Shown: piece by piece, positions 1 through 64,000 of the stretch
How the letters are laid out: every line of letters begins with the position of its first letter
Numbering within the stretch: position 1 is the first letter of the stretch
Assembly: GCA_907165135.1 (NCBI GenBank)
Contig: OU015570.1
Location: 2,439,929 to 2,503,928 of the forward strand
DNA: 64,000 bases
Direction: 5' to 3'
Source of the DNA: Oikopleura dioica
Lineage: Eukaryota; Animalia; Chordata
The notes under the pieces: model-generated
The model's input: only the letters and a program-made list of their open reading frames with translations
The model's database searches: none
Told to the model about the DNA's origin: nothing
Position numbers and translations under genes: made by a program

Positions 1-722
1 AATTCTGCAGGGCTTCGCCGGGGCCCGGCCGAAAATCAGGGTTAAATGCGCCTCCTCGGCAAAAATTCTGCATGGCTCCGCCGGGGCTCGGCCGAAAATC
101 AAGTTAAACTGGCCTTTTCGGCAAAAAATCTGCATGGCTCCGCCGGGGCCTGCTCAAAAAATAAGTTTTAATGGGCCTTCTTGGCAAAAATTCTGCAGGG
201 CTCCGCCGGGGCCCAGCCGAAAATAAAGTTAAGGTGGGCCTTTTCGGCAAAAATTCTGCAGGGCTCCGCCGGGGCCCGGCCGAAAATCAAGTTTAATATG
301 CCTCTCGGCTAAATTTGGGCAGAACTCCGTCGGGGTCCGGCCTTAAATTACTTTTAAAAGTGCCTTCTTGGCAAAATTTGCGCAGGGCTCCGCCGGGGCC
401 GCAGCTAAAAATCATTTTCAATACGTCTCTTGGCAGAAAAATCATAGAAGCTCCGCCGGGGCCCGTGCAAAAGTCCATCTAGATCGCCTTATTGGTAAAA
501 ATTGGGCAGGACTCCGTCGGGGTCGGCCTTAATTTAAGTTTCAAATTTGCCTTTCTGGCAGGAATTTCACAGGGCTCCGCCGGGGCCTCGGCCAAAAATA
601 ACTTTTAAATACGCCTTTTGGCAATAATTGGGCAGGACTCCGTCGGGGTCCGCCTTTATTTTAGTTTTAATATGCCTTTCTGGCAAAATTTGCGCAGGGC
701 TCCGCCGGGGCCTCGGCCAAAA
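1..722. repeat. Tandem satellite array, about 58-59 bp unit, about 12 copies, running off the window start
   Basis: The core ggcaaaaattctgcagggctccgccggggcccggcc recurs every 58-60 bp. The AT-rich intervening parts are also homologous but diverged. Confidence 0.95.
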
Positions 723-1296
723 AAGAACTTAAAACCTAGCAATTGCCCTTACCCAGACCCGAAGACCTCTCCTAAAGGCGTGTCCACCGGATAGCCCCTC
801 TAAGAGCGAGCTCCCGATCCTTACACACAGCCCTGGAGGTAAGCCTTTCTCCAGCAAAAAGAGCTTGCGACCCGTTAACGAAGTTTACCTCACTCAGAGC
901 GTAAAGAGCGTACATTCGGAAAGTGGTCCGCCCCAGCCGAAACATCCTTCAAACAGACCCTGCCGGGCCCTAGGGATGACATGGCCGTCTCGTCGTGGTG
1001 GTAAACCCGTATCCCCTTTAGTTTTTTTGGACTAACCTGGTTTTGGCGGCTTCTATTGTGGAGCTTGAAAATCGCGAAAATTCCTTTTTTTGCTGTGTCT
1101 TCTATCTCGGGATCGGCGAAAATGGCGCAGATTTCAGATTTCCAAATCGTAATTACCCATATTCGTTCGTCATTCAGCCATGACTGCAGATATTCGTAGA
1201 ATCAGGTGCTATTTTTGTTGACAGCTATGATTGATCAGGAATCGTACCAACGGTCATCAATCATGATCGGAGCAGCAAGCGGGCAGGTTCGTCAAT

Positions 1297-1309
1297 ACTT
1301 CTGACACCA
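1297..1309 (-). promoter_or_regulatory. Primer binding site TGGTGTCAGAAGT (matches the 3' end of metazoan tRNA-Leu)
   Basis: Plus strand ACTTCTGACACCA lies 1 nt from the LTR end. Confidence 0.75.
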
Positions 1310-1310
1310 A

Positions 1311-1925
1311 TGTTGTAATATGGTTCCTGATTTATGATTACTATAGTAACTATAGTTAGTACATATGTACTAAGCTAAGTTCCTGCTAAGTAAGCATACT
1401 ACTTTTGGATTGACGATAATTCGGTGTTTATTTGTGATTCTGGGGCAAGGCCAGAATGAGGGAAAATGGGCATGGTCAGGCACTTTTATAGGAGCGCTCG
1501 CTCACAAGTCTCACTTCAAGTTCGACTTTATTTCTGAGCTGCAGTTCCGAGTTGAGTGATGAGCTCGCGCTTCGCAGTTGGTGCTCGCGCTCGCCCCTCA
1601 GCTTCGGATTCTGTGAGCTTGGCTCGAGACTCGACTTTCGTTTTTGTTATCATAAGTTATGGACCATAACAGTATGAAAGTGATAAAGATGATAAATTAT
1701 GTTAGTTAAAATGATATGGATAAAATGTATAATTATGCGACTAACCGGTGATCGCGTTGGAAAATGATCGCATTCCCTTCGCTCTCGGCGCCGCAATGTT
1801 AGGATGATAGTGATAAGAATGTTAACTTGTATTAGTTTGATGATAGAAATAGTGATATGAGCATGAATATTGAAATAATGTTTATTTTCTTTTTAAATCA
1901 TACATATAAGATTTAAATATTTACA
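1311..1925 (-). mobile_element. LTR (5' LTR of a truncated element or near-solo LTR); right boundary approximate
   Basis: Termini tgttgtaata...tatttaca. On the minus strand there is a TATAAAA near 1484-1490 and an AATAAA near 1427, and a PBS follows directly. Confidence 0.65.
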
Positions 1926-3299
1926 ATCGAACTTATATAATAGTTTGAAAATTCTGGCTGGTTGAATATGTCTTTTTCTTTACTTGAAATGGCCTTAAGT
2001 TAAGGCCCTTAACTTATTTGTTATAATTTATTTCTTATTCTCTGTACAAACTTATGAAAAACTAATTTATTGTGAAAAAGGAGAGTCGAAGAGTGCGCGC
2101 TGTCTTATCAGTTGGCCGCGCCGCGCAGTGACTGAATATTACTTTTACTGCTTTTTATAATTTCTTACTGTTCACTTTTTTTACATTCTATGAGTTTGCT
2201 TATCATTTTTCAAATTTGATGTTAAAATTAACTTCACTTTATTCAGTCATTTTTTAATAATTTATAATTTATCTTTCTTAAAAGAATCGGATATATTTTG
2301 TTCAAAAAGGTACATATAGGTTTTCAAATGCGTAAGATATTTACAATTAGATAAAATGGAGAAAAGCTAGCCTGGGCTAGGAATCGAAGTGATGACTTCA
2401 AGTGGTAAAAGTTTTAAAAAGGCAGACAGAACAAGTTGAACATAAACTGTAAATCTACAGAATATAAATGCGAGGTGAACTACTGGAAATTCCAGTTTCA
2501 CTTGGCACAATTCTCCTTGTCATCATGGATTGATGGACAGTTTGTGATAGTAAGGACCGGTAATACAAGCAGCACAAACGGAAGCATTTTATACATCATA
2601 CAGACCCAATTAATCGTGTTCTACTCATGCTAGAGAAAAACAAAGACCACCATGTGAAAGAGCACGTTTCAATTAGTATACGTACTAATTTTCAATAAGT
2701 TATCTCATCGGGAAGGCCATTTCGACAAAAAATGTCGACTTAGACTCGTGGGGTTACGCCCTCCAATTGGACTCGTGGGGTTAACAAACTTACAGTATAT
2801 ATGCACAATGACACGCCTTTCAAAACTGCACTAGCCGATTTTTTGAAACGGCTCATTTTTGTGCATTTCTTGGGCGATTTTTAATGAGAAAAAATGCATA
2901 TAGATGAATCATTCCATTATTTAAGGGTGTTCCCACATACCAATCCTTATCATATTTGAATATGTTGTAGAGAAGGGCTTGCTGATTCTTTTGACTGCTG
3001 GACGAATTCTGCAGACCTCGATTACGGTACTTTCTAGAGCTTCAAAGTCGTTAAAGTCTGCCAGATATGAAATTTCAAAATTTTCAACTTTTGATCTACG
3101 CATGCTACAATGACGATTTATAGGCTATAAATTATAATTGTGCAGCTATATAACGCAGGTCCTCTCCTTTCGCGCCGCCTACGCCGCGCTCCATTTGAAA
3201 ATTCTCGCGACCATGTTTACTTGTTTACCAGTCTCCAGATCATCTTCTTTTGATCCTTTTTCCTGCGAAGAGCGCTGTTTTGATTCAAATTCTAGAGAA

Positions 3300-4400
3300 A
3301 ACTTTTGTTAAACTGCTTCTGCTTGTATTTTCCAACTAGATTCGTCTTTTTTCATTCTTTTCAGACGGAATCTAGTTGTTGTAGAGAAATTGCTTGGGAT
3401 CTTGGCTCTGATGAAGAAGATCCTACAACTCAGGAATCGTTGGAGTCCGGTGAATTTGTCGAGAAGCAACCACGGCGAAGAACTCCCACTTTACGCGATC
3501 AGCTCGAGAAAAGTGGCGGTGGCGACCTTTTGGAAGTTACAGTAATATTGAAAGCTTCTTCAGCGAATTGATCAAGCTCTTTCATCCACTCTGATCTTGA
3601 TCTTCCGTTCAATGAATATTCTAAGAGAATTCTCTTCGAAGTATGTTTCATTTATAAAAACTCTCACCTTGGAAATTGCAATAGGAAGTATTGCAGCATG
3701 TTACCCTACTAAACGAGCGAGGTCCTAAATTTTGGTGGAAGACTTCCGGAAGGCCAAACTGCTCCAAGTTAGTTTGATCTTTCGACATCTCGCAGAGAGT
3801 GGGGAATTTATCCTTCTTCACGTGATCAACCTCTACTGAATGGCCCATTCTAACTTAATTTGCCTGTGATTACATTTTTGGGAAGAGGGAATACTTTCTT
3901 CCTCGATGCTTTTTCTTGTTAAATTTGTCGCACAACCAGCGAGTTCGATCACTTTCGGTGCACATTGAGAGCTATACTGACTACAGACGCCATCTTGGAA
4001 GGACTTATTGAAGTATTCTATGTGGAAGCAACTTCCTCCTAGAACTTTGCACAAAACTTCATCTGGGTAATCTGGGACTACAATCTGAGGCAGGGGTTCT
4101 CTTCCATGATTTCAAGGCTTTTTCTGTATTGAAACCCTGGCTTGAAAGGATCTGTACTTGATTCGATCTTTTCGAATTCGGGAAAAGTGCAGATCTTGTC
4201 GGCTTTTTCGTCGATAAATACTTTATTTTCTTTCCTAGAATTTAAAATTGGGGTCGATCAAGCTTTTTACAGATGATTTCGTAATTTAGCACCCTCTCTA
4301 AATTCGTCGATAGGTTATTCTTGCATCTGCAAACTCTGTATTCTGCATCTTCAAAGTCTCTTGCCGTGGCTAGAAAGAAGGATAATATAAAAATTAAATC
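3300..4400 (-). pseudogene. Decayed gag-like remnant
   Basis: Frameshifted protein-like fragments (3648-3848, 3833-4054) of retroelement gag-like composition, with no intact motif. Confidence 0.3.
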
Positions 4401-4679
4401 CATGTTTGAGGAAATGAAAAGTGCCCTAGCTTGGGAATAAAATGCAAATGCTTATTGAATTCAGAATAATGAATGAGAAAGAATTGACAGCACCTGTCAA
4501 TCAAGATATTTTATTAAGCAAGGGTCAAGGAACTTAACTTTATGAAGTTATTGCTTATTCATAAGTTCATTTTGTTCCATCTTTATTTTGCTGATCCAGG
4601 CATCAAACTCTGTTGTTTGAACTCCTGAAGGCGGTAAAAAGCATGCGCTTTGAGATTCTTTCAAGTCTTGTTGAACGTA

Positions 4680-5076
4680 CAGTTAATAATGGAATTTTTG
4701 GACATTTTTTGCCGCACAATTTTCTCAAAAATGTCCAAAAATTTGATACACGCTCCCGAAAAAAATGTCCCATCCAAATCGCTTAAAAATTTTTTTTGAT
4801 GAAAATCTCGGTCGTTTCCTTTCTTTTCCTCGTTCAAAAGACAAGAAGCAATTCTAGGGGCACTAGATAAACTTTCAATTTTAATTTTCTTTAAAAAAAG
4901 TAAAATTTTTGATAAGAAAAACGTCATTATTGATAGAAAAACTGAAAATTAAAAATTTTGCCCCAGAAAATGTCCAAAAATTTGATACAAGAACTCTTAA
5001 AAAATGTCGCAAGAAAACCCCTTAAAATCGCAAAAATGTCCAAAAATTTGATGTCCAAAAATTCCATAAAAAACTG
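4680..5076. mobile_element. pogo/Tc1-like MITE (CAGT TIR family with aatttttggacatttt internal repeats)
   Basis: TIRs cagttaataatggaatttttggaca / tgtccaaaaattccataaaaaactg, with TA on both sides. Other or related copies at 10390-10500, 33257-33589, 36925-37320 and 62135-62220. Confidence 0.9.
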
Positions 5077-6176
5077 TACCGCGATTTCATTTTGACATTT
5101 TGCAAGCGGTTTGAGGGCGCACGAGCGCAACGCCGAGGGGGAATTTCGTTTTCGGACTTTCGAACTCTCGCTCCGGGCGGAAAGTGGCTCCAACCTAGGG
5201 CGCTAATCCCCTCAAAGAAACCCCGCGCTCTTTCTTCTTCGCTGAGTAAATATAACATAAAGAATTTTACAAATATTAAAAAGTTTCAGAGAAAAATTGG
5301 AATAATCTATCGATTCATACAATTTCGAGTAAAATGATACCAATATTAAATTTATAAATAAATTTACGATTATTTGGCTTTTGAATCGAGCAAACAACGT
5401 TTAAAGACAGTAATCTGTCTTCATATCCAGGAATTTGGACACACTCATTCATTAACTTCTGGATCTGATCAATTTTTCTTTTATATTTAACTTTGTCTTT
5501 GGAAAGAATGCCGCATTCTGAATGCGGGATCCTTCCGCCATTGGAAAAAAAGTGAAATCAAGCGTTTAAAAATTAAGCGAAATTATGAAAAGGCCATCCC
5601 TTCCTTGTTTTTTCTACTCACTGAGGATCTTCGTCGAGCAGCATCTTCTTTCAAATCTCTTTTTGAAACTCTCTTTTTCAGCGTTCAAAACTTCAAATTA
5701 TTTTTAACCGATTTCACACTTTTTGACTTCCGGGAGAGAACTGTAAGTCAGCATGCGTATTTATTTGCGTACAAGGCAGTCAAGTTCAACCCAATTTTGT
5801 TTATCTTGATGAAAATGTGCCATTTCCGAGCTTTCGCCGCGGGAGATCGTAGCCAAGTTTTTGTCAAAAGATTACTATCAAGTAATTGGTATCGTTTCGA
5901 AGCTGCTTTTTCCCTGATTTCGATTATGATATTTCCATTTAGAAAAGACTGATTTCCGTAATAATGATTCTTCAGTAAAATAAAGTCCAGTGAGGGGGGA
6001 TTAACGTCGCCGCCGGATAAAAAGACAAAAGTTGCGCGATGGCCGCGTGAGAACTCGCACGGCGCCGACACCGTCGATTTTCCTAGGTGCCGCGGAAAGT
6101 TAAAAAAGGTGCTAGAAAAAAGAGTTGACTTTCTCGGGTTAGAAAAAAGGCTTGATTTTTGTAACCCAAGAGAGAG

Positions 6177-6455
6177 TTGCAAACAGTCCAAATGAAATCG
6201 CGGTATCTACTGAGACCACCGAGACATCTCTCTCGCGATGTATTGACGAGTGCGACGAGTGCGACGACACAAGACGAGTGCGACGACAATCTACATGTGG
6301 ATATGGATCCGTATGACGGTCTGCCGCAAATTACACAGGATGTACCCGTCTTGTTGGAGCCTGTTCTTCGTCGGTACGCTGCTGCACCTTACGTTGGGCC
6401 TCGTACTGATGCTGATCGAGCTCATGATGTCTTCTACTTGCAGTCTGGCGGGTAG
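6177..6455 (+). CDS. Small hypothetical ORF (92 aa) convergent with the 3' end of the divergent retroelement
   Basis: The ORF looks protein-like (DPYDGLPQITQDVPVLLEPVLRRY) but has no recognisable domain. Confidence 0.25.
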   Translation: MQTVQMKSRYLLRPPRHLSRDVLTSATSATTQDECDDNLHVDMDPYDGLPQITQDVPVLLEPVLRRYAAAPYVGPRTDADRAHDVFYLQSGG

Positions 6456-6552
6456 ATCTCTTCCAGTGGACCTCGTCGGCCGTTTAATCGACTGAGTCGG
6501 GTCGTTATCACTCTGCCAGCTACTCCTCCTTGATTTTCATGTTTTTAATAAT

Positions 6553-9060
6553 CTATCTTTCAAGATTATCTGCGCGGTCGGCCCACTTTGCTGGATGACG
6601 ATTGGAGTGTGGGTGTTTGGAATCTTCTGCTCGACGGTGGTTACTATGGGCGTTCTTTGGTCGACCGACAGGACTTCGGCTTGAGTCAGACGCTTTTGGG
6701 GCACCCAATGTTTCATGGTGATCAATCCCCTGGCTGCTCTTATCTTGTAAGTCTTTCACCACCGTTCTAAATATGAACTTGTTTTTCGATGCCTTCGCTG
6801 CTTTTGCTAGAACGTCCTTCAGTTCATCAGTTACTCTCGGCGGGGCTTTCGTCCACAGGTTTACGCTTCTGTGTGCTTGAGCTACGATCCTCGCCGACTG
6901 AGCCAGCGGAATGGCTTCACCTTGGTCGTCTCTCTTTTCGACAACCATGATCGGTATGATGTTTTTAACCGATATGCCATGGTCTTGTGGGAACACCACG
7001 ATGTAGTCTCTGGCTAATTCGTACAGATGTTTAGCTACAATCTCCTTCTTCTCATCAGACATTTGCTCGTTTTTCTGTCTGGTGACTTGGTTTGATAGTT
7101 CCACTCTCATCATCGGCGCTGATATCTGGAATTCTTTCGGAAGGCATCCCGTGACTTTTGAGAATACCTTCTTGTATTTCTTGTCTCTGATCTTGGTCAT
7201 GAGTCTCACCTCCAGCTTCGGATTTTCTTTGACTACTTCACCAAGTACGATATCATCCACTGTTGACGATTCTCGAGCTTCTTTCCTCATCTTTTCCAGT
7301 TTTTCCTTGTAGGTCTTCCTGGCATCTGGTTCGAAGTTTTCGTCTGACAGTTCGTGCTTTGTACTTATCTTCAGTACGTTCTGGTGATCATAGCTTGGGG
7401 CGACCTTGAACTTTTCGAAAATGATTCTTCTATTGACCATGTCGATTGATGTATTTCCATCCATGTCCGTAACGCCCATTAGTAGTCCGTCGATGCTTTA
7501 CAAGACTATGGCGTCGCTGATCATCCATGGATTTCCGTTCACCATCAGCTCTATGTCACAAACTTTGTGCTTTGCCGCGAGCTTCCATCTTAAGAGTTGG
7601 CAGTAGACTCTTTGAATTCGCTCTAACGGCGTGCACTCGTTCTAGTCAAAGATCATCTTCGCTCAGCTTCAGCGCGCTGTAGACACTCGATGATTCTGTG
7701 ACTTGTTTCAGCGATTCGCCCTTCCTCTCATCTCTTTTCTCCTGTCTTGCCTTACCATCGAAGTGTTTTCGTTCGCTTGTAATGTACTTGTTGCGGCATC
7801 TACATCCCTCCGTGTGAAATACCACCGTGTTGAAGTAGGGGCAGGGCGGTTTTTCCGGCTCGTTTTGGCTTCTTTCGTCCTCTCTTTTCTGGACGTTCTG
7901 ACCTTCCCCTTTCTTCTTGTCATCCTTTTTCCCCTTCTTGCCTTGCTTCGATTTTATGAACTTCACCTCCTCCGTGACCTCACTCTTCGGTTCGCTTTCG
8001 ACCTTCCTTACTCCAACGCTCTTTTTGCTCGTCTTCGCCGCCTCCAGCGTCGCGATTGAAAGGAACTTCGTTAGATCGAGCGGGAGATCCTCCGGTGATT
8101 TTGTTTTTCCCGATTGAGATCTGTACTCTCGCTCTATCTTCGTAAGCGTTCGATCATCGCAGTGAGTCAAGGCTAACGCTACTGCGGTTCTTGAGATGAT
8201 GGGCGATTCCTCTTCCGCAAGACTTCTGTTCAGCTTCCTGCCGTCGACGTTCTGCGTTTTCACCTTCTTGTCTTCACCAGCAGCCAAATAGTCTTGCAAT
8301 GCACCCGAATAGAATAGTGCCAGCTGCTTCAGGTTCGCTTGACCCAGATTGTGCGACAAGTTCCGTTTGAGTTCCCGCGCAAAATCCGTAATCGCTACGT
8401 TCTCGTTCGCTATGTCCTGGCAACCGTCCTGATCCTTGGAGATCGAAATAAATTCGTTCAAGTCTCGGTAGTGACCTCCTCGAAGTACTGACTTCTTTAT
8501 TGATATGATCGTTAGGTCATCCGATCCTAGCGCTGTTTTCATAATCTTGCGTGCTTTCCGTGTCGCTTGTACTAGAAGTTCTGCATCGGATTACTTGTCG
8601 CTCTTCAATTTCTCGAAGAATGCTGAGCTTTCTCTCCCTGAGTCCTTGTTGATGTCAGACTCCGTCGCCGCTGGATCTCTGTACTGAAGCCATCTTCTCT
8701 TTTCGATGGTAACTTCAGTTCCAGCAATGTACTTCAAGTATTCCTCGTTTGAGGCTGTTATTTCGGCTCTTTCAAGTGCTTTACTCTGCACCATCTTCTC
8801 CAGATCCACAAACGTCGTCGGCACACCCAGCTTGTTGTCCTTCGGCGTCAAGTCCTGGCCATGAGCTGTCCATAACCATTTTGCGCGAAGTATCATGTCG
8901 CTCGAGATTTACTGGTCCGTTTGTGATTGTGCGAGTGCTTCAATCACTTTTCTTGTCTTCGCCTTGCTCTTGAGGCCCGCTGCTGAGAGCGTCCCTTTCC
9001 CAGGGTTGACAATTTAAGTAAGTGATGTACCGCTCATGACTCTTCGGGGAGTTCGAAAAA
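6553..9060 (-). mobile_element. Decayed, divergent LTR retroelement: gag (one in-frame stop at 8591), protease end and N-terminal RT fragment
   Basis: ORFs 8591-8896 and 7646-8542 are in the same frame, with a K-rich, Cys-containing C-terminus. DGLLMGVTDMDGNTSIDMVNRRI resembles a retropepsin C-terminus. IPIMVVEKRD...ARIV...SVNLWT resembles RT motifs 1-2. Confidence 0.55.
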
Positions 9061-10750
9061 GTAGAATCAGTCGTGATAAAACTTTCACTTGCAGTTACCA
9101 CGTGGAAGTGCGAGCCTGCTGCGCCTGCTGATCGAAGAATGCGTGCAAGAATGAGTCGATTTTGTTGTTGTTTCTGTACTTTTCCAATAAATACGGAAAG
9201 CACTAGTTTAGTCAAAGTTACTGAGAAGATAGAAGTTGTACTTACCACAAAGAGGTTCTCTAGGAATGACCCGTTGTGGCTCGCACTGCAAAGATTTGCA
9301 CGAAGATGTAGATAACAGATTGAACCAAGATTGCAACAGCAGCATCGCCGTGGGGTGTTGATGTAGCTTTCCACGTTAATATCCTGAAGTATGATTTTGG
9401 CGGGGATAAAGATGATACTAATTGGAAAATACAAGCGAGAAAATCAAGAAAAATTTATTCCCGGGTCGATTTGGCATTTGAACTTCAAACTTCATCAAAA
9501 ATTTAATGTCAGAATGCTGTCGCTAAGACGTTTTTTTGTATCAGTGCTTAGTTTGAGAAATAATTTAACAATTTCGACGGCGACTCTCTCGCTCACTTAC
9601 AGTGGTATGTGGAGATGCTGCACCCTTAGCGAGTGCTCTGTTGCTGCACCCCTGACCCGCACTTTTTCTATCGTTTTCTTATAGAAGTAGCAAAAGTGAG
9701 TGCTGCGTTTCTGCACCTTTTACCCGCTGTCTAGGGGTGCAGCAACTCCACACACCACTGTACTTTTTTTTAAAATGAGAAAATCGCTTTTATTTTTTTC
9801 ATCATTTGTTAATGGTGATTTTTAATCAACAAAAACCGAAAATCAATGTTTCAAATTGACTTTGAACGATTTAAAAAAGATCGATGAAATGTTAGATCTC
9901 AAAATGGTGATGGAAAGCAAAGAAACTTACAGATTATTATTCCGAAAATATGGACCTCTGTATAATGCAGTTGAAAGTTTCCTTAGGCCGCGTAGAGCCT
10001 ATGCATAATTCTCGGCTATAATTTATAGCCCTTGGCTATAATTTTTGGAACTGGTTTGCGTTAGTACCGGACAGCCGCTTAAATGACTCGCTCTCTTACG
10101 CCCGTATCACCTCTCACTTCTTTTCTGGTTCATCATCATGGCGCTGTTGTTTCCCTGGCTGGTTTACCGAGTCTACTAGCGCTTGAACTGATAATCCGAA
10201 CACTTTATTCTTCTAATTGAGCAATATTTTGTCCCAACGTCATTCTCCCCTTCGCCAACCTGCAATATCAACACACTCGTGACCAGAAACTGGCAGAACA
10301 AAACTGATTTATTCCGTACACCAATTTAACCAACTTCTCAGATAATGCGTAGGACCACGGTGACAACTTGGGCGATTCAAATCACTATAAACAGTTTTTT
10401 ATGGAATTTTTTGACATCGAATTCTTGGACATTTTAGCAATTTTAAAGGGTTTTCTTGGGACACTTCTGAAAAGTGCCTGTATCAAATTTTCGACAGTAC
10501 TGAATATGTAACGAATGTCACGAATGTCACGAATGTAACGATTGAACCTAACCTTTGAACTTCTTACCACTTAACCCGCGGAGCGGGCGTTTATCAATTA
10601 AAGATTCAATGAAAAATCTCAATTTTTTGTGTATGGCAATGGTAAAATTGAAGAATTTTAGTCAAAAACCTATCTATTTGGGCCTGAAGTTGCCGTCAAT
10701 TTCAAAAACTTTCAAATATTTTTTGTTTTAGATTATGAAAAATGAGTTTT

Positions 10751-13700
10751 TCAAGTCTGCTTCTGATCCTTGATTTTGACAACATGTTCAGATGCAGTAA
10801 CGACTTCGAACGGTCCAATCCAGTCGTATCCTTTGGACTTTGCTGCTTTGGCGACCGGGCGGAACAGAGTAACCTGGTCTCCAGAATTGAGGGGTCGAGC
10901 ACGATGAGCCTTGTTCAACCTTCTTTCCAGCGCTTCATCCGCGGCCTTGTTGGCGACTTTTTCGAGTGAGTGGAGAAGTTGAAGACGTTCACGGATCATC
11001 TTGCCATAAGAAGATGGAGAAGGCGAGCTCAAATCGGGATCGTGGATGGTTTCTTGGACAGTGAGACGCGGTCGGCGACCAGTAACTAGAGAATGTGGCG
11101 ACTGACCTGTACCAGAATTCTTGTGGCTGTTCATGTAGGCGCACGCGTATGGTACTGCATCGATCCAAGTCATGTTTCGCTCGTGTTGGAGCATGAAAAC
11201 GAAGGACTTGAAGCTGCGGTGGGCTCGTTCCAGGTTTCCTGTGCTCTGTGGGCGATAGGCAGTGTGCTGTTTTGCGACGATGCCCAGCTGCTTAGTCATC
11301 TCATCCATTGTAGCGGAGACTAACGCAGTTCCGCGATCGCTTGAGACGATCTTCGGAATGATCTGATGCCGCAGAACAACTTCGTCGACTATTGTACGAG
11401 CAGCATCGATCACGCGCTCGCCGGGAACGACCTTGGCGATGAAATAGCGGGTGAAGCTGTCGAGAATTGTACAAACGAAGCGCTTGCCGTTACATTTGTC
11501 GAAGACGGTAAAGTCAATGTAGATGACTTCGAAGGGTCTCTCGCCGCGTTTACAGTGACCGATGTTTGGGGACGAGATGTGACCTTGGTTACCTTCCTTC
11601 TTGCCTCAAATGACACACGAGGCGACGTAGTTTTTGATGTCATCATCCATGCTGGGCAACCTATACGATTCTAGAGATTCAGCGACTCGACTGGCGCCTG
11701 GATGAGCTGAATCATCATGGGAAATGCGGAGAAGCCGGCGAACATGCTCTGGAGGGAGAACCTGGCGATACTTGCCGTCCTTAACATGGAGCAGAAGATC
11801 TGTGCGCTGGCAAATTTTGAAATGCGGCCAGTTGACGCGGATAATGTCGTAGTTGTGATCTTTCCTGTCAAGTTGGATCGACTTTGGCTCTCGCTGGAAG
11901 CTGGTAACTGCTTTGATGAGGCCATCGATGCTGAAGTCGGCGCGCTGATCGCTGGCGAGTTTGAAGTAGTCCTCGACGCGGGTGTTGAGGATGAAACTGC
12001 CGCTTCTAGTGATGAAAGCACTGGTAAGTCCTTCTGTAAGGAGCTTCTCAGATGTACCAAAAGGGCAACTAACTTGCTGTTTAGTACACCAACTTGGAAC
12101 GTAGGCGCGCAGACCATTTCCGAAGTCTGCAAACTTCCCGGCTGGCACGTGAACATCCTTGTTGACTGGTTTCTTGAGCCCAAATGGCCGAGAGAAGAAG
12201 TCAGCCCAGACGTTTTGCTCACCTGGGATGTATTCCACAATAAACCTGTACGAAGATAGCTCATCCATCCATCGGCTAAGCTTCGCGTTTTTGTGGTCGA
12301 CAGAATCAATGTACTGGAGGGCTGCATGGTCGCATTTGATGACAAACGGACGACCGCGAAGGAAGTAATCAAATCGGCGAATGCCGAATAAGATGCCGTA
12401 GGCCTCCCTTTCCGTCGTTGACCACCTGGTTTCTACAGCTGTGGACCAGCTGGGAGAAGCAGTTCGTGTCGATGCGCTCGTGAAGGCTCGTCTCGAGAAA
12501 CTCCCGAATAAAGGTCAACCGACCAAGTAGACATCGAAGTTCTGTCCTTGTTGTTGGTGGTTTGAGCGAGTCAACCCCTTGTGCGTGATCAGGATCGATG
12601 CTTATACCTTCTGGACTAATTACACGGCCCAGAAATTTGACCGATTTCGCCAGAAAATGGCACTTGCCTGGGTGGAGCCGCAAGCCGAACTTCCTTGTAG
12701 CTTCAAACAGGCTGCGCAGCTTCTGTACATACGCGCTGAACGTTGGTGCACACAGCAGTACATCGTCGATGTAGATGTAAAGTCCTTCGCGGTCAGTGAT
12801 GGACTCGAGTGCTTCGCCAACGCATCGACTGAAGATCTGGCCCGCACACGTCAGTCCAAACGGCATCTTCCCATACTGCCAGGTCTTCCCTCGCCAAGTG
12901 AATGCAGTTTTGTTGCGGTCTTGCTCGTCAATGAGGATCTGCCAATATCCGCTACGGTAGTCGACAGAGGCTAAGTACATGTTCCCCGGCCGGATTTCGT
13001 TGAAAATTTCGCGGAGCGAGAGCATGCTGTATGGATCAGGGTCCTTCAAGACGCGGTTAAGTGTATCCTTGAAGTTGGCTACTACGCGTGGACTTCCATC
13101 TTTCTTATCGACGACGTGGATAGGACTTTTGAAGCCTTTTGGATCTGGGCATGGTTCGATTACGCGGGTCGTGTCCATTTCGTCCATTTTACCGTCGACT
13201 GCAGCTTGGTTTCTAAACTGTATCTGGTGCTGCTTGCGCGACGCCAATTTTCCATTTGTAGGGATACGGACTGGATGAATGAACTCGCACAAAGGATCAT
13301 TGTCGCTGCCAAAGATGTCATCAAACTCGACGCACAGCTTGCTAACCGTTCTGAGTTCTTGAGCATCTTCCCAGGAGGTGGACAGTTTCAGATTCTTCTT
13401 CGACTCGAGCCAGGCGCAGAGTTCAGCAGTACTTGCGCTTAGATCAGGTTTGTCTCGATGAGGCGGTTGTTCAGAAGTAACAGTGTCTTTTCTAGCAGTG
13501 GAACTCGATTCGACAGCCAGAGACGTATTTTCGCCTCCCTCGCCGTATAAATAAGTACCAGCGCTCAGTAAATAAGTTCCAGACGAAGGTGGTTCCTCAA
13601 GAACAAGTAGCTTGGCGTTCGAAGTTTCTCGCGTCGCGTTCCAGGGATCACTGTGGTAGCCGTTGATTCCGAACTTATGAGTCGTTATGTCGCTACCAGG

Positions 13701-14574
13701 ACCAAGACAAAACTGACACAAGAAGGATGATCAATCACCGTGCGACCAATCAAACATGGTGTACAGTGAAAACTCAAAAATTGGCCGGTTTTCAGATCCA
13801 AATTTCCGAAAAAAGCGGCCAAAGTTTGAGTTTTTTGCCGGGTAGCCAAGCTTCCTCTTCAAAAAAGCAAAGTTTCAAAATTTTCGAATTTGGGCATGAT
13901 TTTCACGTTTTTGATGTATTTAATTCAATTTTTTTGCTTGTTCTAAGTCATTTTTATCAAAATAAAGTTATTTTAGATGATTTAAACGCTTCAAAATAGC
14001 TTAAAATGGTCAGAAAGACCATAATTTGGGTCTATTTTGATGCAAATTTTTTTATTTTTGAATTTCTGTAAATTTCACTTCCGGAAATTCACAGTGTTGT
14101 CATCGACTAAATGTGACATAGATCCTCAGTGATGAATTCTCCGACAGCCTTGCTTTTGCCGTTTACACCGTTGATGACAATGTCCGAGTCGACCAGATCA
14201 CGGATGAGCTCTGGAGGAACGAACCTGCTTTGCAGCAACAGATCGTCAGAACCGTTGTCGAAGATGCCATCGTTGACAGTGAAAGAACGCTCGCCGATGG
14301 TGAGTTTCAGATTGATGAACCACGGCTGAGTCGGAAGAATACAGTTGGAGCGTATGCGAAGAGAATTGCTCATCTTAGGTGCACACGAGTCTAAGATGAG
14401 GTTCGAAAATCCTTCGAAGAGCTTGGAAGTGTTGGCGGATCCGTTGGAGCATCGCCCGAAGTTCCGGCGGCTCGAGCTTGGGTTTGGTTTCCGCCATTGC
14501 CCTTTTTTTGTTATTTTTGGACTTGTTGTTGGACTGTGTCGCTGAAGTGCTTGCAGTTTTGCCTTCAATCGCAT
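10751..14574 (-). pseudogene. pol: Pol (PR-RT-RNaseH-IN), frameshifted and interrupted
   Basis: PR FDNGS; RT KSPIHVVDKKDGSPRVV and YIYIDDVLL; IN HDDSAHPG..C, VSSDRG, GNLERAHR. Confidence 0.92.
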
Positions 14575-14692
14575 CGAGACGCGTGATAGAGGGCTTGAGC
14601 TGCGATTCGAGCGATGGCTTTTTGTTGTCGCCTTGACTGTTTGAGTTCTTTTTGTTCCAGGAGCCGTTCTTGGCGCCGAAAGCAGCAGAATC

Positions 14693-15625
14693 CTAATTGG
14701 TCATGTTAGCCGGGAGACGGTCAATCAGCAACTTAGCCTTGTTGTAGACTTGCTGTGGAGAACGACATGAATCAACAGAGTCGCAGAGTTTGAGCGCGAC
14801 CGTCGGATACAGCTCGGCGATTTTCATGTAAGCCAGGCATGCGCTGTAGAGATCAGAAAGCTCATGCGCTTTAACAGGGCAAGAACACTTACTCGCAGTT
14901 TTAGGTACTACTCCGGCCTCGACTTTGACAAAAGCAGCGGACGAAGCAGTGATGTCAATGACCTCAGCCTTCTCGGCTTCGGCATTTTGGCGATACAGGC
15001 GCTCTACTTGACGATAAGCACGCTTCTGTGCTTCGCTGAGCTCGGAAATGAAGGCTTGGAGGCCCTTATTCTTCTGGAACTTGACGTCGTGCGGTCTTCG
15101 TAGCTCCTGGAAGATGCTCAGCTTGCTACTAAACATGGTTTCGATGGCTTCTAGCAGCTCGGCTACTGTGGTCGTCTTTAGATTTTGGCGATGAAAGGAC
15201 TGGTTGACCGACGCATCGAAGTATTTCTTGGCTGTACGGACCAAGACCTTCTCTGCTTCTTCTTTTTTATCATCATCCAAGTGGTCGATGTAGTCGACTT
15301 TTGCCTGTCTGATCTTGGCGATCCAAACTTCTACTTTGTCGGCATCGCTCAAGTCAGTGGTCTTTTCAAGATCGAATACATGCCTGATCTCGACGAGATG
15401 TGCAGCTGACTCGCCAGATTTGGCTGGGGTAGATTTCATGGACTGCAACTGCGCGGAGATGATGGCGAGACGATCGGAAGCTTCTTTGACGTCGGCGGTC
15501 TTTTCCGTGTCAGTAAAGTTGGCGCCGATGAAATTGCCGAATTCACCAACCCATTTCTCAAGGTTGGCTCGACTCGCGTTTTTCAAGTCATCAATGGGCA
15601 TGGAGAGTTGCCATAGAACTGTCAT
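14693..15625 (-). CDS. gag: Gag (310 aa ORF)
   Basis: Long helical ORF between the 5' leader and the protease (IFDNGSD at about 14270). Confidence 0.75.
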   Translation of the reverse strand: MTVLWQLSMPIDDLKNASRANLEKWVGEFGNFIGANFTDTEKTADVKEASDRLAIISAQLQSMKSTPAKSGESAAHLVEIRHVFDLEKTTDLSDADKVEVWIAKIRQAKVDYIDHLDDDKKEEAEKVLVRTAKKYFDASVNQSFHRQNLKTTTVAELLEAIETMFSSKLSIFQELRRPHDVKFQKNKGLQAFISELSEAQKRAYRQVERLYRQNAEAEKAEVIDITASSAAFVKVEAGVVPKTASKCSCPVKAHELSDLYSACLAYMKIAELYPTVALKLCDSVDSCRSPQQVYNKAKLLIDRLPANMTN

Positions 15626-16489
15626 CGCTGCTGGTGAGAGGTGCGCGGCGCAGCGAGGTCAGTAAGTCCAAGATTCACTTGTTGAACCCTTTTCAGAGTC
15701 CGTTCGGAGGTGGCGGGAGTGCTCGTTGAGATCGTGCGATGAAGTTGATCGGAATCAGCAACGGCAGCGTAGACTTGTTGTTCAGGTGGTGGCTAAAGTT
15801 GGAGCGAGGACACTGCTAACCGACTTTTCTACCTGCGATTACCCCGGATTAGGGGTAATTGAGTTAGGGTTAGTTTGGAGAACTTAAAATCCTTGTCTAG
15901 GGGTAATTGATGAGCAAATGCAGCGAAGAGCGCCACGAAGAAGTTTCAAGTCGTCGAATTCTAGAGGTGGTCCAGAAGAATGTACGTGGTCGGCTTAACT
16001 TGCGGGCAGTATCAGCGAAAAAGGTTCGTGTACCTGCGTTGACCCCGTAAAATAAGCTGGTCAGGCTTTTATTTTACTTTTAGGGGCTTTGAAGAGCAAA
16101 TGCAGGCGTTCGAGTTCACGATCTGCGGCAAAGAAAGAAGCACCAGTAGTTCAAGTGGTCCGAGAGCGTGGAGTTGAGCGGTTCTAGAATCTAGATGGCT
16201 GGAAGTCTGAATTCACGCCAGTACCAGACAGCGCTAGAACAGTACCTGCGGTGACCCCGTAAAATAAGCTGGTCGGGCTTTATTTTACTTTTAGGGGCTT
16301 TCAAGTGGCGTGCGCAGAACTGCTTACTGTAGCCAAATGGACCCAACGGACGTCAAAGCTCGAGAATCTCCCAGTCGATCGGCCTGGCCGAGTGGTAGGA
16401 AAGGCGATCTGAGGATGTGTTACCGGTCGGAACCAGTAATTCGATTTTTCCAGTGAAGAGTCGAGGTTTGCAAACTATTGTTCACCAGT

Positions 16490-16859
16490 TGATAGGTCAG
16501 GAATAGCTCCTGATTCCCACTACACTAAGTATCGTTGCTGCTCTAATAGATCCTGCGGCTCTCTAGAATAATCTTCGAGTATAACTGGAAATAGGTGTGT
16601 ATTTCAAGTTGAGTTAGATAGAACTGAGTGCAGTGCAAAACAACGGCGGCGCCTCGATCCTTATCAGATCATAACGGCTTCTTGCTGACCTAACATTGCC
16701 CTTAATAGGACTTCCGTTTCTCTGCTTCGAGTTTGATACGCTCAGCGCGAATGACGCGTAAGCGCTGAGAAGAACTTCACATGAGGTCCGTGAAGGTGTA
16801 CTCTCTCTCTGGGCAAATCAACAGGTCGCACCGACTCGCAACATATCTTTGCGCTATCA
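16490..16859 (-). repeat. 5' LTR (370 bp) with putative PBS TGGTGAACAA at 16478-16487
   Basis: TGATAG...CTATCA forms a perfect 6-bp terminal inverted repeat. TGG follows after a 2-nt spacer on the minus strand. Confidence 0.7.
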
Positions 16860-17080
16860 TATTTTTCTAGGCGTCAGATGACTTAAAAAATCATGCTTTT
16901 CTCGTTATTATTTATATTATTGCATTTTCTCGCGTGTCTCTTATTCTTTTTAATCAATCAATAGATTTTAGAAATTTTATGAGCAGCTTACAAATGGTTC
17001 GTAAATAAGAACAGTAAAAAATGCTGTGAGTTGGGAAGCGCTGTAGTACTTATTTCTATCAATGACGTTTGCACCATTTA

Positions 17081-18039
17081 CAGTTAACTCGCACAATTTG
17101 GCCCCGCACAATTCGGCCCTTTTTTCGAATTCCGCTAAAACGTTAGAAACTCGTACAATTTGGCCCCGCTGCCCTCTTCACCAAACTAAAAATAGGACAA
17201 AACTTTTATTTTATAGATATTTATTGTTTCAAAAAAGACAGAATTGAAGACTGCTTTGTTCTCTCCTGGGTTTTGATTAACTGACAGTTAATCAACCGGG
17301 GCTTAAGGGATCCCCCCTGATTTGGCCAACTTTGAGGTCGAACTACTTTTTTTGGGCTTAGCTATCTTAGAAGTGAGGGGATTTTTTTAAAGCTTATTTC
17401 TTCATGAGCAATCACTTGTATGGAAATCTAATTTGAAAAGGCGAATCATCTCTAAAAATAGCCGTTAAGGCATTGATAGTCGCGAAAACCCTAGTTTTTG
17501 GCCATTTTCGAAATCGATACTTTTTTCCCTCTGATATATTTCCCCGAGTTTGTTCTTAAAACCTTTCCTGTGCCCGAAACTACAATTTCTCGTACAGGCA
17601 TCTGATTATGTCAAGGATTGAAGATTTTTCTTTACGAAAACTTTATCGACTTATTTTGGCCATTTTCTATGCTCTGTAGCGCCTCTTAGTGGCTAAATAT
17701 TGCATCGAAACTATTTTTTCCTGATTCAACTTCGTCTAAGCTATCTATAGAGCCCTCATTCATATGAATCTGTCGACTTTGAAAAGTCAAAAATTTCGCG
17801 AATTTTTTCTAAGAAAATTTTTGGCAAAAATAAGCCATTTTCAAAGCTCTGTCACGGCTCTTTACGTGGCGTAATCCCCTTGACATTATATATTAAAATG
17901 ATCCTCAGACAATGGAGATTTTGATAGGTTAATAGATTAAAGAGTTTTCTCAGAAGTCGCACAATTCGGACCCGCACAATTCGGCCCTTTTTCGACATAT
18001 AGCAGAAATAAAAAAGGGCCAAATTGTGCGAGTTAACTG
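17081..18039. mobile_element. pogo-like MITE with a nested insertion (about 17300-17950)
   Basis: TIRs cagttaactcgcacaatttggccc / gggccaaattgtgcgagttaactg, TA TSD. Confidence 0.88.
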
Positions 18040-18042
18040 TAT

Positions 18043-18393
18043 TGTAGTAAGCGAGCTAGCCCCTGGCGCGCTCATTGCGCACGTGACATGGGAGCAGCAT
18101 GCGAGCGCACGTGACGCAGCGCTCAGAAAACCAAAAAGTTCGTTTTAATTGAACTTGACGAAAAATAACCGCACTCGCGGAAATCCGCCGATTCTGCCGT
18201 TTACAACGAAATTCTTGGAAAATAACGAAATGCACGGAAACCTACGGAATTGGCGGATAAGTATATAAACTGTTCACTGTTCAAATTTTTCACTTACACT
18301 CACAGAGATAAATAGAGTGCCAATAAACAACAAAATACAAATTTTTGTTTCCCTTTTTCTTTTGTCACTTGCGTAATAGAAGCAAGCAGTACA
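18043..18393 (+). repeat. 5' LTR of the older gypsy element
   Basis: TGTAGT...AGTACA termini, TATA-like gtatataaa at about 18261, AATAAA at 18322, then aat plus the PBS. Confidence 0.85.
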
Positions 18394-18693
18394 AATTGGT
18401 GACTGATAAAAATGGCGAGAATTAAGAGCAACAACTCCTGTTAATAACGATTCCCGAATACGATTGAAGAGAGCTGTTGTTACGATCGAAGAGAGCTGTT
18501 GACACGATTTTTGCTGATAAATTTGAAGGACAGGTTATAAGGTCCTTAATTACCAATTATATCCAGGGTAAACCTAAGCAAGCGGAGTTTAACCATAACT
18601 TAAACCACCGACAGGTGAACCTTTAGGATCAGTTTTTGCACTTAAACGGACCAATTTTTTTGAAAACAATAGATTTCTCTGATTACTTCAAGA

Positions 18694-20447
18694 ATGGCTG
18701 AAACTTATTTCAAGATTGTTCTCGATCTGAACAGAACGGAGCTTGTGAAAATCTACGATTTACTTGATGGGCGAGTCTTTCCAACTCCCATTCCTATGAG
18801 TGATAAAGCTTCCGTGGTTGCAAATATCCTTTATTTGGACGATTCTATCCTTGGTCGCGGAAAGAAATACTTTTTCAAAAAAGACAAAGACGGCTTTGTT
18901 GGATATCTACCCGAATTTGCCACCGATCATCCAAATGTGGCAGATTCGATTGAACAAAAATATGCGAAAAGACGCCACCGACTGGATCTCGATCGAATCA
19001 AGACATCTAAAGCAGCCAAAGATATCAACTCCTTGATCGCGAATTTACCAATCACTGATAGCGACATTGAGGACGAGCTCGATTTGTCCGACGATGATTC
19101 TGTTAATGAGGCGGAGGCGACGGTAATTCCAAATGCTCAAAACACAGGCAACCGCCCAAATATCAAGAAGGAAAAGAAAGAACCAAAGCCACGAGTGCAA
19201 AATCTGCAGTAAAACCAGCTCCAGCAATGTCGACGTCAATGCCAACATCATCAACATTGAAAGTCAAGCCGCCGAGATATGATGCAACTATCCCTATCGC
19301 TTCCTGGCTAAAAAACCTCGATATTTTCGCCCACTGCTCAAAATTGCAAGACAATGAAATATTAACAGTGGCGCTTAGTACATTACTCAATGAATCAGAA
19401 GGGACTCGCATAATCGAGAGCTTGGAAGATGAAGAGTTAAATGACTTGGCAATGTTCAAAAAACGACTTGTTACGATGCTTGGAAAAACAGCTGACTTCT
19501 ACAAGAGTGAATTCAAGTCCTTCAATCGCGGCTCAGACAGCTTGGGAATGTGCCTCAGCAAATTGATAAGCCTCTACAAACAAGGCTATGGTCAGAAAAT
19601 CTCGGCGAGAACGACAAATAACTGATCATTGAGCGATATGCTGAAGCCCAAGATCAAAAATCCGTGAATAACTTATGCGTGAGAAATCGGAACTGACGTT
19701 GGAAAATATCGCGATTCGATCAAGTGAAATCGATAACAGCATGCCTAAACGTGATCTCAATTTCAGCATCCAAGCTGAATCAAAAAAGATGAAATGCAGG
19801 AATACATCAATCAGATGAAAGAGCTGCTCAAGAAACACTGATCAACAGACGACAAAAGTCCAAAAAACAAGAGGAGAGGTAAACGAGCTCGCCTTGATTT
19901 CGAGAAACTAAGAGGCCACTGCTTCTCCTACTCAAAGAAAAGGACATGTCAATATGCTTCAAAAAACCAAAAAGTTCGTTTTAAACGAACTTGACGAAAA
20001 ATAACCGCACTCGCGGAAATCCGCCGATTCTGCCGTTTACTACAAAATTCTTGGAAAATAACGAAATGCACGGAAATCTACGGAAATGGCGGATAAGTAT
20101 ATAAACTGTTCACTGTTCAAACTTTTCACTTACGCTCACAGAGATAAATAGAGTGCCAATAAACAACAAAATACAAATTTTTGTTTCCCTTTTTCTTTTG
20201 TCACTTGCGTAATAAAAGCAAGCAGTACAAATTGGTGACTGATAAAAACGGCGAGAATTAACAGCAACAACTCCTGTTAGATGAAAGAGCTGCTCAAGAA
20301 ACACTGAACTACAGACGACAAAAGTCCAAAAAACAAGAGGAGAGGTAAACGAGCTCGCCTTGTTTTCGAGAAACTAAGAGGCCACTGCTTCTCCTACTCA
20401 AAGAACAGGACATGTCGATATGCTTCAAACTGTAAGTATGTCCGCTC
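18694..20447 (+). pseudogene. gag: Gag region of the older element (frameshifted, rearranged), ending in a CCCH-like finger
   Basis: VKPPRYDATIPIASWLKNLDIF is a gag-like motif. The C-terminus reads CFSYSKNRTCRYASNCKYVR. Confidence 0.7.
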
Positions 20448-20603
20448 TAATGGGACAAATTGTGAGTCTTGTAATTCCTAGATGAAGACTGGTTTATTCT
20501 TGGCGACGTGCGCTTTTAAATAACGTAAGAGTAAACAGTGACAGGAGCGGCAGAGAGTGACAGTTAAACAGTAAAAATGCATTCAAGCACATTTTCTCCC
20601 ATA
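20448..20603 (-). repeat. 3' LTR (156 bp)
   Basis: Identical to the 5' LTR. Preceded on the minus strand by the purine tract GAAGGGGAAA. Confidence 0.97.
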
Positions 20604-20623
20604 ACTTTCCCCTTCATTGAGAA

Positions 20624-21460
20624 TTAGATGATGGCCTTGAAGGCGCTGAGTGCTGCTTTTTCTAATTTCTTCCGATCTCTTGGTTTCAACTTCAGGTAGG
20701 CGATGATAGCCGGGGACCCATTCATCAATGTTGCAGACGGCCTTGGGTAAGCGTTTGATTCGAGTACTTGTTGCGGGTTGCATATGATTGAACAGAAGAT
20801 GGTCGAACGAGTGTTTCCCAACATGTATCTCACATCGTAGTCGATATCCGAAAAGTGATGGTATAGATCAAGAAGGCGATAGTTGTTCATGGCGATGAGT
20901 AGATCGATTCTCTGATCGCTCGCGCTACAGTCCATTTGAATGATGGCACGCCAGGCTTCCTTGATTTTGCTCGCTGTTCCTGTGTTAAGAGCGTCCGTCA
21001 GGTTTTTCTGAAGTCGAGGAGGGGCAGGTCGAAGCGTGAATGAATTAAAGGGGCGCAAATTTTCATGCAAGCACTGCATGAATCGTCCATTTTCGCTCGT
21101 GCCTGTCAACTTTCTCCAGACCGTTTTGCATTTTTGTTCTCCCGCCTTTTTGATTGGTTCGCTGTTCTGGATCATCAGGTTGATTCTGTCGTAATGCTCC
21201 ATTTCCAGCATTTGTTGCACGTTTGCGACTGGTTGGTTGGTTGTTGATGCTTGGTTGACAGTGGGTTCTGTAGCACCTAGTTTTCTTACCGACTGGGAGG
21301 TGCTCTCCCCTGCATCAAGAATCGCTTCGTCGTTCCCGACGGCAAGACCAACAAGGTCCGGATCGTAATACTTTACGATATCTCCGTTCTCGGAGTTTTG
21401 GCTTTGCCCGCCAGTAAGAACCTCTAGGATATCGAGGTTATCTTGGTCTGTTCCGACCAT
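20624..21460 (-). CDS. Accessory ORF5 (278 aa), orphan
   Basis: Uninterrupted ORF with AAAATG context. The stop is 8 nt before the PPT and inside the LTR pair. Confidence 0.8.
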   Translation of the reverse strand: MVGTDQDNLDILEVLTGGQSQNSENGDIVKYYDPDLVGLAVGNDEAILDAGESTSQSVRKLGATEPTVNQASTTNQPVANVQQMLEMEHYDRINLMIQNSEPIKKAGEQKCKTVWRKLTGTSENGRFMQCLHENLRPFNSFTLRPAPPRLQKNLTDALNTGTASKIKEAWRAIIQMDCSASDQRIDLLIAMNNYRLLDLYHHFSDIDYDVRYMLGNTRSTIFCSIICNPQQVLESNAYPRPSATLMNGSPAIIAYLKLKPRDRKKLEKAALSAFKAII

Positions 21461-21931
21461 TTTTCGAACTTCGAAAATTCAAGCAAAAATTTTTCTCTTT
21501 TTCTTGCTTTTTTTTGAATTAAATGAATTTGGACGTTCTTTTTATGCCCTTGCATTTACATACTTTGCCGGTAGTACATAGACCGTCAGACACTCCGAAA
21601 ACGCTGATTTTTGACTTTTACTGGCATCGTGACTATTAGCTAACGCTTGCCTAGGCACTATGTTTGTCGAGTGTCTAAAAGAAAAATCTGAATTCTAAAA
21701 ACTTTTATCTCTTTTTTTTTTGAATAAATATACTGCAAAAAGGGTAAAATTTATCAGTAAACCTATAAAAACAAGTTACTTGAACAAAACAGATTTCACT
21801 GAATTTGAAGACTTTGGAACTTATCTTGAATATTTGCTGACCCCTGGCGGCCAGTTATGTTTGCCGAGTATTTTTAAGAAGACAGATTCTCTGAGATTTT
21901 CAGAAAATCTAGCTTCATTTTTCCTTTGAAA

Positions 21932-22475
21932 ATGGAACGAGAATTTATGAATTTAACCTTGCGAGCTGAGGCCGCCAATGAAGCGGCTCGCGTTATCGAT
22001 GATATCAAATCAGCCGTTGAAATAGATTACGGGAATCTATCTGCTGAGATTTATGCCGCTAAGGTTTTTCTCATTGATGAAGAGTGAGTACTATTTTATT
22101 ATTTTGATATTTATAAATATTGTTAGTGTTGACTTTGATGGAATGCTGCGAATTGTTGATGATTATAATTCTATAATGCTTGGATACAAAAAGATTCAGA
22201 AGGAATTTATGGTTGGTTATTTTTCATTTTCAAAATAAGTCTATTTTAAGTTTGCTGTCCGGACTTTGCTAAGCAATCCTGTCTCTTCGATTCTTTTGCG
22301 TGAAAAAACGGGATTTTTTCGAGTACTTATGGAGATTCGTATGTTACGTAAGGATATTCAAGGTCTCAAAGATGAAGTAAAAAAGCGATTCGAACACTTT
22401 TTGACTGCAGATTCTCTGCCTAAGGTTGATGCAGACGATTGTTTGGAACAAATGACTGGTTCTGATTCTGAATAA
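21932..22475 (+). CDS. Antisense three-exon gene (exons 21932-22083, 22127-22211, 22251-22475; 153 aa, unknown function)
   Basis: Removing GT-AG introns of 43 nt (gtgagt...ttag) and 39 nt (gttggt...ttaag) gives a 462-nt open frame. TTTCAG at 21898-21903; AATAAA overlaps the stop. Confidence 0.8.
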
Positions 22476-22645
22476 AAAAAATGCCGCGAATGATTTTATG
22501 TTCGTTGTTTTCTTCTATTTTTTTTTGTTTCATGCCTGAAATGGCTGAAAATTTGTATTTTTGTATATTTTTTTTTTCATTTTTTATTTTAAGTAAGCTA
22601 GGCTGGGTTTGTACATGAATGAGCTAAGCGTAAGTAAGAGTAAAA

Positions 22646-23173
22646 CTAGGTATTGAGATAAAACAAATTTGGTCGGATTTGGAGACAGCAACATGAAAAA
22701 TTTATGATCCTGGTAAAGCGCGATTCCGTTTCTAATTCTTTCTTTTGCTTAAGTTTATACATGCAAAAAAGACTACTGTCAGAAAGTTCAACTAAGACTG
22801 ACTGCAAATGATCACGATCTTCGGCTTTCTCAATTGATAGTAAAAGCTCTATAACGTGATTCCGAAAATCCGGAATGGTTGTTTCTTCGTGAAAGTTATT
22901 TGAGTTTTGGATTGGTTGCTCAATAACTGCATTGTTACCTGGTTCATAGGGAGATCGGGCGGAGAATGCGACAGGCATCAGTTGCTGCTGCACCGGCGAT
23001 TGAAATGACTGTAGCGGGAGCATTGCGCTATTTACATATTCTTCTTCTTTTCGTTGAGTACGCATTGAATCAGGCGGTGGTGGTGGCGGAAGCGGTTTAA
23101 CACATAAAAAGTTAGTAGCAGGTGTTTCTGAATAATCGGAAGACTCGAAAGAGTCATTTCTATTTCGGTTCAT
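22646..23173 (-). CDS. Accessory ORF4 (175 aa), Pro-rich with a C-terminal CCC
   Basis: ATG 14 nt after the env stop, preceded by ttttaacag. AATAAA lies downstream at about 22585-22590. Confidence 0.7.
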   Translation of the reverse strand: MNRNRNDSFESSDYSETPATNFLCVKPLPPPPPPDSMRTQRKEEEYVNSAMLPLQSFQSPVQQQLMPVAFSARSPYEPGNNAVIEQPIQNSNNFHEETTIPDFRNHVIELLLSIEKAEDRDHLQSVLVELSDSSLFCMYKLKQKKELETESRFTRIINFSCCCLQIRPNLFYLNT

Positions 23174-23187
23174 TTCTGTTAAAAGGG

Positions 23188-25953
23188 TTAATTTTGATAA
23201 AAACTTTTTCTCGAATTTTCATTACGTGAAAAACTCGACGTTGTAAATATGGGTTCATGTTCTTCGGAAATGTCTTCAAGCTCACGTGATTTTGTCATTG
23301 GACTATTTTCGGGCCGTCTTGGGGGGAGCCGTGTTGGGTGCATTCTATCATGGCTAAAACTCTGATTCGCGAAATTTCTCTTTACCGGGTTTTGCTGATT
23401 ATTTTTGGGTTTCAAATATTTCCGACAAATACAACTAATCTTAGTGAGTCCCTTAAGACCGAAAAGGATTGATGAGCCCAAAAATTTGAATATTTTCCAA
23501 ATACCAATTACAAGTGATTTACCTAAATTAAAGATCCATTGATATTTTGCGCAAATTCCGATAATTATACCTAAAATTATCACTCCAATTACTACAAAAC
23601 TTATATAAAGAGTCTTGTTTGAAATTCCGAAAAAGTTAGCGATTTTAGTTAACGTATCTGTAGCTTTTTTTACTCTAACAAATGATTTGTCGATTTCCGT
23701 TTGATAGTCCTTTATAATGTCATCAACTACGCTCTTATTTAGGTAATTGTTGAGTTGGCTTGATGTTTTGAATGACCAAAAATTATCTTCAATTTCTTGA
23801 TGAAGGCTAAATTCTAGTTCTTTCATGCTTATCGTCTTTTCAGCTTTGTTCAGGCTGGTCCCGCCGGCTTTAACAACGAATCTAGCGCGTTTACATATGA
23901 CCATCTGATCAAATTTCTGCCGTTCTATTGTTGTTATATTACTTTCTGATTTAAAAGTTTCGAGCTTTTGGACTTCAGGAAGCTTGAAGTCTTCCTTATC
24001 AACAATTTCGTACGTGTTAAAGAAACTGACTAATACTTCTTTTAAGGATAATTTTGACGTAAACAGACAATCATTGTTACTAGAAAAAACTTCAGATGTG
24101 CAATAATTATGTATCTGTCGAGTAATTAGTGCAGTGGCGCAGTCCGAGTTAACCCTAACTGTATCAATGCTACAGAATCGATACCCTAAATAAGGTACAG
24201 TAGTACAAAGATCCAATGAATACGCTTTACCGTTAGCGCTAAGTAGCCCTATCATGTTTGGGACTTTATAGCTTAGATAATAATAAATAATTTCCTGATT
24301 TTCATTTTTAACCTCTTTTACCGGGATAGGGACTGATAAAACATGATATGATTTGTCGAATTTATTTAGAGAAGGTAAAATAAATTTAATACTGAATTCT
24401 ATACCAACTAGGCTATTTTCTTTTAGTTCCTTGAGAGTTGTCGTAACTTTTGCAAGTTCGAAATTAGCTCTATGATAAAACCCTATGCATCCATTTTCAA
24501 GCCCAGGATTCGCTAATTGACATAATTTGATCAAATATTTTTGAGCTGCGGACCCGGGGTACTGAGTTCCGATCTCAATTTCCATTTTTTGAGCCTCTGA
24601 TAAAAATAACAAAAACACTTCGAAGATATAATTGTCAAACCTAATTCTTTGAATTTCTAACTCCTGAGTACACTCACTACGCTGGAGGACCATTAATTTA
24701 TTTGTATTATCATTGATTTTTTCGATGCTCTTTCCTTCTATCTTTGCTAAATTTATTTCTCTCAATTCGTCATTTCTCAACTGATCGTGAATATCATCGA
24801 TTTCACCTTCTAAAACTGCGTTCTTGTGGTTGTTTATGATGTATTCGACGAGGGTCAGGCCGACGGCCCAGTCTCCTGCGTCTCTACGTTTTCTAGAATT
24901 TATAATTGATTTTTTCTCGGTTCTTATGACATAAATCTCCACTATCCGGAACGCTAAACAGATTTCTGAGAACAGATCGTCCTCGATGACGATATCATCG
25001 TAACCTTCGCCTTTTCTATGGCTGAAATAGAGTCTTAAGCTAAGATTAGTTTTTCCGGAAAACTTCATCATCCACTCCTTTGGAATTTGAAAACTAACAA
25101 AATCGTAATTTAAATTATCTTGATACAAGTAACGAAATGCGTGGTCTAGCTGGTTACCCCAGATCTTGAAATTAGTTCCAGGTGAGCTGAAACTTGACAA
25201 TGGTGGAAAGGTGAGTAGCCATTTTGCAGCCCCATACAAGCTCTTGGACATCTGTATTATGACTGTATTTGGTTTTCCCGCTACTTCAAGGTCCCATTCA
25301 AACACTAGCTTTGGGTTAAAAACTTTTGAACAAGACTTACTTAATTGCGAGCCTGTATTCAAATTAGGATCAGAAAATTCTGTTGTGTAATCAATAAGAG
25401 ATTCTTTTGTATTATACAAAGATTTGTGATGGTCGCTGTCGCCGATTGAAAATTTTTTAACTAAAAAATTCAAGTTTATGTCTCCTTCGTTGTAGATAAT
25501 TAGATTATTAAGTAATTTGCGCGGGGTCCACTGATCAGTTTCGAAAATTTCTTTGTTTGGAAGGTCAAAATATTCGCCAAGAAGTTGGTTCAGTTTGGTT
25601 ATCGAATCGTTAGTAAGATTATGATGGGTTAGGCCCTGGAAACATTCATTATTCTTAGGAACTTCAAAATCTAAGATATCCGGAAAAATTGACAGCTGGA
25701 AACTTCCAAGCTGAGAATCGCTGATGTAAAACGAGTCGGGGCCTTTTTCTAAAACTATTCCATTTTTTAGTAGATCAGTTCCTATTTCTTTACCGGTTTT
25801 CCCTAACTCGCGTTTTTCTTTAGTATTTACATTTTTAAGGGTGTCACTTTTTGTTTTCGGCGGCGCGCTCAGCGTTGAAGAAAGTGTACTATTTTCAGGC
25901 GGCGTTGCGGATTGGGCGAGCGCGGTGAGTGAAAATATGAGCAGAAAATTCAT
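23188..25953 (-). CDS. env: Env-like class I fusion glycoprotein, 921 aa
   Basis: Signal peptide MNFLLIFSLTALAQS and furin site RKRR (24883-24894, about aa 354-357). A hydrophobic segment and heptad repeat follow, then a Cys-rich ectodomain and TM LYISFVVIGVIILGIIIGICA (about aa 782-802). Position is directly after pol. Confidence 0.9.
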   Translation of the reverse strand: MNFLLIFSLTALAQSATPPENSTLSSTLSAPPKTKSDTLKNVNTKEKRELGKTGKEIGTDLLKNGIVLEKGPDSFYISDSQLGSFQLSIFPDILDFEVPKNNECFQGLTHHNLTNDSITKLNQLLGEYFDLPNKEIFETDQWTPRKLLNNLIIYNEGDINLNFLVKKFSIGDSDHHKSLYNTKESLIDYTTEFSDPNLNTGSQLSKSCSKVFNPKLVFEWDLEVAGKPNTVIIQMSKSLYGAAKWLLTFPPLSSFSSPGTNFKIWGNQLDHAFRYLYQDNLNYDFVSFQIPKEWMMKFSGKTNLSLRLYFSHRKGEGYDDIVIEDDLFSEICLAFRIVEIYVIRTEKKSIINSRKRRDAGDWAVGLTLVEYIINNHKNAVLEGEIDDIHDQLRNDELREINLAKIEGKSIEKINDNTNKLMVLQRSECTQELEIQRIRFDNYIFEVFLLFLSEAQKMEIEIGTQYPGSAAQKYLIKLCQLANPGLENGCIGFYHRANFELAKVTTTLKELKENSLVGIEFSIKFILPSLNKFDKSYHVLSVPIPVKEVKNENQEIIYYYLSYKVPNMIGLLSANGKAYSLDLCTTVPYLGYRFCSIDTVRVNSDCATALITRQIHNYCTSEVFSSNNDCLFTSKLSLKEVLVSFFNTYEIVDKEDFKLPEVQKLETFKSESNITTIERQKFDQMVICKRARFVVKAGGTSLNKAEKTISMKELEFSLHQEIEDNFWSFKTSSQLNNYLNKSVVDDIIKDYQTEIDKSFVRVKKATDTLTKIANFFGISNKTLYISFVVIGVIILGIIIGICAKYQWIFNLGKSLVIGIWKIFKFLGSSILFGLKGLTKISCICRKYLKPKNNQQNPVKRNFANQSFSHDRMHPTRLPPRRPENSPMTKSRELEDISEEHEPIFTTSSFSRNENSRKSFYQN

Positions 25954-28900
25954 TTTCTCAGGTTATATCTTCTCCTTTGATGGGAACCATAAGTAACATT
26001 TGAACAATCAAGTGGTGAGTGTATGAGCTCTCTAGAGCCCCAAAGTTCGTGAACTAATTCCTTGTTTGCTTTGGACAATGTGTCTAACTTTGAGAGTTTT
26101 AGCAAAATATTTTTTAGTTTATCTTCTAATTCTAGTTTAATAAGAAATTTACTATTCCGAAGTATTATTTTAGTGGTAAGGACTTCTTTGAGCTCAAAAA
26201 CTGACTTGTACTGTCTCTTGATTACAAGATAAGGGCCTCTACTCGGAGTTCCGTGCCCTAGAATCGGCTTCGGATCTTTTACTAGCACAAAATCTCCGAC
26301 CTCAATTTTCGGTGCGAGAAAAGGCTTTGTAAGCGAGTAGGCATCAATTTTCTCTTGTGCTATAAATGTTGAAAATTGTTCTTTTATCTCGAGGTATTCC
26401 CTTAAGTCTGGGTCTATTGCCGGCGCTTTATCCAGGCGCAAATCCTCAAATTTAAGGCCTCTACTAATTCCGGCGAAAACTTGCATGGGACTATAGCCGT
26501 TTAGAGAAGATTTATTACTATGATTGTAATTTGTAGCGGCTAATTTCACAATGAATTCTATATTTTTTGTAGTTGGGTCGACCATTCTTATTTTAGCTCT
26601 CAGGTCGCGATGGCTTCGTTCCACCAAGTTGCTAGGTGAATTATAAGGACTTATTTTTAAGTGGTGTACATTTAGCTCTTTAAGGGCCTCTTCTAGACTC
26701 GTCCCACAAAATTCCCCCCCATTATCGGTGAGCAAACGGGGCACGTGAAGAGTCGCACTTTCAACTCCCAAAAAACTTAACATCAAAACAAGTGCCGGAC
26801 CTAGATCTCGAGGCTGTTTCGAAATGATTCTTTCTATCTGCAGGAATCTGGAAAACTCGTCAATTAATGACAAGAAAATGAACGCTCTATTCTCAATTCT
26901 GAACTCAATACAGTCGGCATACAGAGTTTCTACTTTTCGAAGTGCTGGTTTTCTTGAGTAGTCACTCCTGTTAGTTGAGTATTTAGTAGGGCATGTTATG
27001 TAACAAGCAAGACATCCTTTGACTACTGAGTCCAGGATTGCCGTTTTTCCGGGAATATAAAGTGGCTCAGCCTTGATGATGGCATCAAGACTTTTGAGGC
27101 CGGCGTGCATGCTTGACACGTGAAAATGTTGGACAACTTCCCATGCAATATTTTTTGGGACCACTACAAGGGCTCTTCCAGAACTGTTCATCAAATACAG
27201 TAATTTATCATTTATTATATACTCTTTTTTGAAAAGCAAAAAGGGCCGATTTTCTTGGTTGTTTTTGAGGACATTTTTGCAAAAGTCGTCCTCTGATTGG
27301 GCTCTTTTTAAGTAATCTATTGAAATAAGGGGACTACTGCTAGAAATTTGGACTAGTTCTTTTTGAGTTAAATTAATTTCGTGCTTTTGCGACTCTTCTT
27401 TCGGAGAGAATCCCTTTTTGAAATTCCTTGGATGGAAGATCTCTTTTGACACGATTTCCGATGATAAGTCCGTCCTCGAAAGAGAGTCGACGACTGAAAT
27501 TAATTTGTCGCACCCTGGCAAATACCGAATTTCAAGAAGTGGAAAATCGCAAATGTCAGCGTAAGCTGATCGTGTACGCGTGCTTCCAGAACCTTTCAAA
27601 CCGCCTGAATGATGAACTCCCTCTAAACTCCGATGATCAATAAATGCTATAACCTTCAGGCCTGTTGGCAGAATGTCTGAAAAATGTCTTAGCCCGTACT
27701 GTAACCCGATAACTTCCCGGGCGCGACTCGACAACAAGCTTTCTTGTTCACTAAGTCTTTTCGAAAAATAAGCCGCTATCGAAATTCCAGAAATTTTGTT
27801 GTCTCTGATTGTGCAATTGCCAACAACAGAGCCTGTTTTATGCTGGGAAGTATCAGCACAGATAAAAATGTAGCGATCATTACTGCCATCAACGTATTCT
27901 AGATGATTAGTACTTATTCCCCCCTTAATTTTTTCTTTCACCGAATCTAGTGCGTCTTTTATTTCCTGAGTTAATTCAAAATTGCGACCTTTGCCGCACG
28001 ATTTCGCAATTGGGTCTAGTAACGCGGAGATACCCTTAATATGGCGATTATAGTAATTGAAGGCTCCAATAATCCGCATCGCACCTTTAGCACTTGTCGG
28101 ATATTCTAACTCTAAAAGTGCCTTGATCTTTTTCTCATTAACTTTAACCCCACTTTCGCTAATTTGATATCCTAAAAAGTCTGTTTCCTGCTTGAAAAAA
28201 GAGCACTTTTTTATTGCTACTACCAAGTTTTCGCCCGTGATCACTTTTAAAATGTTTTCAAGCGCCGCATTATGCCGCTTTACAGTAGTAACACAGATAA
28301 TATCATCCATGTAACCTAACAGGAAAAATTCTTTTTTCGGGCTTTTAATTTGATCTATTACTTTACTAATAAAACATTGAAATGTTGCTGGAGCGTTACT
28401 GAGACCTTGACTCATGCGGGTATACCTTAATTGTTCTGATCCAAATAAAAAACTTGTGATATCTCGGGATTTTTCAGTGAGCCCCAAGCTGTAATATGCG
28501 TTGCGGACGTCGATAGAGATAAATACAATTTTTTCGCCTGGAAATTTGATTTTTAAATCTGAAATCGCGCCACTAATTTTTGTCATAATAACTCGAATTG
28601 GGAGAATGGGGAACCTGGGCAAACTCATATTACTATTAACTGAACCACGATTCATTTTTCCCCCATTTGTTCCACTGTAGTTGTTGACAATTCTAACTGT
28701 GTTATCCTTCTTTTTTACTGTCAAGAGCGGACTGTTCCATGCCGAAATACAGGGCTCTAATATTCCAGCTTTTTTCATTTCATCTAATTTCTTCTCCACT
28801 ATTTCTACCACGTTACTGTCTGTTTTATATGGTCTTACGAAGATAGGTTCCATATCTTTATCTTTTAGACGAATCTCCGCCATAAATCTTGGCGTTAGTC

Positions 28901-29873
28901 CGCAGTCGCTGCTATGCCTGGAATAATACCAACTGAATTTGGCCAAAATTCTAAGTAATTGTTCCCGATAAGCGTTGGGTGCACCCTTAACTGCAATTTC
29001 AACGTCCTTCTGGACGCAAATTCTTTTTACTAATTCGTCTCTTTGTTGTCTCCACTGGACTAGCTCCTTCTCGAGTGTCACTTTTTCGAAATTTGAGACA
29101 TCTTTTACACTGACTAGAAAATTCAAGATTTTGTCTTCCTCCCAATTTTCAGAAAACTTATTTTTATTTCCACTACTTGGACTCAGTACAGTTGATCCTT
29201 CTTCCAAAATGAAGGTTCTGTCTGAAACGTTGCTTATTTTAACCTGGTTGCCTGATGACTTTTCGGCATTCCAGTTTTTTCCCAAAATCAGCCCTTCTTT
29301 TTCTAATTCTTCAGTTAATTTCAGATTATTTAAATCTTTCATTTTAAATCTAGACGTTGGGAGGGCAAGTTCTGAATGTGGTTCAATCATAGTTAGAGCT
29401 CGCAGATAGACAGAGGATTCCCGAGTATCCACCGTTTTTCTTAAAAAATTTACCCCTAAATCATCCATTTTCCCGTCTTTTATTTTAGTTTTCTGAAATC
29501 CTTCTGACGAGTGTGAGATACAAATGTTTTTTGATTTGACGACTTGGTTACACAAAATATCCATGCCAATTATGGCAGGAATCCGAATATTTTCATCCTC
29601 TAAGATGCATATTTCGCAGTCCGCAATTTCGTGATTGTCTTCTATTTTAATATTAACATTTATGGCTCTGTTAATTCTAAGCATCGATTTCTGTTTAACA
29701 TTGCCAACTTGGTATTGTACTATCTCTTCATTGAATTTTGAACCTATACTGCGTCTATGTACATAGCTACTGTTTGATCCAGTATCGATCATACAATCAT
29801 TTAAATTTACAGAAACTATTTGACTACCGTTGTACTGGATCAGCTGTAATGAGCATGTTGGGATTTCGCCCAT
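25950..29873 (-). CDS. pol: Pol polyprotein (PR-RT-RNaseH-IN), intact, 1307 aa
   Basis: IDTGS; WNSPLLTVKKKD; YMDD; ADTSQ; H..H..CLAC; YAD/TDNGGEF/VERSHR; C-terminal GPY motif. Confidence 0.98.
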   Translation of the reverse strand: MGEIPTCSLQLIQYNGSQIVSVNLNDCMIDTGSNSSYVHRRSIGSKFNEEIVQYQVGNVKQKSMLRINRAINVNIKIEDNHEIADCEICILEDENIRIPAIIGMDILCNQVVKSKNICISHSSEGFQKTKIKDGKMDDLGVNFLRKTVDTRESSVYLRALTMIEPHSELALPTSRFKMKDLNNLKLTEELEKEGLILGKNWNAEKSSGNQVKISNVSDRTFILEEGSTVLSPSSGNKNKFSENWEEDKILNFLVSVKDVSNFEKVTLEKELVQWRQQRDELVKRICVQKDVEIAVKGAPNAYREQLLRILAKFSWYYSRHSSDCGLTPRFMAEIRLKDKDMEPIFVRPYKTDSNVVEIVEKKLDEMKKAGILEPCISAWNSPLLTVKKKDNTVRIVNNYSGTNGGKMNRGSVNSNMSLPRFPILPIRVIMTKISGAISDLKIKFPGEKIVFISIDVRNAYYSLGLTEKSRDITSFLFGSEQLRYTRMSQGLSNAPATFQCFISKVIDQIKSPKKEFFLLGYMDDIICVTTVKRHNAALENILKVITGENLVVAIKKCSFFKQETDFLGYQISESGVKVNEKKIKALLELEYPTSAKGAMRIIGAFNYYNRHIKGISALLDPIAKSCGKGRNFELTQEIKDALDSVKEKIKGGISTNHLEYVDGSNDRYIFICADTSQHKTGSVVGNCTIRDNKISGISIAAYFSKRLSEQESLLSSRAREVIGLQYGLRHFSDILPTGLKVIAFIDHRSLEGVHHSGGLKGSGSTRTRSAYADICDFPLLEIRYLPGCDKLISVVDSLSRTDLSSEIVSKEIFHPRNFKKGFSPKEESQKHEINLTQKELVQISSSSPLISIDYLKRAQSEDDFCKNVLKNNQENRPFLLFKKEYIINDKLLYLMNSSGRALVVVPKNIAWEVVQHFHVSSMHAGLKSLDAIIKAEPLYIPGKTAILDSVVKGCLACYITCPTKYSTNRSDYSRKPALRKVETLYADCIEFRIENRAFIFLSLIDEFSRFLQIERIISKQPRDLGPALVLMLSFLGVESATLHVPRLLTDNGGEFCGTSLEEALKELNVHHLKISPYNSPSNLVERSHRDLRAKIRMVDPTTKNIEFIVKLAATNYNHSNKSSLNGYSPMQVFAGISRGLKFEDLRLDKAPAIDPDLREYLEIKEQFSTFIAQEKIDAYSLTKPFLAPKIEVGDFVLVKDPKPILGHGTPSRGPYLVIKRQYKSVFELKEVLTTKIILRNSKFLIKLELEDKLKNILLKLSKLDTLSKANKELVHELWGSRELIHSPLDCSNVTYGSHQRRRYNLRK

Positions 29874-29875
29874 TT

Positions 29876-31575
29876 TTACTCATCCAAGTAGTTCCCACGA
29901 AAGCTGGCACTAGATTGGTCTTCCTTTTGGGAATCATTATTTTTGCTTTCGTTTTGCAGAAAGTTTACATAGCGCTTGAATTTGAAACAATCTTTCTTGA
30001 AATGTCCAACTTTGCCACAGAAAAAACATTTTTTATCTCCATCGTATTTCCCCTTAAAACTAGGATTTTTATCTTTCTGGAACTGACGAGTCTGATCAGA
30101 ATTCGATTTACCTTCTTTACTATGGAATCTAGTGCCACCCTTATTTTCCCCTTTTCGGGCTCAAAAGAAGTTTTCTGAAATTTTTTGTCTTGGCCTGAAC
30201 CCTTTTTGGAATTCTCAATATCTCTGATTCTTTTTCTACAATCTTTTTTCACGTGACCAAACTTTAAGCAATAAAAACACTGAATTTTTGATTTATCCAA
30301 TGCGTTGATCACGACACTACTGTCTCTTTTCATGTCTGTGAGTTTCTGAAGCAGATTAAGAGTATCAATTACGCCCATACTCTCGTCCCTGAGCTTGAAA
30401 ATACTCTCATCCGTAACTTTCGGTGGCATCTTTTTTATGAATTCGATCAGAGTCAGCTCCTCAATGGCACTTGCTGACCGACAAGGCCATGCCCTTTCTG
30501 CCATTCCGAGCATTTTGTAAAATTGCTCAATAAGTGGTCGAGATGCTGAAATTCCGAATTTCTCCAAAGAGCTTTTTGCATCTAATGGGGTGAAATTGGA
30601 GCATTCGTAAAAGGCGTTTAACAGAACTTCGCATGATAGAGTTCCACTTCGACTCATTTTTCGAATAAGTAAACTCTTCAAACTTGGTTCGACATTGGTT
30701 AGAATTTGGCTAATTTTGATTTGCTCGGACGTGATCCCCGCCAATTTACACTGAAAAAGTGCGTCTGCCATCCAATTAGATATATTTTTAAGTTTTTCGA
30801 ATGTCATTTGCGACAAAGATATGCGGATTTTTGCCTGATCCTTAATTTCAATTCTAAACGCCGAAGAGAAGCTCTCGTCAAGGTTTGGTTGTCTTGGAGC
30901 TCGGCTCGGGGTAGCGTTTTCACTTTCCTCATAAAGTGATCTTTTAGGAAGTCGATCCGACATAAAATACGGAGTTGAAAATGGTAAAGGTGTGTCAGGG
31001 CTAATTTTCGGTTTTCGCTCAAAAGCTCCAGGCGTGGGCAACTCTTCCCTTTCTGGGGTTTCATCTCTAAAACCAACTTTTCTCGGGGTATAATCGGTTT
31101 TCACTACTGATTGGCTCAATTTTAATCTTGAAAATTCCGCAAGAAATGACTGGATAAACTGTCGTCCTCTTTCATTCGAAGTCCCAAATGTGCTAGGATC
31201 ACCAAGGTTTTCTATGGTAAAAAAGGTTTTCCTTGCATCCCTACTTGCTAAATCTAACACAAGACTGTCTAATTCTCGAACATTATCTTGCCTTTCTTCA
31301 TTTACCTTATAAGGGTCACTAACTGGGACGAGGCAGAGCATTGATTGCCCTGGAAAATGTATGGCACCAAAATCAATTGTGTCATTTTCCCCTAGACCTA
31401 GGTCTTGAAGTGCTTCTAGCTGTTTTGATTTTCTTTCATTTTTAAGTTCTTTAAATTTTTTGTCATCAACAACAGATAAAATATATTTAATTAATGGTTG
31501 GTTTAATGATTCGAGGTCAACTAAATATTTCGGAACCCCCGTAAGCGTACCTTCATTTTTATCTTCTTCACTCAT
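29876..31575 (-). CDS. gag: Gag; the zero frame ends at 29965 (536 aa), and a -1 frame with a second CCHC knuckle runs to 29876
   Basis: CFYCLKFGHVKKDC is in frame. CFFCGKVGHFKKDC at 29987-30028 is in the -1 frame. Confidence 0.9.
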
Positions 31576-31801
31576 AATTTAAAAATAATTATTCCCTTTC
31601 CTGGATTTTAAAAGATGATGAAGTGCATAAGTTAACCTGGATTTCTAGAACGCAAGAAGTTCTTAAAATTTTCTTACTTATTTTCCTATTCGAAGAAAAA
31701 TAAAAATTCCTTTTTACTTGAGTCGAATTTTCGACCAACCTCTTCTTGAGGCGTTTCTACGCGTTTGTAGAATTTGAAGTTCTAAACTTCAGTCACCAAT
31801 T

Positions 31802-31957
31802 TAATGGGACAAATTGTGAGTCTTGTAATTCCTAGATGAAGACTGGTTTATTCTTGGCGACGTGCGCTTTTAAATAACGTAAGAGTAAACAGTGACAGGA
31901 GCGGCAGAGAGTGACAGTTAAACAGTAAAAATGCATTCAAGCACATTTTCTCCCATA
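31802..31957 (-). repeat. 5' LTR (156 bp)
   Basis: Base-for-base match to 20448-20603. Followed on the minus strand by aat and TGGTGACTGA. Confidence 0.97.
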
Positions 31958-32105
31958 CGCTCAGACACGGTGCCAAAGGATGTTTTGGAATACATAAATA
32001 TAATTGAGTGACTAGATCGCCCTGAAAAAGCAAAACTTTTTATGTGTCCAAACTCAGAATCTGTACTCAACAGTCTGAAATTTATTCTTGTCACCGTCGA
32101 AAACC

Positions 32106-32540
32106 GTTGACGGCGGGTTCACGTCTTTATAAAGAATGGTTCTGTTTCGCGAAGACGTGAACCCGCTTATATCGGCTTTATGGGCGGGTTCACGTCTTTG
32201 TCCGATATTCAAGAAAAAGAAATATGATAATTGTTCTTTTTTTCATCAAACGCTACCTTCAATTTTTGACTTTTTATCCTCGTAAGTTTCCTAGAAAGCA
32301 AGCGCGAAGTGCACAGCTACTTCTGAATTATTTTCTTGCGTATGAGAATATTTTCTGAGCTTTCGGATTCCATTTATAGATCTTCCTTTTTGTGATAACG
32401 ATTCTAGATAGAAAATTCCATCTGAACAAAGAAGAATTATTCTGTTTCGAGGGGCTTGAAAAAGAATGGTTCTTCGATAAATAGAACCATCTTTTGCGAA
32501 AAAGAATCATTCTTTATAAAGACGTGAACCCGCCGTCTAC
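32106..32540. mobile_element. Mutator-like MITE inserted in the protease of the older element
   Basis: TIR of about 33 bp (gt[t/a]gacggcgggttcacgtctttataaagaatg) and duplicated tcgaaaacc. Removal restores LKFILVTVENLQYPAMLDTGG. Confidence 0.9.
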
Positions 32541-33256
32541 CATCGAAAACCTACAGTATCCGGCTATGCTAGACACCGGAGGCTGCCGTACCTGTATCAA
32601 AAGCGACCTTCCTTTCGTTCGAAAAACTCAAAATTCCGATGTTGAACTTATGTGTGCAAATAACGAGATCATAAAACCTAAACGATGTGCTCCAAAGAGG
32701 AACTTCAAATCAATTCACGTGACGGAAATTTTACATTGGATTGCTCCTTTTTGGTGGTTAACGATCTAAGTCTTCCGATCATACTTGGACTCGATTGCTT
32801 GAAAAATTTGTCCTTCAACGCCGGAGAAAATTACGTAGCACTCGAAAACCACAAGGTACATACAGTTTCTCCAGAGAACGCGTCAAGCCTTATCGAAATT
32901 TCGGCAATCATAGAAGTGGATCTTAAATCTGAGTCAGAAGCTGCTTCACTTGATAATTTCCGAAAATCACGCGAGTAAAAACAATTTTTCTCCGCAGATT
33001 GGAAATTTTGGCGCCGCAACTCAAATCCAAAAAGCGATTCTTACTGAACTTACAGAAAATCATCGTTTCTTATTTTCAATGTCGAGTGACGATCTCGGAA
33101 AACTTCTCGGATTTAGATTTGCTTTACTGACTCACGACGAATCAAAAGCGAGCAACCAACCACCACGACCAATTCCAGTGCACATCCGAGACCAAGTTGA
33201 AAGCGAAATAAACAGTTGGAAGTCTTTGGGAATTATTGAAGAGACACAATAAAATA

Positions 33257-33589
33257 CAGTTTTTTATGGAATTTTTGGACATCAAATTTTTGGACATTTT
33301 CTGCGCCGTATTTTTAAATTTTCTGTTATTTTTGCCAGATATGAAGTTTTTTCATATTAAAATCTTACTTTTTCTTTGAGAAAGATAAGATTGAAGGTTG
33401 ATCTCGTACCCCTAAAACATTTTTTGTCTTTAGAAGAAGGATTAAACAAAGAATGATGGAGATTTTTCTCAAAAAAATTTTTTTAAGCGATTTGGATGGG
33501 ATATTTTTTTTGGCCGCGTGTATCAAATTTATGGACATTTTCGCGAAAATCTTGGGACAAAAAATGTCCAAAAATTCCATAATTAACTG
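33257..33589. mobile_element. pogo/Tc1-like MITE inserted in the RT of the older element
   Basis: Same TIRs as 4680-5076 in the opposite orientation; interrupts EETQ...KKPD. Confidence 0.88.
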
Positions 33590-33963
33590 TTATTTTGATA
33601 ATAATTTTGATATTAATGATAATTTTGAAAAAGCCAGATTCAAGCATTAGAATAAGCCTTGATAAGAGAGGGTTAAATAAAATGCTTATCAAGGACAGAT
33701 ATCCTCTTCCCCATATGCTAACTGTATTCAACAGAATTGGAGAAAAACTCACTTCCTGCGATGCTTGCTACATCAGTTCTCTCGATAATCACCGAGGTTA
33801 CCGGCAAATTCAGTGTACAGCAGAAGATTTCCATAAATTGGCTTCTTCTTTTGGTAACAAGCATTATCAAGCGAATCGAATGGCATACGGAACTGCAACT
33901 GCGCCTAGTGCTTTCTCGCGAATAATGTCAAAATTGATGGATCATCCAAGTATTATATACTTA

Positions 33964-34665
33964 CAGTGAAACCCCAACTTAAGGCCACTTTTTGGATGAC
34001 AGCTAATTTGAAAAATGGCCTAAAGTTGGATAATTCTCCCACTAAGTTGGATGACGCTTAAAATTTTCTATTTCTGGAGTAAGGGACTGAATCATGGGAA
34101 TGGAAAGAATCATGGGAAGAAGAAGGTCCGATCATTTATTGATGACAATGTGGTGGAGCATGATGACCTGGATATCAATGAAGAAGAGCTCGTGAAGAAG
34201 TCCAACGAAATCTTCATGAATATGAACCCAGCAATCATCAAGCGCTCATGGATCAATACTGGCCTCATTGACGAGAAAAAATAAGGAGGAGGATATTATA
34301 GAAGTTGAAGATCTCGATGTTGCTAAAATGGTATAAGAGAAAGAAGAGGAAGAAAATCTGGTGGAGCATTTCTTGGCTTTTCAAATTGATGAAACACGAG
34401 CTGCAACTCCGATGGAGGTTGAAGAAGTACCACAAGTTCAAGTGAGAGAAGATGCCGACGCTGAAAAGCCATTGACTTCAAAATCGCCAAAGAAGCAGCC
34501 GAAGATAACGAGTTTTTTATTAAAAAATTAATCTGCGATTTACTCACTGTAAATAAAAATTGAAAAAAAGTGGCCTTAAGTTGGATTTTTTTTTGGATGA
34601 CAGATTTCGGGGATTTTTCAAAAAAGTTGCCTTAAGCTGCTCGGCCTTAAGTTGGGGTTTCACTG
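33964..34665 (+). mobile_element. Internally deleted pogo-like DNA transposon
   Basis: TIRs cagtgaaaccccaacttaaggcc / ggccttaagttggggtttcactg with TA TSD. Internal IIKRSWINTGL resembles a pogo transposase C-terminus. Confidence 0.92.
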
Positions 34666-37600
34666 TAGATGATTTAATTTGTATTGACAGCGATTTTGAC
34701 AGTCACGTGAGAACCTTGGAATTAATTCTGAAAAAATGTGAAAAGCATGCGCTCTTATTGAGCGCGAAAAAGTCTAACCTGTATATGCGCAAAACAGAAT
34801 TCCTTGGTCACAAAATCTCGAGAGCCGGAATTCAGCCGACAGATTAACAAATCGATGCAATCAACAAAATTACAGTACCAACGTCAAGAAAGGAATTAAA
34901 AAGATATCTAGGAATGGTCACTTTCAACGCAAAATACGTAAAGGACGCGTTAATAATTATAGGCTATAATTTATAGCGCCCTTATACGAGCTCACCAGCC
35001 AAAAGAGAGAATTCATCTGGACTGATCGACACCAGAACGCGTTTTCGAAAATGAACTCTGAGCTCACTAAAAAACCGACACTTGGCCACTTTAAACTTGG
35101 CTCGAAGCTCTTACTCGTAACAGACAGCTCTAGTAAAAGTGTCGGAGGGACATTGTACCAGTACCAAGATGACAAGCTCATCACCCTTGAATACTTCTCG
35201 AAAGCTCTAACTGGACCCGATTTAATAAGAATTATGCGTGTTAAAGAATTATTCGCACTTATTTGGGCCATAAATCACTTCGAATTTTACCTTCTGAACA
35301 CGCATTTTGAAGCATACGTCGACCACAAATCATTACTGTTCCTATTCAAAGAGCAGCAACAATCAAAGCTAGATATCAAGTTTTGCAATATACAGTGCTA
35401 CCTGACTCAGTTCGACTTCACTATAATCCACAAACCTGGTAATAATGATGTCATGGCAAGTGATGATTACTTCACCCGACTACCAACGTCAGAAAGCTCT
35501 TTACTGGACGACGACGCTGCTCGATTCGAAGACATTCCAGAGCGAGAATACATGTTCCATCTCAAATCGCAAGACGATGAAAACATTGTTTTCTCATATG
35601 GATCCGAGAAAATAAATAGTAAGAAAATGATACAACTGCAAGACAACTGTAACCTCACTAAAGACAAAATTGTCAAAGCAAAAAAGCACAAGAAAACAAG
35701 ATTTTCTTTCAAAAATGACATTTTGTACGCACAAAATAGACTAGTGTTACCCGATCAGTTGGCTACCCAATTCATACAGTACCTTCACTGTATAACCGGA
35801 CACGGTGGATCAAAAGCGCTGACTGACATGTGCTTAAAATTTTTCATCAGCAACATTCAAGATAAAGTCCGCGCCATAACCAGCTCATGTCCTGTTTGTA
35901 TTCAAGTGAAACCTGTCAAGAAGCTCGAACCGTCAATGATAGAAAAAAGAAATTTCGAGTCTGTCCTCTTCGAAAAGACATTCATGGACCTGGTCGATTA
36001 TGGTCGCAAAGATAGCAATATTATGCGCTACTTGTTAACCTGCCGCGACTCACTCACCGGATTTTTGGATGGAGTGCCACTTGCATCCAAAATCTGATAA
36101 GTTGGTTGCAAAAGCCATACTTACTCTTGTCCTTCGACATGGCATAACCGAAACCGCTGTCACCGACAATGGTCGTGAATTTGGTCCTTCAACCGGCAGA
36201 TTTTTGAACGATTTTAACTAAGGCAAGAACCAACGACAGCGTATCGATCTTGCTCAAATGGCAAAGTCGAAAGACTCCACCGCAAAATCCACATACATTT
36301 GAAAAATATGAATGCAAACGATCGAAACTGGTCGCAAAAATGGGAACTATCAATGATAGTTCTAAAGAATTTAGAAAACGATAGATACTGCTAAAGAGCC
36401 TTTTATAAAAGCTCTCAACTATAACATCTCAAAACTACATCCTGCAATACAATAATTCCAAGTTGAACGATACCAAAAACAGCTCCGACTCGACAAAAAC
36501 AACTGCCCTGTTTTAGAAAAAGGTTCAGTAGTGCTCGTCTGGAAGCCGAATATTTCTGATGGAAAGCTTGGGACCAATTGGACTGGACCTTATTTCATCC
36601 ACAAAAGAATTTCTAAAGACTCCTACATTGTTAAATGTGACCTCACAAAACGTGAATATAGAAGACACATATCGCTTAAACGCCCCGTAAAAAATATGGT
36701 TGGCAATTTGACGAAATTTAGAACGATCGAAAACGAGCAAGAAATGAAATCACCACAAGATGATGTTAAAAAAAGGAATCGACTTTATGCAAGACAGAAA
36801 GTCAAACTTAGTTAATTTTTTAAGAATGGCCCATTCAAGTTTATTTGATATATCTGCGAAAATTTCAAAATAAGGGTCGAAATAAAAATTTTTGAAAAAA
36901 AGTTACAGTTTTTTTCCTCTTTTGTGGACCCCAAGTTTGTGGACATTTTTTCCATTTTAAGGCCTTTAAGTGGGACACTTTATAAAAGATGCTGTTCCAA
37001 GTTTGTGGACATTTTTTCGCGGAAAGAAATAAAAAAGACAATTTTTTTTGTGGTGAGATTAATTCTTGCTAATCAAGATCGAGTTGTTCATCGTTTACGA
37101 AAAAAAAACAAAATTAAAGGTTCAACTAGAGACAAAGGGGCCTTTGCCAGTCTTTCAGGAGCATAAATGCAAAGTCTAGAAAACCATTCGGCGTACTCAA
37201 ATCTCGAAAAAAAATTTTAATCGATTTCGATGGGACATTTTTTCGGAAGACGTTGCCCAAGTTTGTGGACATTTTTCGAAAATTTTGGGACAAAAAATGT
37301 CCACAAGAGAGGAAAAGAACTGTACTTGAGCCAAGATCTGGGCGAGCGGCGGCAATTCAGCACACGAGCGCCACCCATCCATCGCGGCGCGCCGCGCACA
37401 CCGGCGATTTTTCGCCATTTTCACGACTCTAGAACTCGGGTTCTAGTAAAGATTTTTAAATTCTGATTTCAGATTTGAAATCAGGGGAATGAATTTAGGG
37501 GGACACTAAAAATGGTTATTTGTTTTTAAAGCATTTTAAAATTTTAAAATTATTTGGGTGCGAACCCTAGTACCTCTGTTTGCGCACTACTTAACGTGTT

Positions 37601-37706
37601 CGGCCTCCCTACTCACTTCCTACATACCACTGATGACTTGGTTGTGGACCTAAGCTTAGCCGATCTGCGTTATGTACCTTTGATGCATCTGTATGCCTAT
37701 TCCATT

Positions 37707-38113
37707 ATGGCAGGACAGGAGAGTTATGTAAATCGATGCTATTCTCTTCCACAAGAGCCACATTACCCTGCGATGACGTTACCTCAACCTCTCCAGCCTA
37801 CAGGTCGCGATGATTTCATGATGACTCGCACCATGTATCAAACGTGAGTTAATTTTCTATCTTGAGATGACCACTCATATCCCCTAACACTCTTCTTTTC
37901 AGTCATCTCCAGGCTCTGGTCCAGGCTCACAACCAGTTCCTTCAAGACAACGAGTATCAACAGCCTTCTCGTGCTCGAATGAATAGTCTTATTCAGCAGC
38001 TCGGTGGCCAGAATCCCCACCTCCTCAATAACACTACCTCTGATTGTCGACGCGCTCTGGACCGGCTCCATGTCCACCTTCATACATCGACCCATCCTTT
38101 AAACGCTTATTGA
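37707..38113 (+). CDS. Small orphan gene A, 2 exons (37707-37843, 37903-38113), about 115 aa
   Basis: A 59-nt gtgagt...ttttcag intron joins the exons in frame (MYQT|HLQALVQ). Confidence 0.55.
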
Positions 38114-38145
38114 AACCAGATATTTCCACTTTCTCTCCAATAGCT

Positions 38146-38410
38146 GCCAGAGGGCCTGTGTTCATCTCCTCTTTGTGGTCAGCCTCAGTGTCCAGTCAAC
38201 CTTGATCGATTGCACCAGTTGCTCGAAGTGTCGGCGGACTTTCAGCAGAACCACGAACCAAATCTCACCTTTCTCAAGTTCAAGAGCAAGCACTTTTTGC
38301 CAAACACCAACTCCTACATTCCAAAGGAGAGACTAGAGAAAGGTTACCAACCAGTTTATTCAGCTATAACTAATCCGTATGTTTTAAGCATTGAAATAAC
38401 CGGTTCTTGA
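38146..38410 (+). CDS. Orphan exon/gene B
   Basis: Open frame of about 87 codons after a ttctctccaatag acceptor; start not resolved. Confidence 0.35.
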
Positions 38411-38432
38411 ACCTGACCGCCCCGAAAACAGT

Positions 38433-41400
38433 ATGGCTGAGGTGCCAGCCTTAACCGTTCATCTGACTGCGAACGGATTCTCTATCGAAACCGCAACCTT
38501 GCTGCTGTCTCACAACTCAGTACGAATATTTGGGGTATATAACACCTCCGGCTCTTCAAGCCGAACTGATTGGCGACTGAACACCACACTGCCCTCTGCC
38601 TTCTGTCCTCAAACTGATGTCTTTCGGGTAGTATGGAAAAATGTTTCGGTAAAACTCCCGAAATATGGTGAGCTTATTTTCTGATTAATATTTCGGTAAC
38701 AGCCGAAACTTTTTTCACTTTTTTTCCACTTTTTGAGCAAAAATGTTTCGGCATGCTACCGAAATCTTTTTCACTTTCAAATTCGTTTCTAGCAATAAAA
38801 TTTCGGCAAAAAAGGGGGCGAGATGACAGAAATCAAGGAATCTGAGTTCCTCTGACCACGGGGCTTCGCCCCTTAGGTCCTAAGATGCCGGGGTCTAGTC
38901 TAGGGTTACTTAGGGTTACCTTCAGTAACCCTAACTAACCCTAGCCTATCCCCCTCGGGTAATTTGTTCCGTCATTTTTGCAGGTGCCCCTAACCCTAAC
39001 CTTTATTTTAGCAAATACTAAGATTATAATTTTTATTCGGTTTGTCCTCGCCTGGTCCAAATCCTTGCCTGGTCCAAATCCTTACCTGGTCCAAATTCCT
39101 TACCTGGTCCAAAATCGAAAATGGATCAGGCGAGGATTTGGACCAGGTAAGGATTTGGACCAGGCGAGGAATCTGAATTTTAAAAATTTTTGAAAACAAA
39201 AAATGAGTAACCAGACCAAAACAAATTTCTTCTTGACTCCCTCCGAGACAAAAAATTTGAAATTTTGAAAAATTTAAAATTAAATTTCCGTTTTTTATTA
39301 AATTATTATAAACATTTAAAATGTTCTTATAAGTTTCACTTGATAAATAAGAAAATAATGGGGAAATGTCGCGAATCGACAAAAATCCTTTTGAAGGAAC
39401 TTCAAAATCTTTAGATTTTGTGAGATTTTTCTGGTCCCATCCTAGACAAGAAGCTCTACTCGTTTGTAGAAAACTTTTCTCTTGCATCACCATTCAGCTG
39501 ACTTTTTATAATGGCCGAAAGTCCGGTTTTCTAAGTTGGGGGTTATATGATACAGTTTAAGAAAACCTAGAAGCAAATTTGCTTAGCTGAGCTGAGTGAG
39601 CTGAGCCAGCAGTTGCTCGACAAGGATTCTTGAAAATGATCTGATCTGCTCAGCTCAGACAATTATCACTTAGCTTAGCTGAATGATTATAAGTTATAAT
39701 TTATAACACAATTTGACTACTAAAAGCACAGTTAAAAACGGCTCAGCTCAGCTCTAATTAGGGTACGCTCAGCTCAGCTCAATGACCTCTGAAAAGGCCA
39801 GCTCGTCGAGTTTTCCGGAATTTCCAGTTTTCAACCCAATTTTTAGCGCCCCAGATGGCCAAAAACGGCTTTGCACTAAGATTTCTGAAAGCTCAGAGCC
39901 TGATAAAGCCTAAAGGGTTCCCCCGTTTTGGCCATCTTTGACTCGAAATTCAGCCGATTTGGGCTTATGAATCGGGACGTTCAATAGCTCTTTTGAAAGC
40001 TGGTGTGCTATCTGTTATTCTCTAGTACAGAGATATATTTTGCTCAAGGCAAACCTACCTCTATGAGGTAGGGAAAACTCAAGAAATTCGAAAAACGCCA
40101 TTTTAGGCAATTTTTGAATAGAAATTCAGCCGATTCGGGCTTAGAAAATTTCTTTTGAACAACTATTTTTATCCATTTTTGGCATTTTTGGTCTTTCATT
40201 GCTTTTTAGCGCCAATGGGCAAAAATTTCTAATGCGGTTATTATTTTCTTAATTGGCAGATTCGGTAAGCTTTCGAAAGACCCCTTATATGGCATATTTA
40301 GATGTCATTAAAAAACCGAAAAAATCCGATTTTCACGCTTAGTACATTTTATATTCATTTTTGCAACTTTTGAAGGCCAAGATCTCGGGGAAAGATGTTT
40401 GTAAGGGGGTCTTGTGACACATCAAAATGATCCTCAGAAAACGGAGAATCTAAAAATGTCAAACATGGACCCTTATCACAGAGTTGAAGAAACAGGGAGG
40501 ATCCCTTAATATAAGCCTTGAAGGCTTAAAATTAGGTACAATAAAAACGCCTGGTCTGGGACGGTCAAAAATACGCCTGGTTTGGGACGGTCGGGCCGTT
40601 TAAAGATCAAAGGCACACGCCGTCCCAGACCAGGCGTTTTTACTGTTCCCGCTGAAGTCAGAATGGTTATTTTTGGTCATCAATTTTTGTTGTTCTTTCA
40701 GCCCAAATCTGATAAGGTACACCAGGGACTACTTTTAGTCCAAGAAAAATATTTTTTTGAAAAATTTCCCACGTGACCATTTTCTTAGGAATAAATCATC
40801 TTTTTGGCTCCAATTTAGCCTTAGAATTATTGTTATCTTTATAAATCTAAAAGAATTCAAATACTTCTCTCAAAAAAATTCTCGAAGGGGGAAACTTATA
40901 AGAACATTTTGAAAAAACGGAAATTTAATTCAAAATTTTTCAGAATTTTAAATTTTTTGTCTCGGATGGGGGTCAAGAAAAAATTTGTTTTGGTCTGGTT
41001 ACTCATTTTTTGTTTTCAAAAATTTTTCAAATTAAAATTCCTCGCCTGGTCCAAATCCTTACCTGGTCCAATTTCCTTACCTGGTCCATTTTCAATTTTG
41101 GACCAGGCAAGGATTTGGACCAGGCAGGATTTGGACCAGGCGAGGATTTGGACCAGGCGAGGACAAACCTTTTTATTCATCGAGTTCCTCCATTTTCGTG
41201 AAATGAAGAATGAACCCCGACAAATGATCTTCGGAAAATGAGAACAGAAAATTACTCGAGATTTTTGAGGTGAAGAACTGATAAGGCAAACTCATTCAAT
41301 GCACACACCAGCGCAAATCAGGATGAGAATGGAAAAACCAGCCGAAACTTTATTGCTCAAAAGACATCAATTTCTTATTTTTATTTCGGCTCGTACCGAA

Positions 41401-41725
41401 ATATTTTTCCTAAAAATGAGTCTTATTTGTATAATTCTTTCGGCTGCCTGCCGAAATATTTATCACATTTGACCCCTTGAAAGTAATTAATATTTCGGTC
41501 GCTTTTACCGAAACATTTTTCCATACTACGGTCTTTCGGGGTCTGGTATCTTTAAAGATCAGCATGCCAACCCGACTCAGTGCTCGCTTCTTGTGCGCCG
41601 AGCCTCGTGCCGCTGGATTTTTGGATCAATACGGTGATTACCGCCGTGACGACCATCGGGGCCGCAACAATCGCGACTCTCAGCCCGCAGCTCAGAATTT
41701 GGAACCACCTGCTCCCGCGACATAA
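38433..41725 (+). pseudogene. Orphan gene C (about 126 aa) split by a 2.9-kb insertion
   Basis: ORF halves ...PQTDVFR | GLVSLKISM... rejoin in frame when 38628-41539 (element plus one TSD copy) is removed. Confidence 0.7.
38628..41529. mobile_element. Mutator-like composite non-autonomous element with nested inverted repeats and MITEs
   Basis: TIRs gtagtatggaaaaatgtttcggtaaaa / reverse complement, with duplicated gtctttcgg. Inner inverted arms of about 300 bp at 39040-39345 and 40885-41170. Confidence 0.85.
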
Positions 41726-41987
41726 AAACCTATCTCATCACTCATTTGAACTGTATCGTTTTGTTAGTGAAGCCTCTTTCTTGATGTTATCTTTTTCACC
41801 AAAAACACCTCAACTGACTACTGTTGCTCACTTTATTCCCTCTGTTCTTTTCTATCTTAAAAAAACTCTTAAATACTCAGTAACTGAGTCAGTTCAATAA
41901 ACCCATAGTACTTTCAAGTTTTTGACTGTTTTACGTTTTTGAGCATTTGAATTTAAGACTGATGTCAGAACCTAGAACTAAGTAGCA

Positions 41988-42730
41988 ATGGTTTCGTCTC
42001 GCGATAACTGTCCTTGCTGCCATCAAGCCTTCCAGCCCCCTTATCGCGCTGAGGTCGTTTTTCTTCTTGTGGGCATCTGTGGTGCCTGAGTTGCCTTCTG
42101 GTTCATAGCCAGCTCGATCCGCATTCACAGGCTCCTCATATTCTATGCCCCAAGTGTGCTGTCTCCAGTATTTTCCAGCCTTACGGAGTTGTGTATGTTC
42201 TGTGTCGCGAGCCGGAAACTCAGGCTCCTACTGCTGGTCTTACTGACTCTGCCGCTCGAGAAGCTGCTGACACTCCCGCTAACCATGATCGTGTCGAGAC
42301 CGCTGATGATCCTCCAACTTCTACTACCGAGACGGATCTTCAGATGTCATGTGACCCTCCATCTCCAGCTGCGCCTGCGGAGGTGTCTCTATCGCCCGCG
42401 AATCCATCTGCTTCTGACGCTGAGTTTGAACTCTTTCTGTCTGATCGGCCTGGCTTGTTTCCGGTTGAGACTACACGTGGTACCATCCGCAACGATAATC
42501 CTCGCAGCCTTGTTGTCGCTGGTGTAGCTCCATTTGTCCCGAACAACGCCGTAGACGTCGCCGCATCTCGCCCTGACGATACCGACGACGAGTCCTTGTT
42601 TGAGATACCGTCACGTCCGCCACGCACTCCCCGACGCACAGCTGTGCCCTCTCGTCTGCGCGGCCGTGGTCGCGGCATCGTTTCCTTCCCTTACCGTGAG
42701 CCTCGATCTTCCGAGGAGAGTGGCTTTTAG
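41988..42730 (+). pseudogene. RING-HC finger gene 1 (about 247 aa) with a 1-nt frameshift near 42060
   Basis: CPCC...(shift)...CGHLWCLSC...CPKC, followed by a low-complexity P/S/T/D tail. Confidence 0.75.
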
Positions 42731-42743
42731 GTAAGTTACTCGA

Positions 42744-43075
42744 TTATCTCGTTATAGCAACAATATGGCTTTGGACCATACTGACAATTCCTTTTAGTAC
42801 CTCTAACTGGCGTTTCTTAGCCCTAATCCTTCTGAGTCTTGCTCTGGCGACCATTTGACCGTGCCCCTTCGTTATGGCCTCACTTCTTCTGGATTCTTTC
42901 ATATTCTCACGTTCGCACGCTTTTACTTTCGCCATTCTTTCATTTTGCACTTTTTTCCAATTTTTCCCTCAATACCTCTATTGGTTTCACTACCTTTTCA
43001 GCAAATTTCTTCACATTTTGTTCAGTTCTGATATTTCCGATGTATAGTTTGTTTAATAACTGCCTAGTATTTTAT
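42744..43075 (-). pseudogene. Small basic convergent ORF, frameshifted
   Basis: Two overlapping K/E/R-rich frames converge on RING gene 1. Confidence 0.3.
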
Positions 43076-43150
43076 TAGTAATGGCTAGTGTCACAGTAGG
43101 ATCTCCTGCTTAACTTTTGTGTTTTAAGATATAACTATTCCGGTCCTTCA

Positions 43151-43558
43151 ATGTCAGCTACCGGCTCTCGTTCCCTCCCCTTCCGATGTCCCAAGTGCAG
43201 TGATATGTACAACTCCGAACATTGCCAGGAGATAGTTCTCACCCGTTGCCGTCATACCGTGTGTCTTGGTTGTTTCGTCCATTCTGGCTTTTGGTGCCAT
43301 GACACTAGAGCTACCAACTCCGATTACAACTATTTCGTCGACGGCGACCGAGGCGCAGCTGTGGTGCCATGCCCAGTTTGCCATTTGCCTTCTCCGTTCG
43401 CGCCCGGATCCGTAGTGTTCCCTTTGCGGGAGACTTTCCGGGAATTCCATAATGCGGGTGTTCCATCTACCGACTACTGCATTAGAAAAATCGTCATATT
43501 TTCTAGCCGTGCTGGGGTGTTTTTTTTCAGTGGACGTGAAAGAACAGTGTCTTATTAG
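43151..43558 (+). CDS. RING-HC finger gene 2 (135 aa)
   Basis: CPKC-x16-CRHTVCLGC-x32-CPVC. Confidence 0.8.
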   Translation: MSATGSRSLPFRCPKCSDMYNSEHCQEIVLTRCRHTVCLGCFVHSGFWCHDTRATNSDYNYFVDGDRGAAVVPCPVCHLPSPFAPGSVVFPLRETFREFHNAGVPSTDYCIRKIVIFSSRAGVFFFSGRERTVSY

Positions 43559-43904
43559 TCTAAAACCACTTTTAAAAGAAATAAAAAATTTTTGGGGAGA
43601 CGATTTTCGGGGGGTCAAAATCGTGAAAATGGTGCATTTTCTAGTTTTTGGCTCCGCATTTCTTCGGCTCACCCCCTTTTCATATTTCTGTCATGATAGT
43701 ATGTAAGAGCAGACATTTTTAAACTTGAATTAAGCAAAAACCGATCATAAATAAGAAGAAAATTCCGAGCTATGCTTAAGAGAAAGGTCCAAACACGCCA
43801 TTTTTTGGCCATTTTTCGCCATTTTTTTCATTATTTGAATAAATGAATAAATGACCTTCCTCGGCCAGTTAATGGCCACTTGAGGCCAACTTCGGTCAGT
43901 TTGT

Positions 43905-44575
43905 GCCGGAGGACCTCCCGGAGGACCCTTCTGCTGGAAGACAGGTTGCTGGAAGACAATATTTAAAAATTAAATAGAAATGAAAAATGAAGCCTTGAAT
44001 AGAAAGTAATTGCCATATTTGGCCATTTATTGCCGGAGAACCTCCCGGAGGACCCTCTTACTGGAAGACCAACCAAACTGCTTGAAAACCAAAATAAAGA
44101 AAAAATCAATAAAGAGCCTTGAATTTCTACAAGTTCTTACGTTCGGCCACTCTGAGTCACTTAATGCCGGAGGAACTCGCGGAGGACCCCTCTGCTGGAA
44201 GACAGGTTGCTGGAAGACAGGGTGCTCGAAGACAAATATTTAAAAATTAAATGCAAATGAAATATGAAGCCTTGATTGAACAGATATTGCCACATTTGGC
44301 CGTTTATTGCCGGACAACCTCCCGGAGGACTCTCTAAGTGGAAGACCAACCAGACTGCTTGAAAACAAAAATATAGAAAAGATCAATAAAGAGCCTTGAA
44401 TGTCCACAAGTTCCCACGTTCGGCCACTTTGAGTCACTTAATGCCGGAGGACCTCCTGGAGGAACCCTTGGGTAGAAGACTTACAGCTTAAAGACCAAAA
44501 TTTTAAATCTTTTATTTAATTAGCCTTGTCTGGCCATGAGTTGCCAATATTCGCCAGTTCTCGTCTTTTTCTGCG
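43905..44575. repeat. Degenerate tandem repeats (ccggaggacctcccggaggacc...tggaagac units)
   Basis: About 5-6 copies at 110-130 bp spacing. Confidence 0.85.
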
Positions 44576-45502
44576 GAAGAACCTCCAGAAGAACCCTCGG
44601 GTGGAAGACAAATTCCTTGGAATCTTAAAGCGAATAAATCATTCAGGGAAGCTATTCAAAAAATTGGATTCTGCCAGGGATGATCAGGAAACAACATCAA
44701 CAAGGTTAATGAAAATTTTCCAGATCATCGCGTTTCTATAAACAAAAAGCCTTTATTGTTTTCGACGTGCTATTTTGTCATTAACGGTTCGATGATCTAT
44801 CTCGCTTTCCCTCGAATTAAAGTGAAACATTCAAGAAAATCCGGTCGTCGCAAATGTTTTTTCCCCTTTTTTTTGACTAATTTTTGGCCTTAACGATTTC
44901 GAATTTTCTAATTTATCATTGAAATCAACCCGAAGAGAATTATTTGCTCAAACAGTAGAGAAACGGTTTTAAAAAAAATATTCAATATTTTATTATGATT
45001 TTTTATAACCTGTTTGAAGAGAGCGAAACAGTTTTTGAGCTTCTAAGAAAATGATGGAAAAATTTGCAATGGCGCATTTGAAATCAGTGTAAAAGCTGGC
45101 CTTCAAGTTAATTGGTTATACATAATAACATTTATTTGAATTAAAATAAAATAATTCATAAATAAATAATCAATTAAAAGACGAGAATTATCCAGGACAG
45201 AAAACAAGCGCGGAAATAAAGGAACGGGAACAAACATGATGTCGTCAAGAACTTTTAATTGTGACACGATGTTTTTGTTTAAATTTAATTCATCTTTCTT
45301 TTTATTCTGGAAATAATTTTTGTGAAATTCCTACTGAAGATTTATGAAAATCAATGCGCAGATTCACGCGAGAAACTTCGTGAATATGATATGAACATGA
45401 AAAAATTTTTTGGTTTCAATTGGATCATTGACACAAATTTGACGGATGGTTAAGATTAGAGTCCAACATTTTAGGATTAAATACTTTTTTCAGAGTGCAC
45501 AG

Positions 45503-46954
45503 GTCATACGTGGTCAATCTTCGGGGTAGGGATCCCGAAGAATAGACGATTTTAAATACGCTCAATCTTCGGGGTAAAATCCCGAAGAGCTACCGATAAA
45601 AAATGCGGTCAATCTTCGGGGTCTCGAAAATCCGGAGACGAAGAATAACCGATCAACATTGTGGTGAATCTTCGGGGTCTAAAAAAGTTTGAAGATGAAT
45701 ACTTATAAACGATCAGCATATTTAATTATTATATAGTTATTCCTGCTATGAAAAACTATCAAACAAATAGAAATCCGATGTTATTAATTTCAGTAAATTG
45801 ATGAATGAATAATAATGAATAATATTTTGGCCGATATTTCCGACCAAAATTGAGGGATTTTCGAATAAAAAATTCGTCCTAAAGATTGAAAGCCAATTAA
45901 CAACTCTCTTATTGAAAGTTTTTAACAGTAAAGTATAGTAAACCTAACTAACCCTAGCCTATCCCTCTCGGGTAATTTGTTCCGTCATTTTTGAAGGTGC
46001 CCCCTAACCCTTACCTTATTTTAGCAAATACTATGATTTTAATTTTTTTATGGGAAAAAAGAACAAGAAATTTGAAGGATACTTTAAAGCTGAGAACATT
46101 CGTAGATAATCGACTTGGAAAGAGCGTTCTACTGGTGAAAGAGAATCTCTCTGTCGCCTTCAGTTATGATAATTGAAGGATAATCCATATTATTACGAAC
46201 CATTTCCTTGATTTCAATAAAAATTTTTTTCTTCTTTTTTTTCGGTTTTTTGATTAAAAATCGTGCTGATAGCAACATTCATAAGGCGGGCGGATGATAG
46301 GAATTTCGATAACGCGGCAGCGAAATTAAGCACTCGACGATCTCGAAAACACTCATTTTACCCCGAAGAATCACCTCATTGTACATCGGTTATTCTTCGT
46401 CTCTAGATTTTCAAGACCCCGAAGATTGACCGCACTTTATATTGGTAGCTCTTCGGGATTTTACCCCGAAGATTGCGTCGCCGGTGAAAATAATTCGTTG
46501 CAACGAATTATTCGTTGCCCTAACGAATTTATTTTCCGTAAAAATAATTCGTTAAAAACGAATAATTCGTTAGGGTTACCGAATAATTCGTTAGGGTTAC
46601 CGAATAATTCGTTAGGGTTAACGAATAATTCGTTAGGGTTACCGAATAATTCGTTTTGAAAAGCTGTCCTCCCGCTAAGTTGACAACTCGATTTTTCATA
46701 AAATAAACAGACAAAAGGCACGGCTGAAAAAAGACAGCATACTCCAAAAGGAGTTTATCTCTGAAATCAGGCGCGGAGCGCATATATACCCTGATTTAAG
46801 TAGTTGGGTAGTAGTTATGCTAGGTTAGGGTTAGGGTTAGGTTTATGGGTTAGGGTTAGGGCTAGGCTTGAAAACAAAAACAAACGAAATATTGAGCGTA
46901 TTGAAAATCGTCTATTCTTCGGGATCCCTACCCCGAAGATTGACCGCATATGTC
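45503..46954. mobile_element. Mutator-like non-autonomous element containing telomere-like tracts
   Basis: Imperfect TIRs of about 70 bp starting with G and a perfect 10-bp TSD gagtgcacag. Internal atcttcgggg repeats, 21-bp repeats (46560-46655) and a TTAGGG tract (46820-46865). Confidence 0.88.
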
Positions 46955-47639
46955 GAGTGCACAGTTTTCAAAACATTGAGCGAGAATCTTTACGAACTAA
47001 TAAAGGCTCAAGATGGCATCGATTTAATCTATCAAATGATCATGTAACTAATTTTATAATTATTGTTTTGTCAAGCTTACAAGAATAATCTTAAAGATTA
47101 ATGAATATTTTTCAGATTCAAAATTGCCCAAAGCGAACATGCGCCAGGATACATGCTTCAAACTTTTCAAAAATTAAATTCATTTAATCGTGGCGAACTT
47201 CGGAGATACTTTGACTACAAATTCGACATTTACAAAAGGTCTTGCCTTCTTAGACCATCGATCTCGACGAAGGCAGATAGAATTATCTTTTTGATTAGTG
47301 AAATGCCCTTATTCGGCATTTATGCCACTTTTTTACAATGTTATTCTCAACAATACTCCCGAAAGATTCGGGCTATCCCGAAAGGTTCGGAAAATCCCGA
47401 AAGATTCGGGAGTAATCCCGAAAGATTCGGGAAATCCCGAAACATTCGGGATCCTGAAAGTTTGGAAGTGACAACCCTAGATAAGGTCGTAGAACCTGCC
47501 GATAAATTCGATGATGAATTAAGAGAAATACAGTCTGAAGCACTTTTTCGGAAAATCCCCAAAATCTGTAATCCTAGAAAAATCCATTTTAAGGCCACTT
47601 TTCTCAATTGTTATTCAAAGTCCGAAAGTTTCACTTAAA

Positions 47640-48310
47640 AAAGCTAGTTATATTCGACTGCGTCTCCGGCCATTATGAAGTCAATGGCTTCTGAGCGTCG
47701 GCATTGTCTGTCCCTTGAACTTGAGGCATTTTTACACTCTCAATCAATGTTGAAGGACGTGTTGTGTGTCGACCATTTTTTCCTCTTGTTCCTCAAGAAC
47801 TTTATCTCGAGATCTTCAAATTGCTCAATTTTTTTTTCAAAATCATCCTCTTGAAGTAGTCCTGTGTTGAGCCATGATCGCTTGAATATTGGGGTGTAGG
47901 GCGGCTACGTTACAAGTAGTTAAAATTGTAACGGCGTTACAAAAATTCAAAATCAAAATCATTGGATAAGTGTGCGCTTCGCGCTTGAATTGAAGGAAAC
48001 TAGTTCTTGGTATATCTCATTGCTTATTCTGTCCAAAATTATAAGAATTACGGAATGGAAAATAATTTTTATTGCGAAAAAAATCTGATTTTTTGTAACG
48101 GCGTTACAAAATTGTAACGGCGTTACAAATTTGTAACGTAGCCGCCCGTCCCCCGAATATTGCAGGGTTCTTGTTTATGATTATAATTTTTAAAAACTTT
48201 TTGTCCAAAAAAGGGAAAAATTTCTTGTCATCCGACTCGGGACAAAGAATATCCATTTTAAGCCACTTTTGAAATTCGCTGTCATCCAAAAATCGGCCTT
48301 AAAAGTGCTT
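47640..48310 (-). mobile_element. pogo-like transposon remnant with a nested MITE (47891-48153)
   Basis: IFKRSWLNTGL is homologous to 33964-34665, with a related subterminal gctgtcatccaaaa. The nested TIR gggcggctacgttacaa has duplicated gaatatt. Confidence 0.7.
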
Positions 48311-49179
48311 CACATTGTAACTTGGGTACAGTATGGAGAATCATTATGAAAGAACAAAGTTCTTATTTTCGACCCTCTTTTTCTCACTAGTGGTAGCTGG
48401 AACCAACTGTTACCATGTTCTTGGACTTGAAATTCATTCGTTTTGCATTTAAAACATAAAAGTTTTCATTAAATCTTTAAAGGCTTTTCAATGGGATGTT
48501 GGGTCTTTCAAATCAATTTCAAAATTTGACTGCTGATCAAGATTCTGTGTAGTAAATGGGCTGATGACTAGGTTCGTGGGACTAGGTTCGTGAGTTTTTA
48601 ATGGTAAAAATTTTTGGTCATTAACGGAAATGGTTTGATGACTAGGTTTGTTGGACTAGGTTTGTGAGATTTTAAAAATTTAAATTTAACAAGAAAAGGG
48701 TTCGTGGGGCTAGGTTCAAGGGTTTTTGAACAAGCAAAATGTAGGATTTTATATCCCAAATGAGCCTAGTCTTCACGAACCAAGACCAACGAACCTAGTC
48801 TCACGAACCTAGACATCAACCCATTTCCTATACTGACCGAAAATGGAGAAGATACAAAAAAACAGACTCCTGAATAGTGCGATTCGAAATTTTTTCGGCT
48901 CACCCCGAAATTTCCGAAATTGTGCGTTCCGGAATTGTGCGTTAGGACTGTATTTCTGGCGAGATCGGGCTGATCGCAACCATTTCAATATTTTTTGATT
49001 ATTTTTTTTTCTGATAAGCCGCGCCTTAGAATAAAGTCGAATGAAATTTTCCACATTTTTTTAGAGTTGATCGTCCGGGAAGAAAGATGAGCGTCGAATT
49101 CAACTGAAGAAATGAAAACTTCTTATGAATCAGCATCATTGAGGAGCGAAAATACAAGATCGGTTTGATCGAACATCTT

Positions 49180-49469
49180 GGCTACCGGGGACTCCCAGTA
49201 CCAATTGGTACTGCCAGTACCAATTTGGTACTCCCAGTACCAATTTTCGCAAGGCAAAATTTTAGTCAGCCAGGAACGCCCGCTCCGCGGGTTCTGTGGT
49301 AAGAAACTTACTGATTAGGACAGGCTACACTTCTATTTACCCGCCTACTATTGTTCCGACTGAAATATCTTGTTAAAATATCACTCAAAAAGCCGAAATT
49401 GGTACTCCCAGTACCAAAATTGGTACTGGCAGTACCAAAAAGCTTTGGTACTGCGAGTCCCCGACGCCC
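49180..49469. mobile_element. MITE with 8-bp TSD (aacatctt) and internal ggtact/agtacc repeats
   Basis: GG termini with ggggactc...gagtcccc inverted repeats. Confidence 0.75.
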
Positions 49470-50115
49470 AACATCTTATCTATATAAAGTGTCAATGAGA
49501 TAACAATTTTTCATTACCGAAAAGATTGATTTGTAATTAAGTTTCAATAAAAAACTTTCAAATTTGAAACTTATTCCGGACTTATATGATTTGGTGGCCA
49601 CTCTTTATGTGGCCGGTAAACCGGCAGAATTAAAGAGTGACGCGCGTACGCGATTTGATTCTCGTGCCAGCTTAGCGAATAGGCGTGACAGTGGTTGACG
49701 GTGCTGAGGTAGTCAAGGCCATCAAGGCCATCACGGCTATCAAGGCCATCAATTCCCAATTTCAGGTTTTGAGAAGTTTTGTAGATTTGGTTGCTGTTGT
49801 TTTTATAAGCGCGGTTCTAGAAACGTTTTTGTTCTCAGATTATAGTGCTTAGCTGAATTATGAACTCAAAATTTGAATGAAAAATTGCTTTCGCTGTTGT
49901 AAAGGACACAGCTTAGGAAGCAGATCAATTTTTGTACTTTTAAAGCACAAATCGACGATCACAAAGCAGAAAAAGCGGGTGTGCGCTCCGAGCCTGTCTT
50001 ATAGGAAACCCAAGAAGCAAGTTTCTAGAATTGATGGCCTTGATGGCGTTGTTGACAAATTCAGGTTACGGGGACTTTTGTTAGGGTTAGGGCCGATGTA
50101 TAGGATTACCCTTAA

Positions 50116-50864
50116 GGGTAGAACATGAAATCGGCGCGCGGCGCCTCGCTCGCCTAGCGCCCCGCCGTGCCCTACTTTTCAGAATGCCCTAAAATCGGAA
50201 CGGATAAAGCTTTTTCAAAAGTTTCTTCGGATTTCAGATCATCAAAGCCTTTACTTTACACAGATCAAAAATGAGCAGAATCGTCAAAGAATAAGTCGGA
50301 GAAAATGACATGAGTTGGTTAAACTCTATCTTCTCTCGCAATTCTTATCCGATTTTTTTCAAATTTAGATAGGTCGAAAGTGCTCCGTTAGACATAAAAT
50401 TTCGTAGTCTTAGAATTAATTTTGAGGCTTTATGGAATTTTATATGAGCTTTTGAAATGAGAGCTGCACCGTCGTGAGGCGCGCAGCGTGAGAGAAGAAG
50501 CGGCGCGGCGTGAAAGCACTTGTTTTGAGAAGCCGTGTGGAACTTTAAGAAACTTCAAAATTAATTCTGAGACTACGAAATTTTAGGTCTAACGGAGCAC
50601 TTTCGACCTATTTAAATTTGAAAAAAATCGGATAAGAATTGCGAGAGAAGATAGAGTTTAACCAACTCATGTCATTTTCTCCGACTTATTCTTTGACGAT
50701 TCTGCTCATTTTTGATCTGTGTAAAGTAAAGGCTTTGATGATCTGAAATCCGAAGAAACTTTTGAAAAAGCTTTATCCGTTCCGATTTTAGGGCATTCTG
50801 AAAAGTAGGGCACGGCGGGGCGCTGGGCGAGCGAGGCGCCGCGCGCCGATTTCATGTTCTACCC
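50116..50864. mobile_element. Foldback-type element with about 310-bp near-perfect inverted arms, TTAA-flanked, GG termini (Kolobok-like)
   Basis: TTAA|gggtagaacatgaaatcgg...ccgatttcatgttctaccc|TTAA. A diverged relative lies at about 52400-53425. Confidence 0.9.
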
Positions 50865-51565
50865 TTAAATGGTCTTGATGGCCTCGATGGCCGTGATGGC
50901 CTTGATGGCCTTGCTGACAATTTCAGGTTTTCCGTATATTTCGGTCGTGCTCCGTAAAGCGGGTGAGAACGAAGTGAGTAGAAAATGCAGCGCGCTCCGC
51001 ATAAATACGTTGCGCGATAAATACAAGAAAACAAGATACGATCATGATCGGCTTCTTCGAGAACCAACGACAAAGTGCTTTTTTGGGACGCACTGACTAT
51101 GTCGCCGAATGTCGCCATTTTGTTCAAAATAGCCTCAAATAAGAAAAAATGTTTTGTTATCAAAATAGAATCATTCTAGAAAATGACAGAGGCGCAAAAA
51201 TTGATAGAGTCACTCTTTGAGTTCCCTACTATATAGGCGTGAAGCGCAGAAAAATTCCTGACGGGATGTTAAGTTTAGGTTTCTTATGTTGGCATCATAA
51301 TCTTGTGGTGTGCTAACTACTATCTGAGTATTTGCAAAGTAGTGAACACAAGCCAACATAAGAATAGGAACTAGTACTAGTTTATTGGTATGTAAAAAGT
51401 GTACATTTTGTGGTTGTAGTTTTGTGTGTATGTGATCACATTGTGTGTGGATGTGTGTAGAACAGGAAGACAGTGGAACTATTATACGGGGCTCATACTA
51501 AGGTGTGAAATTAGGAGGGGCATGAGGACCCGACGAGTTCTAAGATGTAGAAGTAGAACAGCATA

Positions 51566-51970
51566 CCGTGGTTTTCCATCTTAAGAGCGCCCAAGTTAAG
51601 AGCGTTTTTGCCAATATTTTCCGTATTTTGTCATCAGCAAAAATTCCAACTTTAGAGCGTTTTTGGGTATTTTTAATTAATTATCAGAATAACGTTTATT
51701 TTAACCTTAAAAATCATTAAAAATGATGTTTTCTACGCTTATTTTTAGGTGAAATCATTCATTCTGATTGAAAGATCGTAAATATTTTATCATAAATAGG
51801 TAAAAATGACCTCGGATACATTGTTAGAGTTCTGAAAAGAGCTCATTTTATGCATAATAAGCATCATTTTTACCCACTGTCATCCTAGTTTGATCGTAAA
51901 TTTTCCAACTTAAGAGCGTTTTGGTCAACCCTTGTCATCCGAAAAACGCTCTAAAGATGGAAAACGACTG
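51566..51970. mobile_element. TA-flanked pogo-like MITE
   Basis: ccgtggttttccatcttaagagcg / cgctctaaagatggaaaacgactg. Confidence 0.75.
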
Positions 51971-54900
51971 TACATTATAAGTAGTTGTTAGGACACTACA
52001 ATCTTCCTGAGCTTCTTTATTGTCGATTTCTTCTTCAACGTCTTCTTATCCATCATCATCGTCTTCTTCTTCTTCAGCGCATTCTCCATCATTATCGTCA
52101 TCTTCTTCAAATTTTTCAGTCTGAATGCATCTCTCGGTGGTCGTGCTTTCTTCCTCTCTTTCAATCTCTTCATAATTTTTGCTCTTTTCAAATTGCCTGA
52201 CCTGTTGTATTTTTTCGAACTTTTTGGCATAATAAATGAAGTCATTCCTCCGAACCCAAGAAAAAATGAAAAAAATTGATTATCACAATCCTCAGAAGCA
52301 TGATTATCACCATGAGTTTGAACTAAATCAGTCGGAAATTGAAATTACTCTGACTTAAATGCAGTAGTTGCTCAAAATTTAGCGCAAAAGATTTCGCGAA
52401 CGCGCAGCGCAAGAAAAAAAATGAGCGCCGCGGTTCAGCACTCATTTCAAAAGATCATACAAAATTCTAAAGACCTTCAAAATTCAATGTGAGAAAACGA
52501 AATTTTAGGTTTAACAAAGCTCTACTGACCGAAAAACCTGAAAATGGCAACAAGGGCAACAAGGGCAACAAAGGCAACATAGGGCAACGAGGGCAACAAG
52601 GGCATCTGAAAAAACAGCTTCAAGTCTCCAAAACCTGAAAATGGCAACAAGGGCAACATTCCTTCGCTTAGGAAAACAACATCTTCAAGAGATGGAGGCG
52701 GGAAAGTAGAGAAAGTTGGCCTCCTGCCAAAATGAGTTCTCTACCAGAATTTGCGCGCAGGGGCCGCAGGCCCGCAGCGTGCTCAACAGCGTTGATAATT
52801 TCTTTTGGATTTTCTTGTTCTATATGTTGATATTTTTGCGATGAACGTACATGAATCAGACGAAATGGCTAATTATTTGATTAGAAATTTATAAATTTTG
52901 ATCAATTATCTAGTTTCATTTTACAAACAGCGTTGTAAACTCGTATTTGCTGTTGGTCCCGTGCTTGCATTTTCCTGACTGAGCCAAAAAGAACGCAAGA
53001 AAATTAATTCAAAACAAATCTAGAGACGCGCTCCTAAAACAACAACAACAGACAATTCAAAATCGGCCCAAGTCCTCAAAACCTGAAAATGGCAACAAGG
53101 CCAACATGTTGTCAACCTTGTTGCCTTTGTTGCCCTTGTTGCCATTTTCAGGTTTTACCCTACTGACTCGTCTTTGTTTAAGAAAAATCTGATAAAAATT
53201 GTGAGAGTAGATAGGTTTTAACCAACTCATGTCAGTTTCTCCCACTTCTTAGTTGACGATTTCGCTTATTTTCAGTATGCAACGAAAGAAGGCAACAGTA
53301 ATCTTTATTCAAAAAAAGTTTGGAAAAAAGTTTATCCGTTCAAAAGTTACGGCTTTTAGAAAAGTAGGTCACGGCGGGACGCTGATCCAGCGTGCCGTGC
53401 CGCTCCGATTTGATATTTTACCCTAAACGTAAATTTATATTAAAATTATATTTTCGATCAGAAAAATTTGTTAGAAGAAAACGATATTATGACCACGAAT
53501 GTTAGTTTTCTAGAACATGGTTTATTGTTATTTTTGGCGACATTCGGCGACATTCGGCGACATTCGGCGAGAAAGTCAGTGTCAGCCGCATTTTTCGTTT
53601 TCTTTGCTCTTTTGAATATCTTGAATTGACGAGTTTTCAATTAGATAATTTTAGGCTGACACTGAGGTCGATAAAGTATCGACGATACTGAATACCGATG
53701 ATTTCAATGCATTGCCCCGAAAATAAAAGATTGATCGCTCCGCCGATCAATCTTTTGGCCACGCTGCGGCGCTCTTGTGCTAGCCTAAAAAGTCCTCACC
53801 GCTTTCTTACTTTTGCTCCGGAGCAGAGTCAATTTTAAAAAATTGACAAATGGTGGTGTTTGGTCCTGGTGGTGGTGTTATAACGTAATAAAATAAAAGA
53901 TGTCAGGAAAATTAAGCTTGAACATAAAATAAAAAATAATAATGAAGAATCACTTAAATCTTTCAATCTCTTTAATTTAATATTCTTCTTAATTCTAACG
54001 ATGCGCAAATACAATATTAAGCTTGTCAAAAGTAGAAATTCTAAAATATACAAATATCATAATAAGATGCGAATTTTAGATAAAATTTCAAAATCGGTTG
54101 AGCCAGATAGGATAAAAAAAAGTGCCTTAGCGCGCCTCGACCTCACGCCGCCTGCTCCTAATCCCAGAGCAATACCGCTAAGCTAACACTTATTGAGGGC
54201 GGCACTTACTTCTAAATTTATATACAAAGGATTTCACTTAAGGGGGGTCGACGAGAATTTTTTCCTGGGTAATCGTAATTTCGCTAATAAGAATATCGTA
54301 ATAGTCTAGAAATGAAATTTATATTTTTGGAATCTAAAGATTCTCCCGTCAATCATTTGATCATTTGATCATTTGATAAAAATTAGTTTTAGGGGGTAAA
54401 ATTAAGAAAATTGTAAAAGATGACGATTTTTGGTGAATTGAAAACAGCTACATTCCTTGATTGGGGACCACAAATGAGAATTTAAAAATCAATCGTTTTC
54501 AATTTTCAAAGTTTTATTTATTTTCGCTGATTTTTGAGCTCAAACTAACCAGCTCGACTTCTCCGCAGAATTGCAAATTTGGCTTTATTTTTGCTGAGCT
54601 GAGCTGAGTTGCCCTGAGTGAGAAATTTCTCTGAGCTGATTCTATTTCGGAGCTCACTCAGCTGAGCTGAGCTGAGCTGGCCATTTTCAGAGGTCATTGA
54701 GCTGAGCTGAGCTGAGCAGACCTTTTTATTTTCTCAAAACACGGGCGCGCTACTATACGCTCAAAACACGGGGTCCAATTATTGGACCACAATTGTGGCA
54801 TTTGCATTATTCAGCCCTGCGCGCCGCGCCAAAATCAGAGTGTGATAATCAGCGCGGAAGTCTTTTGGCTCTTTCTCTGGATTCCGTGAATCAAATAAGT

Positions 54901-55530
54901 TGATAAACATATTGTTGACACGACTGGACAAGCCGACAAAATAAAATCTTTTCAAGCCAGCCACCATGTGAATACTTTGTAAAATTTTAGTAATATTTTA
55001 CATATTTGTTACTCATTCGCCACGGATATTAGTTATCTCGACTTTTGTAAAATTTTAGTAATTTTTTACAAATATCTTACTTCTGCGCCACTTAGACACT
55101 CATAGAGATATTTGTAAAATTTTAGTAATATTTTACATATTTGTTACTCACTCGCCACGGACATACGTAACTTCGACTTTTGTAAAATTTAAGTAATATT
55201 TTACATATTTATCCTTCACTCGCCACTGACATAAGTTATTTCGACTTCTGTAAAATTTTAGTAATTTTTTACATATTTCTTACTTATTTTGATCTGACTT
55301 GTACAGAACCCTTTATTCTGCCCTATTTTAATGTGCGCTGACCCGATTACAGTTATCGACGTGACGAATCGACGATTGCAATCATAAACAACTGATTTAT
55401 TTCCCAACTCTGAAACACCTGACTGACTCTGACTCCCTTTATAAGCGATTTCCGCCCTGCCAAAAACATTCAAATTCAATAAAACCTCGATCGACTTTAA
55501 ATTTTTGTTCCAGTCTTGTCTAGTCATATC

Positions 55531-56646
55531 ATGGCGACCAGCGTTAGACACCCAATCGAACTTCTCGAAGCTTTCGAGGACAACACACTTCCTAAGACGA
55601 AGATCACGATGAAAACGACAAAGAGACAATTAAAAAGCCTAGAGACAGACCTTCGAGCAAAAATGGAACGAATGAAACTGATTTTCGACACGTCACTTAA
55701 ACTTCACGACATTAAGGATAATACAAGCGAAAAAATAGCCCTGGAAGCAGAATTCAAGCGTACTCGACGAAATATCTGCCTAGCTCACCTCGAGTCAAAT
55801 TTCCAGGAGCGCTACGAGGACGAATTCGACGACATCAAGGGCTCATCTGACTTCTTCGAGCTCCTACAACAAATCATTGGCAAAGAAAACACAGAGGAGG
55901 AAGCAAAAGAAGCCCGAAACAAATTGAACAAAGCCAGCCGTCGTGTTGATGAAGAAGAGACATTCTCACGGTTTCACACTCGACTTGAAAAACTTGCAAC
56001 CACCGCAAGCAAAGGTAATGCGACCCTTCAGAAACATTTTTTGGAGGAAGCATTCAATGCGAATTTGACGCCAGAACTGCAACGATACCTTCTGGACCAA
56101 GGAAAATCGACATGCAGCACCAATGACACAGCAAAATATCTCGACCAAATGAAGAAACACAAACGCCGAGTCGAGATCAAAGCCGTCTCCGCAGACGACA
56201 CAATGCTACGGGAACAAGTAACCGCTCTCACTCATCAATTTTCGACGCTGCCGACACGTGAATTTCTGATGGAATCCCTTCACTCTACCCTTTCGTCAAT
56301 GATGGAGGAAAGAATGAGCTCATTCAGACGAGAGCTCACGGAAGTCAACAAAGTTCAGGCAAGTCTTCAGAAAAAACAGCCTGCGCCAGAGTCAAGAAAC
56401 TCCTACGAACAACAACGAGCAATCAATACAGCTGCCCAATTCACTTCTAGAAGATACGACGACCCATTTCAGCCAAGACAACCGAGACAATTTGAACGAC
56501 GCCAGGATGGAGCGCCCCTGATCTGTTTCGCATGCGGAGTGAAAGGTCATACGAAGAAGAATTGCCGTGGCACCGTCATCTGTCATATCTGCAATGAAAG
56601 AGGCCATATCAAGGATATCGGCCCGCAAAGATCGTCAAAAAACTAA
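55531..56646 (+). CDS. gag: Gag with CCHC knuckle(s)
   Basis: CFACGVKGHTKKNC plus a degenerate second knuckle CHICNERGH. Confidence 0.9.
   Translation: MATSVRHPIELLEAFEDNTLPKTKITMKTTKRQLKSLETDLRAKMERMKLIFDTSLKLHDIKDNTSEKIALEAEFKRTRRNICLAHLESNFQERYEDEFDDIKGSSDFFELLQQIIGKENTEEEAKEARNKLNKASRRVDEEETFSRFHTRLEKLATTASKGNATLQKHFLEEAFNANLTPELQRYLLDQGKSTCSTNDTAKYLDQMKKHKRRVEIKAVSADDTMLREQVTALTHQFSTLPTREFLMESLHSTLSSMMEERMSSFRRELTEVNKVQASLQKKQPAPESRNSYEQQRAINTAAQFTSRRYDDPFQPRQPRQFERRQDGAPLICFACGVKGHTKKNCRGTVICHICNERGHIKDIGPQRSSKN
56637..56643 (+). promoter_or_regulatory. -1 ribosomal frameshift slippery site A_AAA_AAC
   Basis: Canonical X_XXY_YYZ heptamer in the gag frame directly before TAA. The -1 frame is open into the protease (FQIDTGAQVS). 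Confidence 0.85.
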
Positions 56647-59600
56647 GAAATGGATCTTATGACTCGTCACATAAGGTCCATGCCGCTGTCTCGTCTATCG
56701 TCAGCCGAGTCGGCCCAAAATTTCTATCACCAGCAACAATTTACGGTCAGCACACTCGTTTTCAGATAGATACCGGCGCTCAGGTATCCTGTCTACCCCG
56801 CTTTCTTATTCCGTCTCATCTTCAATCATCAATCGTCCCATCTCCGGTACAACTCCAGTCTTACAATGGAACCGAGATTCAAGTCTACGGGTGCATCTCA
56901 ACCAGTTTCAAAATCGGAAATATATCAATGGAAAAATGCATCTTTTACGTCGTAGGGGACTGCAGCCCGATTCTTGGAACTCAAGAACTCACAGAAAATG
57001 GAATTCTCATTGATCTACACAAAAGCGTTCTTCGACAAGACCAGACTGAAGAAAAACTTCAAATTTGCAAAAGTCCCGCTACAGGAATCAAAACAATATC
57101 AAAAACAACGTTCTTCTCAACAACAGCGGTGTCTTCAGCCCCAATAACAATCATGCCAAAATCATCAACCTTCATCGACGTTGACCTCAAATCCTGTCCA
57201 ACCAGCTATATTTGTTCTGTCCCAGAAAACGCCATCAATAAAAATATTGAAATCTACGATCAATGCGTCCAAATCGGAAGCCTTAAAAGCAAGACGAGAA
57301 TACACATTGCAAACAAATCGGCAGTCCCAGTCTTCATAAACAAAAATGCTGCAATTTGTCAGATCAAAGAAGTGGAAATTAAAATACCAGACCCAGCAAT
57401 CCAAGGAAAATTCAACGATATCATACGCGAACTAAGCATAGGAGACGTCTCACCAGAAATCCGACGGAAACTCGAAGAACTCATCATGAAGTACACGGAC
57501 GTTTTCGCAGTCGAGGACGAGAAACTCGGAACCACCGATGCCATGTCGTACAAGATCGATACGGGGGACGCCGCTCCCGTGGCTTCTCAAAGATACAAAA
57601 CTCCCTACTACCTAAGAAGAGAGCTCAGACGAATTATCGACGCATATCTTTCGTCCGGACTCCTTGAGCCCTGTTCAAGCCCGTGGGCAGCTCCTGTTCT
57701 TCTTGTCAAAAAACCAAACGGGAAATGGCGCCTTGTTTGTGATTATCGTAAGCTTAACGCTGTCACGATTGCGAATCAGTGCCCGCTGCCAGACATTGAC
57801 GGACTTATCGATCAAATGGCTGACTCAACTGTCTTCTCAACTGCGGATCTCGTCACTGGTTTTCACCAGATTCCATGCGACGAAGAGACCAAGCAGAAGG
57901 TTGCAATAACGACCGATTTCGGGCAGTTTACATGGTCGGCGATGCCGATGGGCGGGAAAAACGCCCCAGCAGTGTTTCAAATGATGATGGATAAAATCTT
58001 CCAACACATACCAAGCAGCCAACTCGCCATCTACCTTGACGATCTTTGTCTGCATTCTCGGACGATGAAAGAAAATCTCGACGTTATTGAAAAGGTTCTC
58101 ATGACTCTGAGAAAGAACAACTTGAAAATACGCGCGGCAAAGACGGAATTCCTCAAGAAGAGAATTAAATTTTGCGGGGCTATCATTGAAAATGGATTCC
58201 GGTCGCCTAACCCAGAAAAGACGCTAGCGGTGCGCGAGCTAACACGACCTACGAACAAGAAAGAAGCGTCAAGTGTCTTTGGACTTCTCAACTACCATCG
58301 AGCTTTCATTCCGCATTTTGCATCGAAAGCAGCACCAATCAACAAAGCCATGAGCAAAGGATTCAAATGGACAAAGGAAGCTGACGAAGCACTTACCTTG
58401 CTCAAAAACGAAATTGGGAACTACGTTGACTCCTTGAAAATACCAAACCCAAACTCGGGTCGTTTTGCGATTGAAACTGATGCCAGCGAGTCCGGGATTG
58501 GAGCAGTCTTGCTTTACCAAGAATCCGACAACGACAACGATTCTTTCCTGTAGCGTACCTCTCCCAAAAATTCGACGCTGCCCAGAAAAACTACAATATC
58601 TGCGAGAAAGAGCTACTTGCAGGGAAGAGAGCAATGGAGAAATGGTCGCATTACCTTCTTGGTAGATCATTTATTTGGTTTACCGATAATTCTATTGTTA
58701 ATTGGGCACACAGAATAATGAGCAGAAAACTCAAAATTGCGAAATGGCTCGCGGAAATAAGCGACTTCGATTTCCAAACTGTGATGAAGCCGTCAAATGA
58801 AATGAAAGTATCCGACTGCCTGTCAAGGAATAACGAAACCGCCCAGAGTATCTCCATTAATGTGGTCAACCCAAGAGAACTGTTATTTCTCCAACAAGCT
58901 GATCCTATCCTCAGGGATATCTTTCATTTCCATCAGATTGACCGCTGGCCGAATCTCCCTACCGAAGAAGTTGCGAAGTTCCGACGATTCCGAGACAAGA
59001 TTGTCATCAGAGAAGATGGCCTCCTCGGCGTCAACGACAATGGACACAAAGTGATTCCCCCAGCCAGCCTCATTTCAGATATCCTTCGCGAATATCACGA
59101 AAATGCTGGTCATCCAGGCATTGGCCAGACTCTCGACAGCATAGAAGCGAAGTATTTTCGACCGGAGATGAAGAAGGCAGTAACGGAACATATAAGATCA
59201 TGTCTGGGCTGCCAATTAATCAAACCTGTGAATAATCCTCTTAATGCACCACTTGGTTATGTGAAGCCCCCAACAAGACCCTTTCAACGATATTCGATTG
59301 ACCTGGTTGGACCACTTCCACTGACAGACAATTACAAGCGGTATATCTGCGTCAGCACTGACCTATTCAGCAAACGAACTAATGCGACGGCGCTCCGAAC
59401 AAAGAACCCCGAAGAAGTATTGGAAGCTCTTCAACAAGAATGGCTAAGGAACCCAACTCTACCAGCAGAAATTCTCATGGATAACGGGGGCGAATTCAAA
59501 GCTGTTAAAGAATGGAGTGAAGAAAAAGGTCTCAAAGTCTCCCTTTCTCCTGCCTATCACCCTCAGACCAACGGGGAGTGTGAAAACCGAAATAGAACAA

Positions 59601-60862
59601 TCAAGTCAAGGCTCAAACTCGCCTGCCAAATGGACAACTGGGACTTACATCTTCCTTATGTTATCCACCAGATGAGTTCTGCAAAACATTCTGTCACAAA
59701 AGCAACGCCGTTTGAAATAGAAACTGGATTCAGAGGAGAGAACGTTAACGACAATTTTCGACCGGAACCGGAGCGAAGAGAAGTCTGTTTCGAGAATATT
59801 CAGAAGAAGATATTAGAAAACCATGAAAAACGACGGTCATCGGATGAAACGATTCACAATTTCAAAGAAGGTGATCTTGTTCTTTGCAAAAACACAGACC
59901 CGCTCGAGAAAATCTTTAAATGGACGGGGCCAATGAAGATAACAAAGGTTAAGAAGCAAGGCCTCAGCTTCATCCTGGAAAATCAGACCTCGGGCAGGGA
60001 ACTAAGCCGACATATATCACATCTTAAACCTTTTGTGGAAAGACCGCGATCTCGAGACAGTCAAGACCGACCTACCGAACCCCCGACAGTAACGAAAACG
60101 AAACGAGACACTCGTAAAAGGACGTCATACTGCATCCAAACTCGTAGCCAGACGAAACCGAGCCCACGTCAACAAGAACTCAGCACAGCAAGCTCAGCCA
60201 GCCCAAATTCCTCAAACCGAGATCCCATCGAAGTAGTAAATGAAGATTTATCGACTCAAGAAGGCTCTTCTGAAACCAATCAACAAGCCCCGACGACGCC
60301 AGATCCAGTCAATGAGACAATATTCTACGACGCCGAATCACCAGAGAACATGGATGGAAAAGAATCTATTCATAGCGGCTCGACAGAAGTAGCAGAATTA
60401 ACCGAAAATGTCTCAACCTCTGAGCCGCCCCGTAAACTCGTCTCACCGGTCGTTCAAAGATTAGCGAACCTCCACGAAAGAGCATTGGAGAAATTTATCC
60501 GGGATTACAAATGCGGAATCAAAATTGGAACATGGGCATCACTTAAAAACTCAAAGGCGAAGAAATTGGAGAAGATTAATGAATGGATAAAGTCAAATCA
60601 CCCAGACTGGGAGAAGGACAGCGAAGGGTTTTATCTTATAAAACACAACGCCTTGATGCTTGAAAAAAAAACGTACCTGAGTGCCTTCACGATTGTCGAG
60701 ATGGGCGTCCTTGCGAAGCATATGGGCCTCAATATAGAGACCGAGGGCAAATCGAAAGCCGAACTTACAGAAGAAATCACAGCGAAAGCAAGAGAAAAGT
60801 ACCCGTTCCTCAAAACAACGTCAAGTGGAAACCTCATAATCGACCCCGCTCACTTCGTTTGA
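56640..60862 (+). pseudogene. pol: Pol (PR-RT-RNaseH-IN plus long C-terminal extension) with one frameshift at about 58548
   Basis: IDTGA, PWAAPVLLVKK, YLDD, ETDAS|(shift)PVAYLSQK, HENAGH..CLGC, SIDL/MDNGGEF/CENRNR. Confidence 0.95.
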
Positions 60863-62369
60863 ATAAGTCAAGCCGCTCCGAATCTTCCATCTAAAGAACC
60901 CGCCGCCAAGTCACCGTTGACACGACTGGACAAGCCGACAAAATAAAATCTTTTCAAGCCAGCCACCATGTGAATACTTTGTAAAATTTTAGTAATATTT
61001 TACATATTTGTTACTCATTCGCCACGGATATTAGTTATCTCGACTTTTGTAAAATTTTAGTAATTTTTTACAAATATCTTACTTCTGCGCCACTTAGACA
61101 CTCATAGAGATATTTGTAAAATTTTAGTAATATTTTACATATTTGTTACTCACTCGCCACGGACATACGTAACTTCGACTTTTGTAAAATTTAAGTAATA
61201 TTTTACATATTTATCCTTCACTCGCCACTGACATAAGTTATTTCGACTTCTGTAAAATTTTAGTAATTTTTTACATATTTCTTACTTATTTTGATCTGAC
61301 TTGTACAGAACCCTTTATTCTGCCCTATTTTAATGTGCGCTGACCCGATTACAGTTATCGACGTGACGAATCGACGATTGCAATCATAAACAACTGATTT
61401 ATTTCCCAACTCTGAAACACCTGACTGACTCTGACTCCCTTTATAAGCGATTTCCGCCCTGCCAAAAACATTCAAATTCAATAAAACCTCGATCGACTTT
61501 AAATTTTTGTTCCAGTCTTGTCTAGTCATATCAATTGTTGGAAAGCTTGATCACTTTTTTTTTTGTGAACTCTCTCAAACTAATTTTAACAAGGCAAAAA
61601 TAGTCAAATCATCGAACGTTTGCTGCTCAGCGCTGAATCTCATTTCTTGAACTATCCTTCTGCAGTTTTTTTATTGCAAAAAATGTCGTTCTTACCAATT
61701 TATCTTGATTTTTTTTATCACGAAAAAATTTCTTCGACCCATTTCTCAGCAGGGTATCAGGACCAAAGATGCGCTTCCTGCTAAGAATTTCATTGCGCCC
61801 TCTTTTGACCATTTTTCGAATAAAAGAGCTGGAACTTCCATTACTAGTGGCACAAATGGAAGCTCCAGCTGTCGAAAATGACGAATGCTCGCATGGTGTC
61901 GCAGCGACACTGTCGCTTATTCGGGCTTTAGTTTTCGGGGCAATCATCAAAAATCATCGGTATGTAACGAATGTAACGACTTTGCTGACAATGTAACGAA
62001 AACAGAGACATGTTGTTTTTAATCAGCTGATTCTAGAATTTTTTTCTAAAAAGCGATTTTTTGGAGCGTCATTTTTTACAAAAATTAAAGATGTCAAGAA
62101 GGGCAAAAATAGTACAGCAAAGCATAGAAATGGTACAGTTTTTTATGGAATTTTTGGACATCCAATTTTTGGACATTTTTGCTATTTTAAGGGGTTTTCT
62201 TGGGACACTTTTCAAAAATCTTTGTTTTTCATACCCGCTTTTAATGAGTAAAAATGATGATGAGATTAGAATAACAAAAAAAATCTCTAGAATTTTACTC
62301 ACAATTGTTACATTTGCAACGAGAAAAAGACGTGTTTTTGAATTATTGTTACTTTCGTTACATTCGTAA

Positions 62370-63075
62370 CATATTCAGTTATAAAGCAGAAGAATCTCTG
62401 GGGGGTCTCTCTAGTCCACTAGTACTCTATGAGTCCTAGTGGTTGGTGCTGCACTTGCTGTCGGTTTCTTCGGGTTCTGCTGGTGTCTGCTGGATAAAAG
62501 AGAGTCAAGTTGTTTATGTCGGTTTTATTCTACTGAATTATAAATTATAATTTATAATCAATGAACTAACAGCAAGGTGCACGCTTTATATAGTACAGAA
62601 AAGGGAAAATAAGAACAGTCGAGAAGCTCCTTGATCGGGATAGATGAATCTTCAAGCTTCTAAGAACAGTGATGGAATATTCGAGTAGATTCTCCAAATG
62701 ATGTCATCCTTCGTAATCGTGAGTCATAGTGAGTAAGGGTGTCCAGAATGTTCCAGGACCTTCATCCAATGAAGTCGATCCTTAGTCACTGATGAATCAG
62801 GATGAGATCTCAAGCTTTGTGCTCACCATAGGTGGCGCAACTGAGCAACCACTAGAGGTCACTAGAGAGCTATTCCTGAGTGTCCACTAGGTGGGGCGCG
62901 AGAGCTGACGCTAGATGGGGCGCGAGAGCATGCACCATGTGGCGCTGTTTCAAGTGAGCATTAGCTCAGTTATGCTCTTGTAAGGTATATGAATGGATGT
63001 ACACTTATAGCAATGATGTCACCTGACGTCACCGGAAGTGAACCGGAAGTTACCGGAAGTAACCAGAAATGATCA
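62370..63075 (-). mobile_element. Probable solo LTR; boundaries approximate
   Basis: On the minus strand, an enhancer-like motif cluster (63024-63060) precedes TATATAAA (about 62586-62593) and then AATAAA (about 62523). No coding region. Confidence 0.5.
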
Positions 63076-64000
63076 CAGGCATTTGCTACGGGCAAGAGCA
63101 ATTCTTGCCTAGCATTTTCACTCAATTAGCGCCCTCCGGCGACCAAACACCGGGAAAGTCTCTGTTACTGAGAACAGGATACTGCTCTCTCCACTCAGAC
63201 ACTATTGTAAGGGATATTCTCCCTTACATCTCCTCCCCCTCATCGGAAAAAGAAAAAATTCTTATCGTTGACCTTTACTTTTACGTTCAGATTTTTCTGT
63301 ACTTTCGATCTCTCACTTGAACTTTGACTAGCCGCTTTTATGTCGGGTTTTTCAGTTAGATTGCATTTTCTTGTCGTAAGTTTTTACAATTTTAATTTGT
63401 AGCAGATCATGACTCTGACATATCATGTCGTTCTCAATTGCTCTATTTCAAAATCATTGACTTTGGGACTCAACAAATCGATTCCACTTAGGTTCCAAAA
63501 TCTTAGACTCGCCTTAATACGGTATGAATCATCACGGTATGATAATCTCTTAGCGTAGTGGTATCGCTCTGGGACTAGTAGCAGACGGCGCGAGGTCGAA
63601 GCCTGCTCATCTTCTTTTTTATCCAATCAGGCTGAACCGATTGTGAAATTTTAACAAAACTTTAAATTTTGATCATTATTTCAGCATTCACCCCCTAGGT
63701 ACCGTATACAGTCACTTAAAAGCGCTTGATATGCTCTTTTATTTGCTAGAAAATTACGAGGTAACCTTTTGGCACTTTTTTTCTACAGGCAAAAGTATGT
63801 TTTGTCTGCCCTTGTCACGTGATTTTTGGGGTGAAAATGTGCTTTTTGGGTTTTCTTGTAATGAAATTAAATGATCCTTAGATGAAAACCAATCTTTTTG
63901 TATGGTTACAATATAGATACATCTACTTTCAAATTTGCCGATTTTCCCACTGTGCACCCCCTACGTATACTGTATATTTCAGAATTTCTGCTTTTGACAA

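Follow-up and report, generated by a model that had tools for sequence, protein, structure and literature searches.

A probably young, env-carrying Ty3/gypsy element of Oikopleura dioica with three extra genes of no known family, likely regulatory add-ons

On the minus strand of contig OU015570.1 of Oikopleura dioica (GCA_907165135.1), running from 31957 to 20448 of the 64,000-nt window that makes up the whole stretch of DNA analysed here and in which all coordinates are given, lies a Ty3/gypsy element of 11,510 nt. It is likely to be a young, env-carrying retroelement with three extra genes of no known family that serve as regulatory add-ons. The reading to which we incline, with some reserve, is that the element inserted recently and that its lineage acquired three genes as a 2.6-kb cassette, whose products are predicted to act as regulators within the cell. 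If the cassette is conserved and expressed, accessory-gene complexity arose outside the Retroviridae, in an env-carrying gypsy element whose host belongs to the sister group of vertebrates. Such an element would bring three protein families without known match to a host in whose embryos the expression of Tor elements can be studied, a clear case of orientation deciding which retroelement genes keep introns, and a testable case of host trans-splicing used for a downstream retroelement gene. The fullest version, in which a chordate Ty3/gypsy lineage has independently become complex retrovirus-like by way of env, three conserved accessory genes of new families, trans-splicing, a bidirectional promoter and introns kept through their orientation, is put forward tentatively, as something that might be so.

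Table 1. Features of the element and its insertion site, in order of position in the window
Feature	Position	Strand	Evidence and remarks
Left copy of the 5-bp target-site duplication (TSD), CGCTC	20443..20447	.	sequence and empty-site joint
3' LTR, 156 nt	20448..20603	-	TA...TA ends and, next to them on the inner side, a TGGGA/TCCCA inverted pair; AATAAA at 20493-20498
Polypurine tract, before the 3' LTR	20605..20615	-	sequence
ORF5, 278 aa	20624..21460	-	readable without introns, no hydrophobic segment, stop 20 nt ahead of the 3' LTR
Gap between divergent ATGs, AT-rich, 471 nt	21461..21931	.	candidate internal promoter region
Intron-like GT-AG segments in the 471-nt gap	21744-21792, 21854-21903	+	sequence
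Antisense gene model, 153 aa	21932..22475	+	exons 21932-22083, 22127-22211, 22251-22475
Introns of the antisense model	22084-22126 (43 nt), 22212-22250 (39 nt)	+	predicted
ORF4, 175 aa	22646..23173	-	polyproline run and CCC near its end
env, 921 aa	23188..25953	-	signal-peptide-like start, RKRR at 354, transmembrane segment 784-802, 8 N-glycosylation sequons
pol, 1,307 aa	25950..29873	-	protease DTG, RT YMDD, RNase H, integrase with zinc domain and GPY
Second gag segment, 94 codons, other frame	29879..30160	-	second zinc knuckle, zf-CCHC E 2.5e-6
First gag ORF, 536 aa	29965..31575	-	first zinc knuckle at ~432-448; tail looks like off-frame sequence
Primer-binding site, 3 nt past the 5' LTR	31787..31798	-	sequence
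5' LTR, 156 nt	31802..31957	-	identical to the 3' LTR
Right TSD copy, CGCTC	31958..31962	.	sequence

The ends of the element (Table 1) are built as in Ty3/gypsy elements (Metaviridae), with LTRs, primer site, polypurine tract and TSD all in place. An earlier, sequence-only reading had described 11.5 kb with identical LTRs and a perfect TSD, and this is borne out: the two LTRs agree over all 156 nt and CGCTC stands on both sides. The recent insertion that it proposed gains support from the same features together with the primer site and polypurine tract. A tRNA end is given for a pair of O. dioica F-env elements in supplementary file 2 of PMC13524379, and the primer site agrees with it at 11 of 12 bases. 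The repeat that hosts the element also occurs without it, and in short-read contigs such copies join the left and right flanks directly. In runs X1, X2 and X4, three of the four, the empty-site joint 19948 -> 31960 holds a single pentamer that differs from CGCTC by one base; joints with one copy of the pentamer support the ends assigned to the element. The insertion lies inside another LTR element, and nested elements are abundant in the window.

The assembled interior is reproduced by short reads. A single X1 contig, 11,259 nt long, spans 20574-31831 and differs by one gap but no substitution, and in run X2 two contigs cover 20576-25341, with one gap, and 25402-31787, with one substitution and no gap; somewhere within 20576-25341 the reads have one base more than the assembly. 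Contigs of sample S3 cover most parts in pieces, including ORF5, the antisense gene and the join of ORF4 and env. Mis-assembly of the accessory module is ruled out, since one short-read contig crosses the entire interior. The read sets found to contain the element are all DNA, with no RNA run among them, and belong to a single study, in which X1 and X2 are perhaps the source of the assembly itself, so they are not independent evidence of spread. Over the element, contigs are about twice as deep as one flank contig (135 vs 68 in X1, 61 vs 35 in X2) but closer in depth to others (89 and 116 in X1, 48 in X2), and depth is not to be read as copy number.

The intact pol and env of the sequence-only reading hold, as open frames of 1,307 and 921 aa that overlap by 4 nt. 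In pol, protease (DTG at residue 30), reverse transcriptase (RVT_1, 387-571), RNase H (RT_RNaseH, 667-755) and integrase (rve, 984-1079; GPY at 1213) follow each other in the order typical of Ty3/gypsy elements (Metaviridae). With its signal-peptide-like start, furin site and anchor, env makes the element an errantivirus in the operational sense of an env-carrying Ty3/gypsy element. Between the RKRR cleavage site and the membrane anchor it has nine cysteines, and its look-alikes by language model (Atlas, 0.91-0.92) include clusters with Baculo_F in 12% and Fusion_gly in 18% of members, which are leads only, given at a low recognition of 1299. Pfam yielded no env family match and the PDB nothing for env. 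As a whole, the protein resembles an F-type fusion protein.

The gag frame changes between its two zinc knuckles, of which the second scores above the first. The second X2 contig runs gap-free across this point, which places the break in the DNA itself, and two samples share the gag sequence. Because gag is split, this copy is likely to be defective and not autonomous, and would probably rely on Gag supplied by a sister element. The frame change might instead be natural recoding, by frameshifting or splicing, with two forms of Gag made by a fully autonomous element: both segments look functional, the second knuckle even scoring better, pol and env are intact, and the sequence recurs in both samples. 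Against this, no stable RNA structure lies downstream (z +1.9; 197 of 200 shuffles fold as well) and inspection by eye found no canonical in-frame slippery heptamer, and we regard recoding as unlikely and as the lesser option beside a defective copy. The sequence-only account of the element, which considered it possibly infectious, did not include the split gag.

Within the 2,584 nt that separate env from the 3' LTR stand two sense frames, ORF4 and ORF5, and one antisense gene model. The arrangement is the one first proposed, in some 2.6 kb past env: ORF4 and the antisense gene are convergent, and the antisense gene and ORF5 diverge across 471 nt from ATG to ATG (about 470 bp in the original description), with splicing as a prediction. 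All three are beyond chance. ORFs as long as ORF4 (at least 175 aa) arose in 4 of 1000 shuffles and as long as ORF5 (278 aa) in none of 1000. When ATG-started ORFs interrupted by two short AT-rich introns were sought blindly, the plus strand yielded precisely the 153-aa model and the minus strand none; the length of this model was reached in 0 of 300 shuffles at either threshold, and none of seven control tiles antisense to gag, pol and env gave any two-intron model. The predicted introns contain 84% (43 nt) and 79% (39 nt) AT vs 58-69% in the exons, and their lengths fit a species in which the median intron measures 48-51 nt (PMC8008620). An upstream ATG and two further intron-like segments lie in the 471-nt gap, so the 5' end of the antisense gene is uncertain and the gap may shrink. 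The cassette sits between the primer site and the polypurine tract and thus within the unit copied at each round of reverse transcription.

How these genes might be expressed can be proposed from their layout. ORF4 begins 14 nt past the env stop, behind an acceptor-like TTTTAACAG, and would be made together with env and released at the acceptor in that gap, most probably by host-style spliced-leader trans-splicing as in Oikopleura operons, with cis-splicing from the LTR fitting too. Operon gaps in O. dioica that are resolved by trans-splicing are at most 60 nt long, with a median of 31 (PMC7986045), and 14 nt is within that range. The antisense gene and ORF5 would be transcribed outward from an internal promoter in the 471-nt gap, with the ORF5 transcript ending at the LTR poly(A) signal. 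The antisense introns would persist, since in the genomic RNA they stand in reverse orientation and hence are not removed from it, while the sense genes need none. AATAAA hexamers stand about 60 nt past the ORF4 stop on the sense strand, across the antisense stop and in the LTR, positions that are suggestive only. Genomic RNA would have to read through the first of these, which tells against the scheme; such hexamers are common in AT-rich DNA. In four RNA runs under the same species label, no read matched at 99% or more and 3 of 118 matched at 95-99%; the flanks likewise gave only short partial matches, and these runs are therefore uninformative on expression.

Neither a signal peptide nor a membrane segment was found in ORF4, ORF5 or the antisense protein, whose hydrophobic 19-mers reach a maximum of 1.12 vs 3.03 in env; the antisense protein is acidic (pI 4.7). 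For this reason we favour intracellular regulation, and control of transcription or RNA fate, or counter-silencing, is offered as a possible function, with more doubt than confidence.

ORF5 has three full-length relatives (P0001-P0003), at 80-81% identity and in one 50% cluster, among 1.84 billion protein representatives, and nothing further credible in that collection. Their sources are only ENA and Logan, with none in NCBI or UniRef. Start, end and frame are preserved at 53-55 substitutions, and the mean BLOSUM score of 0.11-0.16 compares with a neutral 99th percentile of 0.06 in simulation. Neutral simulation of ORF5 gained a stop in 95% of 2000 runs, a figure to be read knowing that only open frames enter protein collections, and conservative substitutions (19-20 of the 53-55) fall inside the neutral range. 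A fourth candidate, P0004, was a tandem-repeat artefact.

Other searches with the accessory proteins returned no family. Pfam, NCBIfam and PHROGs gave nothing above cut-off, Rfam nothing, and the PDB nothing for ORF5 or ORF4; Atlas gave no usable match for ORF5, and a viral fold search no match at E 0.001 or better. AlphaFold models were unusable (pLDDT 34 for ORF5, 38 for the C-terminal half of env). For ORF4 the comparison covered IMG/VR, the PDB and family profiles, and no relative came up in these. For the antisense exons the searches likewise found no relative, and no candidate aligned with both exons at once, a weak negative since exon fragments are perhaps not called as genes. Scans of IMG/VR with ORF5, env, pol, ORF4 and antisense exon 3, and of JGI with ORF5, found nothing. 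The only RT locus found, L001 in JGI (28%), was dropped as distant. The antisense protein also has a weak match within the window, at 33486-33767 (E 0.005, equalled by 0 of 30 shuffles), which we discarded because an RT fragment occupies the other strand there.

The element is likely to belong to the larvacean Tor group described from O. dioica by Henriet et al. 2015 (PMC4402516). It shares with Tor elements the order gag-pol-env, an env that has a furin site and a membrane segment near the C-terminus, LTRs that are almost identical and a TSD of 4-5 bp, whereas the text of Henriet et al. names no gene after env and here there are three (PMC4402516). According to the same text, Tor3b and Tor4b use internal promoters, Tor4b has pol and env separated by a gap where this element has its 4-nt overlap, and the Env proteins of Tor3b/4b have F-X-G as their fusion tripeptide, and N-[L/V]-G ahead of the membrane segment (PMC4402516). 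In our env, F-X-G is absent from the 25 residues after RKRR and the sole N-[L/V]-G, at 809, is downstream of the membrane segment. With neither the Tor4b spacing nor the Tor3b/4b Env motifs in place, Tor3a, the group whose env mRNA is made by splicing from the 5' LTR, or an unnamed group fits better. The larvacean F-type errantiviruses Odio_3, Odio_4 and Oalb_2 of Chary and Hayashi 2026 (PMC13524379) share an F-type env, the same class of primer site and short LTRs (190-450 nt). As far as a comparison by description goes, they are 9.0-10.0 kb long, with only gag, pol and env annotated, against 11.5 kb here (PMC13524379).

Size also bears on the history of the cassette. Larvacean F-env elements span 8,983, 9,482 and 9,992 nt in the three of six rows that have LTR coordinates (PMC13524379); without the cassette our element would measure 8,926 nt, close to these published sizes and in particular to the 8,983 and 9,482 nt of the two O. 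dioica elements with the same primer class, which suggests that the cassette is a later gain. The same sizes suit the idea that the block was picked up from host or foreign DNA, as a passenger that is confined to one young subfamily, is intact through recency and has no role for the element. Its layout is host-like: genes converge and diverge, spacers are rich in AT and introns are short. The relatives of ORF5 are known as proteins, and the GC3 of ORF5 itself, 0.54, is unlike that of the backbone (0.34-0.36 in gag, pol and env) and points to a separate origin. ORF4 (0.35) and the antisense gene (0.32), by contrast, have backbone-like values, the block has no spacer at either end, fitting tightly from 14 nt past env to 20 nt before the LTR, and confinement of the ORF5 relatives to ENA and Logan, in a single cluster, would be unusual for an ordinary host gene. 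We consider a mere passenger rather improbable, and prefer a cassette that the lineage likely gained between env and the 3' LTR and put to use.

A very improbable origin for the block is that a further mobile element landed in the 3' region of this copy alone, even in a window so rich in nested elements and with the retroelement itself inside another. No terminal inverted or direct repeats bound 20604-23187, where all repeats are at most 35 nt and mostly AT-rich, and the block has no transposase or RT family match. None of the contig joints listed skips the accessory block, and the LTRs, still identical, allow hardly any time for an insertion after that of the element.

The sequence-only reading had likened the element to a complex retrovirus in a Ty3/gypsy backbone. 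Among complex retroviruses, HTLV has its pX genes and an antisense gene, and foamy virus an internal promoter. The present element repeats this, in part as predictions, with accessory genes placed after env and before the 3' LTR, one of them antisense and spliced, and with an internal promoter; those viruses have another backbone and env class, and with no homology the shared feature is layout only. What stands of the likeness is the 3' layout, with gypsy pol domains, env and three extra ORFs. For placement relative to the Retroviridae, the observations are an F-type-like env and a pol with gypsy-type domains. HTLV also has an antisense promoter (cited in PMC7264820).

The further suggestion that such an accessory complement had not been described agrees, for Tor, with the titles and abstracts found and with the text of Henriet et al., none of which describes genes after env; it does not extend to LTR elements at large, in which extra and antisense ORFs are known (PMC7264820). 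Maize Grande gene23, rice RIRE2, Retand and brtn of Botrytis Boty (PMC7264820, PMC11963269, PMC8365987) are likewise antisense genes between pol and the 3' LTR, with a proposed regulatory role, and Grande gene23 has its own upstream promoter, where our element has a promoter candidate in the 471-nt gap. As described in these sources, the plant and fungal elements differ in lacking a fusion-type env and a flanking pair of sense accessory ORFs, and no sequence similarity to them was found. LTR elements of bdelloid rotifers resemble ours in their animal hosts and in a paramyxovirus-like env or other added genes, but are described with one recognisable ORF3 (env, GDSL esterase or DEDDy nuclease) rather than env and three orphans (PMC5408684). 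Since it was already known that Tor elements can use internal promoters (PMC4402516) and that LTR elements can carry extra ORFs in antisense (PMC7264820), the surprise of finding both features suggested in one element is the lower.

The main element, an env-bearing Ty3/gypsy element on the minus strand, is nested within a plus-strand LTR element whose repeats are 321 nt long with 96% identity, and whose protease and reverse transcriptase (RT) pieces are interrupted by additional insertions. Both LTRs of the main element itself end in TA...TA, not TG...CA, with a TG/CA pair sitting 2-3 nt inside the ends. At its gag-pol junction, pol begins with an ATG of its own, two bases past the stop codon that closes the second gag segment, and only two open codons lie upstream of this ATG.

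Features of the window, with minor observations on the main element
Feature	Window position	Strand	Remark
Long open frame	6556-7497	-	near other retroelement remains
Long open frame	7649-8590	-	near other retroelement remains
Long open frame	18673-19209	+	near other retroelement remains
Host LTR element, flanks	18123-20447, 31958-36100	+	surround the main element
Host LTR element, primer sites	18397, 20233	+	same class as the main element's
Host LTR element, gag-like ORF	19227-19625		
Main element, LTRs	20448-20603, 31802-31957		
Repeat in divergent gap	21659-21683, 21856-21880		imperfect, direct, 25 nt
Base differing in X2	27153		pol codon 907
Gag-pol junction	29873-29878		
Second LTR element	54914-61215		

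Within the divergent gap, the 471 nt separating the ATGs of ORF5 and the antisense gene, each copy of an imperfect direct repeat contains a plus-strand ATG, and these copies may represent either alternative first exons or motifs of a promoter.

Elsewhere in the window, a second LTR element has identical repeats of at least 300 nt at a spacing of 6,002 nt, together with a gag knuckle, RT and integrase; the env of the main element had no match to it. Pfam returned nothing above cut-off for the three long open frames.

In both X1 and X2, short-read runs from one study, a related contig of 4.4-5.5 kb shares ~81% identity with the main element over parts of pol and also matches its gag and 5' end, with no piece on env or the cassette (the region between env and the 3' LTR) among the matches listed. 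A single base within pol sets X2 apart from both X1 and the window, which means that the copies or alleles present in the samples differ slightly.

What the first reader, a model, noticed from the sequence alone, without database searches (positions are those of the whole stretch)
21932..22475. Intron-containing antisense gene inside an intact retrovirus-like LTR element
Seen: on the strand opposite gag-pol-env, three exons separated by 43- and 39-nt GT-AG introns splice exactly into a 153-aa ORF (MEREFMNLTLRAEAANEAARVIDDIK...DVDFDGMLRIVDD...FAVRTLLSNPVSS...LRKDIQGLKDEVKKRF...DSE*). The ATG is in AAAATG context, with TTTCAG 28 nt upstream, TATAAAA at 21764 and AATAAA at the stop. The gene lies between identical LTRs. 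Known: antisense introns are not spliced from the genomic RNA and so survive reverse transcription; HTLV-1 HBZ is a spliced antisense precedent. Inference: a regulatory or accessory gene, helical with a coiled-coil-like C-terminus, processed by host splicing and possibly SL trans-splicing. I know of no description of this in gypsy-type elements. The ORF track shows it only as unrelated 60-70 aa pieces.
Basis: partly seen in the sequence, partly recalled or inferred. Interest (0 to 1): 0.9.

Follow-up and report, generated by a model that had tools for sequence, protein, structure and literature searches.

The report
Antisense mini-intron gene in tunicate retroelement
A complete retrovirus-like mobile element, most likely from a larvacean tunicate, carries on its opposite strand what looks like a small protein gene with two tiny introns. 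This is unusual for an animal element, but it is unproven: no relatives of the protein and no RNA data could be examined.

Summary
The ATG, three open pieces (152, 85 and 225 nt), two GT-AG spacers of 43 and 39 nt, TTTCAG, TATAAAA and AATAAA on the stop are all there. They lie inside an 11.5-kb element with identical 156-nt LTRs and a 5-bp target duplication.

The splice arithmetic alone is not beyond chance. Two thirds of random sequences of the same composition yield an equally long spliced ORF.

Other evidence does make it gene-like:
- a strong codon-position signature in exactly the proposed frames (G at position 1 = 0.375, z about 5);
- spacers much more AT-rich than the pieces;
- its position in the only long stretch of the element that lacks a sense ORF;
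- confident helix predictions.

Against it, neither of the two larger pieces has a detectable relative among billions of proteins. One spacer also merely bridges a single in-frame stop.

The element's pol is closest to Oikopleura dioica proteins, so it is Tor-like. That host group has ~47-nt introns and SL trans-splicing.

Antisense ORFs between pol and the 3' LTR are already described in plant and fungal gypsy elements, so the kind is not new.

Verdict: probably a real antisense accessory gene (about 0.5), and a new variant of a known kind. I left out joining the exons and fetching related elements.

The parts
21932..22475 (+). Candidate antisense gene, ATG to TAA. It consists of three open pieces and two short AT-rich GT-AG spacers of 43 and 39 nt. 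It is given as one part because a broken-ORF reading is not excluded. The inner bounds are those of the finding.
   Evidence: sequence and translations. (codon-position signature). (spacer composition). (helix predictions for the pieces).
21461..21931 (+). 471-nt spacer between the divergent ORF5 (-) and the candidate gene (+). It holds TATAAAA at 21764-21770 and TTTCAG at 21898-21903, and is the inferred internal promoter and 5' leader region.
   Evidence: sequence. GC 0.32. Motifs of this kind are expected about 0.1-0.2 times by chance in a stretch of this size and composition (my own rough estimate from base frequencies).
22476..22645 (.). 170-nt T-rich stretch between the stop of the candidate gene and the stop of ORF4. 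The + strand AATAAA (22471-22476) and a sense-strand AATAAA (22588 to 22583) face each other.
   Evidence: GC 0.28, T 0.46.
20448..20603 (-). 3' LTR of the element (156 nt). A purine-rich tract lies just inside it, and the 5-bp target duplication CGCTC just outside.
31802..31957 (-). 5' LTR of the element (156 nt, 100% identical to the 3' LTR), with the 5-bp target duplication CGCTC just outside.
29965..31575 (-). gag-like ORF, 536 aa, with one CCHC zinc-knuckle motif.
   Evidence: (CCHC at residue 433). (zf-CCHC, E = 0.023, below the curated cut-off).
25950..29873 (-). pol ORF, 1307 aa, with reverse transcriptase, RNase H and integrase in the Ty3/gypsy order.
   Evidence: RVT_1 6e-21, RT_RNaseH, zf-H2C2, rve. 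(best named hit is Oikopleura dioica CBY36341.1 at 55% identity).
23188..25953 (-). ORF3, 921 aa, Env-like by simple features. It has a hydrophobic span at residues 774-810, one R-x-K/R-R site and 8 N-x-S/T sites.
   Evidence: No Pfam or PDB relative.
22646..23173 (-). ORF4, 175 aa, acidic, no known family. It is convergent with the candidate gene.
20624..21460 (-). ORF5, 278 aa, no known family. It is divergent from the candidate gene and conserved full-length at 79% identity in a small cluster of environmental and Logan proteins.

Best explanation
The locus is a small protein-coding gene with two mini-introns. It lies on the strand opposite to gag-pol-env, within a young and complete Tor-like Ty3/gypsy endogenous retrovirus-like element of a larvacean tunicate.

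Shown:
- The 11.5-kb unit moved as one piece.
- The three + strand pieces carry a coding signature in the proposed frames.
- The two spacers have GT-AG ends, a size near the mode of the likely host group, and a non-coding composition.
- The gene fills the only long stretch of the element without a sense ORF.

Inferred:
- It is transcribed from an internal promoter in the 471-nt spacer that it shares, back to back, with ORF5.
- The host spliceosome removes the two spacers, and the 5' end may receive a spliced leader.
- The RNA ends at the AATAAA that overlaps the stop.
- The product is an acidic, all-helical protein of about 153 aa.
- On the genomic (sense) RNA the introns read as CT...AC. They are therefore not spliced out, are copied by reverse transcription, and are inherited with the element.

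Least certain:
- The protein serves the element as an accessory or regulatory factor.
- The antisense RNA itself could also pair with the genomic RNA.
For: - Identical LTRs and a 5-bp target duplication.
- pol domain order, and Oikopleura dioica as the closest named relative.
- G1 = 0.375 and G1-G2 = 0.257 over the 152 codons, z about 5 against three Markov nulls.
- The proposed frame scores best of six in each piece.
- The pieces rank in the top 0%, 1.8% and 4.1% of 562 real short open segments of the window.
- The flanking + strand ORFs lack the signature.
- Spacer GC is 0.16 and 0.21 against 0.38 in the pieces, with T above 0.5.
Only 2 pairs exist at the second junction.
- The gap of 1185 nt without a sense ORF compares with 226 nt or less everywhere else in the element.
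- Single-sequence AlphaFold2 gives piece 1 one helix at pLDDT 89. Piece 3 gets a helix over residues 10-52 at pLDDT 88-97 in its core.
- The host group has introns peaking at 47 nt, SL trans-splicing, and Tor elements with internal promoters (PMC4122922, PMC4402516).
- The neighbouring ORF5 is conserved full-length at 79% identity, so the 3' region carries real accessory genes.
Against: - Piece 3 has no relative with E <= 0.001 among 1.84 billion representative proteins.
- Piece 1 has none in the word-indexed search. That search only sees proteins of 27-87 aa.
- No Pfam, PDB or viral-fold match was found.
- An equally long spliced ORF is common in random sequence.
- The 39-nt spacer is a multiple of three, lies between two pieces in one genomic frame, holds just one in-frame stop, and has a weak donor (GTTGGT).
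- Helical amphipathicity of the pieces is only mildly above residue shuffles (z = 0.8-1.6).
- No tool predicted the introns.
- There are no RNA data, and no other copy or relative was compared.
- High G1-G2 values also occur in a few other short segments of the window, about 1% of them.
Confidence: 0.5

Rival explanations
1. Passenger segment. The stretch between ORF4 and the 3' LTR (the candidate gene, with or without ORF5) is host DNA that an ancestor of the element picked up. The + strand gene keeps its introns only because it lies antisense. It is carried along and does nothing for the element.
For: - The layout looks like ordinary compact host genes. A divergent pair shares a 471-nt spacer, and convergent AATAAA signals sit at the other end.
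- The sense-oriented ORF5 has no intron while the antisense one has two. That is what passage through RNA would leave.
- Gene transduction by LTR elements is documented (PMC7264820).
Against: - No host-type relative was found for pieces 1 and 3, although Oikopleura dioica proteins are in the library.
- ORF5's only relatives are unnamed environmental and Logan proteins.
- Keeping 1.2 kb of passenger DNA in an otherwise tightly packed element is not expected.
Confidence: 0.15
2. Chance ORFs in a regulatory spacer. The 1185-nt stretch is non-coding and holds the promoter of ORF5 and the terminator of env/ORF4. The spliced ORF is an artefact of choosing GT-AG pairs.
For: - 67% of random sequences give a spliced ORF at least as long.
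- There are no homologues.
- Tor elements are known to have internal promoters (PMC4402516).
- The motifs cited (TATAAAA, TTTCAG, AATAAA) are short and the region is AT-rich.
Against: - The codon-position signature sits in exactly the three proposed frames and not in the flanks.
- The sharp compositional drop coincides with the GT and AG ends.
- A strong GTGAGT donor is present.
Confidence: 0.15
3. Decayed ORF. The pieces are the remains of a once-continuous antisense ORF that now carries one frameshift and one stop. The 'introns' are stretches chosen to bridge these two breaks.
For: - Pieces 2 and 3 share one genomic frame and are separated by a single in-frame stop.
- The second donor is weak.
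- A coding signature would persist for some time in a dead gene.
Against: - All five sense ORFs (about 3,200 codons) are open and the LTRs are identical. The copy is therefore young, and two breaks within 460 nt would be odd.
- Both bridging stretches are far more AT- and T-rich than the pieces. Point changes in a continuous ORF would not cause this.
Confidence: 0.1
4. The functional product is the antisense RNA, not a protein. A + strand transcript pairs with the genomic RNA and feeds or modulates small-RNA control of the element. The ORF is incidental.
For: - Non-coding antisense transcripts are known for micropia and TART, and are discussed for plant elements (PMC7264820).
- No protein relatives were found.
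Against: An incidental ORF would not carry the codon-position signature. It would also not be expected to have a start context and a stop-overlapping AATAAA fitted to it.
Confidence: 0.1

Closest known systems
Antisense additional ORFs between pol and the 3' LTR of Ty3/gypsy elements (maize Grande gene23, rice RIRE2, Silene Retand, Phaseolus PvRetro13, fungal Boty)
   Same: - An ORF on the opposite strand, placed between the last sense gene region and the 3' LTR of a gypsy-type element.
- No clear relatives in databases.
- For Grande, a promoter of its own upstream of the gene.
- A regulatory role has been proposed but not shown (PMC7264820, PMC11963269).
   Different: - The host here is an animal (a tunicate), not a plant or fungus.
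- There is no TRP28 or SMC domain.
- The candidate is small (153 aa) and split by two mini-introns.
- It lies between two further sense ORFs.
- Presence in other copies was not tested.
Tor elements of Oikopleura dioica (Ty3/gypsy Oikopleura retrotransposons)
   Same: - LTR element with gag, pol and an Env-like third ORF.
- The closest named pol relatives are O. dioica proteins.
- Internal promoters are documented in Tor3b/4b (PMC4402516).
   Different: - pol is only 55% identical to the best O. dioica hit.
- This element is 11.5 kb and has two extra sense ORFs plus the antisense candidate.
- A term search of the Tor paper found 'antisense' used only for probes, with no antisense gene.
Antisense genes of retroviruses
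   Same: A protein is encoded on the strand opposite to gag-pol-env. Retroviral antisense promoters are reviewed in PMC7264820.
   Different: - There is no bZIP or other family match.
- No named relative came back from the PDB or BFVD.
- The ORF starts 1.3 kb inside the element, with ORF5 between it and the 3' LTR. An LTR promoter is therefore unlikely.
- I neither fetched nor typed any sequence of these viruses.
Additional ORFs captured by animal LTR retrotransposons (bdelloid rotifer Juno/Vesta families)
   Same: Animal LTR elements that carry extra ORFs beyond gag, pol and env (PMC5408684).
   Different: A term search of that paper found no antisense-oriented or intron-bearing ORF.

Membership tests
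Ty3/gypsy LTR retroelement, Tor-like | Two direct LTRs flanked by a target-site duplication | tested here: met
   156-nt LTRs, 100% identical, with CGCTC on both outer sides.
Ty3/gypsy LTR retroelement, Tor-like | pol with reverse transcriptase, then RNase H, then integrase | tested here: met
   RVT_1 at residues 387-571, RT_RNaseH at 667-755, zf-H2C2 at 923-957, rve at 984-1079.
Ty3/gypsy LTR retroelement, Tor-like | Closest pol relatives are Oikopleura elements | tested here: met
   The best named hits are O. dioica proteins at 55% and 41% identity. Hits from other named taxa are at most 27-30% identical. The sources do not use the name 'Tor'. That assignment rests on PMC4402516 and PMC4122922.
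Ty3/gypsy LTR retroelement, Tor-like | Env-like membrane glycoprotein as the third ORF | tested here: inconclusive
   A hydrophobic span, one furin-type site and 8 N-x-S/T sites. No homology to any Env was shown.
Antisense additional ORF of gypsy elements (aORF-3R) | ORF between pol and the 3' LTR on the opposite strand | tested here: met
   21932-22475 (+) lies between ORF4 and ORF5, inside the LTR pair.
Antisense additional ORF of gypsy elements (aORF-3R) | Present in all or most copies of the family | not tested
   No other copy is in the window.
Antisense additional ORF of gypsy elements (aORF-3R) | TRP28 (PF04195) or SMC domain, as in Retand and PvRetro13 | tested here: not met
   No Pfam family for any piece, even at E <= 5, apart from one sub-threshold chance-level hit.
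Retroviral antisense proteins (HBZ type) | Basic leucine-zipper domain | tested here: not met
   No bZIP hit. The pieces are acidic, with pI 4.3-5.8.
Retroviral antisense proteins (HBZ type) | Antisense transcript starting in the 3' LTR | not testable with these tools
   The layout argues against it. ORF5 lies between the ORF and the 3' LTR, and a TATA-like motif sits 168 nt upstream of the ATG.
Spliceosomal mini-introns of the larvacean type | GT-AG ends and a length near the host mode (47 nt in O. dioica) | tested here: met
   43 and 39 nt, GTGAGT...TAG and GTTGGT...AAG (PMC4122922). The host species itself is not identified.
Spliceosomal mini-introns of the larvacean type | Non-coding composition set off from the exons | tested here: met
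   GC 0.16 and 0.21 against 0.38, Fisher p = 4e-4.
Spliceosomal mini-introns of the larvacean type | Predicted by a tool, shared by relatives, or seen in RNA | not testable with these tools
   There is no intron predictor and no RNA data here. Relatives were not fetched.

The most novel reading that the evidence does not exclude
A chordate (tunicate) endogenous retrovirus-like element of the Ty3/gypsy group maintains an expressed, intron-containing accessory gene on its antisense strand. The gene has its own internal promoter. Its introns pass through reverse transcription untouched and may mark the transcript as host-like. This would make the element a 'complex' retroelement with six genes, and the first animal counterpart of the plant antisense ORFs.
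Probability: 0.4. Interest if true: 0.7.

Novelty: new variant of a known kind. Interest (0 to 1): 0.55.

Why it matters
If real, antisense accessory genes would not be confined to plant gypsy elements and vertebrate deltaretroviruses. They would also occur in an invertebrate chordate element. It would also be a natural case of introns preserved inside a retroelement by their orientation.

It would give a concrete locus at which to ask how such elements regulate themselves, or avoid host silencing, in a very compact genome. It also warns annotators that ORF-based tracks miss split genes inside mobile elements.

Tried and rejected
- Homology of piece 3, by phmmer against 1.84 billion representatives: nothing.
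- Homology of piece 1, by the word-indexed search: nothing.
- Pfam at strict and lax thresholds, PDB sequence search, and BFVD fold search of the piece-3 model: nothing meaningful.
- Paralogues of the pieces or of the element elsewhere in the window: none. The other retroelement remains are only about 25% identical in RT.
- Nested insertion of another mobile element around the candidate gene: no convincing terminal repeats or duplications. Rejected for lack of evidence.
- Known RNA families and tRNAs in the region or the window: none.
- Exact look-up of the five sense proteins: not in the collection. The host genome is therefore not represented there, and the absence of the product from that collection says nothing about expression.
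- A nematode host, which I first assumed from the short introns and TTTCAG: dropped after the pol search pointed to Oikopleura.
- The paper of Denoeud et al. 2010 was not held.

Left out on purpose: the joined exon sequence was never built, searched or folded. The pieces were handled apart and by reference.

Full report
**1. What is in the sequence**

- The ATG at 21932 sits in an AAAATG context.
- TTTCAG ends 28 nt upstream of the ATG, at 21898-21903.
- TATAAAA is at 21764-21770.
- AATAAA at 22471-22476 overlaps the TAA stop at 22473-22475.

Translated apart and by reference, the three pieces give the quoted peptides. Their lengths (152, 85 and 225 nt) add up to 153 codons plus the stop. The two stretches between them are 43 and 39 nt long and have GT and AG ends. 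The mechanical ORF list shows the region only as pieces of 53, 61 and 69 aa.

**2. The element around it**

- Two 156-nt direct repeats, at 20448-20603 and 31802-31957, are 100% identical. Each is flanked on its outer side by the same five bases, CGCTC. The 11,510-bp unit therefore inserted as one piece.
- Five ORFs are open on the minus strand: a gag-like ORF (536 aa, one CCHC motif), pol (1307 aa), ORF3 (921 aa), ORF4 (175 aa) and ORF5 (278 aa).
- pol has RVT_1, RNase H, an H2C2 zinc finger and an integrase core, in the Ty3/gypsy order.
- ORF3 is Env-like only by simple features: a strong hydrophobic span near the C-terminus, one furin-type site and eight N-x-S/T sites.
- I counted no stops or frameshifts inside these five ORFs as read. 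gag and pol are separate ORFs 91 nt apart, and how pol is expressed was not examined.
- The only long stretch without a sense ORF is 21461-22645 (1185 nt). All other gaps are 226 nt or less. The candidate gene lies in the middle of that stretch.

**3. Host and family**

- The best named relatives of pol are Oikopleura dioica proteins: CBY36341.1 at 55% identity, and a second at 41%. Unnamed proteins from metagenome and Logan assemblies fall in between.
- Named hits from other taxa do not exceed about 27-30% identity.
- The gypsy-like LTR family of Oikopleura is called Tor. Many Tor elements carry env, and some express it from an internal promoter (PMC4402516).
- O. dioica introns peak at 47 nt, and its mRNAs are often trans-spliced to a spliced leader (PMC4122922).
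- I infer a larvacean tunicate host and a Tor-like element. The species is not identified.
- The exact sequences of the five proteins are absent from the 15-billion-protein collection. This genome is therefore not represented there.
- The window is not human-like in any respect that I saw.

**4. Is the split ORF more than chance?**

The arithmetic alone is not. I simulated first-order Markov sequences with the composition of the element's + strand. In 67% of 60 simulated 11.5-kb sequences there was an ORF of at least 153 aa with at most two GT-AG introns of 35-70 nt.

Three further observations are not expected by chance.

First, the codon-position signature.
- Over the 152 whole codons of the model, G at position 1 is 0.375 and G1 minus G2 is 0.257.
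- Open segments of the same lengths drawn from three Markov nulls give G1 of 0.20 +/- 0.03. None of 400 reaches the observed value, and z is 5.2-5.5.
- The proposed frame is the best of six in every piece, scored with the codon usage of the element's own genes.
- Among 562 real short open segments of the window, piece 1 exceeds all. Pieces 2 and 3 lie in the top 1.8% and 4.1%.
- The + strand ORF pieces just upstream and downstream of the model show no such signature.
- The statistic is not perfectly specific. About 1% of short segments elsewhere reach 0.30 for a whole open segment.

Second, the composition of the spacers. Their GC is 0.16 and 0.21 and their T content is above 0.5. The pieces have GC 0.38 and T 0.33 (Fisher p = 4e-4 and 1e-3).

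Third, the choice of junctions. Seven GT-AG pairs would keep the frame at the first junction. Only two pairs exist at the second junction.

**5. Weak points**

- Pieces 2 and 3 lie in the same genomic frame. The 39-nt spacer is a multiple of three, holds exactly one in-frame stop and has a weak donor (GTTGGT). It can therefore also be read as a stretch that bridges a stop.
- The 43-nt spacer changes the frame.
- Under the rival 'decayed ORF' reading, the count is one frameshift and one stop.
- No tool here predicts introns, and no relative was compared. By the operators' definition the introns are therefore not yet established.
No search, fold or statistic was run on a joined sequence.

**6. 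The product**

- Piece 3 found no protein with E <= 0.001 among 1.84 billion representatives.
- Piece 1 found no candidate in the word-indexed search, which only sees proteins of 27-87 aa.
- Piece 2 (28 aa) went only into the Pfam scans. It is below the 30-aa minimum of the representative search.
- Pfam, the PDB and BFVD gave nothing above noise.
- Single-sequence AlphaFold2 predicts piece 1 as one helix with mean pLDDT 89. It predicts piece 3 as a long helix over residues 10-52, with pLDDT 88-97 in its core, plus a short C-terminal helix.
It is weak evidence of a real protein, because no control sequences could be folded.
- Helical amphipathicity is only mildly above residue shuffles (z = 1.2, 0.8 and 1.6).
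- The pieces are acidic, with pI 4.3-5.8.
- The protein I was asked to think of, HTLV-1 HBZ, did not come back as a hit, and no bZIP domain is present. I fetched and typed nothing of that virus.

**7. Layout and likely working**

- The candidate gene and ORF5 point away from each other across a 471-nt spacer, which holds the TATA-like motif.
- The candidate gene and ORF4 point towards each other across 170 T-rich bases. An AATAAA lies on each strand there.
- ORF5 has relatives of 281 aa at 79% identity over its full length. The 3' part of the element therefore does carry conserved accessory coding sequence.
- The sense-oriented ORFs have no introns, and the antisense one has two. This is the pattern expected after passage through a sense genomic RNA.
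- My best account: an internal promoter drives a + strand pre-mRNA, the host spliceosome removes two mini-introns, and the RNA ends at the stop-overlapping AATAAA. The small acidic helical protein acts for the element. Only the anatomy is shown. Transcription, splicing and function are inferred.

**8. Comparison with what is known**

- Antisense additional ORFs between pol and the 3' LTR are described for the gypsy-type elements Grande, RIRE2, Retand and PvRetro13, and for fungal Boty.
- For Grande there is a dedicated promoter. A regulatory role has been proposed for these ORFs but not proven (PMC7264820, PMC11963269).
- Term searches found no antisense gene in the Tor paper. They found no antisense-oriented or intron-bearing extra ORF in the bdelloid rotifer paper. 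The recent survey of env-carrying animal gypsy elements does not use the word 'antisense' at all.
- The case here is thus a new variant of a known kind. It differs by its animal host, the lack of a shared domain, and its mini-introns.

**9. Steps left out, and a slip**

I had also located the in-frame stop while reasoning. Only afterwards did I realise that, under the rival 'decayed ORF' reading, these are places of breaks. I stopped repeating them, and this report gives the gene as one part.

**10. Verdict**

The candidate is probably a real antisense, intron-bearing accessory gene (about 0.5). It has no relatives and no expression evidence. Interest is moderate (0.55).

Noticed in passing
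window 20624-21460 (-): ORF5, 278 aa, next to the 3' LTR. It has no known family but is conserved full-length at 79% identity in a cluster of three 281-aa proteins from ENA and Logan assemblies (P0121-P0123). It is an unrecognised accessory gene of this element group, or a captured gene.
   Followed up: partly
window 22646-23173 (-): ORF4, 175 aa, acidic, starting 14 nt after the Env-like ORF3. It has no Pfam family, and relatives were not searched.
   Followed up: no
window 22583-22588 (-) and 22471-22476 (+): AATAAA motifs on both strands face each other between ORF4 and the candidate gene. A used sense-strand signal here would end transcripts before the 3' LTR, so read-through would be needed for the genomic RNA.
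   Followed up: no
window 23188-25953 (-): ORF3, 921 aa, with a C-terminal hydrophobic span, one furin-type site and 8 N-x-S/T sites. It is Env-like but has no sequence relative in Pfam or the PDB. Its fusogen type is unknown.
   Followed up: partly
window 10754-13730 (-), 34970-36094 (+), 55501-60859 (+): Remains or copies of at least three other retroelements (RT; RNase H plus integrase zinc finger; CCHC gag with RT, RNase H and integrase). They are only about 25% identical to this element in RT. The window is unusually rich in mobile elements for a larvacean genome.
   Followed up: partly
window 18123-18422 / 19959-20258 and 19813-19963 / 20279-20429: Two pairs of direct repeats (300 nt at 96% identity, 151 nt at 97%) lie directly left of the element's insertion site. 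Their nature is unknown.
   Followed up: no
window 6556-7497 (-) and 7649-8590 (-): Two neighbouring open frames of 314 codons each, with a clear coding-type excess of G at codon position 1 and no Pfam family.
   Followed up: no
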